From: a virus
Lineage: Duplodnaviria > Caudoviricetes
IMG/VR virus record: IMGVR_UViG_3300043427_004567
Coordinates: 1 to 57,783 of that record
Direction: 5' to 3' (one strand)
DNA: 57,783 nt
The notes under the pieces are model-generated. The model had not been told where the DNA came from. It saw only the letters and a program-made list of their open reading frames with translations, and searched no databases. The translations under genes were made by a program, and so were the position numbers. Position 1 is the stretch's first letter, and each line of letters opens with the position of its first letter. Below, piece after piece: positions 1 through 57,783 of this stretch.

Positions 1-17
1 CACAGGGGGAACTTTGT

Positions 18-647
18 ATGAAAACTCTAGTACTTTCATTACTGATTAAGGATGATTCCCTATATAGTCAAATAGTTGAAATGCTGGCTAAGCAGTTAAA
101 AGAAAATGGAATTAATGTTCTTCAACAGACAGGGCCTGGCTCAACAATTTTAAATGGCATTCAGGTGACAGACGAAGAAGAGGAACAGGAAGAGAAAGAA
201 GAGGAACAGGGTGAAGAACCAGAAGAAGTTGCGGTTGAACCAAAGCAAGAAGAACCAGAAGAAGTTGAAATGCCAGCAGCATCCGAAGCAGAACCGGAAG
301 AAATGACGGTCGCGGCAGAAGACGAAGAAGTTAAAAATGAAGAGATAGTTGAAGAAGAGCAGTCATTCTGGGTTAAATCTTTTTGGCTAGGCGACTGCGA
401 CGTAAAAGTAAAAAGTGGCGTGACCGAATCAATTCTCTACGTCGATGAAATCACCGTAGATGCACCGTACGCCTTATTCAAATTCAAGGATACTTCATAT
501 AGATATCCTATTTGCGAAAATACCGCTGAAGGCGCAAGCATCGCATTAGATTTTTATTCTGCAAATGAGTTATTTAGAGAAGTTAAATGCCTGCTTAAGA
601 AAAAAGAAGATCAAGATTTTGATTTAACTCTGAGCTCTAAATCATGA
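18..647 (+). CDS. Hypothetical protein with a Glu-rich acidic low-complexity central region
   Basis: 209-aa ORF with a GGGGA SD-like sequence upstream and an E-rich tract (EEEEQEEKEEEQGEEPEE); its stop overlaps the next start (ATGA). Confidence 0.8.
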   Translation: MKTLVLSLLIKDDSLYSQIVEMLAKQLKENGINVLQQTGPGSTILNGIQVTDEEEEQEEKEEEQGEEPEEVAVEPKQEEPEEVEMPAASEAEPEEMTVAAEDEEVKNEEIVEEEQSFWVKSFWLGDCDVKVKSGVTESILYVDEITVDAPYALFKFKDTSYRYPICENTAEGASIALDFYSANELFREVKCLLKKKEDQDFDLTLSSKS

Positions 648-1423
648 AAAATAAAATAATCTTTCCAGAATATGTTCAAAATAATATTAATTTTAGAATA
701 GTATCTTCACACACAATTTCTAAATTTAAAGAAGCACAAGCTTTTGACTTTAACGAAATCAACACGGCTGAATATAAAGATAAATTTTCAAAAGCGACTC
801 GTGAAATAGTGTTAATTGAATATGATTATTGGTTTAAGTTTATTTTAGAAGTTGAAAGATATTTTCTACAGTACGGTGAAGAGAAAAATTTAACAAGTTG
901 CTGTAGCGTAAAGATAAAACCTATTCTAGACCAAGTTTTTACTTACATTGAAGATATTTTAATTTCTCATGATGAGCTTTTCAGCAACTCTTTAATTAGT
1001 TATGTCATTAAAATTCATGAAATTGCAAAACAGCCGCTGGCAGAAATGCTAAATGAGCTTGAGGGTTTATCTATTTTTATTGCATTTCCGATGGTTACAA
1101 AAATAATTTCTGCATATCTGCAAATGGTCATGTTCAGCATGTTTGAATTTAACCATAACGTTATAAATAGCAAAATGGAGAAAGAAAAGATTTTATGTTT
1201 TACTGATTTGGTTGATTTTGACTCAAAATATGAAAAGATTTATGCAATAACAGAACGTGCATGTTTAATGAAACAAATGTTTGGCGTAAGAGAATTCACA
1301 ATTAAAAATTATAAGCATGTCGATGCGCCTCACATTGAGGCAGTATTTAAGCAGCTCGAAGAAAAGGGAATAAGGATATTAAATTTATCTGATATACAGG
1401 CATACCACTTATTAGCCGCGTAA
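644..1423 (+). CDS. Hypothetical protein; helical N-terminus and a possible STAS-like C-terminus
   Basis: 259-aa ORF translationally coupled to the upstream gene; the STAS resemblance is weak and judged by eye. Confidence 0.7.
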   Translation: MKNKIIFPEYVQNNINFRIVSSHTISKFKEAQAFDFNEINTAEYKDKFSKATREIVLIEYDYWFKFILEVERYFLQYGEEKNLTSCCSVKIKPILDQVFTYIEDILISHDELFSNSLISYVIKIHEIAKQPLAEMLNELEGLSIFIAFPMVTKIISAYLQMVMFSMFEFNHNVINSKMEKEKILCFTDLVDFDSKYEKIYAITERACLMKQMFGVREFTIKNYKHVDAPHIEAVFKQLEEKGIRILNLSDIQAYHLLAA

Positions 1424-1448
1424 TTTAACCCTTTTTTGAGTTTATCCT

Positions 1449-1958
1449 ATGGAACTTATTTTAAAACTTTTTACCAGCGTTGCCAATGTGATGACGCTCG
1501 AGATGTTCATCTATTTGATTGCGATCATAATAGCAGTAAGTATATTAGTCGTTAAATTGACATTAAAGTTCTCAGATACATTTAGAGAAGTTTTTAAGTC
1601 AAAAAAGATGGCCCAAGAAGAGATTAAATCTTTTCTTGGAGAGGAACTTCAGAAGATTCAAGATAATTTATCTCAGCAGATAGGTGATTCTGATCAACAG
1701 GTTAAATTCGATGATGAAAGAATTAAGGAAATACTTCAGCAGAGCGTAGAAGATATTGAGCTGGTTAAAGAGAAAATTGAGAACTTAGAAAAAACATTAT
1801 TCGTTTTAAACAAGCTCGTTGAAGATATTTCTGAAGACCAAAAACATGTTCATGCAGAATTAACAAGAAATATTAATGACATTGGAAAAACTTTAGCCAC
1901 GTTACAGGGAATATTATTAGTTAGCAACATGACTGTGCAGCGCTCAAATTTTGGTTGA
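1449..1958 (+). CDS. Membrane-anchored coiled-coil protein (function unknown; holin candidate)
   Basis: N-terminal hydrophobic helix MFIYLIAIIIAVSILVV followed by a heptad-rich region. Confidence 0.7.
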   Translation: MELILKLFTSVANVMTLEMFIYLIAIIIAVSILVVKLTLKFSDTFREVFKSKKMAQEEIKSFLGEELQKIQDNLSQQIGDSDQQVKFDDERIKEILQQSVEDIELVKEKIENLEKTLFVLNKLVEDISEDQKHVHAELTRNINDIGKTLATLQGILLVSNMTVQRSNFG

Positions 1959-1966
1959 GCGAAAAC

Positions 1967-1974
1967 TATAAATA
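1967..1974 (+). promoter_or_regulatory. T4-type late promoter TATAAATA
   Basis: Exact TATAAATA about 30 nt upstream of the ATG at 2005; a gp55-like sigma factor is encoded in this window. Confidence 0.75.
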
Positions 1975-2004
1975 GAATAACATAGTAATTTAGAAGAGGT
2001 CGTA

Positions 2005-2643
2005 ATGGTTAAAAGCCCATTCATCGTAATTGAAGAATTTATATCACCGAAGTTGTGTGAGGATATTGTTGCGAAAGTTTGGGTAGAACAACCAGATCTT
2101 GACAAAGATGGAGATCCAATAAAGATGGAGCGCTTTAATCAAGAGCTCCAGTCTTCTCTGTACAAGAGAATCTCAGAATTAGTTCCCGTGGTTGAAGATA
2201 CGTATGATGTAAAATATCGCGGCAGTGACAAATTAGTTTTTCAATATTATCCTGAATTTAGTAAGCGACCTGCTGAAGCACCCGGTTGCGAAAATTCAAA
2301 ATACGTTAGGAAGAAGTGGGTTAAAGTAAAAGATGTTGATTTGACCGCAATTATTTGGCTAAAATCATATAATAATCAAATTCCACTAGATCCAAACACA
2401 GAAGTTTATGGTGGAAAATTAGAATTTCCTGCGTATAACTTCTCATTATTGCCGCAGCGTGGTACAATGGTGATGTATCCAGCAGGCCCGCATTTTATCA
2501 CTGCAATCTCTCCAGTTTTAGTTGGAGATTTGTATCAGATTAAATTGAATATAGCCGTTCAGCCAAAACAGGGCGGAATTTGGCTTTACGACCCATCTCA
2601 GTTTCCAGGTACTTGGAACCAGTGGTTTGAGACTTTCTTTTAA
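2005..2643 (+). CDS. 2OG-Fe(II) oxygenase / prolyl-4-hydroxylase fold protein with degenerate active site
   Basis: Motifs IEEFISPKLCEDI, LTAIIWL, YGGKLEFP and PQRGTMVMYP...SPVLVG match the P4H-like fold; HxD appears as GCE, the distal His as T and the 2OG-binding Arg as L. Confidence 0.75.
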   Translation: MVKSPFIVIEEFISPKLCEDIVAKVWVEQPDLDKDGDPIKMERFNQELQSSLYKRISELVPVVEDTYDVKYRGSDKLVFQYYPEFSKRPAEAPGCENSKYVRKKWVKVKDVDLTAIIWLKSYNNQIPLDPNTEVYGGKLEFPAYNFSLLPQRGTMVMYPAGPHFITAISPVLVGDLYQIKLNIAVQPKQGGIWLYDPSQFPGTWNQWFETFF

Positions 2644-3576
2644 TTAGACTTTTTTCCAAGAACCGTCAGTAGCAGAATTTCCTTCCCACTCAAGTAGCTG
2701 CTCGGCTGAAGATACACTGCCATTTTCATTTTCTGTCTCAATTAGTAATATGATAGACCGCATAGGTCCGGTTTTTACACCATTTGCAGAAGGTGGTGGA
2801 CCATCTGCGTTTGTTAATGAGAGTTTAGTGAATTCGGGAAACTTAAAATTTGGATAATAAACATCCGCAAGCGTTCTAGTATCTCTAACGTCAGATAAGT
2901 TTCCTGGTGGATCGATGATAGTGATTAATTGACTTTTGCTATTAACATCTTGCGCAATATCAGTAATCTTTAAATGTTGAGTACTGCCAAAACTCGTTGC
3001 TGTATAACTATATGTTTCACAAGGATAACCCGCCAAGAAGGTGATTGTGTCAGTTCCGGTATTGCTTACTAATAAATTCTTCAGCCCAAAACATATTGAA
3101 GAAGATCTAAAGTACCTGCCTACAGTAAAAGTTCCGAGTGTCCCAAGTATTTGATCTTTTACTACAGCCTGACCTGCAACAGTAACTGTGCTCGTCATTC
3201 CAGTATTTTTGTCTTTTGAGATAGTATTAGTTACTGTATAAAACCCAATAGAAATTAATCGCGCAGGATGTGAACCAGCAACAGCGCCAATTATTTCGGC
3301 TGAAGCGCCTTGCGATAATTTAATTTTGTCTACTTTGGGTATTTCTAATGTGGCAGTAAATGTTAATGTAAGCGTAGAACTTAGAGATGACTCAACAGTT
3401 AAATAATTTCCGTGATATCCTACGTCTTTTGCTCGTATAAAAACTGGGCCATCTAAAGTAGTTCCAGTAATTGCGGCAGTTCCCGTGACGCCTATCATGA
3501 TATTGCTTCGGCGGGCTGAAACAAGTCGCAACTCAGGTAAATCTCTTTTTGGGTCAAATTGTGGAGTGTAAACCAT
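2644..3576 (-). CDS. Putative virion structural protein (Thr/Ser/Gly-rich, beta-rich)
   Basis: ORF track gives 2644..3630; the likely start is ATG 3576 (MVYTPQF), 2 nt after the PAAR stop; it lies in a late operon. Confidence 0.7.
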   Translation of the reverse strand: MVYTPQFDPKRDLPELRLVSARRSNIMIGVTGTAAITGTTLDGPVFIRAKDVGYHGNYLTVESSLSSTLTLTFTATLEIPKVDKIKLSQGASAEIIGAVAGSHPARLISIGFYTVTNTISKDKNTGMTSTVTVAGQAVVKDQILGTLGTFTVGRYFRSSSICFGLKNLLVSNTGTDTITFLAGYPCETYSYTATSFGSTQHLKITDIAQDVNSKSQLITIIDPPGNLSDVRDTRTLADVYYPNFKFPEFTKLSLTNADGPPPSANGVKTGPMRSIILLIETENENGSVSSAEQLLEWEGNSATDGSWKKV

Positions 3577-3578
3577 TA

Positions 3579-3872
3579 TTAGTTTATAAAAACTGTTGGC
3601 GAACCTTTTTGAATTTTGCCAACATGGCAAGAACTGGCGCAGTGCCGTTCAGCAGCATCTCCAACTTTAACAGCAGGTCGGTTGTTTATAAAAACATTCG
3701 ATGAGCCTTCTACTATTTTTACACTTCTCCAGAAATCACGGCCACTTGAATGACTTGTTGTTACATCATTTTGACGTGAGAGCGGCAAGCCATCAGCATA
3801 AACATCTGATGAACCAGTTTTAATAAAATCACCGCAAGATAGGCGGTCTGAAATTCTACCAGCTGCAGGCAT
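3579..3872 (-). CDS. PAAR-repeat spike tip protein (T4 gp5.4-like)
   Basis: MPAAGRISD, GSSDVYADGLPLSRQND, GSSNVFINNRPAVKVGD and GSPTVFIN repeats with His/Cys metal ligands. Confidence 0.92.
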   Translation of the reverse strand: MPAAGRISDRLSCGDFIKTGSSDVYADGLPLSRQNDVTTSHSSGRDFWRSVKIVEGSSNVFINNRPAVKVGDAAERHCASSCHVGKIQKGSPTVFIN

Positions 3873-3919
3873 TTTAGTTAATTCTCCATTTTAATTTATA
3901 TACGACAAGTATATAATAG

Positions 3920-3927
3920 TATTTATC
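3920..3927 (-). promoter_or_regulatory. Late promoter variant GATAAATA upstream of PAAR
   Basis: Minus strand reads AATTAGATAAATAC; the identical 14-mer precedes the 3006-aa gene at about 31170. Confidence 0.6.
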
Positions 3928-3948
3928 TAATTTAACGGAGTGACTATT

Positions 3949-4707
3949 ATGCGCGAATTATTCATCAAGTGTGGAAAGCATGAATATGGACTTGGCGTTG
4001 TTTTAGATTCAGGAGATGATGAACATCCATGTACACTTACGTTATATGCATTCAAATATTTCATTAAGTTTATGCTACCAAGAATAGTCTGGCCCGTGCG
4101 AATTAAGCGTGATTACGTCAGGGCGAATGGCAGCGTTGCAACATATTACGATGTTTTCAATCGTGTTTTTGGTTTTGTTGTTTATGAAGAACATGTTCAT
4201 ACGTATTACGGCGCAAGAACTTATGCTTCGTTAACTGAAAAAGTTAAATTATTTTGCATTCCGTGGCGGATGACGCGAAGAGTGAGATATGATTTCTACA
4301 CCGCTGATCATGAATATTTCTGTTCAGTTAATGATTATGAGGGTTTTTTGACTGAGTATGAAGCGATAAAAGATGCTGAAAGAAAAGTCCCAAAGTTGAA
4401 AATACAATTCAATGATTTTGATGGTGAAAAGATTGTCGCTTCGTGTTACATCGAAGAAATGGAATGGCGAAATGGAGTTGGGCTTTTTAAATGGGTAGGA
4501 AGCATAACTAAACCAACCATCGTTCGCAGCATGGTATATGAATTTGACAAAGAAGCAGGCAGAACAAAAACTGATTGGAAGGGTGGAATTATTTCAGCTA
4601 GTCGCAAAATAGAAAAAGGCGATTCTGTTTTTGGAGTTTTTACAAGTATTCTGAAAAACAGTAAGATGTTTAATATTGAATCACCAAATTGCAAAATAAT
4701 AGATTAA
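3949..4707 (+). CDS. Hypothetical protein inserted against the direction of the late operon
   Basis: ORF track gives 3940..4707; ATG 3949 has a GGAG SD; TATAAT lies at 3912-3917; its stop overlaps the convergent hydrolase stop. Confidence 0.75.
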   Translation: MRELFIKCGKHEYGLGVVLDSGDDEHPCTLTLYAFKYFIKFMLPRIVWPVRIKRDYVRANGSVATYYDVFNRVFGFVVYEEHVHTYYGARTYASLTEKVKLFCIPWRMTRRVRYDFYTADHEYFCSVNDYEGFLTEYEAIKDAERKVPKLKIQFNDFDGEKIVASCYIEEMEWRNGVGLFKWVGSITKPTIVRSMVYEFDKEAGRTKTDWKGGIISASRKIEKGDSVFGVFTSILKNSKMFNIESPNCKIID

Positions 4708-6383
4708 GCGAAATCAGTTTTTCTTCTCTGAATATATTGCGCACCCTGAGTGTCTGTGCCGGCTATCATTGCTGGAAGACCAGCATGGTGAAAAGCGTAA
4801 CACCATTCTGCTTTAGTGTAAGATGCATATTTTGCACTTACTGAATTTGGAGCTATAACTTTACCTAAAATTCTAGTACCACCAGAAGCAACATAACTAT
4901 TGTAACCTGGCAAAATTTCTTTTTTATACCAAGCAACCATCGCGTGAGTAGCATATGTAACATTGCAACGATTTTCACATGTTGGTGGAATTCCAGCTAA
5001 GGCTGGAGCTTGAAATTTGCCGCCACCATAAAAAACCTTTGCAAGTTGGTCAAGGAATTGATAAAGTCCAGTAGCTGAAGATGTTTTATTTTTTGCGTAA
5101 GGATCATAATTGCTTTCAATTTGTGCAGTTATATGAACAAACAATCTATCGCTGGCATCTAAATCTGGATACATATTAAGAACAGCGTCAATTTCAGATT
5201 TTACTGTTGCAGCCGATGGGGTTGTTGCTGGTCTGCATGAAGCACGTGAAGGACCTATCTGTTGAGATGGAATAAAATTAGTTGCAGTATCAGAAAGTGT
5301 AGGTACAACTGGAGGTGCATTAAATACTGGACACGGTTGAGCATTTCCTCTCTCGTACGTCATTTGAACATTTGTGTTAGTTGCGGTGGTTAGATTAGCA
5401 GCTATAACTCCTGGATCTGATTCGCCTGATGGCGTAACACCGGCAATGCCCAAATCAACTTTACCATCTAGATATGGCAGTGGGTCTGTGCACCCCTTAC
5501 CAGGAAGCCCTGGCAGACGTACTTCATAATGCAAATGTATGCCAGTACCTATACCTGTCCAACCATATGGCCCACCAAGAAATCCTACCGGTGTGCCGGC
5601 TGAAATTTTCTGACCCTGCGTAACTAAAACTTTTCCAAGGTGGGCGTAGGCGGTGCGACATACAAGTTGTCCTTTAGCATTTTGGTGCTTAACTATAACT
5701 ATATTACCATAACCGCGTTGCACGCCATTAAATTCTACTGTGCCATCCGCAGAACATAATACAGGTTTCCCTGAACCATAATTGCCTTGGCCGTAAGAAA
5801 AATCCAGACCACCATGTGTACTTGAGCACCCAGCGCATGGCGATTGTCTTGGCCCAAAGCGAGAAGTATTTCTTGAACCAGGCATTGGATGTTGCAACTT
5901 AACATCTTCATCATCTCTACATATTTTAGGAACCACAGTGTAAGATCTAGAATCTAGTGTTGCTGTTCCGCTATATGCAGTGATCAGAATTGTAAATTTT
6001 TTCTTTTCGTCAGCAACCGGGAATGTGCCACTTAAGATGCCAGTTGATGAATTAAAAACTAACGCAGCAGTTGTTGAAGTGCTGGCTGTCACTGGCGGGG
6101 TGATCGCGAATCCCCACGAAGTAACTGTCGAAGTAGCGGTAGACGCAGATACTAAAAATGTAGCAGTTACTACATTCATATTGCAATCTACAGCTATGGT
6201 ATTAGTAGTGATTTTTCCAGGCACTTCTTCTGGTGCTCCTCGCTGATCACCAGATGGGTTACCGGCTCGGTTCATATAACAATCAACAGATTCGCCAGGT
6301 AACATAAAAGTTGGTTGGGTAAAATCTGGAATTGGCGTCCAAGATGCAGCAGCAGTTGCAGAACCCTTATCACAACAACTCAC
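4704..6383 (-). CDS. Bifunctional peptidoglycan hydrolase: Ig-like domain + M23 metallopeptidase + lytic transglycosylase (SLT/lysozyme-like)
   Basis: M23 zinc motifs HGGLD and HLHYEV with GYGNIVIVKH and YAHL; SLT motif AQIESNYDPYAKNKTSSATGLYQF; Ig-like FNSSTGILSGT segment. Confidence 0.9.
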   Translation of the reverse strand: MSCCDKGSATAAASWTPIPDFTQPTFMLPGESVDCYMNRAGNPSGDQRGAPEEVPGKITTNTIAVDCNMNVVTATFLVSASTATSTVTSWGFAITPPVTASTSTTAALVFNSSTGILSGTFPVADEKKKFTILITAYSGTATLDSRSYTVVPKICRDDEDVKLQHPMPGSRNTSRFGPRQSPCAGCSSTHGGLDFSYGQGNYGSGKPVLCSADGTVEFNGVQRGYGNIVIVKHQNAKGQLVCRTAYAHLGKVLVTQGQKISAGTPVGFLGGPYGWTGIGTGIHLHYEVRLPGLPGKGCTDPLPYLDGKVDLGIAGVTPSGESDPGVIAANLTTATNTNVQMTYERGNAQPCPVFNAPPVVPTLSDTATNFIPSQQIGPSRASCRPATTPSAATVKSEIDAVLNMYPDLDASDRLFVHITAQIESNYDPYAKNKTSSATGLYQFLDQLAKVFYGGGKFQAPALAGIPPTCENRCNVTYATHAMVAWYKKEILPGYNSYVASGGTRILGKVIAPNSVSAKYASYTKAEWCYAFHHAGLPAMIAGTDTQGAQYIQRRKTDFA

Positions 6384-6673
6384 TTAGTGCTCCCATCTAA
6401 CTTCTCTACTGGCACGTCATTAAATTTTTTAATTTCTTCTAATTTTCTCTCAAGTTCATACATTCGTTTTTCAGTTTCTGCTATAAATTTCGAAACATCA
6501 GCCTGAGTGGCAGTTTCGACATCAATTTTTTTAGGATACGGTGGAACTTCCATCAGCGACTCAGGTATTTTCATTTTGATGACTTCAGTTTTTACAACCA
6601 TTGGCGTTTTTTGATCTAGCGCAGCACAGCCAGTTATTAAAACTGTTAAGAAGATTATTCCGAGTGATTTCAT
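6380..6673 (-). CDS. Outer-membrane spanin (Rz1-like lipoprotein)
   Basis: Signal peptide with lipobox LITG/C, a Pro-rich middle (IPESLMEVPPYP) and a short coiled coil; directly follows the i-spanin. Confidence 0.85.
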   Translation of the reverse strand: MKSLGIIFLTVLITGCAALDQKTPMVVKTEVIKMKIPESLMEVPPYPKKIDVETATQADVSKFIAETEKRMYELERKLEEIKKFNDVPVEKLDGSTK

Positions 6674-7092
6674 TTTACTGTCTCCTTACTACGATCATCA
6701 CGCTGTTTTTGAATTGTGTCAACGGTGTCTTTTAATACATTCGCAACTTGACCATCATCTTCTGGTTTAACCTTTGAAATTCTCTCCATCAAATTATCTA
6801 TTGTCTGTTGATCCTTCTTCATCTTATCTTTTAAATTTCGTTCAGCTTGTTCTTTCAACTTATTGGCATTTTCTAATCGTTTGATAGTTTGTTGATTTTC
6901 TATATTAACGTCAATTGCACGACGCAGATCATTCGCCAACATAGTATTTTTCTCAATTAATTCTACTTTTTCTTTCTCAAGAGAATTAATTTTATGTTTA
7001 ACAAAAAGAATTCCACCTACAATAACAAATAAGACTAAAATAATAGCGATTGTTTTGAATTTAAATGCGGAAAATGGTAGGAAGGGTATCAT
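6670..7092 (-). CDS. Inner-membrane spanin (Rz-like)
   Basis: Single N-terminal TM helix followed by a long coiled coil; overlaps the lipoprotein gene by 4 nt. Confidence 0.85.
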   Translation of the reverse strand: MIPFLPFSAFKFKTIAIILVLFVIVGGILFVKHKINSLEKEKVELIEKNTMLANDLRRAIDVNIENQQTIKRLENANKLKEQAERNLKDKMKKDQQTIDNLMERISKVKPEDDGQVANVLKDTVDTIQKQRDDRSKETVK

Positions 7093-7107
7093 ATATAATA
7101 TCCATAT

Positions 7108-7141
7108 AAAAAATAAGGTCAGTGCAGTACTGACCTTATTT
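7108..7141 (-). terminator. Intrinsic terminator after the small fibre-paralog genes
   Basis: Perfect 13-bp inverted repeat AAATAAGGTCAGT (7111-7123) / ACTGACCTTATTT (7129-7141) with a U-tract on the minus strand. Confidence 0.8.
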
Positions 7142-7144
7142 ATA
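7137..7144 (-). promoter_or_regulatory. Late promoter TATAAATA for the spanin/hydrolase genes, overlapping the terminator arm
   Basis: TATTTATA on the + strand, about 45 nt upstream of the i-spanin start. Confidence 0.7.
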
Positions 7145-7160
7145 AAAAATTTCAGTTAAT

Positions 7161-7367
7161 TTATGCTACTAGACGAGCTGTACCAGAAGTTGCAACAGAA
7201 AATGTAATAATAACTGTTGAAGTAGTTGGATGTGTTACGCTTTTTGGTAATATTTTTCGACCATCATGCAAAAATACATCACAAATTGGATATGAACGAA
7301 GAGAATGATTAATTGTCCAAGTTGTTGCTGCGGTGCTAGTGGAAAAATCATATGAAGTCTCAGCCAT
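7161..7367 (-). CDS. Small virion protein with one 'WxIxHxL' beta domain
   Basis: TWTINHSLRSYPICDVF...ILPKSV...IITFSVATSGTARL; paralog of neighbouring genes; AGGGGA SD. Confidence 0.8.
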   Translation of the reverse strand: MAETSYDFSTSTAATTWTINHSLRSYPICDVFLHDGRKILPKSVTHPTTSTVIITFSVATSGTARLVA

Positions 7368-7378
7368 AATTTATCCCC

Positions 7379-7600
7379 TTAAATCACGCGAGCCACACCA
7401 GTTTGTGGGCTCGTGAAAGTAATAGTTACAGTAGCAGTTGATGTTCTAGCAACTGATGCCGGAATAATTTTAGTTTTAACACCACCAACGTCTACTAATA
7501 CGTCAACAACTGGATAACCATCAAAGCCATAGTTAATCACCCAAGTATTTGAAGCTGTTGTTTGGGTGTGTAATACTGAGTGGCCAGGTTTATAAGACAT
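7379..7600 (-). CDS. Small virion protein with one 'WxIxHxL'-family domain
   Basis: HTQTTASNTWVINYGFDGYPVVDV...IIPASV...ITFTSPQTGVARVI; AGGAG SD. Confidence 0.8.
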   Translation of the reverse strand: MSYKPGHSVLHTQTTASNTWVINYGFDGYPVVDVLVDVGGVKTKIIPASVARTSTATVTITFTSPQTGVARVI

Positions 7601-7611
7601 ATTTTAACTCC

Positions 7612-8214
7612 TTAAATAAACTTAGCAACACCAGTTTGCTGTGATGAGAATGTAATCGTTGTTCTATTCACTGTGTTATGAGTGATTGAAGCTGGCTGAA
7701 CTTCTTGATCATTAATAAACACACGAACATCTGGCTCATATCCTAAAGCATGATCAATAACCCATGTTGTTAAAGCATATGACTGGGTGTGTTCATAAGA
7801 ATAAACTGGTTTAGCATTACCCTCAGTGCTTCCAGAAACCACGAAAACAGTTCCTGTGGCTGGCGAATTTAAACTAACCTGAACAGTATTCTGATCAATG
7901 ATCTCAATTTCATTAGGGATAATAACTTTTTTCAAACTATCAAATACCTGAACTGAAACTGTGCCAGCACGTAAGTTATGTGTTACGGTCCAAGTTGATG
8001 CTGAAGAGGACTGAGTATGCACATAAGATGTGATTTCTCTTGTTAAAGGAACCCAAACAGGAAGGCCGTTTGAGAAACCAACAACAATGTAAACTACGCT
8101 ATCTTTAAAAACAACTTGTCCTAAAACCGGACTAGCTGGAAATGTCTCAATAACTTCCAGGGCCGGGTTTTGTAACTGATTTTTCTGTAAATCTGCGTGG
8201 CCATAAAATTTCAT
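7612..8214 (-). CDS. Virion protein with a shared N-terminal domain and two 'WxIxHxL' domains
   Basis: N-terminus MKFYGHADLQKNQLQNPALEVI is nearly identical to that of 8259..8672; two repeats TWTVTHNL and TWVIDHAL. Confidence 0.85.
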   Translation of the reverse strand: MKFYGHADLQKNQLQNPALEVIETFPASPVLGQVVFKDSVVYIVVGFSNGLPVWVPLTREITSYVHTQSSSASTWTVTHNLRAGTVSVQVFDSLKKVIIPNEIEIIDQNTVQVSLNSPATGTVFVVSGSTEGNAKPVYSYEHTQSYALTTWVIDHALGYEPDVRVFINDQEVQPASITHNTVNRTTITFSSQQTGVAKFI

Positions 8215-8258
8215 AATTCAATCCTTTAGTTAAAAAGTTGATGACTTTTTATCATATG

Positions 8259-8672
8259 TTATTCGGTTGGTGCCCTATTACCATCAAGACTACCAGTTGC
8301 AACAATTGCTCGGCCTATCATGGCGGAAGAAAGTGTAACTGTTGCTGTTGTTTTACTTGTAAGCTCAATCTCGCTAGGAATTACCATTTTACTATCTTGA
8401 TCGTAGATCTGAATGCTAACAATGTCCGAATTAAGATTATGGGTAATGGTCCATGAAGAGGATGATTCAGCTTGAATATGGATATGTGTTTCTACATCTC
8501 GTGTTAAAGGTACCCAGATTGGATAATTTTGAACATTGACACAGATGTAAACAGTATTACCTTTGAAAATAAGAGAACCAACAACTGGATTGACTGGAAA
8601 TGATGAAATAACTTCCAGTGCTGGATTCTGGAGCTGATTCTTTTGCAGGTTTGCGTTTCCATAAAATTTCAT
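8259..8672 (-). CDS. Virion protein paralogous to 7612..8214, with one 'WxIxHxL' domain
   Basis: MKFYGNANLQKNQLQNPALEVI...SWTITHNLNS...VIPSEIEL. Confidence 0.85.
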   Translation of the reverse strand: MKFYGNANLQKNQLQNPALEVISSFPVNPVVGSLIFKGNTVYICVNVQNYPIWVPLTRDVETHIHIQAESSSSWTITHNLNSDIVSIQIYDQDSKMVIPSEIELTSKTTATVTLSSAMIGRAIVATGSLDGNRAPTE

Positions 8673-8780
8673 AGCACGGATCCTATTTTGGGCGTAAGGT
8701 ATTTCTTCAGTAGCTATTTATTATGGAATTACTAATTTTCTATTTTATGGGGCAGTTTTTACGTACAACTGGTAAAACAT

Positions 8781-8811
8781 AAAAAGGAGAAGAGCAATGC
8801 TCTTCTCCTTT
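8781..8811 (-). terminator. Intrinsic terminator after the large fibre gene
   Basis: AAAGGAGAAGAGCA / TGCTCTTCTCCTTT inverted repeat with a minus-strand U-tract, about 20 nt after the stop at 8834. Confidence 0.85.
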
Positions 8812-8833
8812 CCCTCTACAAAACTACAACCTA

Positions 8834-11533
8834 TTAGGCTGTAGCGATACCCATTACAACAATCTTACATGCAATAGCGGAGTTGAACACAACTGTGAGC
8901 TGTGTTGAGCTGTTGAATGTGATTGATTGTGGGATCACGACTTCGTCGCCAGCATCCACAACTGTTACGTTGCAATACTTCTGGCCAAGGCCATGGGTAA
9001 CAACGTGTGTTGTAGCTGAAGCGCCATCATAGAGATGGAACATCTTGGTTGTACCGAAGGTGTTGTCACCCTTAACTGCGAGGACTTCACCAACTGTAGC
9101 TGTTGAAGCTGTACCAACATCACCGAGGTCACCAAGCTTAACTTGACCCATGAGTGTTGAAGGAGCAACAACTGTCCAGGTGCTACCATCTTTCTGGAGG
9201 AGTGACTTATCAGCACCAGCATCAGCACCGTCAACGTTGGTAAGATCGTCGAGGGAAGCTGCGAGGCTGACAGCGCCAGAAGAAACAGAGAAGAAGTCGC
9301 TGCTGAAGCTTGCGACACCCTTAACTGTTGTTGAAGCATCAGCAACAGAAACTGTAGCTGTTGAGCCGGCTACTGCTGTGGAGATAGCGCCAGAACCCTT
9401 AACATCGAATGAACCACCAAGTGATGTGGCGGCTGAGCCGGTATCACCACCAAATGTCATTGAAGAGTTAGCAAGTTGAGCGTTATCGATACCAGCAGCT
9501 TTCACTGTAACCATACCATCAACAGCAACGGCGAAGTCATCGCTTGAGAACTTAGCGACACCGAGAGCTGCTGTTGTAGCTGTTGCTACTGTGATTACGG
9601 CTGTTGAACCTGTGACAGCAACGTCAACACCTTGAGCGGCAACACCGTCAAATGTGATTGTGCCGCCGAGTGACACTGAACCTGCTGTGCCTTGATCGCC
9701 AGCTAAGCTAACAGCGCTGTTAACAAGCTTAGCATTCTCAATTGAGCCGGCCAACATGGCGTTGGTGACACCGAGAGGAGCGATAGCAAGTTGTGCAGCT
9801 GATGATGTTGAAGCAGCTGAACCGTCAGTTGTCAGTAAGAGACCGCCAGCGGAGTAGAGGTCAAGACCGACTTCGTCAGTTGGGAGCTCTCTAACACCAG
9901 CACCAAGGTTGATGTCAAGAACGTTAGCGTTTTTAGACATACCAACGCCAGCGGTGATCTGACCAGCACCTGTGAACTGAACCCAGCTACCTGTACCTGG
10001 ATAGACATAACCAGTTTCTGTAGCACGATCAAACACGGCCCAACCGTCGACTGGAGCAACACCAGCATCCCATGTGTTAGCAGCTGTAGCAGTGTAGATC
10101 TTATAATCGGTTGTGTTCAAGAAACGGTCGCCTGTTGTAGCTGTTCCTGGCAGTGCGGCACCAACGCTATCAACTGGCTCTTTCCAGGAAAGACCTGAAG
10201 CAACTGAGTCAACATATGACTTGTTTGCAGCATCACCAGCACTTGTTGGAGCGGCCAAGCCTGTCACTTTCTGTGTACCACCGAATGAAAGATCACCGGT
10301 CATGGTATCGCCAGAAACGTTGACATATGTAGCATCAACGAGAGCTGTGATATCGCCTGTTGTAACGGCTGTTGAAGTTGTTACACGGCCATAGGCGTCA
10401 ACAGCAACTTTGCTGAATGCAGCTGAACCAGAGAATGGAACAACAGCGAGGTCAACAAGAATGTCACCAGCGTCTGTACCGGAACCGTTTGTAACAACAA
10501 CGCGATCGGCTGTACCAGCAACATCTTTACCGACCATGGTGCCATCAGCCTTACGGATCATGATGCCATCGTCAGATGTGTTGGCTAAGCTAACAAGTGT
10601 TGCGTCAAGTGACAGGGTGATGTTAGCGCTAACGCCTGTGCCTGAGCTAACAGCAATACCGTCAGAACCGACAACTTCGCGTGTTACAGCTGAACCGTCG
10701 CCTGTACGGACGATAATACCTGTTGTTGACAGACCTTCAAGAGCTGCGAGGTCATTTGCGAGGGCGATTGTTGGGTTACCAGCAACACCGTCAGCATTGG
10801 TGATTGACATGCCAGTTGGGACAACGATTTCACGTGAAGCAAATGTGTCAGCGCCTGTTTGAACGAGAATACCTGTTGATGTTTTATCAGCAAGGGCATC
10901 AAGACCAGCATCATACTTCTGCACGCCTGAATCTGAACCGATTGTGACATCTGTCCAGGTTGAACCGACTAACTTCATTAATGAACCGTCGGCGGCGCCT
11001 GTGAGATCAACATCACCGAGTTGGTCGAGTGAAACTTGACCAGCTAAACCAGCAACAGTAACATCTTCCCACTTACCTGATGTGCTGCTGTACTGGAGTA
11101 AGCCTTTGTCGGCAAGACCAGCAACATCAACGTCATCAAGCTCTGAGAGTTGGTTGTTTGAGTTTGAGTAGATAGCTAACTTGTTGATAGCATCGGTAAA
11201 GCTTGTTGGTGCGCCACCGAGGTCGCTGAATGTGCTGGTGAAACCACCTGCAACGAACGTACCTGTTGATGAAATGCCGGCGCCGAGTGATGTTTCGACA
11301 GCGTCGATTTCAGTCTGAACACCAGTAAGGATTGAAGCATTTGCAACTTTGATCCATGCTGAATCTGTTGAATAATAGAAGCCAGCACCTTCACCACCAG
11401 CACCTGTTTGGTAGATGAAGCGACCAGCTGCGCCTACGGCGAGACCATCAACTGTTGATGTTGTCTCAAGGAACGCGTTCTGAACGCGGCCTGTACCGTC
11501 GGCATTAAAAAGTAAATGACCATTAATTTTCAT
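8834..11533 (-). CDS. Large Gly/Ala/Thr/Ser-rich fibre or decoration protein with internal repeats
   Basis: ORF track gives 8834..11545; ATG 11533 has a GGAG SD; LxDLxDV-type repeats, ATTxxxGVAxFSSDxF repeats, an AANKSYVD motif and a C-terminal 'THVVTHGL' domain; codon usage resembles the major capsid gene. Confidence 0.85.
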   Translation of the reverse strand: MKINGHLLFNADGTGRVQNAFLETTSTVDGLAVGAAGRFIYQTGAGGEGAGFYYSTDSAWIKVANASILTGVQTEIDAVETSLGAGISSTGTFVAGGFTSTFSDLGGAPTSFTDAINKLAIYSNSNNQLSELDDVDVAGLADKGLLQYSSTSGKWEDVTVAGLAGQVSLDQLGDVDLTGAADGSLMKLVGSTWTDVTIGSDSGVQKYDAGLDALADKTSTGILVQTGADTFASREIVVPTGMSITNADGVAGNPTIALANDLAALEGLSTTGIIVRTGDGSAVTREVVGSDGIAVSSGTGVSANITLSLDATLVSLANTSDDGIMIRKADGTMVGKDVAGTADRVVVTNGSGTDAGDILVDLAVVPFSGSAAFSKVAVDAYGRVTTSTAVTTGDITALVDATYVNVSGDTMTGDLSFGGTQKVTGLAAPTSAGDAANKSYVDSVASGLSWKEPVDSVGAALPGTATTGDRFLNTTDYKIYTATAANTWDAGVAPVDGWAVFDRATETGYVYPGTGSWVQFTGAGQITAGVGMSKNANVLDINLGAGVRELPTDEVGLDLYSAGGLLLTTDGSAASTSSAAQLAIAPLGVTNAMLAGSIENAKLVNSAVSLAGDQGTAGSVSLGGTITFDGVAAQGVDVAVTGSTAVITVATATTAALGVAKFSSDDFAVAVDGMVTVKAAGIDNAQLANSSMTFGGDTGSAATSLGGSFDVKGSGAISTAVAGSTATVSVADASTTVKGVASFSSDFFSVSSGAVSLAASLDDLTNVDGADAGADKSLLQKDGSTWTVVAPSTLMGQVKLGDLGDVGTASTATVGEVLAVKGDNTFGTTKMFHLYDGASATTHVVTHGLGQKYCNVTVVDAGDEVVIPQSITFNSSTQLTVVFNSAIACKIVVMGIATA

Positions 11534-11732
11534 ACTTTTCTCCAATGGTTAATTAAAGATTTAATACAGTAAAATGCATTTTATGTATTATGGTATTATG
11601 CTGACACGATGATGCCGTGTCTTTATATCGTTAGATAACATCTAAAACATGTTGTTATCTAAAAACAAAAGATGAAAGAATTTTAGTCTCATCTAAAGAT
11701 TAAAGATTAAAAGTCATTTCGTCTTGCGTGTA

Positions 11733-11740
11733 TATTTATA
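11733..11740 (-). promoter_or_regulatory. Late promoter TATAAATA giving a leader of about 190 nt to the fibre gene
   Basis: TATTTATA on the + strand in the intergenic region. Confidence 0.7.
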
Positions 11741-11758
11741 AGTTGGGAAGGGATTTTA

Positions 11759-11992
11759 TTATATTTGGCGGCGTGTTGCAGTAGTTAAAGCTTTAATTGC
11801 TGAATTAAAGGCAACAGGCTCAACTGCCAAATTTCCTAAGTCATAGTCTTCAATAATTTTTTCGTCAACAGAATCAAACACGAAAGTGCCTTTATTTCCG
11901 TTCTTTTCTATTCTGTTTAAGTTAAAACCAAGAACTTTAAGAGTTGCGGCTAGCACGATATCTTGTGTATTTACAGTTCTAATTTTTGTCAT
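11759..11992 (-). CDS. Small DUF5659-like protein
   Basis: Pattern TQDIVLAATLKVLGFNLNRIEK...TFVF...LAVEP...AIKAL recalled as DUF5659-like; GAGGT SD. Confidence 0.65.
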   Translation of the reverse strand: MTKIRTVNTQDIVLAATLKVLGFNLNRIEKNGNKGTFVFDSVDEKIIEDYDLGNLAVEPVAFNSAIKALTTATRRQI

Positions 11993-12053
11993 TTCAGTAC
12001 CTCAGGACCTTTAAATTAAATTTCTTTGGTTTAAGATTCTTCTATTATTTACT

Positions 12054-12092
12054 TTTTTTCAATCTTTTTTCAATCTTTTTTCAATCTTTTTC
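12054..12092. repeat. Intergenic tandem repeat (TTTTTTCAATC) x about 3.5
   Basis: 11-bp units at 12054, 12065 and 12076 plus a partial fourth. Confidence 0.85.
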
Positions 12093-12129
12093 TACTTATA
12101 ATCAACTAAAAGTGTGTAACACACATGTA

Positions 12130-12729
12130 TTACCCGGTTGTTTCTACGAAAAACTGTAGACGATTCTGCAAGTTCATACCCAATTTCTTGATAATTGCTG
12201 TTGAGCTGCTTGCAGTACCAACAAATCTTGGCGTATTATAATTTTCACGCTGTTGGCGATAATATACTTTGCCAGTTGGATCTGTATAAGCAAAAATAAT
12301 ATCACTGCCGGCTTTGTTAAAATCACGCAAATCATCAACTGCTATTCTGCATGAGGTGGTACCAGTCACAGATAATAACTGATACGCTGCTGGACCGCTG
12401 TTGTAGAACCAAATATTTGATGCTTGGGCTGTTTGAAAAGCCACAATCGCCGAGCCATTTTGGTCAAAGGCGCCAGAACATGTAATAAGATTTGCGATCG
12501 TGCCAGTTGTAGGATAAGTAAAAGCCACAGTTGATGTATTGGTTTTGCGCATTTTAACTTTACCACCATCAATGAATGTTGTCCAATATTGATATTCACG
12601 TCCCTGCGATAGATCGCTGATATTGATCGGTCCAGAGCACACATGTGAAGTAGCAGAATATGCTTGATTCTCAGGCGGTTTGAAAGTTGATACTCGCGGT
12701 GTTGGAGTGATAGCGTTATTTGGAATCAT
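12130..12729 (-). CDS. Tail tip / receptor-binding module protein
   Basis: ORF track gives 12130..12792; likely start ATG 12729 (MIPNNAI, GGAG SD); motifs GPINISDLSQG, AFDQNG, DDLR...SDIIFAY and YYRQQRENY. Confidence 0.7.
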   Translation of the reverse strand: MIPNNAITPTPRVSTFKPPENQAYSATSHVCSGPINISDLSQGREYQYWTTFIDGGKVKMRKTNTSTVAFTYPTTGTIANLITCSGAFDQNGSAIVAFQTAQASNIWFYNSGPAAYQLLSVTGTTSCRIAVDDLRDFNKAGSDIIFAYTDPTGKVYYRQQRENYNTPRFVGTASSSTAIIKKLGMNLQNRLQFFVETTG

Positions 12730-12730
12730 T

Positions 12731-13651
12731 TTAATCTCTCCCCCACGTTTGGCGGAATGTAATTGAAAAACTATTAGTTGCTGTTTTTGCAATTGGATTA
12801 TTCAAAATAATTTGGTACTTACCTATTCCAGAATTTAGGTAAAATCCTTTGATACCACCGCCGACATTGCCATCTTGTGGTGCGACGACAAAATTTACGT
12901 CACGATAGTATGTGCCTGTTGAATACGTTAAGGGAATTGCTGATTGAACACCACCCCCGTTAAGTGGCACAAAAGTACCAGATGCAACCGTGGCGGTGAT
13001 ATTAGTTAGTGAGGCATCTGTTTGCAAACCATTTAGGAAACAAGCATTTCCGGCAGTATATGAATAACCTGCATTTCCGGCTGCCAATAATCTTGATGTG
13101 TAGGTAAGTGTACTGCCAAGAATTGTAACTGTGCCAGTAGTATCAATCAATGATGGAAAAATCTGCAATCGATAGAAAATAGTAAGTTCGTCTTCAGCGG
13201 CCACTGGGATAGAAGTTGGTGATCCAAACTCATCAGTGATAAGTGCGCGTGACACGAGCTGTCCAGGGTCTGGTACTAAACCAAATCCACCCACACCAAC
13301 TTCAGTAATATTGCCAACAGCTGAACCAACTGGAAATGTCGCGTTGAATGTCCAATTGCCAGAGTAATCACCGCTTGTGCCGTCGTTGAAATAACTTGAT
13401 GATAATTGATTGCCACTATTATCAGCCCGTGCTAAAAAATTTGCAAGTTGTGTGTCATTTGGCGTAACGGGTGTTGTGCCTGTACCAACTTCTATGAAGG
13501 TAAAAACATATCCATAACCAATGGAACCAGACGTGCCGAAGGCGTCAAGACCTTGGTTAAGAATCATATTCTCAAACCAAGGTGTCTCATTTACGTGGCC
13601 ATCTTTGTTCTTGACCGCGATCTTATAATATCCCTTCAGACGTCCTTGCAT
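12731..13651 (-). CDS. Tail fibre/structural protein, paralog A
   Basis: ETPWFENMILNQGLD, EVGTGTTP, GNITEVGVG, LVSRALI and LTIFYRL are shared with 13653..14546. Confidence 0.8.
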   Translation of the reverse strand: MQGRLKGYYKIAVKNKDGHVNETPWFENMILNQGLDAFGTSGSIGYGYVFTFIEVGTGTTPVTPNDTQLANFLARADNSGNQLSSSYFNDGTSGDYSGNWTFNATFPVGSAVGNITEVGVGGFGLVPDPGQLVSRALITDEFGSPTSIPVAAEDELTIFYRLQIFPSLIDTTGTVTILGSTLTYTSRLLAAGNAGYSYTAGNACFLNGLQTDASLTNITATVASGTFVPLNGGGVQSAIPLTYSTGTYYRDVNFVVAPQDGNVGGGIKGFYLNSGIGKYQIILNNPIAKTATNSFSITFRQTWGRD

Positions 13652-13652
13652 A

Positions 13653-14546
13653 TTATCCTCGTGCCCATGAAAGCTTCACATCAAGTGTAAGCGTTTGTAT
13701 ATTTGTTTTTGGAATCGCGGGGGAGAATGTCATTTGGTAACGATTTAAGCCACCGTAAAGTTGCAAACCGCCAATACCGCCAGCAGCATTCCACATAGAT
13801 GGACTAGCAGTAATTGTGCCAACCAACTCACTTGTACCGGCAACATAAGGAGTTACAGAAAATGCATAAGCATAAGAATCTAAGACTGTACCAGACATAT
13901 CATTATCAGTAATAGGCGCAATTGCTGCATCATTTTCGTATGAGATACAAACAAAATTGTATTGGGCACTATAGAATTGACATGCATAATTAGCCCGTAA
14001 CAATGCTGATTCATAATTATATGTGCTTGTGCCAATTGTGACTGTCCCTGTACTTGTTGCAGTATCAGGAGTGATTGTTAAACGATAATATACGGTCAAT
14101 TGATCCATTGATGTTACGGCAATTGAAACCGGATTTGAATATTGGTCAAGAATTAAGGCACGTGAAAATAGAATTGGTCCGTTAGCACCAATACCAACTT
14201 CTGTGATATTTCCAACTACAGCACCTTGTGCAAATGCAGCATAAATGGTATGTTTTCCTGCATAACTTTCACCCGAACCACCATTTTCATAAGAGCCATA
14301 AGATTCATTAGTTTCTGTGGCAATTGGTGTTTCAAGAGATGTTTGAGATACGTTTGGCGCAGATGTGCCTGTGCCAACTTGCATATATCCACCGTAAGCC
14401 CCGTCCAAAAATGTACTACCAACATTTTCACCAATCAAATCCAATCCTTGGTCAAGGATAAGATTAGGAATCCAATCTGTTTCTTTAGTTGTGCCATCAG
14501 GAGACTTTACGACGAATTTGTACTCTCCTTTCAAAAAATTTTTCAT
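13653..14546 (-). CDS. Tail fibre/structural protein, paralog B
   Basis: ETDWIPNLILDQGLD, QVGTGTSAP, GNITEVGIG, LFSRALI and LTVYYRL; C-terminal SWARG compares with TWGRD in paralog A. Confidence 0.8.
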   Translation of the reverse strand: MKNFLKGEYKFVVKSPDGTTKETDWIPNLILDQGLDLIGENVGSTFLDGAYGGYMQVGTGTSAPNVSQTSLETPIATETNESYGSYENGGSGESYAGKHTIYAAFAQGAVVGNITEVGIGANGPILFSRALILDQYSNPVSIAVTSMDQLTVYYRLTITPDTATSTGTVTIGTSTYNYESALLRANYACQFYSAQYNFVCISYENDAAIAPITDNDMSGTVLDSYAYAFSVTPYVAGTSELVGTITASPSMWNAAGGIGGLQLYGGLNRYQMTFSPAIPKTNIQTLTLDVKLSWARG

Positions 14547-14962
14547 GTTAAATCTCCAGAAATAGGAATAGCGTTGTTGAAGTCTAGTAGTTCTATATCG
14601 CCCTGATTATAAGTGATATATGCGATAGTAGTTTCTAATGTGCCCGTTGTTGGTTCTGCATTGTTAAAACTGATAAGCTCTTCAGTACCTGTATACGAAA
14701 TGTATGAAATACTAGTTTCTAATGTGCCAGTTGTGGGTTCTGCATTATTGAATGTCATCAACTCTTCTGTTCCCGTGTATGACAAATATGTAATACTAGT
14801 TTCTAATGTGCCAGTTGTTGGTTCTGCATTGCTAAAACTGATATTGTCAGTCATTGTTGGTAAAAGAAATGATGACACTATCGGCGGATTTTGAACTGTT
14901 AGATTATCAGTTTCTGCCAATGGATATAGTGCTGAAGTAAAATACGAACTAGTTAAAAAAAA
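14543..14962 (-). CDS. 28-aa tandem-repeat structural domain; probably translated as the -1 frameshift extension of 14953..15402
   Basis: The TTG start at 14920 lacks an SD; the frame is open upstream through the T9 run (FFLTSSYFTSALYPLAETDNL); the product contains repeated FNNAEPTTGTLET units. Confidence 0.7.
   Translation of the reverse strand, partial: FFLTSSYFTSALYPLAETDNLTVQNPPIVSSFLLPTMTDNISFSNAEPTTGTLETSITYLSYTGTEELMTFNNAEPTTGTLETSISYISYTGTEELISFNNAEPTTGTLETTIAYITYNQGDIELLDFNNAIPISGDLT
14590..14845 (-). repeat. Three 84-bp in-frame tandem repeats plus a degenerate fourth
   Basis: GTTTCTAATGTGCC(A/C)GTTGT(T/G)GGTTCTGCATT occurs at about 14631, 14715 and 14799. Confidence 0.9.
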
Positions 14963-15402
14963 ACAGCCGGTGGAGGTGGTTCAGGCGTCGTTGAAGGGAA
15001 TAATATAAGAACTGCGCGACCATCTTGAGCACCAGCAAATGAAATTTGCACAGTATCTACGTCAACAACTGTTACTTTATCTGGAAAAATAATTGCGCCT
15101 TCTACGTCATAAACAGTTACTTGTACATTTCGCGTGTTTTGCAGATGTGCTATTGTCCAAACTGCCTCAGCAATTGGTTTTTCATATGCAAAGCCTTTAC
15201 AATTGCTAATTGAAAGAACTGATAGGCCAGTTATAACACCACCAGATTTACCTAGAACTTCGCCTTCTGCAATATCAACGAATTCTAATTGACGCGGACC
15301 AGGGCCGCGGCGGACTGGTATTGTTTCTTGAGATGGATTTGTTGTTACGTACGGCCGGCGAGGAAGTTCTTGCTGGACAAAATTTTCGAATTCGGCAGCC
15401 AT
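14953..15402 (-). CDS. Virion protein with a C-terminal 'WxIxHxL' domain and a Pro-rich linker ending at a slippery T9 run
   Basis: VWTIAHLQNTRNVQVTVYD...IFPDKV...ISFAGAQDGRAVL followed by PSTTPEPPPPAVFF*. Confidence 0.85.
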   Translation of the reverse strand: MAAEFENFVQQELPRRPYVTTNPSQETIPVRRGPGPRQLEFVDIAEGEVLGKSGGVITGLSVLSISNCKGFAYEKPIAEAVWTIAHLQNTRNVQVTVYDVEGAIIFPDKVTVVDVDTVQISFAGAQDGRAVLILFPSTTPEPPPPAVFF

Positions 15403-17747
15403 TATTCGGTCTCCTCTATTTCAACAACTAGCGAGCCAGTTGTATTTGCCCCGGCAAAATCGGCGTCTGACAAGAATAAATTGTTGCCAGTTGAGTTAAA
15501 AACACCAACTGAATTAACTATTGTGAATCCGCCAAACACATTTGCTGTACTTGTTTGATACGCCAGAAGTTGAGTGATGCCTGCGTACCTAACTTGTACC
15601 TTTGAAACATCCAAGACGTTTGCGCCAATAGGTTGATAGCGAGAAAAAGCTGGATATGTAATTTGTCGCAAGGCAAAACCACCAATCGTGAATGATTGGC
15701 CTGAGGTTATCACAGTTCCACTAATGATTGCTTCATTTAACATCATGTCAATTGTGAATGTCTGAACGCCGCGAGGATCAGAATCTCTGATTGTTAGAGT
15801 TGATGTCCAAACTTTGCCGCTACCCGTAAAACTAGACAATATTCCAGCAGAAACTGTAACAAGCGGCGCTGACGCCAGATTCTCAGAAGCAGTTAATGTG
15901 ACAGTGTAAGAAATTCCGCTGGCCGAGCTGCGTAACCGGGTCGGAGAACCCAAAATCGAAATTGCAGCTGTTGGCGCAGTATTCGCAATCTTAACTAGCG
16001 CGTTTGCGATTGATTGTGTGCCGTTGCTTATCTTGTTTGCAGTAATTGTGTAATTATTTCCAGAATCAACATACGTTCCACCAACACAAGTTACATTTTT
16101 TGTTACAGCATATGACGTGGGACCGGCAACGCTTATTTCTGTTCCAGCAGTGTAAGAAACTGTTGCAAAGTCAAAAATTTCAGCAGTTACTGTGGCAGTT
16201 GTGTCAACTTTTAAAGCACCAGTTCCAACTGGATACGCCACGGTGATTGGCCCAAATGTTGGTGCTAACTGATCAAGGAGTACAGCATTTGAAGATTCAA
16301 AAAATGAGCTAGTTGAACCGAATGAAGACGTCGCAAAGGCGCGAACTTTAAGCGAGCCAGTGCCAGAACCAACAACGAATGTTCCAGTGAAAGATCTTAA
16401 CCCAGAACCACCCGATTCAGTTGCGCCAAGAGTCACAGAAGAAGAATTGCCTGCAGCACCATAATTTGTCAAGAGCGTAACACCTGCAGCAGCATTTTGA
16501 ACAGCGCCAGTGACGCTAAGAACGTCTCCAGCCTTAACGGCTGTTTGCAGACCAGGATAACTGCCAATTGAGAGTGAAGAGATTGTTGGCACTGGTGGAG
16601 CAGCAAGAACATCAACATATGTAATTGCTCCAGTTGACGCTGTCAATCTAACATTCGCCGGCGTGACAACTGCTATAGATGCAGTGCCCAGGAAAAAGCG
16701 TTTATCAGTGGGATGTTCAGTTAAAGTTGCCATAACTGGAATTGAGCCAACCTGACCTACTTCAACGGTTGGTGAATAAAATGCTGAACCACCCTCGGCC
16801 ACAAAGCTTACTGTTACCACTGACACATCTGAGGTTGCAGTCGTCAACACTGCATTTGCTGGAATTGTGCCTACTGCATATTGTTTCTGAGAAACTAAAC
16901 CAGTCGCGGTCGGTGAAACGTTTGTCACAAATAAACCGGCGCCTGACTGACTAATCGTGGCAAGCTTTAAATCAAGCGCATCAATAACCGATTGAACATC
17001 TGTTGCCGCAGGCGCAAAAGACGGTGTTGGCATCACACTGACTTCTTTTGCACCGTGCTTGGTACTTGTGCTGGCTAAAAGGTGAGTTGTCAGAGTTGCG
17101 GCAAGAGAAGTTACTTGTGTTTGCAATGAGGAAACATCAACACCATCCACGGTGCCATTTATGTCAATATTTCCATTTACGTAAATATGACCTGTTGCAA
17201 GGTCAGTGATAAGTGTAGTACCATCACTTGTTATTTTGAATACTTCAGGACTTGAATATCCAGGCCTAATTGAGACTAAATCAACAGTACCAGTGGTAAA
17301 ATCTGGTCTAATAATCAAGGCGCTTTGAGATGGTAGCGCTGGACTTATTAACCAATGATCTGCGTCTTGAACAGTTGATGTGATAATTGTAGAAGTTCCA
17401 AAAACTTCAAGATCGCCAGTGATGGTAACTCGGCCAGTTTCTGAATCTATCTTAAAATATAAGTTTGACTCGTCATTGTCGTAAATGACAAAATCTTTGC
17501 CAGTACTTAATTTGATGGATGCGTTATTATTAGAATCTAAACTTAAATCATACGCAGATTGCAGCGTGATAGAAGTGCCAGTGCCGGCCGAGGAAGAACC
17601 ATCGTCAAACAAAAGTCCCTTGCCATTTAAAGTAAACCCTAGGCCAGGTGGCGAAACAATTGAACCGATGTGTATTTGACTATCTTCTGGCGCCGATTGT
17701 AGGCGACCGTCAGAATTTACAAAAATAGGCTTAACGATAATGGGCAT
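15402..17747 (-). CDS. Large Ser/Thr/Gly-rich structural protein with tandem Ig-like domains
   Basis: 781 aa; boundaries such as LDQLAPT and IANTAPTAAISI and the motif SENLASAP resemble bacterial Ig-like repeats. Confidence 0.75.
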   Translation of the reverse strand: MPIIVKPIFVNSDGRLQSAPEDSQIHIGSIVSPPGLGFTLNGKGLLFDDGSSSAGTGTSITLQSAYDLSLDSNNNASIKLSTGKDFVIYDNDESNLYFKIDSETGRVTITGDLEVFGTSTIITSTVQDADHWLISPALPSQSALIIRPDFTTGTVDLVSIRPGYSSPEVFKITSDGTTLITDLATGHIYVNGNIDINGTVDGVDVSSLQTQVTSLAATLTTHLLASTSTKHGAKEVSVMPTPSFAPAATDVQSVIDALDLKLATISQSGAGLFVTNVSPTATGLVSQKQYAVGTIPANAVLTTATSDVSVVTVSFVAEGGSAFYSPTVEVGQVGSIPVMATLTEHPTDKRFFLGTASIAVVTPANVRLTASTGAITYVDVLAAPPVPTISSLSIGSYPGLQTAVKAGDVLSVTGAVQNAAAGVTLLTNYGAAGNSSSVTLGATESGGSGLRSFTGTFVVGSGTGSLKVRAFATSSFGSTSSFFESSNAVLLDQLAPTFGPITVAYPVGTGALKVDTTATVTAEIFDFATVSYTAGTEISVAGPTSYAVTKNVTCVGGTYVDSGNNYTITANKISNGTQSIANALVKIANTAPTAAISILGSPTRLRSSASGISYTVTLTASENLASAPLVTVSAGILSSFTGSGKVWTSTLTIRDSDPRGVQTFTIDMMLNEAIISGTVITSGQSFTIGGFALRQITYPAFSRYQPIGANVLDVSKVQVRYAGITQLLAYQTSTANVFGGFTIVNSVGVFNSTGNNLFLSDADFAGANTTGSLVVEIEETE

Positions 17748-17837
17748 TTTCTACAATATCTCTTATGAAGTATTTTATTAAAACTATATTATAAGACTCT
17801 TGCTTAAGCTAAGTGCCTAAGCAAAAATCAATGTATC

Positions 17838-18797
17838 TTAAAGAATCACAGGAACCATTATATTTATATAAACTGAATCAGAATCACGAACGAGTCCTAC
17901 TTGTTGTGTAATTCCAACTGGTGGAGGCGTCAAAGTTAATTGTCCAGAAGGACCACAAAATAAAGGTTTTCCGATTGCGTTAGCCGGCCAAGACCAAAAT
18001 TCATTTTTTAAGCTACCATTTGTAATTACTAAACCAACTTCACTTTCATACAAGTCCTCAATAATAATTCCGCCAACTTCTCTATTAACGTTGAGGTGTG
18101 ACGCTAAGGAAATCTTATCCGGGGCAGTAAATGAAATCAATGAATATCGCGGCATATTTTCAGTTGCCATCGCATATATTAAGACTGAATCAAATTTAAC
18201 ATTAGTAGAGGACCCCCTACCAACAATCAATTCGCTTTCAGTTGTGACAAAGGTACCATCTGCCTGACGTAACGGCTTATTGTTATTGCCAAAAATTATA
18301 TGACCTGCTGTGCAGGGAGTATTATCAAGACCAACTTGAGAACCCAGTGTGTAGTGAACTAAAATCGCACTCGAGTTATATTGAACTGCAAAAGCGCGCA
18401 ATTTCATTAACCACTTTGCGCCGTTCCAAACTTTCATAACCCGGTCTGTTAAGTCAAACCAGTGCTGGTCAACTGCTGGGCTCAACGGTGGTTCTGCGCC
18501 ATGCAGCGGAGGCAATATTGTAAATCCACGCGTTAGAGCACCAGTTGCCCAGTCAATGTCCCAATAAAGCCACTGTGTTTGACCAGTTGCAACAAGCGGA
18601 CCCCAAGCCTTCGTTAATGATTTTGATTCTTCTACCAAATAATTTGCGTTGCCATGGGCAATTGTGAAGATAGTTGGATCTGGAGAAACATTCAGATCAA
18701 TATAATCTCCAGCTACTGAGGTCTTTTGTAAGAACGTTGGCGTTGACGAGATGTCTGTTTGACGTCTAACTAAACCTTGTCTAAAATTAAGTTGCAT
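17838..18797 (-). CDS. Virion structural protein
   Basis: 319 aa; PLSPAVDQHWFDLTDRVMKVWNGAKW fibre motif; C-terminal GKPLFCGPSGQLTLTPP domain. Confidence 0.75.
   Translation of the reverse strand: MQLNFRQGLVRRQTDISSTPTFLQKTSVAGDYIDLNVSPDPTIFTIAHGNANYLVEESKSLTKAWGPLVATGQTQWLYWDIDWATGALTRGFTILPPLHGAEPPLSPAVDQHWFDLTDRVMKVWNGAKWLMKLRAFAVQYNSSAILVHYTLGSQVGLDNTPCTAGHIIFGNNNKPLRQADGTFVTTESELIVGRGSSTNVKFDSVLIYAMATENMPRYSLISFTAPDKISLASHLNVNREVGGIIIEDLYESEVGLVITNGSLKNEFWSWPANAIGKPLFCGPSGQLTLTPPPVGITQQVGLVRDSDSVYINIMVPVIL
17861..17868 (-). promoter_or_regulatory. Possible late promoter TATAAATA inside the 3' end of the upstream gene
   Basis: Exact motif about 115 nt upstream of the start at 17747. Confidence 0.5.
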
Positions 18798-18818
18798 TTA
18801 TCAAATTCCTAAACAAGA

Positions 18819-19379
18819 TTAACTTACGCTAATTGTCAACGTGTACGTAATAACTAAAGTTCTATTTGCTGTTTTTTCAATCGGAGAAAAGATCAAATGC
18901 GAAAGCAATAAATTGTCTTGTGTCATAAGTCCAAGCTCGTCAAAAACAAATTGGTCGTTAATATTGTCTGAACCATCGCCAGAATCTGAAGGATCTTGAC
19001 CAACTGGTTCATTTGAACTTAAAAGAACGACTGTAGTTACTTTTGAGATAATAGAAGGCAGTGGATTAGACGTGGCAACTGCAGAGTTATCAGTTGCAGA
19101 TAATAATTCAGAATACGTTTGATTATAGATTGTATTATCAGTTGGCGCAGTTCTAGTTGCTAAGTAAATGATATCCCCACCGGAAGTTATTGTTGTTCCG
19201 CCATTTCCAAGAACTAACTTATATACACTAGCGTTACTAGCACCAGCTAGTCCTCTAGCAATTGCGATGCCCATATTTCTTGGGTGAATTGCATTATTCT
19301 TGTCAAGAATAACCTCACCAGAATTTTTATCTACAATTCTAACATGGCCAACTACTTTAGATTTAAAATCATCTAACAT
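18819..19379 (-). CDS. Baseplate/tail structural protein
   Basis: 186 aa; GHVRIVD...NAIH and FVFDELGL...HLIFSPIEKTANR...YTL; GGAG SD; has its own late promoter. Confidence 0.75.
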   Translation of the reverse strand: MLDDFKSKVVGHVRIVDKNSGEVILDKNNAIHPRNMGIAIARGLAGASNASVYKLVLGNGGTTITSGGDIIYLATRTAPTDNTIYNQTYSELLSATDNSAVATSNPLPSIISKVTTVVLLSSNEPVGQDPSDSGDGSDNINDQFVFDELGLMTQDNLLLSHLIFSPIEKTANRTLVITYTLTISVS

Positions 19380-19407
19380 GTATTTCTCCAGAGATTCATT
19401 TTACAGA

Positions 19408-19415
19408 TATTTATA
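19408..19415 (-). promoter_or_regulatory. Late promoter TATAAATA
   Basis: Exact motif about 30 nt upstream of the start at 19379. Confidence 0.75.
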
Positions 19416-19443
19416 GTTTTTATCAGAATCCAAAAATGTGCAA

Positions 19444-22128
19444 TTACACGACAAGCACCAAAATGCACTCTGAAATCAAGTCAGGAAAATTCGCGGTAAA
19501 TGATTTCCAAATCGATGAACTAAATTTATTTGAGATATCTAATTCATGCGGCGCGTCATCAGAAAAATTGCGTAGCAAGTAAAGTTTTGGTTTAGTAGTC
19601 AAATCTGCGCCGTAATAACTTATATTTGCCTTGCTTAATAAAACATTATTAAGACCTATCATGCTAGGATTAATAACTGCGTAACAACCAGTTTTATTTC
19701 TAAAAAACATATTTCTTGCCAATTCATCCTCTGCAACATCACCAATCATAAAACATGGCGGCAACGTGATTATAGTTTCGCCAAGAATATTTAAGGCTGG
19801 ATCAAATGGTGTTGAATCAAAAAGACTAGAGTCAAACCCAGTTGTAACATAGTTCAAGTCATACATCACACCAGCTTCGCCTATTTGGGCAGTGCTAATG
19901 TCAGTCGAGGTGTCTAAGGGCAAATCTGGATCTGGTAAAAGAATTTCTAGGTGGCGATCATATCCGGAAATCGCCAAGGAGCGGTCAGTGTAAATTCTTT
20001 TGCCTATTACATCAGTATTTCCGAATGCGTCTGTGAGTGGTCTGTTAAGAACAACAGCGGTGTTAGTGCCGTTGAAAACAACATTTGTTACACCGTAAAG
20101 ACCAGACCTTGGAATATCAGAGATAATTACCACGGAGTTTGTTAATGACGAAAACGCGACTGTTTGATCTCCTGAAACTAGAACTGCGTGGGCCGGAGAG
20201 TAAGTAGAAGTTGTAATCCCTATAATCTCAAAGCCGTCATTTTGCAAAACGTCTGGTGGGTAGATTATTGAAAATGGTGGCGTTTGATCATCATAGCCTA
20301 AAGAATCATAACCTAAATTTCGGGTGGCAAGCAGTAAATCCTCAAATGATAATCTATTCGCCTTCGGGAAATCTAATCTAAATATCAGCTGATCAACAAT
20401 CTTTACTGCGAGACGATCAACATAATTGCCTTGCTGTTCAAATTCCATCGTGAATGGTTTATTGAGCGGCAAAAATGTGTTGACGAAGTTATTTGTTAAG
20501 GAGAGCACACTACTCGCGAGAGTTAATGTGCCTACAGTGTTTTGTCCATCTATTGGATTTAATAATTTTATTGTTGTTTGTGTTTCTTCCCCTGGCGCCT
20601 TTGCGCTCTCAAACATTATCGGAACAACTGAAGACGCAGTGAAAGTAGTTGCAGTTGAAGGAAGAGCAGTTTTGAAATACAGCTTGTCATTCAAATATTG
20701 TTTAATGACAACTTCAGAAGACGTTGAATGCAAAACCGATGAAATTCCCGAAACGACGACAACAGATGCTGTATTACTCGTTATTTGATATTGTGCTTCA
20801 CCAAAAATAAAAACATTTTGTCCAAAACGATGTTTAAATTCCCATTTTGACGAAACTGAGAATCTAATTTCATCTCCACGACTTGGACTACCAGTAACCA
20901 TAAAATTAACATGTGCGTCATCATATGCTTGACCAATAATGGCGCCAGGCAGGTGACCACGAACTGAGCTGTAAACGTCACATGTTGTGGAATCTATTGC
21001 GCGAATAATAAAATTTTCGTCTTCAGCATAAAATTTTGGTGGAGACAAAAATGTAAGGTCAAAGGCGCCAACGGAAAATATTGTGCCAGTCTGGCCGTTG
21101 GACCCAATATACATTGGCTCGGGAATTGTAAATGAAATCGGAGTTGTTGGTTCGTACGTGGTGTCATATGGAATTCCAACTGCAGCTGGAGTCAACATGC
21201 CAGCTTCTGAACCATAAACTAAGTAGTTTGGCTGAATGCCTAAAACCGAAAATGAAAAAACATCTCCAGGTGAAAATGCATATTTAGTAGTCGGAATTGT
21301 GAATTTAAATCCGTCATCATATAATTGTCCAACAACTGCGTTACTTTGAGTTCCAGACATGGAACCAACAACTGAGAAGGTAGTCGTTGAAATTGCAGTT
21401 ATGGTCCAAGTTTGGGTGGTTGCGCCAACTAGACTATAAGGATCAACGTTTATAATTGGCTGATAATCAATTGAAGTGGCAGTACTTTCACCAAGTCCAA
21501 CTCCGTTGAACAAAATTTTGTTTGTTACAATTGGGTCTATTTTTATTAATGACCAGGTCTGACTGGTGGCAGTTGGCGAAATTTCAATGGTGCGGGGGTC
21601 TGACAATTTCCAATCTTGCTCAGGTGACAAAGTTTCGCGCCACTGTGGATTACCGCTATTTGAATCCACGTCGAGTGAAATTACACCCAAGCTTCTGAAC
21701 GCTGAGAAGCCTAATTGACACAATTTCTGATTAACACTTACGGATAATATGCCATCGCTGTTTGGTGCTAAGTACGAGCTATGGCTAGCCGACAATCCAA
21801 CGATATCAGACGCAGAATAATCAGTTGCGCTCGTGACAGTGTAAACTCTGGTGCCAACGCCGTATTCAGCGCGACCACGTGATAATTGCGCAGTTAATGA
21901 ATATATTGTCTTGGCTGTACCGTTGCCAAAAATATTTTGAGAATAAACACTGTTAAGTCTAATTGCGCTTCTGAAGATATCTTCAGTTATCTTAACGCTC
22001 ATCGAGTCAGAAAAATATATATTTTCCTGTATCTCAGTTAATTTGCTGTGATACGGCTTAACGTCATTAACAAATTCGTTTAATGATGAGATGTATTTTA
22101 TATTTTTTGTAATATTTCCAGACGCCAT
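19444..22128 (-). CDS. Baseplate-associated structural protein (894 aa)
   Basis: N-terminal LNEFVNDVKPYHSKL; repeated TAISTTTFSVVGS...GD.F.F module also found in the 3006-aa protein; C-terminal GYD/FD acidic-aromatic repeats. Confidence 0.75.
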   Translation of the reverse strand: MASGNITKNIKYISSLNEFVNDVKPYHSKLTEIQENIYFSDSMSVKITEDIFRSAIRLNSVYSQNIFGNGTAKTIYSLTAQLSRGRAEYGVGTRVYTVTSATDYSASDIVGLSASHSSYLAPNSDGILSVSVNQKLCQLGFSAFRSLGVISLDVDSNSGNPQWRETLSPEQDWKLSDPRTIEISPTATSQTWSLIKIDPIVTNKILFNGVGLGESTATSIDYQPIINVDPYSLVGATTQTWTITAISTTTFSVVGSMSGTQSNAVVGQLYDDGFKFTIPTTKYAFSPGDVFSFSVLGIQPNYLVYGSEAGMLTPAAVGIPYDTTYEPTTPISFTIPEPMYIGSNGQTGTIFSVGAFDLTFLSPPKFYAEDENFIIRAIDSTTCDVYSSVRGHLPGAIIGQAYDDAHVNFMVTGSPSRGDEIRFSVSSKWEFKHRFGQNVFIFGEAQYQITSNTASVVVVSGISSVLHSTSSEVVIKQYLNDKLYFKTALPSTATTFTASSVVPIMFESAKAPGEETQTTIKLLNPIDGQNTVGTLTLASSVLSLTNNFVNTFLPLNKPFTMEFEQQGNYVDRLAVKIVDQLIFRLDFPKANRLSFEDLLLATRNLGYDSLGYDDQTPPFSIIYPPDVLQNDGFEIIGITTSTYSPAHAVLVSGDQTVAFSSLTNSVVIISDIPRSGLYGVTNVVFNGTNTAVVLNRPLTDAFGNTDVIGKRIYTDRSLAISGYDRHLEILLPDPDLPLDTSTDISTAQIGEAGVMYDLNYVTTGFDSSLFDSTPFDPALNILGETIITLPPCFMIGDVAEDELARNMFFRNKTGCYAVINPSMIGLNNVLLSKANISYYGADLTTKPKLYLLRNFSDDAPHELDISNKFSSSIWKSFTANFPDLISECILVLVV

Positions 22129-22132
22129 ATAC

Positions 22133-25100
22133 TTAGCCTTGAGTGAACGGTGTAATTTGTCTTACTGCGTAAATCATAATTCTTGATGTTTTGAAAATAT
22201 CAGCTAACTCAAAATTATTAACTAGCGCCTCATTTAATGCCGCAAAAAAGATTTCATTAACTTGTCTTGGCGAACCCATCTCCCAAATTTTTGACATCGT
22301 GTCTTGCGTAGATTCAGCAGTTGCAAACCAAGAATTATAATCTTCAAAATCAATAATACCATTTAGAGTATCTGGCAATTTACTGCCATCAGCTGCTGTT
22401 ATAGTTAACTGTGTATTTAATATTGTGTACGTTATTACGTCAATCAATAAATTACGCGGTGCGAGGGTTTGTCCTTCTTTAAGCCCAAAGCGAGTAGAAG
22501 TTCCATGGCGCGCGTCGTATTGTTTTCTCTTGTCACTTGGAATTGGATTTCCAGCAAAATCCTCAGCTGCCAAAGAATGTGTTAATTTTAGCCATAAATC
22601 TTCTGGAATTCTTAAAGGATGTGATTTACGCAATAGGATCCACTCAGAGTGAGTATTTTTCAATTGCAATTGATTCGGGTCATCACGCAGTGTGAAATTC
22701 TTGGTGAATCTAAGTTTGTACATATTATTTTGAGTAACAATACTATTTAGACCGTAAACTGTAAAAGCTTGATAGCGAGCCGGTAAAATGCTGTTTGTTA
22801 AACCCAAATATGCTGGAGACTGGAATGACTGGAAAGTTGCATACAGACTTGGCCCAAATCTTAATTTATTTTTAAGTTGTTGGACAGAAGTTTTTTTGCC
22901 AGTACCCGCCGTGTTTTTGTTTTTAACCCAAAAATAGTATTTAGAAATATTTAAATTGCCCCCAGAATCCCGTGCTTGAACTGAGACATATCTATAATCG
23001 CGTTTATATTGCGTTTGCACAGTAACATCATCTTGTGCTTCAGGATCAAATGCCAATTCTGCCGCGGTTGGCGAATAAGCTCGCTGAATAATCACGATCT
23101 CGTCGCCAATTGCAGTTGAAGGCAACTCAACTGTGTTCTCATTAATTGTAAAGTTTTTTCCAGAAATCAACGCGCCGTTTCGATAAATTGAAACACGTTT
23201 TGGTTCTAGCGTAAAATCAATTTGCGAACTAACAAAAGACGTACCAGTAGAGTATTGTTTGACAATTGTTTTATCTAATAACTGCCATGCTCCCCAAGTT
23301 GAAGTGTATTTCTCAACTGCAGTTAAATCTTTTAACATTAATTTATTATTAGTATAATCCTGTATTAAACTAACTCTATCACCAGTTATTGGTGTAATTT
23401 GTTGGTAGTCGCCGTAATATGGCACCCAACTGTTATTGGGTGATAGTAAATCAGAATCAAGTTGCGCTTGAGTTGGAACAGTCCAGGCTTTCCAACCGTA
23501 TTCAATCATGTCATCATCATTACTTAGATGATTGTCAGGAATTGTAAGTTCAACAGTTGCCGAGATTGTTTCTCGCACAAAGATGTCATGAGTCAATTGC
23601 GCCAACGTGTTAAGAATTGTCGCGGCTGAGATTACTGACGTTAAACTATCAACAGCCGTGGTCAATTCTAATTTTATCCCAAGTGTTGAAAAATCATATG
23701 CTGCAACATAACCGGCTGGCTGTTGAATGTCAGTAATTGTTATAGTTTGACTTTCTCCTATATACGCAGCAGTAGCAGTAAGTTGATCCGCGCCAGTTGC
23801 TGTTAAAATAATTGGACCAATAAATGATATTATTGGGTTAATGCTTGATTTAGTGATTAAAATATTTGCCTCAAAAGTTGAGGTGTTAGAAATAATTCTG
23901 GCGTCAGTAAATCTATTCCAACTTGGGCCATAACTTTCTGAAGAGCCTATTATAGTGCCAAGACTTGTGCCTAACATAACTTCACCGACTGGTTTTTCTT
24001 TAACTTCGTGAGCTACATTTTCATATAACTTAGTCCAAGCTGATAATTTCATTCCAGGCGTAATGTCATAATCTGAAAAACGCCCGGTTGCTAAAATTAT
24101 GTTTGACGGTCCTATCTCTGTTGATTGGAAATAAATGTCAGAACTAAAAGATGACGAAACAAATGGGTAAGAAGCTGGTACCTGGTTATACGACCAAGCA
24201 ATCGGCCTGCCGTACCATGTGCGATTCCGGAAATATGTTTCCGGGCGCGCGGCTTGGCCAGAAGCGCGAATTGCAGGATCTATTTCAGTGTTGCCTTCTT
24301 CTTTTAATGAAAGTGCGTCATATTCATTTGGTGGCACTGTGCTCTCAACCCACTCATAAACATCTACAGTTGACCAAGCAGCAGGCGCACCCCAACGTGC
24401 CAATCTTTCTTCTGTCGATGGAAAAATCAATTCATCATCATATGGCATATATGCCAAATTAGACGTGTCCCACCAAATTTTTCCGACTTGCGCAGGACCC
24501 CAAGATTTTAATGGGCTTAGATTTAAATTTCCCAACTCCAACGTTGAATATGTGTAGCGGGCTGGGTCGAAGGAGTCAGTGAAATCAATTTCAGCTAAAG
24601 CTGTTGGTTCATGAATGCCTGCTGCTGGGTTCCAAATTGGCACGTCGTCAACTAAAACTTTTGCTTGATAATTGAAAAGTTTCATTGGGTTAAATTTGGG
24701 GCTTGAATTAATAAAGCCAAAGAGAGATACCGCCGATGACGTAGTTATTGGTGCCAATAGCTTGACGCTTGAACCAGACAATTTACTAACTTCAATTGAA
24801 AAATTAAATTTGTCACCCGCGGAAAATTCAGTTAAACCAGAACCAATTTTAAATGTTAAACCTGCAACATTAACGGTTTGATTAATAGTAATGCTTGAAC
24901 CAACTAAACTGCCGTTAACTGAAACTGTGAATTCAGTTGCTGAAGTTGCCAAGAATTCCCAGTCTTCTACTGAATTTATCGTTTTGAGCTTAATCGGTTC
25001 AACAATTAAAGATCCAGAACTCGTGTTAGCCAGCGTTTGAGTAATATTTGGTAGTATAAAAAGTTGTGGAGTTTTAAGATTGACTGGAATAATTTGATCA

Positions 25101-28100
25101 ACAGCTCCAGTTATCTGAATTGAATTTGTTTTTTCAGCAACAAAATATTGTGTTTGTCCTAGGTCGTCTAGTGAAAACCAACGATCTTCGTCTAATGGCT
25201 CTAAGAGGGTGAATGACGGTTCTGAAGTAGTTATTGCAGCGGTGATACTCGCGTCTTCACTTTCAAAAACAAATCTAGAATGTTGAAACTCAGCATCGCT
25301 TGGTTGAATTTTCATCTCTGGGAAATTTTTTGTTCTTGAATCGCCATACTCTGCGATCTTGTACGCCCAGAATTCATCTAAATCAAATTCTTTAAACTTT
25401 GATGAGTTGAAAAAGGCAGAAATTGCATTATTTGTGCCTTTTTCTTGAATTAAGCCGCGCCAAAAATTAAATTGTGATCGGTCAGATGTGTTAAGATTTT
25501 TAAAATAATCTTTTTTAGAATATCCAAGAAGCGCAAGAGCATGAGGCGAAGTTAGATTATCATCTGAAATTAAATTTGCGTCATAGTGTGATTTAAATCC
25601 AGCAACATGACTTTCAAGATTTTTAATCAGTTTATTGCCACTCAAAATGTAACCACCAAAAGATGGCCTGAGGGACAGATTAGTCTGTTTTTCACCGTTA
25701 AAATAAATTCTTGAGATCTGTGAACCTAAGTACGAATCATAAATCAATTCGCCGTTCGCATAATTTTCAAAAACTATAACATGTTCATATTCTTCTATTA
25801 ATCCATGCACAGAAAATAGAGGAACGGTTGATGAAATAGAAGTAAGTCGATCTTTTCTGATAATTGTCAAGTCGTCGGTTGAAATAATACTATTTTCCAA
25901 ATCATATGCTGCAGGAATTGCATTTATATCTATAAATGCTTTTGAGTCAAAGGACGAAACAAGACCATTTGGGGTTTCAATCCATATTTTTTCAACAAAC
26001 GGGTTGAGAATGCTAGCCTGGCCAACTTCGATTCCTGACCACACGTCGGAAATAAATTTTTCTATTTCTAGCTGCCAACTAATTGCTCGACCAGTAATTT
26101 CGTCTATTGACGGTTTGTCTTGCTTATTAAAGCGCCAACCTTGAGCTTCAAGGTACAGTGTGTATCCGATTAAGAAGTTAATTACGTTCTGAACTCCAGT
26201 GATAGCAAATGGAACAGGTCTAGTTATTAAGCCAGTTGGATTAGACGGTGTTGACAGAATGTTTACGTAGGATCTCCACTCATTATCAGTTTTTTCTTTG
26301 TTTAGAGCAAAAAATGTTACGTATTCTGCGCTTGTGTCTAAATCATAATACGTTATTTCAGGTCTGCGAGTATTATATGTCTCAATCCTAAATTGCCAAT
26401 CTTCGCCAGCACCAGCAGGAATTATTGCGCCAGCAGTATTATATTTTCGCTGGCCGGTAGTTGTTAATTCTATTCTAAGCGCTTCAGCCCAAATACTTTT
26501 AACAAGCGGGTTGATCTTAATTACTGCCTCTGCTGCGGTGCCATATAATTCATTTAGATTTGTAGAAACATTTAAATTATCAGTGCGCAAGAAACCATTT
26601 GCACGGTGCGCAAGTTTTGTTGACCAACCGCGATAAGCCTTAGCATTAAAAGTTGTATAAATGTCAATTGAATTATAACGTAGCAAATTAGTATAATACT
26701 GATTTAACCCTGCAAATTTTTCAACTGAAGCAGGAATAAATTGAACTGTTTTATTTGAACCATCTACAGTGATAATCAGTTGATCGCCTAAACTAAAACC
26801 TCGACCTTGATCAGAAATTTTTAGGTCAATAATTGACAAAAGTGAAGGCACTCCAATTAACGCGCCAGAGTACAGCGTGTTGGCAAACAAATTGCCAATT
26901 TTTATATCATTAACTGTTAATTGTAAGCAAGCGCCAGGCGCAACTGTTGGAAAAGAAGTTAATCCACTCAGCTGTGTTGTAACTTGTAATTTTATAGTTG
27001 ATGGTGAAGTTGAATTAAAAGTTCCAACTACTAATTTTGAAACGTCTCTGTTAATCGCGGCCGGTTTTTCGCCGTGATACAAAAATTTATTTGCGGCAGG
27101 ACGTGTACCGGTAGATCTTATTAATTCAATATCTGTTAAGTCATTATTAAGGTGCTGAGTGCAAAAACCCCAACAACGGTTAAGATAAACAATAGGCTCA
27201 ACTTTGAAACCTGCGCGGTTAAAACCGTATGCGTACTCGACAGATTTACGCCAAACAAGTTCAGCAGGTCCATTATCACCAAAAATATATCCTGTGTTTT
27301 TATCAGCTGGTTCAACATTTGTTATTGCAAATGAAGAAGCAAAAGAACCCGGCGCAACATATGGTGGCAACAATTCATCAGTTCGTGGGTTTACGCTAAG
27401 CGCTTGACTTAATCCTGGGCCAGGCGGCAAAATACTGGCGATCCAATTCCACATCTCAGACGACCACAGACGGCTTTGAACAAATGTTGCAGCGTCAGTG
27501 CCAACTGTGCCAGTTGTTGTTAGCACCCAAACGGTGTTTAAAAATTCATATCCTTCAGAAATAGCAAGGCCCGCACCAGTTGACATAGTTGACATTCCGA
27601 GCATATCTGTAGCTCTTATCCAAATGCCGTTACTGCCGCTACCCAGAAAGCTAACTGTGTAAAGACCATTTTCCTCTTGAAGAGTTTGTCCAATAACTAG
27701 AACACGATCGCCTGCAGCTAAACTTACACCATCTACTGTATTTGGTGCAGCGTTAAGATTAAGATTAGTAACTTGAACAACTTTTGCAGGAGCTAGTTCG
27801 CTTGTTGGAGAAATGCCAGTGTAAAAATCATCGCCTGTGCCCATACCGGAATCCCAAGCAACTGGTTTTGTTTCAAAACCAACAATCTTCCATGGTTCAA
27901 GATTTGGACGACATGTTGGCAGAGAAAAGCCAATTGACCCGACTGGTACTGGTGATAAAGACAGACCGTCAAAATGTTCTTTTAATAAATCGTGCCATCT
28001 GGCGATTCCAACAGTTGTTCCGGTTGTCAAAGATAATGTTATAGACGTTGCCGTCACTGCGCTTTTTGCAAGTTGTTTATAATTCCATGTGAAAGCGTCA

Positions 28101-31100
28101 GTTGAGTCATAATCTGTACCAGCCGGATCATATTCATACTTCGCAGCAAAACGCGCAAATTCCAATTCAAGATTTTTTTGATATGTTTGACTCGTCGAAA
28201 TTGTATTATTAGGCGGCCAGACTTGTTGAGTGTTAGCAGGAACATTTTCGTATAGTTTAGTTTCAACCGCGAAAACTAGACTGTTCACCGCAGCGGTTAA
28301 ATCAACTTGCTGCCAGGCAGCTGTTAATACTTCTGGCTGCCAATTTGAACCGTCCCATCGCTTAAGAGTTTGTGTTTCTGAGCTGTACCAAAGATCATTT
28401 ACAAAGGCAATTGCTGGTGAAGTAGTATCGCTTGCTACGCCAAAAATGTATAAATCGCCTGTTGAGCTGTCAAACCATAGTTGATTTTTATACAACAGCG
28501 GGTCAGCGTCTGAAGTTCTTGTTGGAGCTGTTGGACGTGAAATACCCGCCACCAGTTGATTATTCCAACGACTAACTTGTGCGCGGGATAACACGCGATT
28601 TACTTCTACATCTATGTTAATCACTGGAGTAGCATGTCCATCGTGATGTTTCAGAACTACAATTCCTAATTCTGAATCAAATACGTACTTAGGTTCAACC
28701 GCAGGAGCTAATCCAAGATAGGGTAAAGTTGCTGGCCAATTTTTTATCGCAGAAGTTGAATCATAAAAAACTTGAGAAAGATCTGTTCTATCTTTGATAG
28801 AATCTTCATACGCTTTTAATAATTTCTGCGTAGTTAGATCAGTTGGATCTAACAGCGAGATATCAGTTGATGCTGGAGTTGGGTTTCCCTGTTCTGTTAT
28901 AAATTTAAGAATATCTTGATCGAAAAAAGATGTTACGCTGTTTAGCGCTTGTTGGTAAGAAGATTCAGCAAAATCTAAAATTGACAGCGGGCTTAGGTCT
29001 CTTTGCATAAGCATTGAAATGAAAAGACCATAACTATTTGAGAAATCTTTAATCACGCCGCCTAGGCCATAATTCTTACTGATATTTCTCCAATTATTAA
29101 ATCCAGTTGGCGAGCCAGAAAAATCATGTTGAGAAGAAATAATATTTCTAAAGTGAAAAACTAATTCTTGAACACCAATTTCACGTCTGTTCTCATGAAG
29201 AAGATTTGCTCTTATTGCCTTTGGAGTTGCCCAGGCGCCATCTACAGAATTTGGATCACCAAAGTAAGGTACAACACTACCAGTTGAATCTAACTCTACG
29301 TATTTTGGCACTTCAACATTAGTTAGTATAAAACTTATCGTGTCACCTGGTAAAAATGGGATACTGCCAGGCGCAACTGTCATACCAAAAGCCGGTTCTG
29401 AATATGGCACGCCAACTATTAAATTTGGCAAACTGCCGTCTTCGCTACCAACTACTGAGAATGTTGAAGAAGTTAAAGCAGTTAAAATAAATTTCTGCGA
29501 GTTAGTTAATTCGCCTGGCGTTAGATCGGCAATTGTTGCATCACTGTCAGATGTTATAATTGGTGTTGAAACAGTTGCACTGGTTGGGCCTGGTTGCCAA
29601 ATGCTCTTTAACTGATTTGATGCTGACGAAATTTTATAAAAAAGTTGTGCACCGTCTGAAGTTAAAAGACCTTGTGAAAAAATTAGATTTGAATTTTCAT
29701 CTCGAGCAGGTCTCTTGTTTAGAAGTTCATCATAATCGGCCTGTTGATTTTCAGCGTAATAGAAAATTGGACTAATTATATTTGTAAATTCACCGTTTAG
29801 ATCGTAAAGATTGAACAATGGATTTTGATTTATCTTAGTTTTTTGTTGAATGGAATTGAATGATTGTGAACCATAAGGTTGTGGGATTCCATCTAGTGAA
29901 TCACTTGAAAGTTCAATACCATATTGGAATTCTACAATCGGCCGTCTCGCAAATTGTACCTTGCTAAGATCTAAGTTGGGTACTGAGCCAAGATCGTCTG
30001 TGTGTACCCAATAATTATGTTGAGACCAATCATTTAATTTGGATACAGTTGAATCAGCAGAAAATGTTAAGGCTGCTAAACTTTGCGGAGTTTCAGGAGT
30101 TGAAAAGGCTGTTTGCGCATTGACTGTCCCAGTTAAAACATATACATAAGCGCCTGAAATCAAATCAGCATCAGAATTAAAGTCAAGTGCTCTAGTAAAT
30201 GCGCCATTTTGAACAACATAGATACCATTCCCAACTCCGCCTAGTTGATTTTTAACTAGAATACGCTGATTAATCTTTAGAGTAATCCCATCAATTGTTT
30301 GAAATGGTGCTAATCCCTTAATGCCAGTTATAGTTCCATTGCCTACGCCGGTGGAGGCAGCGGTGTATGAATTAACTATTTGTGTAATCGTTATGGTGAA
30401 GACATCGCCTGAGACGAATGGAGTAGTGCCTTCAGAAATTAAGAATGAAATCACACCAGAAGCAACAAATGGCGTTCCAACTATTGCAGTGCCAATCACT
30501 GTTCCAGTTACTGAGCTTGAAACGTCAAATGTTGTTGGTGAAGTTGCAGTTATAGTAAATGTTTCATTCACGGGGCGGCCAGAACCAGTTAAAACTATTG
30601 GCGCCGTAGTTGCAATATCTACCGAGAGTTTTGTTCTATCATTATTTTCTGGTTTAGAAATAGTTACGTATTCTGGAATATTGCTTGTATTCCAAGTCAT
30701 CTCTGGATGATTAATACCATCTGCAATCCAGTAGTAATTTGTGTAATTGCAAAACTTATCTAAATCAATTGGTGGTGCAAAATTTAGTGTTTGAGATTTC
30801 CCCCATTCTTTCAATTTTGAAATATCTATTCCTAAGCTCGTGGCTCGGTTTAAGATATCTTGAAATGTAAAAATGTGACGGTCAGGCCCAACTGAAAAAG
30901 ATATGCTTGGTGTTAAAGTATTAACAGTGCGTTCAACAGTTGATTGATTTATTAAAGGTCTGGCTTCCTCAGAAGGAGATATTTTGTTTCCCACATAGCC
31001 GTAAAATGGCAAACTTTCTTGTTTAGTGAAAAACCTGTTGAATAAATTTTCAAACAACGAGGTGTTAAGATCGTTGCGAAGATAAACAGGTAAAAGTGCT

Positions 31101-31153
31101 GTTAAATCTATATTAGATTTTTTATAATCAGACGCCATATTTGGATACACCAA
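22133..31153 (-). CDS. Giant baseplate wedge-like structural protein (3006 aa)
   Basis: Directly downstream of gp6; N-terminal LLPVYLR...PPIDLDKFCNYTNYYW; two IDG....RVLVxxQ...NGxY fibre domains; position and size are as in jumbo myophage baseplate genes. Confidence 0.75.
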   Translation of the reverse strand: MVYPNMASDYKKSNIDLTALLPVYLRNDLNTSLFENLFNRFFTKQESLPFYGYVGNKISPSEEARPLINQSTVERTVNTLTPSISFSVGPDRHIFTFQDILNRATSLGIDISKLKEWGKSQTLNFAPPIDLDKFCNYTNYYWIADGINHPEMTWNTSNIPEYVTISKPENNDRTKLSVDIATTAPIVLTGSGRPVNETFTITATSPTTFDVSSSVTGTVIGTAIVGTPFVASGVISFLISEGTTPFVSGDVFTITITQIVNSYTAASTGVGNGTITGIKGLAPFQTIDGITLKINQRILVKNQLGGVGNGIYVVQNGAFTRALDFNSDADLISGAYVYVLTGTVNAQTAFSTPETPQSLAALTFSADSTVSKLNDWSQHNYWVHTDDLGSVPNLDLSKVQFARRPIVEFQYGIELSSDSLDGIPQPYGSQSFNSIQQKTKINQNPLFNLYDLNGEFTNIISPIFYYAENQQADYDELLNKRPARDENSNLIFSQGLLTSDGAQLFYKISSASNQLKSIWQPGPTSATVSTPIITSDSDATIADLTPGELTNSQKFILTALTSSTFSVVGSEDGSLPNLIVGVPYSEPAFGMTVAPGSIPFLPGDTISFILTNVEVPKYVELDSTGSVVPYFGDPNSVDGAWATPKAIRANLLHENRREIGVQELVFHFRNIISSQHDFSGSPTGFNNWRNISKNYGLGGVIKDFSNSYGLFISMLMQRDLSPLSILDFAESSYQQALNSVTSFFDQDILKFITEQGNPTPASTDISLLDPTDLTTQKLLKAYEDSIKDRTDLSQVFYDSTSAIKNWPATLPYLGLAPAVEPKYVFDSELGIVVLKHHDGHATPVINIDVEVNRVLSRAQVSRWNNQLVAGISRPTAPTRTSDADPLLYKNQLWFDSSTGDLYIFGVASDTTSPAIAFVNDLWYSSETQTLKRWDGSNWQPEVLTAAWQQVDLTAAVNSLVFAVETKLYENVPANTQQVWPPNNTISTSQTYQKNLELEFARFAAKYEYDPAGTDYDSTDAFTWNYKQLAKSAVTATSITLSLTTGTTVGIARWHDLLKEHFDGLSLSPVPVGSIGFSLPTCRPNLEPWKIVGFETKPVAWDSGMGTGDDFYTGISPTSELAPAKVVQVTNLNLNAAPNTVDGVSLAAGDRVLVIGQTLQEENGLYTVSFLGSGSNGIWIRATDMLGMSTMSTGAGLAISEGYEFLNTVWVLTTTGTVGTDAATFVQSRLWSSEMWNWIASILPPGPGLSQALSVNPRTDELLPPYVAPGSFASSFAITNVEPADKNTGYIFGDNGPAELVWRKSVEYAYGFNRAGFKVEPIVYLNRCWGFCTQHLNNDLTDIELIRSTGTRPAANKFLYHGEKPAAINRDVSKLVVGTFNSTSPSTIKLQVTTQLSGLTSFPTVAPGACLQLTVNDIKIGNLFANTLYSGALIGVPSLLSIIDLKISDQGRGFSLGDQLIITVDGSNKTVQFIPASVEKFAGLNQYYTNLLRYNSIDIYTTFNAKAYRGWSTKLAHRANGFLRTDNLNVSTNLNELYGTAAEAVIKINPLVKSIWAEALRIELTTTGQRKYNTAGAIIPAGAGEDWQFRIETYNTRRPEITYYDLDTSAEYVTFFALNKEKTDNEWRSYVNILSTPSNPTGLITRPVPFAITGVQNVINFLIGYTLYLEAQGWRFNKQDKPSIDEITGRAISWQLEIEKFISDVWSGIEVGQASILNPFVEKIWIETPNGLVSSFDSKAFIDINAIPAAYDLENSIISTDDLTIIRKDRLTSISSTVPLFSVHGLIEEYEHVIVFENYANGELIYDSYLGSQISRIYFNGEKQTNLSLRPSFGGYILSGNKLIKNLESHVAGFKSHYDANLISDDNLTSPHALALLGYSKKDYFKNLNTSDRSQFNFWRGLIQEKGTNNAISAFFNSSKFKEFDLDEFWAYKIAEYGDSRTKNFPEMKIQPSDAEFQHSRFVFESEDASITAAITTSEPSFTLLEPLDEDRWFSLDDLGQTQYFVAEKTNSIQITGAVDQIIPVNLKTPQLFILPNITQTLANTSSGSLIVEPIKLKTINSVEDWEFLATSATEFTVSVNGSLVGSSITINQTVNVAGLTFKIGSGLTEFSAGDKFNFSIEVSKLSGSSVKLLAPITTSSAVSLFGFINSSPKFNPMKLFNYQAKVLVDDVPIWNPAAGIHEPTALAEIDFTDSFDPARYTYSTLELGNLNLSPLKSWGPAQVGKIWWDTSNLAYMPYDDELIFPSTEERLARWGAPAAWSTVDVYEWVESTVPPNEYDALSLKEEGNTEIDPAIRASGQAARPETYFRNRTWYGRPIAWSYNQVPASYPFVSSSFSSDIYFQSTEIGPSNIILATGRFSDYDITPGMKLSAWTKLYENVAHEVKEKPVGEVMLGTSLGTIIGSSESYGPSWNRFTDARIISNTSTFEANILITKSSINPIISFIGPIILTATGADQLTATAAYIGESQTITITDIQQPAGYVAAYDFSTLGIKLELTTAVDSLTSVISAATILNTLAQLTHDIFVRETISATVELTIPDNHLSNDDDMIEYGWKAWTVPTQAQLDSDLLSPNNSWVPYYGDYQQITPITGDRVSLIQDYTNNKLMLKDLTAVEKYTSTWGAWQLLDKTIVKQYSTGTSFVSSQIDFTLEPKRVSIYRNGALISGKNFTINENTVELPSTAIGDEIVIIQRAYSPTAAELAFDPEAQDDVTVQTQYKRDYRYVSVQARDSGGNLNISKYYFWVKNKNTAGTGKKTSVQQLKNKLRFGPSLYATFQSFQSPAYLGLTNSILPARYQAFTVYGLNSIVTQNNMYKLRFTKNFTLRDDPNQLQLKNTHSEWILLRKSHPLRIPEDLWLKLTHSLAAEDFAGNPIPSDKRKQYDARHGTSTRFGLKEGQTLAPRNLLIDVITYTILNTQLTITAADGSKLPDTLNGIIDFEDYNSWFATAESTQDTMSKIWEMGSPRQVNEIFFAALNEALVNNFELADIFKTSRIMIYAVRQITPFTQG

Positions 31154-31169
31154 CGGGTTATTGTTGGTG

Positions 31170-31177
31170 TATTTATC
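31170..31177 (-). promoter_or_regulatory. Late promoter variant GATAAATA
   Basis: Intergenic, upstream of ATG 31153; same 14-mer context as 3919-3932. Confidence 0.6.
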
Positions 31178-31207
31178 TAATTCTGTTAAAACGCAAAAAC
31201 GCCTGTT

Positions 31208-34200
31208 TTACAACTTCTGTCGCAGCACTGCAGGAGTTAATGCTTCAACGATCTCTATATCATTGATTGTTGCACAAGATTGTAAGATCTCATCAATTCC
31301 AGCATCAACGGTAAACAAAGATCCAAATGAATTTGTTGAATATAATGGAACTAAAACCACGCTCGCTACTTGAGTTGGTAGACGTTGATGAATTAAACTT
31401 ATCAGCTCAGTTGCGTAGAATGAGATTGAAAAATCCCAGTTATCAATTGAAAAGAAATCATTGATTACCGATAGCGTTTCTTGTTTGATTCTTTCGCTGG
31501 AGAAAGTAGCAGTTGGTGCTCGTACTATCTTAAACTTTGCGCGCAGCTCTGGTGAAGCCTGCGTCCCAAAGAGTAATTTAATTTTACCAGGATGCAGCAC
31601 AATCGTATCAGATAACATCTTATTATTCAATAAGTATCCGTATGAATTGCGCAACTCTAACGGCGTTGGTTGCTCAGGCTGTATTGTTGATGTGCCTCGC
31701 AAATAACTTATTAAGTTGTCGTAGTACCCTCGCGTGATGATAAAGATGTCATGAATGTTGCTGGCCGAGGGGTCTATTAAATTACCATATGGTGTAAAGT
31801 GCTGCCACATGAAATCAATCCCGTTACCATTTTTTCCAGCAAATTTTAATTCTCTAACAACTTGACGAGTTTGATCTATGAACGAACCCTTATTGAAAAT
31901 AAAAGCAGTGCCGTCTATAGTAACAGTATCAGTTAGTACGCCATAAGACTCGCTTGAAGGAATCTTAATTGTTTTACTCCACGTAATAGGATCAATCACT
32001 TGATAATATAAGTAAGAATCTTGTGCCAAATCAATAAATTGCAATATATTCTGCGGTGCTACACTTGTTCTAGTAGCAGTGATAATCATATCACTTGGCA
32101 ATACTTCAAGTTGATTAATATTTATTTTGCCGGCGGCGTCATAAACTGGTGCAATGACATCATAATTTTGATTATCACCTAAGATCTGACCATTTTTCTT
32201 AATATTTGATCGTAGAATTTTAATCTTGTCATTTACTGGATTTTTGGTGTCAAAATCTGTTATACGCTGAATTGTGTTATACCAAAATTTAGTAGTTGGC
32301 GATTCTACAATTAATTTCATGTCACGGGTGTAGATAGTGAAACCTTCTATCTCGCCTAGAGAATTTTTAATAGGACGTACCCAAATCAACCATGAAAGTT
32401 CATTAACTTCTGGGTCATAGTATATTTCACGAGTTACGTCAGAAGACAGCGAACCTGTTGAATTTATAATTTCCCAACGGCCAGTCAAATTTATTAGTGC
32501 GGGCGTCTGAAAGGAAAAAGAACCAGATACGCTGCTGTAATCAATTCTTACAATAAATGCATCGCCAGGACCGGCTTCTGTGGCGTTAAATGTAAATTCT
32601 AAGGGAACTGATTGTCCAGCAGATGCCGAATTATATGGGACGCCAATCATTGCGCTTGGAAATTTACCACGCAAATTAGATGTAACAGTGACAGTAGTTG
32701 AATCATCAGCAACTTCTAAGGTCCAAACTTCATATGGCGCAGCGGTGACTGACGGAATCGGTGCGGCAGGTGGAATAAATGTTGCGGTAGAAATTGCCAA
32801 CGTTGCGGTAGACGCTAAAACTGGAGAGGTTCTGATAAATTTTAGTCCAAATTCTGAGCCAGATGGCGGATCGCCCCAACTTGCATTGTTGTTTAATCCA
32901 GAACCAATATCTCCAGAGATGTATGGGTTGACACCATCAATCGTTCTTGGCACCGTTTCTGAATAAATTTTATCATCTAATTTTGGATTAAGAGATGGGT
33001 CAGCAATTTTTGCAAAGATCACGCCATCAATTTCAACGTATTCAAGGGGTTCGCCGTAATAGTGTTGATCAAGAATTCGTTGAATGCGTGTTTTTTCTTG
33101 ACCTTTACCATGATCTGGCGTTCCAACACCAAGAGATGCGTCCTCAATAAATTTTATTCTTGGAATACTAATAACACCATATAGTTCATCGCTTGTGGCG
33201 GCGGTGTGGGTTATTAGATTAAAAATGCCAGATTCCGCTAATAGTGGTTCTAAAACTTGATCAATTAAACCACGTGTTGTTTCTGAGGTGCTAATACTAT
33301 TAATTTTTGGCTGATACGAAATAGATAAGTCATCTCCAAAAAGTTTTATATTTTCATAATTGCCTGAAGCATCATTCCACTCAATGTACTTAGATTGACC
33401 AGCAAAGGTTCTGTTTATCGCCTTAAGACGTAAGATGCTGGAGTCCTTCAACATATATGAGTTATAGTCTTGTGCATTGACCATTCTGTTTTGCGAATAA
33501 TAGGTCAGAGGCGCAGACTGGCGAATATGTTCTAGAGTTTCAGAAGCAGCAGAATTTTGAATTGTCGACGTCAACCCAAAAGTCATGGCACAAGTTTCTT
33601 GTGTGCCAGTTTTTGAGGTGTAAGTGAAATTAATTGGCTGCGCAGTTAATTTATTTTTCTGAATAACAATTGATCTGTTTGCAGATTGGCGAACCCAAAT
33701 GTAGAAGGTGCCGAGTGGTATGTCTGAAAAGTCACCATCTCCGAAACTTATTTTAATCCGATCATTTTCTAATGTCTCGATTTCAAATTTTGTTCTATTT
33801 TTATTTTGATTATAGACAAGATTTTGTTCATTAACGGTCTCAACTTCATTCCAGATCTCTAAAATATTACCATCTTCATCAACAGAGTTCAACCAAACAT
33901 CAGTCTGGTTGACGTTAGAAATGTTAAGTTCAATACTGCGATTTGGAATTGGATCGTCAAAAGAATATTCCACCCTAATTAAGCTGCCCTGTTTGATGTA
34001 GAACAGAAAGCCACTATAATCAGAACCGTCGCCGACGCCGTCATTTGCGTAGATAATTGGCATTTGCGAATTAATATCTGGCGTTTTTTCAAATGGGCCG
34101 TTTTCGTCAATATCAGTTTGCACAACTTCCATCTGAAAAGTTTCAATTCCGGTGTTGACATTAAATGAATAAACGCCATTCGTGAATGAAGTTGGATCAT

Positions 34201-34753
34201 TATTCAACGTGTAAAGTTGCATTGCCACGTCATTAACCTGGTATGACTTACTTGGCTGGCCAAAATTATTAGTTAGAATTCTATTCATCACCAGGAAAAA
34301 TTGTTCTTTCCACAGTGTGTTGTTTGGGTCATTCCAAACAATTACACGATTAGATAAATTGTTTCCGAGTGAATCAAATATTTGCTCAGAAGTTGAAACT
34401 GAAGAAACCTTAACAAGCCCGCGGCCAGGAATATTACGGCTCGCCTTATATGAAATTAATCGTGCTAAACGTAAAATTGATTGCTTTCTTTGTGCAGTAG
34501 TAATAAAATTTTCATGCGCCATCATATCTATACGATACGCGAGCTGTTCTGCAATGTACGCGAACATCTCAAGCATGGCAATAAATTCAGAAGACTCAAT
34601 AAAATCATTAAATGTTTCTTTGTAATACAGTTTTACGTACTGTAATAAAGACTCTTTAATCGTGTCATAATCATAAGCTGTGAAATTGACTTCTGAAAAA
34701 GCCTGATATACTTTTTCCCAGCTCTCAGCAGCATTTAAATTTCTTATTGCCAT
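31208..34753 (-). CDS. gp6: Baseplate wedge subunit (T4 gp6-like)
   Basis: DYDTIKESL...FNDFIESSE...ENFITTAQRKQSILRLARLISY, ISFGDG, ETLEHIRQSAP..Y.SQNRMVNAQDY. Confidence 0.9.
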   Translation of the reverse strand: MAIRNLNAAESWEKVYQAFSEVNFTAYDYDTIKESLLQYVKLYYKETFNDFIESSEFIAMLEMFAYIAEQLAYRIDMMAHENFITTAQRKQSILRLARLISYKASRNIPGRGLVKVSSVSTSEQIFDSLGNNLSNRVIVWNDPNNTLWKEQFFLVMNRILTNNFGQPSKSYQVNDVAMQLYTLNNDPTSFTNGVYSFNVNTGIETFQMEVVQTDIDENGPFEKTPDINSQMPIIYANDGVGDGSDYSGFLFYIKQGSLIRVEYSFDDPIPNRSIELNISNVNQTDVWLNSVDEDGNILEIWNEVETVNEQNLVYNQNKNRTKFEIETLENDRIKISFGDGDFSDIPLGTFYIWVRQSANRSIVIQKNKLTAQPINFTYTSKTGTQETCAMTFGLTSTIQNSAASETLEHIRQSAPLTYYSQNRMVNAQDYNSYMLKDSSILRLKAINRTFAGQSKYIEWNDASGNYENIKLFGDDLSISYQPKINSISTSETTRGLIDQVLEPLLAESGIFNLITHTAATSDELYGVISIPRIKFIEDASLGVGTPDHGKGQEKTRIQRILDQHYYGEPLEYVEIDGVIFAKIADPSLNPKLDDKIYSETVPRTIDGVNPYISGDIGSGLNNNASWGDPPSGSEFGLKFIRTSPVLASTATLAISTATFIPPAAPIPSVTAAPYEVWTLEVADDSTTVTVTSNLRGKFPSAMIGVPYNSASAGQSVPLEFTFNATEAGPGDAFIVRIDYSSVSGSFSFQTPALINLTGRWEIINSTGSLSSDVTREIYYDPEVNELSWLIWVRPIKNSLGEIEGFTIYTRDMKLIVESPTTKFWYNTIQRITDFDTKNPVNDKIKILRSNIKKNGQILGDNQNYDVIAPVYDAAGKININQLEVLPSDMIITATRTSVAPQNILQFIDLAQDSYLYYQVIDPITWSKTIKIPSSESYGVLTDTVTIDGTAFIFNKGSFIDQTRQVVRELKFAGKNGNGIDFMWQHFTPYGNLIDPSASNIHDIFIITRGYYDNLISYLRGTSTIQPEQPTPLELRNSYGYLLNNKMLSDTIVLHPGKIKLLFGTQASPELRAKFKIVRAPTATFSSERIKQETLSVINDFFSIDNWDFSISFYATELISLIHQRLPTQVASVVLVPLYSTNSFGSLFTVDAGIDEILQSCATINDIEIVEALTPAVLRQKL

Positions 34754-34769
34754 ATTTTATCTCGTTAGG

Positions 34770-35150
34770 TTATGCGGTTTGAATTTCAATTTGCAAAACA
34801 TCTTGAACATTAAATTCAACGTACAGTAAATCAGCAAAAGCAACAATTGCGTTATTATCCATCAATGGAACAACTTCTAAATTTATCAATCTGACCCGAG
34901 GATCATAATTAAAAACTTCAGTTAAATCCTCCCGAACTATTTGTAATGTTGCTGCGTCATTCTGCTCAAATACTAAAGATGGAATCCTAGTGCCAAAATT
35001 TGGCATCATGACTCTTTCGCCTTTTTCAGTAAAAATATGATTATAAAGGTCATTCTTAACAGTTTGAATATTAGCAGTCGCAAAACTTTTTTGCGCATCA
35101 GTTAGCCACTGATCTGACGAAAAACCTTTGTAATATATTTTATTAGCCAT
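34770..35150 (-). CDS. gp25: Baseplate wedge subunit / sheath initiator (T4 gp25-like)
   Basis: TEKGERVMMPNFGTRIPSLVFE...YDPRV; likely start ATG 35150 (TAATG overlap with gp5). Confidence 0.92.
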   Translation of the reverse strand: MANKIYYKGFSSDQWLTDAQKSFATANIQTVKNDLYNHIFTEKGERVMMPNFGTRIPSLVFEQNDAATLQIVREDLTEVFNYDPRVRLINLEVVPLMDNNAIVAFADLLYVEFNVQDVLQIEIQTA

Positions 35151-36319
35151 TATTTTTTCCAATTAGGATTTCGTATATATTTACTCTCTTCAGGCCTTTC
35201 CCAAGGTTCGTGTCCTGGAATAATTGTTATTGAATCTGGTGCCTCAGGACACGCGGCTGTTGGTCCATTTAAATGGATTTTTGTTGCTGTTTCTAAAATT
35301 GAGCCTCCAGCATTTAAATTTAAATCAGCCGACGCTGAGATTGATGTTACGCCGCATGAAGATAAATGTAATCCCTCCTTACCTGCGGCTTTCAATGAAT
35401 TCTCTGCAGCAATATTAATTGACCCGCGGGCTTGAAGATTTATATTTTTATCAGCTGTTAAATTAATATCTGCGCCCGATCTAATTGAAAGATTGTCAGC
35501 CGCAAAAATGTGTAAATGCCCATTTTCATCAAGCTCGATCCATGTTTTGCCACGAGCAGTTGACATATAAATTCTTTCATTCGTGTCATCAAATATAATC
35601 TGGTGGCCAGAAGAAGTTTTCAGTCTTAAACGACAATGATCAGTTTGGTCGCTCATTATAATTGAGTGGTGACCAGGAGTAACCAAACAATACATTTGCG
35701 GATCTAAATTCTGTTGAACAGCATTTGAAGCAGGATCGCTAATTGTTGGTTTTACTGGATCTGACGCATAGCCTTCTTCTCCAGTTTTTTCAGTTCTTGC
35801 TTGAGCAACTTGTCGCTCATAAGCGCCTCGTGAGACTGCTTCAGGCGCAGATATATTATTCGAAAATTGTTCTCTTAAGTTAGTATACGCGGGTTGTAGC
35901 TTATCATAACTATCAGTCCAAGGTCCTGTTTCATTTGTCTCATTCAAATTCCTACCAGCTGGCAATGAACGATTTTTATGAAGCCCAAATGCGCCCGCAA
36001 AAAATACCCGGCGGCTTAAATCGCCATGTATGAAGAAAACAAATACGCGAGCTCCGACTTTTGGAATTGCCCAAAAGCCGTAGGATGTAAATCCAGCTGA
36101 AGTCAATTTTTGCGGCCCGGCAGGTTTGTCTTCAACACTACCCGCAAATGGCGCGGCGTATTCTGCCCAGGGTAATCTCGTCTCTTCATATTCATCACCG
36201 TCAATCGCAGGACACCAAACTTTCACGCGGCCCATTTGCTGCGGATCATTTGTGTTCTTAACAATTCCCTCTACGATAAATGGATAACTACTAAAATCAT
36301 CTTCTAATATGTGTTTCAT
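35150..36319 (-). CDS. gp5: Baseplate central spike (gp5/VgrG-like OB fold + beta-helix), with no lysozyme domain
   Basis: DPQQMGRVKVWCP, LPWA, PKVGARVFVFF, TSSGHQIIFDD, TWIELDENG, and KIHLNG near the C-terminus. Confidence 0.88.
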   Translation of the reverse strand: MKHILEDDFSSYPFIVEGIVKNTNDPQQMGRVKVWCPAIDGDEYEETRLPWAEYAAPFAGSVEDKPAGPQKLTSAGFTSYGFWAIPKVGARVFVFFIHGDLSRRVFFAGAFGLHKNRSLPAGRNLNETNETGPWTDSYDKLQPAYTNLREQFSNNISAPEAVSRGAYERQVAQARTEKTGEEGYASDPVKPTISDPASNAVQQNLDPQMYCLVTPGHHSIIMSDQTDHCRLRLKTSSGHQIIFDDTNERIYMSTARGKTWIELDENGHLHIFAADNLSIRSGADINLTADKNINLQARGSINIAAENSLKAAGKEGLHLSSCGVTSISASADLNLNAGGSILETATKIHLNGPTAACPEAPDSITIIPGHEPWERPEESKYIRNPNWKK

Positions 36320-38445
36320 TTGGTTTTCTCTGATTTGATAAGAGCCGATTTGAAAACTTCAACTGCACCCATGTCAATCTCTTGAGTAAAAGTGTTGCCT
36401 TCTAAAAAATGCGCAATTTTAAAAACAAAGTACCAGCCATCGTAAAAGTATTGTTGTGCAAATTTTTCTACGCCTGGCATTAACTGATTACCAAAAACAG
36501 GATCAATTTTAGGTCCATAAATGTTTACTTTTACGTAAAGCGGTGAAAGAGAAAAATCGTATCCAGCCATTAATGGATTATTACTTTTTGGCGAAACAGT
36601 ATTTAATCTTTGAGCTAAAGCATCATTGTACTCTTTAACAGAGTTATCTAAAAATGTAACTTCTCTATTTGACGAAAGACTTCCAGGAGAAATAGAAATA
36701 TGCGGTAAAATTTTATTCCCAAGCGATTTAACAAAAAGATCTGGATTTCCACGAATTTTCATTTTTGTGGAAAGAGAAGATTGGCCGTGAATATCAGCCA
36801 ACACCTTCAAATATTCCTGCTTACTCTTGGCAAGCTCAGTAGCAGATATACCAGATTTTTCTTGTGATCCTTCTGCCAAATTAGAGTAACCTGTTTTTTC
36901 ATTTGCTGTCTTTGGCGGCGGTAAAATCATGTCGTATGATTTCATTTCGCGGATTGAAACATTTTTAGAATTATCAGTTGATTTTGCGCCTGGACCAGTT
37001 TCAGATTGTCCAAGATCATTTTTTCTTATCTGATCTGGTGTTGACTTTGTTTTGTTCATCACTGCAAATAGCGCTGCCGAAGCATCTATCTTCACAGAAA
37101 AATCTAAAATGTCTGAATTTCTTCCAGAAAAAACATAATCAAATTCTAGTGAATTTTTTGGTACCTTTTCGCCCTTCTCATTTTCAATAAAATATCGATC
37201 ATTTAAGCCAACTGCTTTTGCTTTTGGTTTTTCATCTGGCGTGGTATTAACGAAAATATGTTCAACTATATCAAAGTGAATAACAACCGTGTCATCGCTT
37301 GATGTGATATTAGTTAAGATCTTAAAACTTACTATCTTACCATCTTCTATGCTCTTAAAAGATGCCTTTCTATTAACGTCAACGCAAGATGTTAGAATTG
37401 TTGTAAGTATTTCTGTTATAGATAAATTTCTTGGAACGGCTTTATAAACAGCATCATCTTTTACGCTTTTGTCTTTTTTATCGGCATCTTTTCGGGTATC
37501 TGCCTGTTTATTTTTTTCATTTTCTGCTGCATCTTTTTTATGAGAAATTTCTTCAATTTTCTCCGACACGCCCAACGTATAAGGTAAATCGCGCCATTTT
37601 GTTGAAGATTCTATATCCTTTATATCTCCAGGCAACGAGATTTTGTATAGAACTATTCTACCGCGTTTATTATCTGGGAGTGAAGGTTCAGTTTTTTGCG
37701 TTTTTTCGTTAAGAGATTCATACACCGTGGTGTTAAAATGATCCTTACTGATTTTGTTTAGTGCATTCTGCAGCGAGTCGATTGCGGCGCCAAGTGTTGT
37801 TTGTGCGCCGCGCGCGGCAATTGAAGAAATTCTATCAGATGGAACTAATTGATTTGTTGATTGACCGCCCGCGAAAGTAGGCATAAATTTTATGTCATAT
37901 TGTGCTGCGCCTATGGAGCTTGCAGTTTCAAACTCAAATGACATAGTTTGAAGCATCATTGGAATTGATGAGGCGTTGAACACCTCAGTAGTTTGATCGT
38001 GCGTGTGACCAACGAAAAAAACTTTTAATAAGAAAAAACAGTTGACTAAGCTGCATCCTAATACTTCGTCAGACATGTATTTTAAAAAATTCATAAACGC
38101 GATTCCTGAAGAATCCGTTAACTTCATGTTTATTAAACCGCTGATAATCTGAGAAGAGGCAGAATTGCCGCCAGCATACATTGTCTCAAAATTAACTGAA
38201 TTAATTCTGAAAAGTGAAATTTTTCGAGAATCGCAAATCATGTATATTTCATTTTCTGGTCCAGCACCTGGTATTTTTTCACCAAGTCTTAAGCGTGACA
38301 ATTCATTTATGTTGAGATTTTGACCAGCAGTTACCTCTAACTCATCTTTAAATCGTCTAAGCGCTTCTGTGCTGCGACCTAACATTAAAACATAATGGGT
38401 TGAAAATGACGTGTACTTGTCAAGTGGATTAAGCGGAATACTCAT
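36316..38445 (-). CDS. Baseplate hub protein (gp27-like)
   Basis: NPLDKYTS at the N-terminus; MKIRGNP and YDGWYFVFKIAHFLEGNTFTQEI at the C-terminus; located between gp53-like and gp5. Confidence 0.75.
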   Translation of the reverse strand: MSIPLNPLDKYTSFSTHYVLMLGRSTEALRRFKDELEVTAGQNLNINELSRLRLGEKIPGAGPENEIYMICDSRKISLFRINSVNFETMYAGGNSASSQIISGLINMKLTDSSGIAFMNFLKYMSDEVLGCSLVNCFFLLKVFFVGHTHDQTTEVFNASSIPMMLQTMSFEFETASSIGAAQYDIKFMPTFAGGQSTNQLVPSDRISSIAARGAQTTLGAAIDSLQNALNKISKDHFNTTVYESLNEKTQKTEPSLPDNKRGRIVLYKISLPGDIKDIESSTKWRDLPYTLGVSEKIEEISHKKDAAENEKNKQADTRKDADKKDKSVKDDAVYKAVPRNLSITEILTTILTSCVDVNRKASFKSIEDGKIVSFKILTNITSSDDTVVIHFDIVEHIFVNTTPDEKPKAKAVGLNDRYFIENEKGEKVPKNSLEFDYVFSGRNSDILDFSVKIDASAALFAVMNKTKSTPDQIRKNDLGQSETGPGAKSTDNSKNVSIREMKSYDMILPPPKTANEKTGYSNLAEGSQEKSGISATELAKSKQEYLKVLADIHGQSSLSTKMKIRGNPDLFVKSLGNKILPHISISPGSLSSNREVTFLDNSVKEYNDALAQRLNTVSPKSNNPLMAGYDFSLSPLYVKVNIYGPKIDPVFGNQLMPGVEKFAQQYFYDGWYFVFKIAHFLEGNTFTQEIDMGAVEVFKSALIKSEKTK

Positions 38446-38446
38446 T

Positions 38447-38821
38447 TTATAAAATTACTGGTTTTATTATTTGAAGAGGTTCTCTTTGCGAATTTATACC
38501 GCCAAGCTGTCCATTTAAAAATGTTGTCATAACGCGTTCTTTTGAAGGTATTTGCAAAATTCTGCCAGGAACAATTTCTTCAGAAATGTCTAAAATATTA
38601 TTATACTGTGCAATTACCCACCAAAGCCGAGGTTCATCGTAGAAAGCGTTTGCGATTAAATCTAATCTTCCAGCAACAGCATTTTCTACCGCATATGTTA
38701 AGTCGGTGTCGTCAGATTCAAAAAATATTCTTTCCCACCACTCTAAAGAAAGTTGATTAACTTCAGTTAAACCACCGTTAACATATCTTGATTTCTTTAA
38801 ATTAACACTATTCTTTTCCAT
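38447..38821 (-). CDS. gp53: Baseplate wedge LysM-like protein (gp53/P2 gpX-like)
   Basis: RLDLIANAFYDEPRLWWVIAQYNNI...GRILQIP. Confidence 0.85.
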   Translation of the reverse strand: MEKNSVNLKKSRYVNGGLTEVNQLSLEWWERIFFESDDTDLTYAVENAVAGRLDLIANAFYDEPRLWWVIAQYNNILDISEEIVPGRILQIPSKERVMTTFLNGQLGGINSQREPLQIIKPVIL

Positions 38822-38843
38822 TTACGATCCTTATTATCTCAGG

Positions 38844-39965
38844 TTACCAATCGCCCGAGGCGCCACCACCACCAAAATTACCACCTGAGCCTTTAAATTT
38901 TGAATATGCGGCAGAACCTTCTTTCTCAACAACAGAAATTGCCTTGGTCGTTACCTCTGATTGAATTGCAGTAGCTGCCTCGTATCTGGCATCTGAAAGC
39001 GGCCTAACAGTTGAGGCCGTCGGGATAGTTTGATCGCCGAGAGGCAGCTGACCAGCAGTTGCAGATAAGCTTGATTTGATATTTACTGGTGGAGATACCG
39101 GTGCTGGTGGCACATAAGCTGAAGATAATCTACCATTTCGATAAGCGCTAAGATCAAATCCTGAATACTGTGCAGGCGAAAAAGATTCTTTGAGCGTTAA
39201 CGAAATTTCGCATAAAACGGGGAATGGTGTACCAGATTCAATTCCTGAATTTAAATCTGCTTCGCACTCAATGTAATCAACATCATTTGGATATGTGAAA
39301 TTATAATTGAGCAATACTACTGGGTGTTGATCTATATTTGAGGGACCATAGGCAGAAAACATTAGTACTGGTGGAGGAGCACCAAACATCAAATCAAATG
39401 ATTCAGCAGTGCCTTGACCGTAATACGGCATCACCCATGATCTAATCATGTTAAGCTTTTTAAGGTTTTCAGTTGCTTCGGCTGCAGTTCTAGAAACTAG
39501 TTTTATGCCATTTAAATTCCATGATCTAGAATTAGTAGTTTTGTACTTCAACATTTCACCTGGATGATGAGAAACAGAAATGCTGTCATACACCGCGTCA
39601 CGACTATCTGAGATAACTGGATTTGCTAAAAACTTAATAGTCTGACGATCTTGTTGACTGTAAGTTTTTAATGTAATAATTGTTTTATTTTGATTATCCT
39701 CATTTGGCAGATTTGATCTTAACAAGCTCGCAAGCTGTGAAGAAGATGGAAATGAGCCTGCAAATTGATTTATTAGTGTTGATGTTTTTTTGCCAAACGA
39801 AGATGTAGTTAAACTAGAGGATATTTTTGAACTTAACTTGTTAAAAACAGCCTGCTGACCGCTCGCAACTAATTTATTGGCTACCTCAACTGCTTTTTTT
39901 TCTGCAGACGGTAGAGCCTTAGACAGAGACTGTGGCACAGAAGTTATATCACCTAAATTACTCAT
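38844..39965 (-). CDS. Tail tube initiator (gp48/gp54-like)
   Basis: GAPPPVLMFSAYG...PVVLLNYNFTYPNDVDYI...PVLCEISLTL; C-terminal GGNFGGGGASGDW tail. Confidence 0.7.
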   Translation of the reverse strand: MSNLGDITSVPQSLSKALPSAEKKAVEVANKLVASGQQAVFNKLSSKISSSLTTSSFGKKTSTLINQFAGSFPSSSQLASLLRSNLPNEDNQNKTIITLKTYSQQDRQTIKFLANPVISDSRDAVYDSISVSHHPGEMLKYKTTNSRSWNLNGIKLVSRTAAEATENLKKLNMIRSWVMPYYGQGTAESFDLMFGAPPPVLMFSAYGPSNIDQHPVVLLNYNFTYPNDVDYIECEADLNSGIESGTPFPVLCEISLTLKESFSPAQYSGFDLSAYRNGRLSSAYVPPAPVSPPVNIKSSLSATAGQLPLGDQTIPTASTVRPLSDARYEAATAIQSEVTTKAISVVEKEGSAAYSKFKGSGGNFGGGGASGDW

Positions 39966-40669
39966 TTCTGCTCCGAAATTCTTTGTTTGACCAATTCAAA
40001 CATTTGATTGCCAATTTTTGGATTGTTGATAAACCCAGTTAGCTTTTTAAAAATATCGTGTTTATTTGCTTTAGCAGCCATTTTAACTAAAGTTGAGGAG
40101 ACATCTGTTATTTCAATATCTTGACCATCTTCTAATTTATCAAGTAGTTGTTTGTTTTTCTCTTCTTTTTCTTTCTCAGAACCATTTGCGACAATATTGT
40201 CTCGTTCAATATCAGGAACTGCAAAATGTTTAATAGGTTTACCAGCTTTATCTAAAAAGTAAGTATCTAGAATGTTTAAGTAACTCTGCTGTCTTTCAGG
40301 CCCTGCTGCAACTGCAATTGGTTCATAGCCGCTTTTGCGAACACTCGCTAATGCGTTAAATGCATCTTTTGTTACTAAGATCTGATCAATCAATTCAGCG
40401 ACATCTGATGCCTCAATAAATCTTTTTCTTTCGACACCAGAGAGGGGATTGATCTGTGTATTTTTAGAATTGCTCTCGGCAGCCACAATTGCAACTATCA
40501 CGTGTTTGATGTTATTCTGATCAGCATATTCCTTGGCCGAGCGAATCATCGCCTGGTGACCAATGGTTAAGGGATTAAACCGGCCTACAACTACAACCGC
40601 AGGTTTATCTTTCATGTGCTGCATTTCGGTTACTAGATTGACCTCAAGAAGCAGACGAGATACTTCCAT
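39962..40669 (-). CDS. Cytidyltransferase-family (HIGH-type) nucleotidyltransferase
   Basis: VVVVGRFNPLTIGH, NPLS..ERK and VSSTLVK motifs; start is uncertain (40690, 40669 or later). Confidence 0.8.
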   Translation of the reverse strand: MEVSRLLLEVNLVTEMQHMKDKPAVVVVGRFNPLTIGHQAMIRSAKEYADQNNIKHVIVAIVAAESNSKNTQINPLSGVERKRFIEASDVAELIDQILVTKDAFNALASVRKSGYEPIAVAAGPERQQSYLNILDTYFLDKAGKPIKHFAVPDIERDNIVANGSEKEKEEKNKQLLDKLEDGQDIEITDVSSTLVKMAAKANKHDIFKKLTGFINNPKIGNQMFELVKQRISEQK

Positions 40670-40704
40670 AAATATTTTTCTCCACTCCAAAAGTCATAAT
40701 TGCA

Positions 40705-40712
40705 TATTTATC
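40705..40712 (-). promoter_or_regulatory. Late promoter variant GATAAATA heading the baseplate operon
   Basis: TATTTATC on the + strand upstream of the nucleotidyltransferase. Confidence 0.55.
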
Positions 40713-40899
40713 AAAATTAGTTGAGTTCTCAGAATGACCGTTCTGCACAAAGTGTCAATTACTCAACCGTAGATCGATGCCAAACATGTCAAAAAACGAA
40801 TAATTTTTCCAATTTTTAACTAATCTTTGGGTTAGGAGAGCTACATTTTAGGTATAATCTAACTTAGGAGACGCTTAACATATCATAAGGGACTAAAAG

Positions 40900-41370
40900 A
40901 TGTCAACAACTACTAAAAAAATTAAGAGAGAAAAGTCAACAAGCACTAAGGGTCACTATGTGTCAAATGCTCAGATGCTGCAAGAGGTCATTAGGGCTAA
41001 AAAAATAGGCCGGGTAACAGACGAACTTGCTAGAATGTTTATGCTAATCACCGAACGGTATTCTAAAAAATCCAATTTTTCGGGATACTCATTCAGAGAA
41101 GATATGGTTTCAGTGGCATTGATCAATCTGTGCGCAAATGGTTTAAAATTTGACCCAGAGAGATCAAGCAACCCTTTTTCATTCTACACAACCGTGATTC
41201 ACAACAGCTTTCTTCAGTACATGGCAGATGAAAAGAAACACAGAAATATTAGAGATTTAGTTATGGTTGAAAATGGTTTAAATCCATCTTCTACATACGT
41301 TGAAAACAGCAAAGGTGAAGTTGTTGAACAACACGTAGAAGCGACTCTTAAGATCTCGTCAGACGAGTGA
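40900..41370 (+). CDS. gp55: Late-transcription sigma factor (T4 gp55-like)
   Basis: HYVSN, NFSGYSFREDMV and KFDPERSSNPFSFYTTVIHNSFLQY..EKK; gp55-47-46 synteny; TATAAT at 40853-40858. Confidence 0.92.
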   Translation: MSTTTKKIKREKSTSTKGHYVSNAQMLQEVIRAKKIGRVTDELARMFMLITERYSKKSNFSGYSFREDMVSVALINLCANGLKFDPERSSNPFSFYTTVIHNSFLQYMADEKKHRNIRDLVMVENGLNPSSTYVENSKGEVVEQHVEATLKISSDE

Positions 41371-41392
41371 TAAAATTATGGGGAGTAAAGTA

Positions 41393-42442
41393 ATGTCTAC
41401 TGCAATTAAAAAGATTGCGATGTTCACGGATATTCATTGGGGAAAATTCAATAATAGCGTTGTCCATAATCAGGATTGTTTAAATTTTATTGATTTCTTC
41501 TGTGAGCAGGTTAAAGCAGATAAAGACGTTACTCACATCGTGTTTCTTGGTGATTGGTTCGAAAATAGAAATGCGGTTAACATTAAGACTCTTGAAATGT
41601 CTTATCACGGTGCGAAAAAGGTCAATGATTTAGGGTTGCCAATTTACCATATCGTCGGCAACCATGATCTTTATCATCGGCACACGCGAGATACTCACTC
41701 AGTTCTAGTTTTTAACGAGTTGAAAAATTATCACATTGTGAATGATCCAGTCTGGCTTGGCGAAAAATATTTGTTAATGCCGTATCTTTTCACGCAGGAG
41801 TATATCCAATTTGCCTCGGATATTAATTCCGCAAAATATGTATTTGGACATTTTGAATTCAAAGACTTCGTCGTGACAGGCGCCACGCACAAACTGGACC
41901 ATGGTCCAGATGGTAAACTTTTTGGCAAGCCAACATATATTTTCTCGGGCCACTTTCATAAAAGGCAAGTCCAGGGCAATATCATTTACATAGGGAACAC
42001 GTTCCCATCAAACTACGGTGATGCTGGCGATACAGATCGCGGTATGGCCATGGTTGATACGCGAAATGATGATGTGCAATTTATTAATTGGGAAGAGTCA
42101 CCTGCCTATTATAAAATTACTTTATCAGAGCTATCTGAAAAACCGTGGGAACCAAGGTCTGGCTCAAAGGTTAGATGTTTAAAAGATGTTGACATTGGTT
42201 ATCAGGAAGCACAAAACATTAAACAGACTATGATTGAAAGCTATTCATTACGTGAATTTGTTATTGAAGAAAATATTCAAGAAAAGAAAGAGGCACTTGT
42301 TGGAGATCATGAAGATGATCCAGAAATTGCCTCAATGGAGTTGAGCAACATTAATGAGATGGTTGAAAAGTTACTCTTACGGGTGCCAGGCACTACAACA
42401 ATTTCGAATGATGAACTAGTTAAAATCTATAAAAAATTATGA
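41393..42442 (+). CDS. gp47: Recombination endonuclease, Mre11/SbcD-like subunit (T4 gp47)
   Basis: TDIHWG, LGDWF, GNHD, GHFE and SGHFH metallophosphoesterase motifs; ATG 41393 has a GGGAG SD. Confidence 0.95.
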   Translation: MSTAIKKIAMFTDIHWGKFNNSVVHNQDCLNFIDFFCEQVKADKDVTHIVFLGDWFENRNAVNIKTLEMSYHGAKKVNDLGLPIYHIVGNHDLYHRHTRDTHSVLVFNELKNYHIVNDPVWLGEKYLLMPYLFTQEYIQFASDINSAKYVFGHFEFKDFVVTGATHKLDHGPDGKLFGKPTYIFSGHFHKRQVQGNIIYIGNTFPSNYGDAGDTDRGMAMVDTRNDDVQFINWEESPAYYKITLSELSEKPWEPRSGSKVRCLKDVDIGYQEAQNIKQTMIESYSLREFVIEENIQEKKEALVGDHEDDPEIASMELSNINEMVEKLLLRVPGTTTISNDELVKIYKKL

Positions 42443-44166
42443 TTACTTTTAAAAAACTCGAAGTAAGAAATTTCCTATCATTTGGAAATGCCATTCAAGA
42501 ATTGGACATTGATTTCAATGGCACTACTTTAATTATTGGTAGAAATGTTGACACTGGCGGCGCAAATGGTGTTGGCAAAAGCACAATCATTAACGCTATT
42601 TCATATGCAATCTTCAATAAGCCAATTTCGAATATCAGTAAAGAACGGCTGATCAATAAAACAAATTCAGCCAAAAATACGCTGATGGAAGTTCGTCTAA
42701 GCTTCTGTAAAAATGAAGATGAATTTGAAATCTATCGCACACGCGGAGAAAGCAATACCGTACAACTTTTTCAAAATGGTGTAGACATCACGCCAGATAG
42801 CATTGCAATCACCGACAAAAGAATAACAGAATTGATTGGCTTCAGCTATGAACTTTTTGTGAAGGTCATCATCTTCTCGGGAAATGATATTCCCTTTTTA
42901 GAAATGTCTGTTTCAAATCAAAGAACATTAATTGAAGAGCTTTTCAATATTACGATCTTATCTGAGAAGGCTGCAAATCTGAAAGATATGATCAAAGAAA
43001 CTGAGACAGACATTCAGATCAAAGAAAAGTTATTAGATCAACAGCTTAAAAATCATGAAAGACAATTAAAACAAGTTGAAGATGCAAAGGCACGCGTTTC
43101 AAAATGGGATGCTGACCGTGAAGTTCAAATTCAAAAAATAACTACAGATCTTGAAGATTTGTCAACAATTGACTTTGCGCTTGAAACTGAAGCACATCAA
43201 CTTCTTATGGAGTTGAAGCCAAGCATTACGAAGTTGAATAACGAAAAGCAAAACGTGGATAAGGATCTTTCAAGAAAAACAAAACAGATCGAAGATCTGA
43301 TGAAGCAGCTTTCTCACCTAGAGCTTGATCAGTGTCCGTACTGTTTGCAGAAATACGCGGATAGTTTTAAAAAAATTGATGAGCTGAAAAAATCTCTTGA
43401 TGAGTGTGAATCAGAAGCAGTTATGCTTGTTGAGAAAAATGAGAAAACAATCAATAGCCTTCAAGAATTCCTAAGTCAAGAAAAAGAAGCGCTCAGTATT
43501 TGCAAATTTTCTTCAATCACAGAAGCAACTAGAAAACAAACTAGTGTAGAAGAACTTAACAAAAAATTGACCGAGTTAAAAAACGGTGTCAACCCGCATA
43601 TTGAAGCGTATGAAGTTCTTAAAGAAGAAGCAATTGAAGAAGTTGATTTTTCTGAACTTGATAAGTTGAAAAAACATCTTGAGCATCAACAATTTTTGTT
43701 AAAGCTATTAACTAATAAAGATTCTTTCGTGCGGAAGAAAATCATCAACAAAACAATTCCATTCTTGAACACCAGAATCAATTCATATACGCAAGAGTTA
43801 GGTCTGCCACACATTGTACGATTTGATGATGACATGAGCTGTTCAGTTTCTGAATTTGATCGAGACTTGGATTTTGGCAACTTATCAAGCGGCGAGAAAA
43901 AACGGGTCAATCTTGCGCTGTCATTGGCGTTCAGAGATGTATTTCACCAGATTCACAATTTTGTAAATTGTTTATTCCTAGATGAAATTGAAGCTTCTCT
44001 TGATGTGCAGGGTCTTGAGGCAGTTATAAAAACAATCAAGAACAAGTCGCGGGATGAAGGTCTTGGAATTTGGATAATCTCAAATAGATCTGAGACTGGA
44101 GGTAGATTTGATCGTCAATTAACTGTGATTAAGGAGAATGGATTTTCAAATATTCACTTTGAATAA
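42439..44166 (+). CDS. gp46: Recombination ATPase, Rad50/SbcC-like subunit (T4 gp46)
   Basis: Walker A GANGVGKS, zinc hook CPYC, signature LSSGEKKR and Walker B LFLDE. Confidence 0.95.
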   Translation: MITFKKLEVRNFLSFGNAIQELDIDFNGTTLIIGRNVDTGGANGVGKSTIINAISYAIFNKPISNISKERLINKTNSAKNTLMEVRLSFCKNEDEFEIYRTRGESNTVQLFQNGVDITPDSIAITDKRITELIGFSYELFVKVIIFSGNDIPFLEMSVSNQRTLIEELFNITILSEKAANLKDMIKETETDIQIKEKLLDQQLKNHERQLKQVEDAKARVSKWDADREVQIQKITTDLEDLSTIDFALETEAHQLLMELKPSITKLNNEKQNVDKDLSRKTKQIEDLMKQLSHLELDQCPYCLQKYADSFKKIDELKKSLDECESEAVMLVEKNEKTINSLQEFLSQEKEALSICKFSSITEATRKQTSVEELNKKLTELKNGVNPHIEAYEVLKEEAIEEVDFSELDKLKKHLEHQQFLLKLLTNKDSFVRKKIINKTIPFLNTRINSYTQELGLPHIVRFDDDMSCSVSEFDRDLDFGNLSSGEKKRVNLALSLAFRDVFHQIHNFVNCLFLDEIEASLDVQGLEAVIKTIKNKSRDEGLGIWIISNRSETGGRFDRQLTVIKENGFSNIHFE

Positions 44167-44230
44167 GTCAAATAATAACCTAAATTTGTAAATAACTATT
44201 TTACATGTTCTCTAAGGTCTACTTTTAATC

Positions 44231-44689
44231 ATGACAGATAAGTCATTTAAAGATTTTTTGACACAAATTGATTCTGAAAAGCATCTAGTCATCTCATTTG
44301 CTGATTTTTTGAAGCAGCATGATCGCGTCACATACGCAAATATGAAACTTTTTCAAATTAGGCCAGCCGAAGAAGCTGGAAAATTTGAAATACGTGACTT
44401 TAAGGATCCATTTGATGCTGACGTCATTGATGAAAAAGAATTAAAGAAATATGTAAAAGTAGAAGATGATACACCAGATGGTGAAGGCTATGAGAAGTAC
44501 AACAAAATAGAAGCGGCAGTGGATGTTATCAAATATACTGGTGAAGAGCCAATCACAATTGAAGCAAATAACAAAAAGCTCCTAGTTAAGCCTGGTTATT
44601 TTGTAACATTAGAAATAGAAGATTCGCGCGGCAAGGTAAAAGTTTATTCGCCTGCAAATTTTAAAGCGCTTAAACTAACTAAATTCTAG
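44231..44689 (+). CDS. Hypothetical protein (possible internal head protein)
   Basis: 152 aa; N-terminal KSFKDFL; TGTAAATA upstream. Confidence 0.7.
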   Translation: MTDKSFKDFLTQIDSEKHLVISFADFLKQHDRVTYANMKLFQIRPAEEAGKFEIRDFKDPFDADVIDEKELKKYVKVEDDTPDGEGYEKYNKIEAAVDVIKYTGEEPITIEANNKKLLVKPGYFVTLEIEDSRGKVKVYSPANFKALKLTKF

Positions 44690-45102
44690 TCTTTATAATT
44701 AGGCGTAAGTTTAACATGATTGCGATGAATCTTTCCACCGACGAAGGCATTGTACCATTCATCTGGTTTTAAGAGCACGTCATTCATAATTTGTTCCTTC
44801 ATCTCCAGATATGACAGTGTTCCCTTGTTAAAACACAGATGAAGTATTTCACGAGTAAAGTTTTCTTCTCCATGTAGCTTAACATCTGCTTTTAACTCTT
44901 CAGATGAAGACCAGTAAACAGGCCAGTCTGACATGGCTTTTTGTCTTTTCTTTTTACCCTTGACAACTTTAGTCTTTGAGAAGAAGAAAAGCTTTTTCCC
45001 AATATACTTGCGGCCAGTTAGTTTATTGGTAATTAAATACACGTAACCAACGTAGTTTTCTATTTTTTCAGGAGTGAATTCTGCGCCTTCATATAACCAC
45101 AT
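44686..45102 (-). CDS. Stand-alone GIY-YIG endonuclease
   Basis: GYVYLITNKLTGRKYIGKK, FTREIL, LEMKEQ and WYN motifs. Confidence 0.88.
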   Translation of the reverse strand: MWLYEGAEFTPEKIENYVGYVYLITNKLTGRKYIGKKLFFFSKTKVVKGKKKRQKAMSDWPVYWSSSEELKADVKLHGEENFTREILHLCFNKGTLSYLEMKEQIMNDVLLKPDEWYNAFVGGKIHRNHVKLTPNYKD

Positions 45103-45202
45103 ATTTTTTCTTTATTATGTAATAGATTAAATATTTACAGCTATTAAGCAAAATGATAATAAAGCATACTATTAGAGTTTCTAAATAATGACCGTCAGCG
45201 CT

Positions 45203-45210
45203 TATAAATA
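45203..45210 (+). promoter_or_regulatory. Late promoter TATAAATA
   Basis: Exact motif about 37 nt upstream of ATG 45248. Confidence 0.7.
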
Positions 45211-45247
45211 ATTTCAGTAGTATTTCTCTTTTATAAAGTTCCCAGTT

Positions 45248-45889
45248 ATGCAATATAAAGCACGTCTTGACGTAATACGTCCAGTAATAGAACCATTTAC
45301 TGATTTACAAAAACAAGTCAAAGATACATTTTGGCTTTACACAAAAATTGAAAAATTCCTAGCACCATATAATTCCAGACAGGCTGGTAGCATGATGCCA
45401 TATATGCCGCCAGCCCGAGACGCAATAATATCTGCTATTGGTTTGCAGCCAGGTCGTGTATGCTTACATGATGCGACAGTTTCTGCGATGATGTCTGCGA
45501 CCGTTGCATTTTGCGAAAAACATAAGGGCAGAAAACAACTCATACTGCCGCATCATTCTACCTTACATTCATGTCAATTTCAAAAGGCGCTATTTGAGAT
45601 TTCAGAAGTTGATGTTGCAGATTGGAAAACACTCTCAAATAGAAATTATGCGTCAATTAAAAGAGTTAATAAGATAGAATTAGCGGGCTGCCAACCGATT
45701 TATATAGAAAATTTGAAAATCAAGGAAGATATACGTCAAATAAAACATTTAATTGTTAGACAGAAGTTAGGAAAAACAGGTGTACCTTCAGCTAATTCAT
45801 GGGAAATTTTGTTGTACACCAATAATTATGGTTTTGTGATTGATCACGCAGATGCAGAAATCAATGTTCGCTATGTTGGGATGATTTAA
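45248..45889 (+). CDS. Hypothetical protein (speculative similarity to the TnpB N-terminal half)
   Basis: 213-aa ORF under a late promoter; see findings. Confidence 0.7.
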   Translation: MQYKARLDVIRPVIEPFTDLQKQVKDTFWLYTKIEKFLAPYNSRQAGSMMPYMPPARDAIISAIGLQPGRVCLHDATVSAMMSATVAFCEKHKGRKQLILPHHSTLHSCQFQKALFEISEVDVADWKTLSNRNYASIKRVNKIELAGCQPIYIENLKIKEDIRQIKHLIVRQKLGKTGVPSANSWEILLYTNNYGFVIDHADAEINVRYVGMI

Positions 45890-45905
45890 TTAAAAGGAGA
45901 TTATT

Positions 45906-46157
45906 ATGAGGGGTTTAGTTGCAAAAGAACTGAGAAAAATGATTAAGCAAAGCTTTAGAAAAGACGGAGTGACTGGTCCACTACAGAGCACGTACTTAGT
46001 TTCAGGCGGGCAAAAAGCTATTAGAGATAAAGAAGGAAATTTGTTGGCACCAGAAATAACTGGAACTATCAAACTAGATCAAAACTGCGAAAAAGCGTCT
46101 TATAAGTTCTTTAAGCAACAATACAAAATGCTACAGCGACAGGGACAACATAAATAA
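45906..46157 (+). CDS. Small basic hypothetical protein
   Basis: 83 aa with a strong AAGGAG SD. Confidence 0.75.
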   Translation: MRGLVAKELRKMIKQSFRKDGVTGPLQSTYLVSGGQKAIRDKEGNLLAPEITGTIKLDQNCEKASYKFFKQQYKMLQRQGQHK

Positions 46158-46187
46158 AAGTAATGGTTTTTAAAAAATATTTATAAG

Positions 46188-46211
46188 AAAGGGAGACGAT
46201 GTCTCCCTTTT
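46188..46211. terminator. Terminator hairpin between convergent genes
   Basis: AAAGGGAGAC-GAT-GTCTCCCTTTT. Confidence 0.8.
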
Positions 46212-46243
46212 GTCCTTTCTAAGTGTCTGAATTCCAGGACTGA

Positions 46244-46468
46244 TTAAAATACTGGATACGCCATTTTACCTGCAATTTCAAGTCTCTTATTGATAAACTC
46301 CAAAGCTATTTCTCTTTCGGCCGCACACATCTGTAAAACATCTTGATAAGACCAGGCACCTCGTGAAAAATAGCTTAACTCAAATGACGTCTTGATCATT
46401 GCACGAACTTCTTTACCTAAAATACTAATGTGATTTTGTATTTTAGACATATCTCCAGCGTCAATCAT
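46244..46468 (-). CDS. Baseplate/tail assembly chaperone (gp51-like); possibly also the frameshift extension of the upstream gene
   Basis: LSYFSRGAWSYQDVLQMCAAERE pattern; ATGA overlap; no clear SD. Confidence 0.7.
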   Translation of the reverse strand: MIDAGDMSKIQNHISILGKEVRAMIKTSFELSYFSRGAWSYQDVLQMCAAEREIALEFINKRLEIAGKMAYPVF

Positions 46469-47247
46469 TCGGTGAAAAAAGAAATTGGATTCAATGGAAT
46501 ATCAACGCTAACCATTTCACCGCAATCTTTACATGCAATCTGCTCAATCGTATTAATTCCCCAATCATTTATATCATCAATTCTTTCAACCAACCTATTT
46601 GCAAGCGGCGATGAAATTTGTTTAATCCATTCTTCTATTAATTTAGAGTCATCTATTCCATCAACGCTTTGAATAATATTCAACAAATTGCGAACAGTAT
46701 TTTCTTTCATATCATCTGCAGTAAGTTGTTTTTTAGCATGATTTTTTTGCAGAAGCTCAATTAGATGCTGATACCGAATCGGTCTAAGTTTTACAACCTG
46801 TCCGTTTGGTAAATTGACAGTCATTTTAGCTTCAGCAATTGTTGGATCAAGTATTTTCATACTTGTTATAACATTCTCCAAATCGATTACGTAAGAATGA
46901 TTTTTTGCGTTTTCACATGTGTGCCTAAATTCTATTTCATAATGTGGACCGTAAGTCACCAATCTTAAAAATACCATTAGTGCATCAACATCTTTTGCTA
47001 GTAGATCCTTCGGTTTGATAATATCTGTAACGCAAGCCGCGCATGCTTCTTCAATTGCGCGACCGCTGAATAGCATATCTGGATTTTTAATTGAAATTTC
47101 ATTAATTGCTGAAAGCGGTTGGACATGAATTTCAGCGTTTTTGCATGAACCGACGAGCTCATCACTTTTATAGAAGTGTCCAGAAGATGGAAGTTGAAAA
47201 ATCCTACCTGGCAACTTCAACTTTTGTAAAAGAGGATTTGATGACAT
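46465..47247 (-). CDS. gp26: Baseplate hub assembly chaperone (T4 gp26-like)
   Basis: NPLL, LPSSGHFY, DVDALMVFLRLVTYG, C-terminal CKDC and NPISFF; ATG 47247 has an AAGGAG SD. Confidence 0.8.
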   Translation of the reverse strand: MSSNPLLQKLKLPGRIFQLPSSGHFYKSDELVGSCKNAEIHVQPLSAINEISIKNPDMLFSGRAIEEACAACVTDIIKPKDLLAKDVDALMVFLRLVTYGPHYEIEFRHTCENAKNHSYVIDLENVITSMKILDPTIAEAKMTVNLPNGQVVKLRPIRYQHLIELLQKNHAKKQLTADDMKENTVRNLLNIIQSVDGIDDSKLIEEWIKQISSPLANRLVERIDDINDWGINTIEQIACKDCGEMVSVDIPLNPISFFTE

Positions 47248-47313
47248 TGCATCTCCTTTAATATGAATATGAATATTAGCCAGAAAGCGTATTTTTGGAT
47301 TACTCAGGAAATC

Positions 47314-47341
47314 AATAAATATCCGGCATATAGTATTTATC
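47314..47341. promoter_or_regulatory. Face-to-face late-type promoters for the divergent gp26 and tape-measure genes
   Basis: AATAAATA (+) at 47314-47321 and GATAAATA (-) at 47334-47341. Confidence 0.5.
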
Positions 47342-47361
47342 ATTTTTATAGGTTGTCCAGA

Positions 47362-49767
47362 ATGTCTCTTACTCCAGAAGATATCCAAAAATTATCAACA
47401 GCTATTGCAGGTGCTGTTGGTAAGGCCATGTCAACGGCCTTAACTGGAGATAGAAATATAAGATCAAAAGAAGAAAAAACTTCTGAGAAATCTGGTAAAA
47501 AACAAGACTTTTCTTCGCCTAAACAACTTGAAGAATATATTAAAAAGCAAGCAAAAGCTTCATTTTCAGGCATTGCTGATAATATTGATACCATCATGGA
47601 TGGTTTTCAAAAAATCTATGAGCAAGAAATATTTTCTAACAAAGAGTTAGACAAAGCGCTTAAGAACACTATTAAATCAATGACATCAATGGAAGACATG
47701 ATGGGTTCTTCTGGTGCGGCGCTTTCTAAGCTTGCAGAAGATGGCGATGGTATTGGTGAAGTCTTTAAAATTTTGAAAAAGCGAGTAGAAGGAGCAGCCA
47801 CACTGCAAAAAGAACTTGCTGATGCGCAGGCGAGCGGCACAGAATTATCAGGTTGGTGGTTGATGGAACTTGGTAAAGAAATGGGAGTTACTACTGAAAG
47901 ATTAGAAGAATTAAAATCTAAAGGAGTAGTTACATTACAAGAAGAGCTGATAAGAATAGGTGGAGAATCTAAAAATGTTGTCAAACGGCTCGCCGAGAAT
48001 GCAGTGTCACACAAAAGAGTTATTGAAGGCAATAAGATCTTAACAAAGGGCACTGAGATTTTAGGTAAACAGTTTGGCTTAACAAATTTGAGCGTAGCAG
48101 CATTTGCAGCCTTAGGTGTAACATCATTCAGCAAAATGTATTCGGCAGTAACAGCTGGTGTAAATGCTCAACTGCCACTCAATAATATTCTGAGCATCAC
48201 CACCGATTCTTTAACAAAGTTTGGTGTGCCAATAGAAGAATTAACACGAGCTGTTTCTGAAAGTAGAAGACAGATCGCGCAGACTGATTATTCAACGTTT
48301 ATACAAGGCCTAGACGCATCATCTGATAGGTTGAGAAATGAAGGTGTCGCAGCTAAAGATGCGTTAGAGCTCGCAACTGCGTTTAGACAGAATGCGCAAT
48401 CTGCCGGAATATCTGCTCGCGACACTGACAGGATGAATGCGGCAGTCCAAAATCAAGAAAAAGAATTTATTAAACTGAATCGCGTCACCGGCATGACAAA
48501 ACAAGAATATATTGAAATGTCAAGGGCGGCGGCAGAAAATGTAGATTTACAAAAATTAAATTTAGGAGTTGGATCAAAAGAGCGTGCTGGCAGAGTTGAA
48601 GCCTTTAGAGCGCAAAGTGTATTGTTACAAACCACGTATGGTTTGTCAAAAGCGCAAGCAGATGCAACACAGTCGGCTCTTTTGTCAGTCCAAAAAGATA
48701 AAGTAACTTCCAGATTAGAACAAGCTGCTAAAGTTCAGCAGATGGCGTCAATCATGGGGATGGGCGATGCGGGTGCCGAGGCCGCAGATATTATCAGATT
48801 AGGAAGAAGGGCAACTGAAGAGCAAAAAACTAAATTAGCAACATTCATGGGCACGATGAATGAATCTGCGCAGTCAATGGCAATGGGAGGATTGGCCGAA
48901 GAAAACGTTGTTAACGTGTTAGAAGATGGGATGGGCGGGGGCACTAAACAATTATATGATGCTGGCGTAGCATTGCAATCTGCAACTGGCAAAATGTTAA
49001 CAGATGCAGAAATAGCTGCAGCATTACAGAGAGATAGCACTGATCAAACAACTAATAAACTTATAGAAGCTTTTACATTTGTGAAGAATGCATTTGAAAG
49101 TCCACTAGTGCAAATGGCAATTTCAGTGGCTGGTTTATTGGCTAGTAGTGCATCATTAATTGGCGCAGCTTCAGCGTTGACTGCTGCTGCAGGCGCGTTA
49201 GGCGGGGCAGGAATAGCAAGTAAGGCTGGTGGATTAATTGGCGGAGCTGGAAAATTAGCTGGTGCGGCTGGTGGTGTTATGGCAGCGGGTGCAGCTGGGT
49301 ACGCAGTTGGTGAAGGAATTAATCAACTAGTAGAATCTACAACTGGCGCATCAATTGGATCTCATCTATACGATTTTTTCAGTGGTGATAGTGAAGCTGA
49401 GAAAAATTTATTAGCGCCAACTCCAATTCCAGCAAGAGTTGGGACAGCACCGGTGGCGGGTATGCCAACCGAGACAGTTGGAGGCGCAACCGTAGCCGCT
49501 CCAACATTAGCTAAAGCTCCTGTGGTTGCAACATCAACAGAGATAAATACAGTCAATCAACAGGGACTTAACGAAAAATTAGTTAATCAACAAGCTGAAA
49601 TGATTAGCATTTTACGTGCTAGTGAAGAACTATCTAGAGAAATGGTAGAAATTCTAAAAGTGAGCAATGATCATTTAAAAGTCACCGCGAGTAAACGCAC
49701 AACTGAAATGTTTGAATCAAGAACAACTTTATCAAAAACAGAATTTGTTAGCTCAGCGCTAAGATAA
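47362..49767 (+). CDS. Tape-measure-like protein
   Basis: Likely start MSLTPEDI; Ala/Glu/Lys-rich helical sequence with hydrophobic Gly/Ala segments; next to gp26 and the portal. Confidence 0.7.
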   Translation: MSLTPEDIQKLSTAIAGAVGKAMSTALTGDRNIRSKEEKTSEKSGKKQDFSSPKQLEEYIKKQAKASFSGIADNIDTIMDGFQKIYEQEIFSNKELDKALKNTIKSMTSMEDMMGSSGAALSKLAEDGDGIGEVFKILKKRVEGAATLQKELADAQASGTELSGWWLMELGKEMGVTTERLEELKSKGVVTLQEELIRIGGESKNVVKRLAENAVSHKRVIEGNKILTKGTEILGKQFGLTNLSVAAFAALGVTSFSKMYSAVTAGVNAQLPLNNILSITTDSLTKFGVPIEELTRAVSESRRQIAQTDYSTFIQGLDASSDRLRNEGVAAKDALELATAFRQNAQSAGISARDTDRMNAAVQNQEKEFIKLNRVTGMTKQEYIEMSRAAAENVDLQKLNLGVGSKERAGRVEAFRAQSVLLQTTYGLSKAQADATQSALLSVQKDKVTSRLEQAAKVQQMASIMGMGDAGAEAADIIRLGRRATEEQKTKLATFMGTMNESAQSMAMGGLAEENVVNVLEDGMGGGTKQLYDAGVALQSATGKMLTDAEIAAALQRDSTDQTTNKLIEAFTFVKNAFESPLVQMAISVAGLLASSASLIGAASALTAAAGALGGAGIASKAGGLIGGAGKLAGAAGGVMAAGAAGYAVGEGINQLVESTTGASIGSHLYDFFSGDSEAEKNLLAPTPIPARVGTAPVAGMPTETVGGATVAAPTLAKAPVVATSTEINTVNQQGLNEKLVNQQAEMISILRASEELSREMVEILKVSNDHLKVTASKRTTEMFESRTTLSKTEFVSSALR

Positions 49768-49789
49768 AACATAATACAGGGAATTTATA

Positions 49790-51442
49790 ATGGCATCTTG
49801 GGTAAATTATTGGAAAATAGTTAGACCATCATCTCCTTCTCAAAGATCAACTATTATCGCACCAGATAATCTACCTGATTCTTATGGTCTAGAATTAGAT
49901 GGCGTAAAGTGGTATAACCAGGTTATGCGTGGCATTGGCTCACGCAAACAACGTTATAAGCAATTTGACATGATGGATTCTGATGTTGATATTGCGAGAG
50001 CTCTTGATACTATTTCTGAAGAAATTGCAACAGAAGACAAAAGAACTAAATTGCCAGTTAAGATTGAATATCAAACTGAAGATAGTCAAGAAGTTAATGA
50101 ATCAGTAGTAACCGCACTTAGAGCAGCAGTGCGCTATTGGTGCAATCATCAGGATTTGAACAATAGAATTTATCGAATTGCACGTCACGTGATCAAATAT
50201 GGTGACTGCTTCTTCGAGCGTGAATCACCATTAGCGCCGTGGAAGTTCGTCGAGCAGAATGACGTAACTGGCATTGAAATAGATGCAAAAGGCCGAAAAG
50301 TAGCTTATCACATAAATCATCTTTCTTCTGCTCCAGCGTCGATCGGTCTGCAAACAATTAAAAAACAACATGCAGAAATTGTGCCTGTCGATAAAATGAT
50401 TCATTTCACATTAACGGATGAGATGGGGGTTGGCGCCCCATTCGGCGATTCAATATTGCTGCCAATTATGAAAACATTCAAGCAGCTGTCAATGCTTGAA
50501 GATTCAGTGGTGATTTATCGAGTCGTTCGTGCTCCAGAGCGCCGCGCCTTCTATATTGATGTTGGTAATATGCCAGCACAACGCGTTAAACAGTATCTTG
50601 AACAAATCAAGAATGACATTCGCCAAAAAAGAATTCCAAACACCTCAGCTTCTGGGCAAGATATGGTTGACGGTACGTATAATCCACACTCAATTTCAGA
50701 AGACTACTTCTTTGCCCAAACCGCCGCTGGTCGTGGTTCACGAGTCGAAACATTACCTGGTGGCGAAAATCTTGGTGAAAATTCAGAATTAACATATTTC
50801 CAAGGTAAAATTTTCCGCGGGCTACGGATTCCTAGTTCGTATATGCGTGGTGCAGATGCTGGCGGCGCGCAAGTTGCCGATGGTAAAGTTGGCATCGCCT
50901 ACATTGAAGAACTGCGATTTGCCAATTTTATTACTCGACTCCAATCAAAAATCGAGCGAGTACTAGACAAAGAATTTAAGATGTATCTGAAAACTGCTGG
51001 CATTAAAGTTGATGACGACTTGTTCATGTTAAAGCTGCCCGAACCGCAGAACTTTGCTTTGTACCGTCAGGCCGGCCTTGATGCAGAGCTAATTAATACT
51101 TTCAACTCCGCTGACGGTATCAGGTACTTGTCAAAACGATTCATCTTAAAACGATACTTAGGCTTCACTGAAGATGATCTGCAGATGAATGAGATTATGT
51201 TGAAGCAAGAACGCGACATTAGTGATAATAGGGCTACGTCAGATATCCAGCAAATGTATGATCCAGATTTCAAACGCGATGAGGAGTCTTTAAATGGCGG
51301 TGATGGAGAAATGACAAGTTCGACGCAGCCTGAGGAATTTGGGTTTGGGCGCGAGATAGAAGAGCCAATGGAACCAACGCCAGTCAATATTAGTCCAGAA
51401 CCAGAAGAAGAGCCATTGTCAGAACCACCAAAACCGGAATAA
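49790..51442 (+). CDS. gp20: Portal protein (T4 gp20-like)
   Basis: MLEDSVVIYRVVRAPERRAFYIDVGNMP, EDYFF, VETLPGGENLGE and GLRIPSSY. Confidence 0.97.
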   Translation: MASWVNYWKIVRPSSPSQRSTIIAPDNLPDSYGLELDGVKWYNQVMRGIGSRKQRYKQFDMMDSDVDIARALDTISEEIATEDKRTKLPVKIEYQTEDSQEVNESVVTALRAAVRYWCNHQDLNNRIYRIARHVIKYGDCFFERESPLAPWKFVEQNDVTGIEIDAKGRKVAYHINHLSSAPASIGLQTIKKQHAEIVPVDKMIHFTLTDEMGVGAPFGDSILLPIMKTFKQLSMLEDSVVIYRVVRAPERRAFYIDVGNMPAQRVKQYLEQIKNDIRQKRIPNTSASGQDMVDGTYNPHSISEDYFFAQTAAGRGSRVETLPGGENLGENSELTYFQGKIFRGLRIPSSYMRGADAGGAQVADGKVGIAYIEELRFANFITRLQSKIERVLDKEFKMYLKTAGIKVDDDLFMLKLPEPQNFALYRQAGLDAELINTFNSADGIRYLSKRFILKRYLGFTEDDLQMNEIMLKQERDISDNRATSDIQQMYDPDFKRDEESLNGGDGEMTSSTQPEEFGFGREIEEPMEPTPVNISPEPEEEPLSEPPKPE

Positions 51443-51466
51443 TTCAATAATAAAGTTTAGTTCTTC

Positions 51467-51474
51467 TATAAATA
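51467..51474 (+). promoter_or_regulatory. Late promoter TATAAATA
   Basis: Exact motif about 30 nt upstream of gp21. Confidence 0.8.
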
Positions 51475-51503
51475 AATTAACCCTATTTTAGGAGAACTAT
51501 TCT

Positions 51504-52115
51504 ATGAAAAATCTTATCCTTATTGAACAGCTGATGCCAACCAGTGCAAATTTGGTGGAGTCAATTGACGATAAAAAGAATTATTACCTGTCAGGCGTTT
51601 TAATGCAGGCAGAAGTTCAAAATGGTAATGGTCGCGTTTACCCATTACAAGAAATTTCAAATGCAGTGCAAATGTGTGCTGAAAAGATAAAGACTGGTGC
51701 ATCAATCATGGGTGAACTTAACCACCCAGATAACCTGTCAATTGATCTTAAAAATGTTTCTCACGTGATCACCGAAATGTACATGGATGGTAACAACGCA
51801 GTTGGTCGTTGCAAATTACTCAACACGCCATCAGGTCAAATTGCTAAAGAGCTGTTAAATGGCGGTGTCAGACTTGGTGTTTCTTCACGCGGCACGGGTG
51901 ACGTCAATAATGGCATTGTTGAAAATTTCAGCTTTGTCACCATTGACTTAGTTGCAAATCCTTCTGCGCCAGAAGCTTATCCAAATTTAGTGCGTGAGGC
52001 TGTTGAGAATAAGAAAGTCATGACATTGGCTGAAGCTGTGGTTCATGATGAAAGCGCACAAAAGTATTTGACAGCAGAAATCAAGAAATTCTTAGACTCA
52101 ATTTTGAAGCGTTAA
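51504..52115 (+). CDS. gp21: Prohead protease (T4 gp21-like)
   Basis: NGNGRVYP, GELNHP, VSHVI, LGVSSRGTG and DLVANPSAPEA. Confidence 0.97.
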   Translation: MKNLILIEQLMPTSANLVESIDDKKNYYLSGVLMQAEVQNGNGRVYPLQEISNAVQMCAEKIKTGASIMGELNHPDNLSIDLKNVSHVITEMYMDGNNAVGRCKLLNTPSGQIAKELLNGGVRLGVSSRGTGDVNNGIVENFSFVTIDLVANPSAPEAYPNLVREAVENKKVMTLAEAVVHDESAQKYLTAEIKKFLDSILKR

Positions 52116-52149
52116 GATTGAGTGTCAGAAGTTTATATCATAAAGGAGA

Positions 52150-52380
52150 ATGAATATGGTAGATAAAACGGCTTTAAGAGACATGTTAAATCATATGATT
52201 AATGGGAATGAAGCTGAAGCAGTTGCAGCATTTAAAGAATATCTCCCATTAAAAACACGTGAAATTATGGGTTATTCACGTGAGGCTGAGCCAACAGCTG
52301 AAGCCGAGACTGAAGTTGAAGTTGCGGCGACTGATGTTGCGACTGAAAATTTACCAGATTCTGAAAATCCTGAAACTTAA
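52150..52380 (+). CDS. Small acidic prohead core protein (gp67/gp68-like position)
   Basis: 76 aa with an AAGGAG SD (start 52150 or 52156) and an acidic tail; lies between protease and scaffold. Confidence 0.65.
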   Translation: MNMVDKTALRDMLNHMINGNEAEAVAAFKEYLPLKTREIMGYSREAEPTAEAETEVEVAATDVATENLPDSENPET

Positions 52381-52405
52381 TTATTAAGTTTTCTATTAAA
52401 ATAAT

Positions 52406-52434
52406 GCAAAAGGAACCGTAAAAGGTTCCTTTGC
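52406..52434 (+). terminator. Stem-loop, probable terminator
   Basis: AAAGGAACC-GTAAAA-GGTTCCTTT. Confidence 0.65.
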
Positions 52435-52485
52435 TCTATTATATTCATAATAGTGGTTGATTTTATGCGTTTTTTTCTTAAACAC

Positions 52486-52493
52486 TATAAATA
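52486..52493 (+). promoter_or_regulatory. Late promoter TATAAATA for scaffold and capsid
   Basis: Exact motif about 160 nt upstream of the scaffold start. Confidence 0.75.
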
Positions 52494-52653
52494 ATTTCGC
52501 TTTAGTATATTTTACGTATAAATTGATATTGAAAAAATAGCATTAAATGAGAATGCGCTTGGCATTTTGCTTTGACGCTCTAGATGATTAAGCTAAGAAA
52601 GATATTTTTTAGCAAATTTAGATAACCTTTGGTATACATAAAGGAGAGAGAAT

Positions 52654-53544
52654 ATGGATGAAATTCTGCAAAAATTAGTCTCATCAGAGCTTCTCAGCGA
52701 AGAGACCAAAGCTGAAATCACCAAAGTATTTAGCGAATCAGTTGAGGCATATAAAGCGCAACTGGCCGAAGAAATTGGTTTACAAGTTCGTGCTGAATTG
52801 GCCGAGCAGTGGGTTACAGACAAAGAAGCCTTGGTTGAGTCCATGGATTCCTTCATCACCGTTCAACTTGCTTCAGAAATCGCCGAGCTCAAAGAAGATG
52901 TTGAGAGCTTCCGTGATCTAGAAGTCGAATATGCTGCCAAGCTAGTTGAAGAAAAACACACTATGGCTGCTCAGCTTGGCGAAGAACTCGATCAACTTGT
53001 TGACAAAATTGACAGTTTCTTGGAAATTCGTCTTTCAGAAGAAATTGAAGAACTGAAAGAAGATCTCGAAGAAGCACGTCAAAACACATTTGGTCGTAAG
53101 ATTTTTGAGGCTTTTGTTGGTGAATTTGGTAAAAGTTTTATCGATGAATCATCAGTGATGGGTAAGCTTGCTGTTACTGAACAAAAGCTTCGTGACGCAG
53201 AAAAGAAATTAGAAGAACAGGCTGCTGCAGCTAGCATCGCAGTTCGCCAACAGAAAATGGCTGAAATTTTAGCTCCACTTTCTGGTCAAAAACGTGAACA
53301 GATGGAATTAATTCTGAAGAATGTCGAAACAGACAAACTTCAAGAGTCATTCAATAAGTTCGTTGGACGCGTTCTTAAGGAAGATGCTCCTAAGAATCAA
53401 ACAATCGTTGAAAGCACCGAAGACAAAACCGTTGACAGCACAACTGTTGTTACTGGCGAAACCGCTCCAGTTATCACAGAAGAAAAACACGATGCTGAAA
53501 AAGAAGCACGTATTGCGCGTCTTCGTAAATTAGCATCCGTTTAA
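52654..53544 (+). CDS. gp22: Prohead scaffolding protein (T4 gp22-like)
   Basis: Acidic coiled coil with FGRKIFEAF; immediately upstream of the capsid gene; AAGGAG SD. Confidence 0.88.
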   Translation: MDEILQKLVSSELLSEETKAEITKVFSESVEAYKAQLAEEIGLQVRAELAEQWVTDKEALVESMDSFITVQLASEIAELKEDVESFRDLEVEYAAKLVEEKHTMAAQLGEELDQLVDKIDSFLEIRLSEEIEELKEDLEEARQNTFGRKIFEAFVGEFGKSFIDESSVMGKLAVTEQKLRDAEKKLEEQAAAASIAVRQQKMAEILAPLSGQKREQMELILKNVETDKLQESFNKFVGRVLKEDAPKNQTIVESTEDKTVDSTTVVTGETAPVITEEKHDAEKEARIARLRKLASV

Positions 53545-53571
53545 CACACATTTGTAATAGGAGATTACATT

Positions 53572-54792
53572 ATGAATCTATTCGAAAACTGGCAAGAAAC
53601 CAAGGACGTTCTTCTTGAAGGTCTCAGCGATCGTCAGAAAAAAATTGTTAGCCCAGTCCTTGAAAACCAAAAGCGTTATTTGGCTGAAACCGCTGATGCA
53701 CTCACCACTTCCGGTGGCGCTATCGGTAACTTCCAAAAGATCGTTATCCCAATGATCCGTCGTATTATCCCAGGTACCATTGCTTCCGAACTCGTTGGTG
53801 TTCAGCCAATGTCCGGTCCAGTTGGCCTGGTATACTCACTGCGCTTCTTGTTCTCAGAAGCAATGAATGCTCCAGGTACAGCTGCTGATATCAGTGCTGG
53901 CGATGAAGTATTCGGCAACAACAGCAAGATGAAGCGTTTCTACTCATCAGCTGATGTTGGTACAGCAGGCTATCCACCAGCGCTTTCAGCAACAACTTCA
54001 GCTGGTTCTTCATCACTCACCGCCGATTATGAAGCATTCGGTGGTCGTCGCATGTCACTCGAAGTTCTGAAGCAAACAGTTACTGCTGGCTCACGTAAGC
54101 TGCAAGCCAAGTGGACAATTGAAGCTGCTCAGGACCTCTCAGCACAGCACGGTCTTGACCTCGAAGCCGAAATGACAGCCGCTCTTTCAGCTGCCGTTGT
54201 TTCAGAAATCGACAATGAAATCATCAACGACCTGATCGGTCTTGCTGGTACAGTTGAGACATACAACATGTCCTCAACATTCACCGGTGTGCCAAACTAT
54301 GTTGGTGATCGTCACGCCGTTCTCGGTGTTCTTATCAACAAAGTTGCTAACGAAATCGCCCGTAAAACACGTCGTGGTCCAGCTAACTGGATCGTGGTGT
54401 CCCCACTGGTCGTTTCAGTTCTGCAATCAGCCTCTAAAGCCGTGTTTGCTCCAGCCGTTTCAGGTTCATTCGAAGGCCCAGCTAACACCAAGCTCGTTGG
54501 TACACTGAATGGCAGCATCAAGGTGTATTCATACATCTATCACGATCAAGGCACCGAGCCAGTTCTTCTCGGCTACAAAGGCGGCACTGGCGACATGGAC
54601 AGCGGTTACTTCTACTGCCCATACGTGCCATTGATGTCTTCAAACGTTGTTATTGATCCAAACACCTATAACCCACAAATGTCACTCATGACACGTTATG
54701 GCAAAGCTACATTTACCAATTCAGCAACATCACTTGGTAACTCAGCTGATTACTATGGCCGTATCGAAGTTTCAAACCTGTCATTCGTGTAA
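53572..54792 (+). CDS. gp23: Major capsid protein (T4 gp23-like)
   Basis: GVQPMSGPVG, SRKLQAKWTIEAAQDL..QHGLD, EIDNEII, YFYCPYVPL and MTRYG. Confidence 0.98.
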   Translation: MNLFENWQETKDVLLEGLSDRQKKIVSPVLENQKRYLAETADALTTSGGAIGNFQKIVIPMIRRIIPGTIASELVGVQPMSGPVGLVYSLRFLFSEAMNAPGTAADISAGDEVFGNNSKMKRFYSSADVGTAGYPPALSATTSAGSSSLTADYEAFGGRRMSLEVLKQTVTAGSRKLQAKWTIEAAQDLSAQHGLDLEAEMTAALSAAVVSEIDNEIINDLIGLAGTVETYNMSSTFTGVPNYVGDRHAVLGVLINKVANEIARKTRRGPANWIVVSPLVVSVLQSASKAVFAPAVSGSFEGPANTKLVGTLNGSIKVYSYIYHDQGTEPVLLGYKGGTGDMDSGYFYCPYVPLMSSNVVIDPNTYNPQMSLMTRYGKATFTNSATSLGNSADYYGRIEVSNLSFV

Positions 54793-54824
54793 TAGGTAGT
54801 TGTCAAGATAGAAGTCGTATCAAG

Positions 54825-54858
54825 AACAAAAGGCTTGCATTGCAAGCCTTTTGTTTTA
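54825..54858. terminator. Bidirectional intrinsic terminator after the capsid gene
   Basis: AACAAAAGGCTTGCA-T-TGCAAGCCTTTTGTT followed by more T residues. Confidence 0.9.
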
Positions 54859-54890
54859 TCCATTGGAGAAACGGTTTTACATAAAACTGA

Positions 54891-55304
54891 TTATTTTTTC
54901 ATGATAGCTTTGGCTATCTCATGAGCTCTGACTATTGTTGCCTTTTTAAGGGGCGGTTTATCTTTCATTTGTTTCATAGCAGCAGCCATGCCAACGGCAT
55001 ATGGACTCTTGGTCTGTTCTTGCATTTTTAATGTTGACTTAGTAACTGAACTAACTAAATTCTCTAATTCTTCTTCAACACCGTCAAGGTGATCATGAAT
55101 TTTCTTAAGAACCTTTTTGTCGCCGCCAAGTTTTTGAACAAGCTCGGTCAATTCATCAGCCATTAGATATTTTCTCATTCTATCATGACACATTGAAACA
55201 TCATCAATTTTCTTTTGAAATTTTTTCATCGCGCTATGCTGCTGCTCATTTGTTATGCTTTCAGATATAATCTGTAAATGAGTACTTAACTTTGATAGCT
55301 TCAT
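54891..55304 (-). CDS. Hypothetical helical protein with a basic C-terminus (possible internal head protein)
   Basis: 137 aa; C-terminal PYAVGMAAAMKQMKDKPPLKKATIVRAHEIAKAI; GGGGG SD. Confidence 0.75.
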   Translation of the reverse strand: MKLSKLSTHLQIISESITNEQQHSAMKKFQKKIDDVSMCHDRMRKYLMADELTELVQKLGGDKKVLKKIHDHLDGVEEELENLVSSVTKSTLKMQEQTKSPYAVGMAAAMKQMKDKPPLKKATIVRAHEIAKAIMKK

Positions 55305-55371
55305 GTAAACCCCCGAGTGTTATTGTTTGTGATAAGGGCATTAAATCCGCGAAAAGATAATTCTGCTATTA

Positions 55372-55725
55372 TTATGAAAGATTTTCTAGTTTGTATTTTA
55401 CACGCCTGATTTGCCCAATTAATGCATCATATGTATTAAGCAAAGCTGCGTCTTGAGGTAAAGATGCACGCATTTCTTCTACTTTAGCGTGAAGATCATT
55501 AATGAACCCGATAGGTGAAGTTGTAGAAAAAGTCCACGCGCCATCTGAGACTGGTGCGGTTTCTCCAAATTTGCCTATATATTCTTCAGCTAATTGATCT
55601 GTCACTTCAGTGATCATTTCATAGAGCTCGCCTAATGCCATGTGCTGTGCAAATGATTTTACCTTCCAATGCCAGATTTGAGCAACTTTTGAGGCGTGTA
55701 ATAGCATTGATAATACTTGTTCCAT
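55372..55725 (-). CDS. Dps/ferritin-like protein (DUF5856-like)
   Basis: HW....FAQHMALGELYE.....DQLAEEYIG ferroxidase-like pattern; likely start MEQVLS with an AGGA SD. Confidence 0.8.
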   Translation of the reverse strand: MEQVLSMLLHASKVAQIWHWKVKSFAQHMALGELYEMITEVTDQLAEEYIGKFGETAPVSDGAWTFSTTSPIGFINDLHAKVEEMRASLPQDAALLNTYDALIGQIRRVKYKLENLS

Positions 55726-55763
55726 GATGATATTCCTATTTTGAAAATGTTTTTCAGACATTA

Positions 55764-55771
55764 TATTTATA
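55764..55771 (-). promoter_or_regulatory. Late promoter TATAAATA for the Dps-like gene
   Basis: TATTTATA on the + strand, about 40 nt upstream of 55725. Confidence 0.7.
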
Positions 55772-55823
55772 AAGTTATAACTAAAAATTGAAAAAACGTA
55801 AAATGATTGTAAACAATAAATGA

Positions 55824-55831
55824 TATAAATA
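55824..55831 (+). promoter_or_regulatory. Late promoter TATAAATA for the tail fibre gene
   Basis: Exact motif about 40 nt upstream of ATG 55872. Confidence 0.7.
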
Positions 55832-55871
55832 TAATTTAGACTATCTTTCATATTATAGGCGGTTTTTAATT

Positions 55872-57783
55872 ATGGCTAAATCATATTCTATAATTTCAAT
55901 TTCAACTGCGTCTCAAACAGTTGTGATAAGTGGTGATTATACTGAGCTTTTTATTAAGGATAACACCAGCACTTTCACGCTAGCCACAGAATTTGAAATT
56001 CAAAATAATTCATTTTCGTCAGCGAACAAAAAGTATAAAGTGTATGATTCAGCTTATTCGCCTCTCACTAATCGTACAACAGTTTATATTAAGCCAGAAG
56101 TAATTACTTCACCGTCAACGTCAACAACTGTGAGTGTGCCAGCGCTACCTACTGGCTCAAGTGACGGACCAAATCTTGGAAAGATAACAAACACCTCTGT
56201 GTATCTTTTTAATTTTAAACAAGATAGTTTTGTTGTATCTACAAATCAGACTGACACGGCATCTTCATCACTTTCAATTCCAGGCAGATATGTTTCAAAT
56301 TACGGTGAAGATGTACACCAAAACGTTTTGCGTTTAACTGAGTCATTTGCAGGAACTACTCCTCCAGAAAATTCTGCGTTTGGTCAATTATGGTTTGACA
56401 CAAGTGCAAATACTTTAAAAGTAAAAACAAACTCAACGGCAACTTGGCAGGCCATAACTGTTGGCATTACTGGCACAATGCAAATGTCTCAGGGCGGCAC
56501 TGGTGTAACATCAATCCCATCGGGATTCGTAACAAGCAATGGAACTACGCTATCGTCAACCACCACAGTTTCAACTTCATCAATAACTGGAGTATTACCA
56601 CTTAATAAAGGTGGCACGGGCAGAAGTGCTTGGCAAACCGGAATTATGAAACAAAGTGGTGGTAGTTTCACAACGACCAATTTAACTTCTGCTGAAGTGA
56701 CTACTGGTCTTGGATACACACCAGTTAATAAAGCTGGTGATACTATGACTGGCTTTTTGGTGTTGAATAATGATCCAACTGCTGAACTAGGAGCAGCCAC
56801 TAAAAAATATGTTGATTCAACAGATTATGTAAATTTTGATCCTTTAGCCGGTGTTCTTGAAGAAAATAACGTTCCAATCTATTCTGATTTTCAGTTTAGT
56901 CTTGGTGCACAATCGACACAAGCGTTTGGATTGACAGATGATCAAAATATTGAAATTGCATTTTTTCATGTAAACACGCCAGCCAATGTTGTCAGACCAT
57001 GGAGAGCTTATCGATTTACGCAAGATCAAGCTTTTATATTTGATTCATCCCCAATGTCAGTTTCATTCGAAGCTGCTGATGAATACATAAGCTCGATAAT
57101 GAACATTGGTTCACAGTTTGCGTATCTTGAATTAACTAACAGTTTAACTGCAGCAAAAAGGCGGGTTGTAGCAAAAACCGGTGGCAATAGCAAAAGTGCA
57201 AATTGGACATTATTTGCAGATGTGACATCGATAACGACTCGTTACACAAATATATTTCTTTTAGTTGATTCTGCCGGTGACAGAATACTTAGAACAACTC
57301 TAGTGCCAAATTCCAGTATTAGATTAGATGTATTTGATCAGTCTCTCACTTTACTGCGTGGACAAGACATTTACGTATCATCAGATGTTACTGATGTTGA
57401 TCAAACCGCCGCTGGAAGAACTCTACCAGCCCCATACAACAATAATACCTTCCAATTTGGTTATTTTCCGCCAAATTGTATGCCAGCATTTACTTGGAAT
57501 AAATTCACTGATAATCTTTTAATGGTTTACAGCGGCTATCATGTGTATACAACAAGTGACGGGGATAATATAGGACAGAACGTCGGATTAACAGTTTCCT
57601 GGAATATCCCAAAAACATGGTTTATTGATGGCACTGGAACACCGACCAATCTAGTTCCAGTTAAGTCTTCAGGTTTTAGATATCACAAGCTCCCAGATTC
57701 AACATGGGATACAAATGATGGCGGTGTAAGCACATTTGGCGGTGGCGTTGCTATTTCTGTGACCACTAATGAATTGTCAAAAA
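55872..57783 (+). CDS. Tail fibre protein (partial; runs off the window end; not in the ORF track)
   Basis: Open frame from MAKSYSIIS to the window end; GRYVSNYGE..HQNVLRLTESFA...P....GQLWFD, GGTG repeats, LGYTPVNKAGDTMTG and AATKKYVD. Confidence 0.88.
   Translation, partial: MAKSYSIISISTASQTVVISGDYTELFIKDNTSTFTLATEFEIQNNSFSSANKKYKVYDSAYSPLTNRTTVYIKPEVITSPSTSTTVSVPALPTGSSDGPNLGKITNTSVYLFNFKQDSFVVSTNQTDTASSSLSIPGRYVSNYGEDVHQNVLRLTESFAGTTPPENSAFGQLWFDTSANTLKVKTNSTATWQAITVGITGTMQMSQGGTGVTSIPSGFVTSNGTTLSSTTTVSTSSITGVLPLNKGGTGRSAWQTGIMKQSGGSFTTTNLTSAEVTTGLGYTPVNKAGDTMTGFLVLNNDPTAELGAATKKYVDSTDYVNFDPLAGVLEENNVPIYSDFQFSLGAQSTQAFGLTDDQNIEIAFFHVNTPANVVRPWRAYRFTQDQAFIFDSSPMSVSFEAADEYISSIMNIGSQFAYLELTNSLTAAKRRVVAKTGGNSKSANWTLFADVTSITTRYTNIFLLVDSAGDRILRTTLVPNSSIRLDVFDQSLTLLRGQDIYVSSDVTDVDQTAAGRTLPAPYNNNTFQFGYFPPNCMPAFTWNKFTDNLLMVYSGYHVYTTSDGDNIGQNVGLTVSWNIPKTWFIDGTGTPTNLVPVKSSGFRYHKLPDSTWDTNDGGVSTFGGGVAISVTTNELSK

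Follow-up and report, generated by a model that had tools for sequence, protein, structure and literature searches.

A nine-T run that may join a resident virion gene to an acquired, out-of-frame connector domain in a PaBG-like jumbo phage

In a 57,783-nucleotide viral contig (IMG/VR record IMGVR_UViG_3300043427_004567; here called the window, meaning the whole stretch of DNA that was analyzed), a small gene ends in a run of nine T residues, directly ahead of an open reading frame of 28-amino-acid repeats that is read one base out of frame. The question raised by this locus is whether the two frames yield one polypeptide and, if so, by what route. The window derives from a freshwater, PaBG-like jumbo phage, of which it covers a fragment; a megablast search with 6.8 kb against a phage database gave no match. 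The gene that ends in the run follows a larger virion or tail gene:

15402..17747, minus strand: virion/tail gene of 781 aa (phrog_15433, E = 4.3e-84)
14953..15402, minus strand: resident gene in its 149-aa short form (phrog_21918, E = 1.1e-12)

The stop of the 781-aa gene shares 1 nt with the ATG of the 149-aa gene (TAATG), and the same gene pair, also with a 1-nt overlap, is present in PaBG and NCTB. Table 1 of the PaBG virion proteome lists gp94, a 54.9-kDa “tail assembly protein.” Residues 1–136 of the 149-aa protein are kept in relatives, with 81% identity to a 136-aa gene at locus L004, whose copy ends ...MFP-TAA, and 42% identity to PaBG gp092; residues 137–149 (STTPEPPPPAVFF) form a linker that belongs to the cassette described below. 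Relatives of the gene in L004, L006, L007, L008, PaBG, and NCTB are free-standing and have no T run. A sequence search of solved structures returned no match for the 781-aa protein and only designed-repeat entries for the 149-aa protein, which were rejected as spurious (no matched stretches), and the ESM Atlas neighbors of the latter are viral hypothetical proteins.

The junction itself consists of the following elements:

14956..14994, minus strand: Pro-rich linker of 13 frame-0 codons in place of the ancestral stop (from the homology break and the sequence)
14981..14983, minus strand: TGA closing the −1 frame upstream (read directly from the sequence)
14955..14963, minus strand: T9 run, the proposed slip site (frame 0, GTT TTT TTT TAA; frame −1, TTT TTT TTA)
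14543..14959, minus strand: repeat domain in the −1 frame, 138 codons from TTT 14959, running from the YFTSALYP motif to ...ISGDLT-TGA
14918..14920, minus strand: TTG, the sole in-frame start of the repeat ORF, with no Shine-Dalgarno sequence and within the conserved motif (L of YPL)
14618..14843, minus strand: 84-bp (28-aa) tandem repeats, 2.7 copies (unit 14708–14791 absent from the contig of run X6)

Read along the minus strand, the 149-aa ORF ends ...CCT GAA CCA CCT CCA CCG GCT GTT TTT TTT TAA; an earlier note on this DNA had described the Pro-rich end and T9 run exactly to the base; T TTT TTT is also, as that note held, a correctly phased X XXY YYZ site. The −1 frame is open behind T9, and a −1 shift or an extra T/U would enter the repeat ORF in the way proposed there, reading TTT TTA ACT AGT TCG TAT TTT... 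(FLTSSYFTSALYPLAETDNL) until the TGA at 14545–14543; T10 in place of T9 would give V F F L T S S.... Upstream, the −1 frame is closed by the TGA at 14983–14981, nine codons ahead of the TTA, which confines a shift to 14980–14955, a stretch of 26 nt. Both this closure and the Shine-Dalgarno-less TTG had been claimed before and are borne out by the sequence, and no ATG, GTG, or TTG lies between the TGA and TTG 14920 in the −1 frame. Because the YFTSxLYP motif lies upstream of the sole start and downstream of the TGA, it can be reached only via a shift at T9. The predicted long form comprises 149 + 137 = 286 aa; the short and long products would be of 16 and 31 kDa, and the −1-frame part has neither Lys nor Arg. 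The claim of a 28-aa repeat likewise agrees with Tandem Repeats Finder (period 84, 2.7 copies, 78% matches, 14618–14843). As a separate matter, a role for T9 as a terminator tail was ruled out, the run having no preceding stem.

The repeat domain is a member of a family that has no name, with 47 representatives recovered at E ≤ 1e-3 (best 7.9e-12; BLASTP against P0001, 2e-19), with no match among Pfam or PHROG models. Family alignments begin at query residue 3–7, whereas the TTG is residue 14 and thus downstream, and similarity to P0001 and P0002 extends upstream of the TTG. Within YFTSxLYP, T8, Y12, and P13 are nearly invariant among 44 sequences, and T8, L11, Y12, and P13 are invariant in a set of eight; in the window the motif is intact in the −1 frame, and its translation would need the T9 shift. 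The family ending is of the SGTL-end type; the window copy ends ...ISGDLT. In 51 of 52 ORFs the domain forms the C-terminus, and an ORF carrying it lies directly upstream of the fiber gene in 58 of 80 loci; the window likewise encodes a connector-type C-terminal module directly upstream of the fiber family. Its similarity over the whole domain, combined with its C-terminal and fiber-adjacent position, places the window copy within this connector family.

Each of the 58 homologous ORFs beside fiber genes possesses an in-frame start ahead of the motif, a feature missing from the window. Two loci, L054 and L058, for which an envelope-based estimate had flagged no start, were not counted as further start-less connectors: L058 has an ATG upstream of the motif on inspection, and in L054 codon 47 is an in-frame GTG, ahead of residue 151, where the aligned domain begins, but L054 is less certain, as the looser envelope-based estimate has the domain begin one codon ahead of the GTG. 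The order N-domain, Pro-rich linker, YFTS motif occurs in frame in 10 of the 46 proteins from the database and in 7 of the 52 distinct ORFs from the loci (e.g., P0009 and P0020). The window's frame-0 Pro-rich linker matches the linkers of these homologues, from which it differs in having the linker in frame 0 and the motif in frame −1. Free-standing connectors, with <60 residues ahead of the domain, account for 17 of 52 ORFs, and since some of this type (L053 and L062) have just 3–7 residues ahead of the motif, an N-terminal anchor is not always required. The T7 tail-fiber N-terminal domain (PF03906) is present in 1 of 44 family members.

An AlphaFold2 model of the repeat domain is all-beta with a pLDDT of 63.3, and Foldseek against the PDB gave no matches at E ≤ 1e-3. 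In a wide VIA-align comparison every row was a beta-helix or solenoid protein; the best Z of 5.8 falls under the noise mark of Z 8, and “beta-solenoid-like” is for this reason a lead only. No match was found by tblastn of the repeat domain, P0026, and P0015 against the phage database, no relatives by a related-locus search of viral contigs with the repeat domain, P0003, and P0009, and no usable match for the domain in the ESM Atlas. A degenerate DNA pattern for the motif retrieved four stretches, three of them true members.

The origin of the out-of-frame arrangement is visible in comparison with close relatives, which have 104 nt where the window carries a 3.0-kb cassette of linker, T9, repeat domain, two fiber paralogues, and a third gene:

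11995..14994, minus strand: whole cassette, 3.0 kb (blastn breakpoints 14996 and 11994), absent from close relatives
13653..14546, minus strand: fiber gene 1, 297 aa (phrog_4176, E = 2.9e-53)
12731..13651, minus strand: fiber gene 2, 306 aa (phrog_4176, E = 3.3e-55)
12130..12729, minus strand: third module gene, ∼199 aa from ATG 12729 (phrog_4950, E = 5.2e-30)

Homology to L004, L006, L007, and L008 breaks at 14996, inside the Pro136 codon, and in L004 and three metagenome loci the gene stops at Pro136-TAA with the cassette absent. Fiber gene 1 has 543 homologues at E ≤ 1e-10, and fiber gene 2 is its paralogue (38% identity). The third gene has a Shine-Dalgarno sequence (GGGGGAGAG) ahead of ATG 12729; it is also found in L011 and L013, and the three-gene order is present there too. 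The ATG of fiber gene 1 overlaps the repeat ORF (ATGA), as expected from the coupling of the two proposed in the earlier note, but this coupling is possible rather than required, because fiber gene 1 carries its own GGAG 7 nt upstream of the ATG. A predicted complex of fiber and repeat domain scored ipSAE 0.01/0.02, which weighs neither for nor against binding.

The T9 run stands out against the rest of the window. We counted A/T runs in 40 long ORFs and in 200 synonymous-codon shuffles of them. Runs of at least 7 numbered 11 (27.4 ± 3.7 expected) and runs of at least 8 numbered two (10.0 ± 2.5 expected), and in neither case was any of the 200 shuffles as low; dinucleotide shuffles gave an expectation of 27.1 ± 7.1 for windows of eight T (or eight A), of which there were three, at two loci; a T8/A8 run lies at 39894–39901. 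The sole run of at least 9 in these ORFs is T9, and it falls within the 26-nt stretch where a −1 shift joins the frames. A/T runs of at least 8 are thus otherwise strongly avoided, as is the case for 9A/9T slippage sites, nine being the typical run length at which slippage is selected against according to PMC1088944. Two DNA-level hallmarks of a transcriptional slippage site of the 9A/9T class are present, namely a run of at least 9 at which one added nucleotide restores the frame and avoidance of such runs elsewhere. T9 need not itself be selected, because by codon usage alone the probability of GTT TTT TTT TTA for VFFL is 0.098.

The picture for a programmed ribosomal shift is different. The heptamer and an open −1 frame of 138 codons are there, but we found neither a hairpin or SD-like stimulator nor conservation. 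The 136 nt that begin at the site fold with an MFE of −19.6 kcal/mol (z = −1.22; 28 of 200 shuffles fold equally well), no stem lies within ∼10 nt of the T9 run, and the upstream sequence (CCACCUCCACC) has no GGAGG that could act as an SD-like stimulator. None of the 58 connector loci shares the shift. No fused 149-like protein was seen among 552 candidates, a count that is weak evidence, or among the 48 of a second set. Homologues of the two parts are in fact independent genes with no slippery run, an arrangement that the earlier note had named as refuting its proposal; it is not decisive, because the junction arose in this lineage alone, when the cassette was inserted, and the connector no longer has a start of its own. 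That note had the phage making a short and a long form, or toggling between them. One polypeptide joined at the T run is supported by the motif, linker, and synteny; a programmed shift would lack a stimulatory structure and a counterpart in homologues, and a toggle would lack length polymorphism in the contigs of the four runs described below.

We consider it somewhat better than an even chance that transcriptional and/or ribosomal slippage at T9 yields both a 149-aa and a 286-aa form. A three-gene tail-fiber module (connector, fiber as two paralogues, and third protein) would have entered a PaBG-like jumbo phage by recombination, landing precisely on the stop codon of the resident 136-aa virion gene. 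The connector would have been stripped of its original start and N-terminal peptide, and would now sit behind a Pro-rich linker, one base off frame. Standard decoding would give the 149-aa short form. If RNA polymerase added one U while copying the nine T's, the 286-aa long form would result, and a −1 slip of tRNA-Phe, on U UUU UUU or while the UAA stop occupies the A site, would give an identical product, with the junction ...PPPPAVFF-LTSSYFTSALYP.... In this long form the resident domain would bear the connector domain, which would hold the new fibers, and each virion would end up with a constant minority of the long form. We infer that slippage would occur at a useful rate, that either transcription or translation may dominate, and that the connector would bind the fibers. 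Much more tentatively, and with doubt outweighing belief, T9 could be a selected dosing device: through polymerase and/or ribosome slippage, a set share of the copies of a resident, baseplate-associated protein would become the anchor of a second fiber set gained by horizontal transfer.

It is also conceivable, if unlikely, that the chimera was born in frame with T10 and was split by a one-base deletion now fixed, the long form not being usefully made and the connector being either a young pseudogene or dispensable to the cassette. Such a history fits a family in which in-frame linker–motif fusions are the norm and the shift is unique to the window's lineage, as well as the lack of a stimulator, and strain divergence is too low to reveal purifying selection. 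It fits poorly with a 138-codon frame that is intact in a region of 60% A+T and is followed by three intact genes, with a sole length change that is a whole 84-nt unit, and with a T9 common to SNP-distinct strains of different studies; from PMC1088944, a 9-T tract would moreover be expected to give some slippage product anyway.

Strain data bear on the remaining alternatives. T9 is present without an indel in the Logan contigs of all four runs, from four studies, at word depths of 51, 64, 15, and 10; X5 and X6 come from other, independent studies, have their own SNPs, and differ by one repeat unit. No T10 or T8 contig was found among the four runs, although contigs drop minority variants. The sampled strains diverge by < ∼1%, so T9 persistence holds for a short time only. 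None of the runs containing the T9 stretch is on record as RNA. It is improbable that T9 is a DNA contingency locus, alternating with T10 in replication so that OFF genomes encode the short form and ON genomes the 286-aa fusion. The accessory fibers would then be switched per lineage and not per ribosome, an arrangement compatible with slippage at T9. The 9-nt homopolymer in a coding junction, where one nucleotide restores the frame, would suit such a locus, cassette indels between strains at short A runs or repeats (12065, 12076, and 12728) show that slippage occurs in the lineage, and a preprint (10.1101/2025.10.21.683753) reports reversible simple-repeat frameshifting in T2, T4, and other phages.

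There is very little room for two separate proteins, with the repeat ORF starting at TTG 14920 (125 aa), perhaps by re-initiation, and the linker tail of the 149-aa protein as a remnant. TTG is an allowed start, the TAA lies only 33 nt upstream, and free-standing connectors are common, as noted; but a start within the nearly invariant YFTSxLYP would cost the protein T8, Y12, and P13, the TTG lacks an SD, all 58 homologues beside fiber genes start upstream of the motif, and the similarity to P0001 and P0002 continues past the TTG. The annotated 125-aa TTG ORF is almost certainly wrong. A sequencing or assembly error hiding a true T10 and a single 286-aa ORF, raised in the earlier note, is hardly credible: the window is a contig from a metagenome, and homopolymers invite errors, but the contigs of all four runs, two of them from other studies, read T9.

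Small adaptor or connector proteins linking receptor-binding proteins to the tail are known from the SP6/K1-5 adaptor and the T4 fiber joints. Like the window, adaptor proteins combine a variable N-terminal anchor with a module encoded immediately upstream of the fiber or spike gene. Solved adaptors have no sequence or confident fold similarity to the window's repeat domain, and fiber binding is putative here.

For slippage at T9, a close parallel is mxiE of Shigella flexneri (mxiEa/mxiEb), in which, according to PMC1088944, one non-templated nucleotide inserted at a long T (U) run in the ORF overlap fuses two ORFs into a longer product; Thermus thermophilus dnaX and IS elements have 9A/9T sites of the same type. 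The mxiE product is a regulator and not a virion protein, and slippage was measured there, whereas at T9 it is predicted. Among phage structural proteins, C-terminal modules land in or out of frame, the latter being expressed by frameshifting (PMC5009743). The T3/T7 capsid proteins 10A/10B, Lactobacillus phage A2, Listeria A118/A500/PSA, and the Ig-like domains resemble the window in having a short and a C-terminally extended form, and the description of these accessory modules as mobile, and in or out of frame depending on the phage, (PMC5009743) matches the pattern of the repeat domain. They decorate capsid or tail-tube proteins and their frameshift sites are conserved among relatives, whereas the window's 28-aa-repeat, putatively beta-solenoid domain precedes fiber genes and its T9 site is not conserved. 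In lambda gpG/gpGT, as described in PMC5009743, a small tail gene undergoes a −1 shift close to its 3′ end, which produces a fixed low ratio of a fusion protein bridging two partners. That site lies between the tube and tape-measure genes and its products are not virion components, whereas the window's site is in a baseplate/fiber region, flanked by the 781-aa tail gene upstream and the fiber genes downstream, and has no sequence similarity to it. The contingency loci of T2, T4, and other phages, as described in 10.1101/2025.10.21.683753, are alike in that the length of a coding homopolymer decides protein production; the window differs in showing no tract-length variation in the contigs of four runs, and its OFF state would still yield a complete, conserved short protein.

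For annotation pipelines, the locus is a concrete case of an almost certainly miscalled 125-aa TTG ORF. The analysis also delimits a C-terminal domain, common but without a name, that, because it adjoins the fiber gene in most loci and is covered by no Pfam or PHROG model, is a candidate docking interface for a large fiber family (543 homologues). If slippage is real, this would be a dated, clean case of how a phage builds a recently gained receptor-binding module into the virion, with a cassette-less relative known and both breakpoints base-exact; the module would be joined to a resident protein at its end, with its dose set by a homopolymer, not a start codon. Should the run be a dosing device, each virion would carry a sub-stoichiometric accessory receptor-binding module and host range would be gained with the resident fiber apparatus undisturbed, an out-of-frame fusion to a resident protein plugging in the fiber module and the homopolymer tuning its dose. 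In addition, phrog_4176-type fibers would have in the 28-aa-repeat domain a docking module that is widespread and undescribed.

The earlier note had described a gene (14953..15402) ending in a run of nine T residues (T9) beyond which a −1 shift enters a domain of 28-aa repeats. All of its sequence statements (frames, T9, stops, TTG start and repeat) proved correct when re-read in the sequence, and the observation of T9-joined ORFs is real. The junction comprises:

15402..14953, minus strand, 149-aa gene, 3′ end CCT GAA CCA CCT CCA CCG GCT GTT TTT TTT TAA
14983-14981, minus strand, TGA closing the −1 frame upstream
14963-14955, minus strand, T9 run
14545-14543, minus strand, TGA ending the −1 frame

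After the upstream TGA (14983-14981), the −1 frame reads ...TGT TTT TTT TTA ACT AGT TCG TAT TTT... (FLTSSYFTSALYPLAETDNL). The 84-bp repeat was confirmed at 2.7 copies with 78% matches, and exactly one 84-nt (28-aa) unit, 14708-14791, is absent from the contig of sequencing run X6, so repeat number varies between strains.

The IMG/VR record is the entire window (57,783 bases; completeness rating 16%), and its proteins point to an affiliation with PaBG-like jumbo myoviruses. For the 149-aa protein, matches were found in Pseudomonas phage PaBG (gp092; 42% identity, 6e-19) and in phage NCTB. In PaBG, NCTB, and the window alike, this small gene overlaps its large tail-gene neighbour by one base. 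The PaBG virion proteome includes gp94, a 54.9-kDa “tail assembly protein” (PMC7412058). The sheath label of the 781-aa protein (15402-17747), which comes from PHROG 15433 (“tail sheath”), is doubtful because the PaBG paper assigns the sheath to other genes, gp213 and gp76 (PMC7412058), and database labels conflict, PaBG gp093 (L001 4376-6001) being “tail sheath” in RefSeq and “tail assembly protein” in GenBank. The C-terminal half of the 149-aa protein (14953-15402) and the last ∼65 residues of a 903-aa fibre (8834-11545) both match phrog_21918; a 137-aa ORF (8259..8672) resembles these matches by eye (W.I.H...V.V.D...I.P pattern). A 3006-aa ORF (22133-31153) lies upstream of the tail genes on the same strand.

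No Pfam or PHROG model matches the repeat domain; among 1.84 billion representatives, a full HMMER scan recovered it in 47 proteins at E ≤ 1e-3 (best 7.9e-12). The motif YFTSxLYP opens the domain in all members and ...SGTL(T/V) ends the protein, with T8, Y12, and P13 nearly invariant across 44 sequences and T8, L11, Y12, and P13 invariant across 8. Many members are ∼150 aa long with a short N-terminal peptide, whereas the N-terminal domains of others (tail-fibre PHROGs, T7 tail-fibre N-terminus, PKD, fn3) occur in one or two members each. Of 46 database proteins, 10 have a Pro-rich stretch right before the motif (e.g., ...GPPPPPPPPPVDRYFTSALYPF in P0009), as do 7 of the 52 distinct locus ORFs. 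Judged from sequence, the window has this same linker-motif architecture, divided between frame 0 and frame −1, and the two ORFs meeting at T9 are evidently built as one protein. Among database proteins P0003-P0048, the N-terminal peptides include the classes M(I/F)GAITGVLSSR... and ...FPDSKKKAPNVFF..., and the junction AVFF-LTSS (14950-14975) resembles both by eye (GVLSSR; APNVFF). If this likeness is true, homology would continue beyond the T run into frame 0; the segment involved is very short.

The flanks of the locus are common to the window, an IMG/VR relative (L004), and three loci from metagenomes (L006-L008) at 76–86% DNA identity. The small gene of these four relatives ends after codon 136 (...MFP-TAA), with 104 nt between it and a 77-aa gene. 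Homology to them breaks off at 14996, in the Pro136 codon, and picks up again at 11994, leaving 3.0 kb (14994..11995) that the window has in addition:

Within 14994..11995, minus strand, Pro-rich linker of thirteen codons, STTPEPPPPAVFF
Within 14994..11995, minus strand, T9 run
Within 14994..11995, minus strand, repeat domain
Within 14994..11995, minus strand, two fibre paralogues of 297 and 306 aa (phrog_4176, 38% identical)
Within 14994..11995, minus strand, third cassette gene (phrog_4950)

On insertion, the resident stop codon was replaced by the in-frame Pro-rich linker. For the third gene, ATG 12729, behind GGGGGAGAG, is the most likely start rather than the listed TTG 12792 (region 12727-12733); run X5 carries an additional base in the short A stretch that separates the fibre stop from this ATG. 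At the far cassette end lies an 11-nt tandem repeat, GATTGAAAAAA (∼3.5 copies, 12054-12091, minus strand), with a promoter-like site for the 77-aa gene shortly downstream. In runs X3 and X5 the words of this repeat reach 2–4 times the depth of their surroundings, and 1-nt indels distinguish strains at this site.

For synteny, 80 IMG/VR loci were retrieved by fibre alignment and their stop-to-stop ORFs searched with the domain profile. In 58 loci, a domain-bearing ORF ends between −3 and +126 nt ahead of the fibre match; among the 22 without an adjacent domain, one has no upstream DNA and two carry it at a distance of 355 nt. Of 52 distinct ORFs, 51 have the domain at the C-terminus; the N-terminal part is <60 aa in 17, 60–99 aa in 4, and at least 100 aa, or truncated at the contig edge, in 29. 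The complete order connector, fibre, third gene recurs in loci L011 and L013. This adjacency, C-terminal placement, and gene order support a putative connector or docking role, and we consider the repeat domain an undescribed family of putative connectors. Some phages have two connector-domain ORFs per locus (L020, 1348-1948 and 2943-3489; L041, 2-1115 and 3004-4090), which suggests tandem fibre modules.

Long homopolymers are scarce in the window, with 3 8-T windows observed vs. 27.1 ± 7.1 expected. Across 40 long ORFs, A/T runs of at least 7 (11 vs. 27.4 ± 3.7) and at least 8 (2 vs. 10.0 ± 2.5) were as low in 0/200 synonymous-codon shuffles, and T9, the sole run of at least 9, falls within the 26-nt interval in which the two frames could be joined by a −1 shift. 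UUUUUUU is reported as under-represented in every frame of E. coli genes (PMC4066793). Counting against slippage, runs of at least 9 are not rare in shuffles (1 observed vs. 2.0 expected; 71/200 as low), and codon usage gives VFFL written as GTT TTT TTT TTA a probability of 0.098. The only other A/T 8-run in the window is an A8 (sense strand, 39894-39901) near the 5′ end of a 373-aa ORF (38844..39965).

On balance, we think it somewhat probable that slippage at T9 yields two protein forms. One extra U in the mRNA would give a 286-aa product, and so would a −1 slip of tRNA-Phe, whether tandem or at the P site. Mobile C-terminal modules of phage structural proteins are described as inserting either in frame or out of frame, with frameshifting then providing their expression (PMC5009743). 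Against a programmed site, each of the 58 homologous ORFs carries an in-frame start of its own ahead of the motif, making the shift unique to the window lineage; in addition, homologue searches found no fused 149-like protein, no stable RNA structure lies downstream of the run (z −1.22), no SD-like element was seen upstream in the sequence, there is no terminator at the run, and the free-standing connectors at L053 and L062 have only 3–7 residues before the motif.

Ranked behind slippage is a recent frameshift now fixed at T9, which we regard as unlikely. A DNA switch at T9 is somewhat less likely again; a preprint describes repeat-based contingency loci in phages (10.1101/2025.10.21.683753), and the tract stands without indel in the Logan contigs of 4/4 runs, which cannot reveal minority tract lengths. 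Initiation of the repeat ORF at TTG 14920 is very improbable; this is the only start in the −1 frame and has no Shine-Dalgarno sequence, and since family alignments begin at query residues 3–7 and the TTG is residue 14, the conserved domain start falls after the TGA but before the TTG, in a stretch without a start codon. A sequencing or assembly error is the least credible, as the same four runs carry the tract intact; X1 and X3, identical to the window, may be its source, and the contigs of X5 (record 14; 6 other letters) and X6 (record 18; 12 other letters), with 0 gaps each, come from other studies.

The T9 case would be a further instance of an already known type of recoding, and the analysis also gives an undescribed family of putative connector domains and a mapped module insertion.
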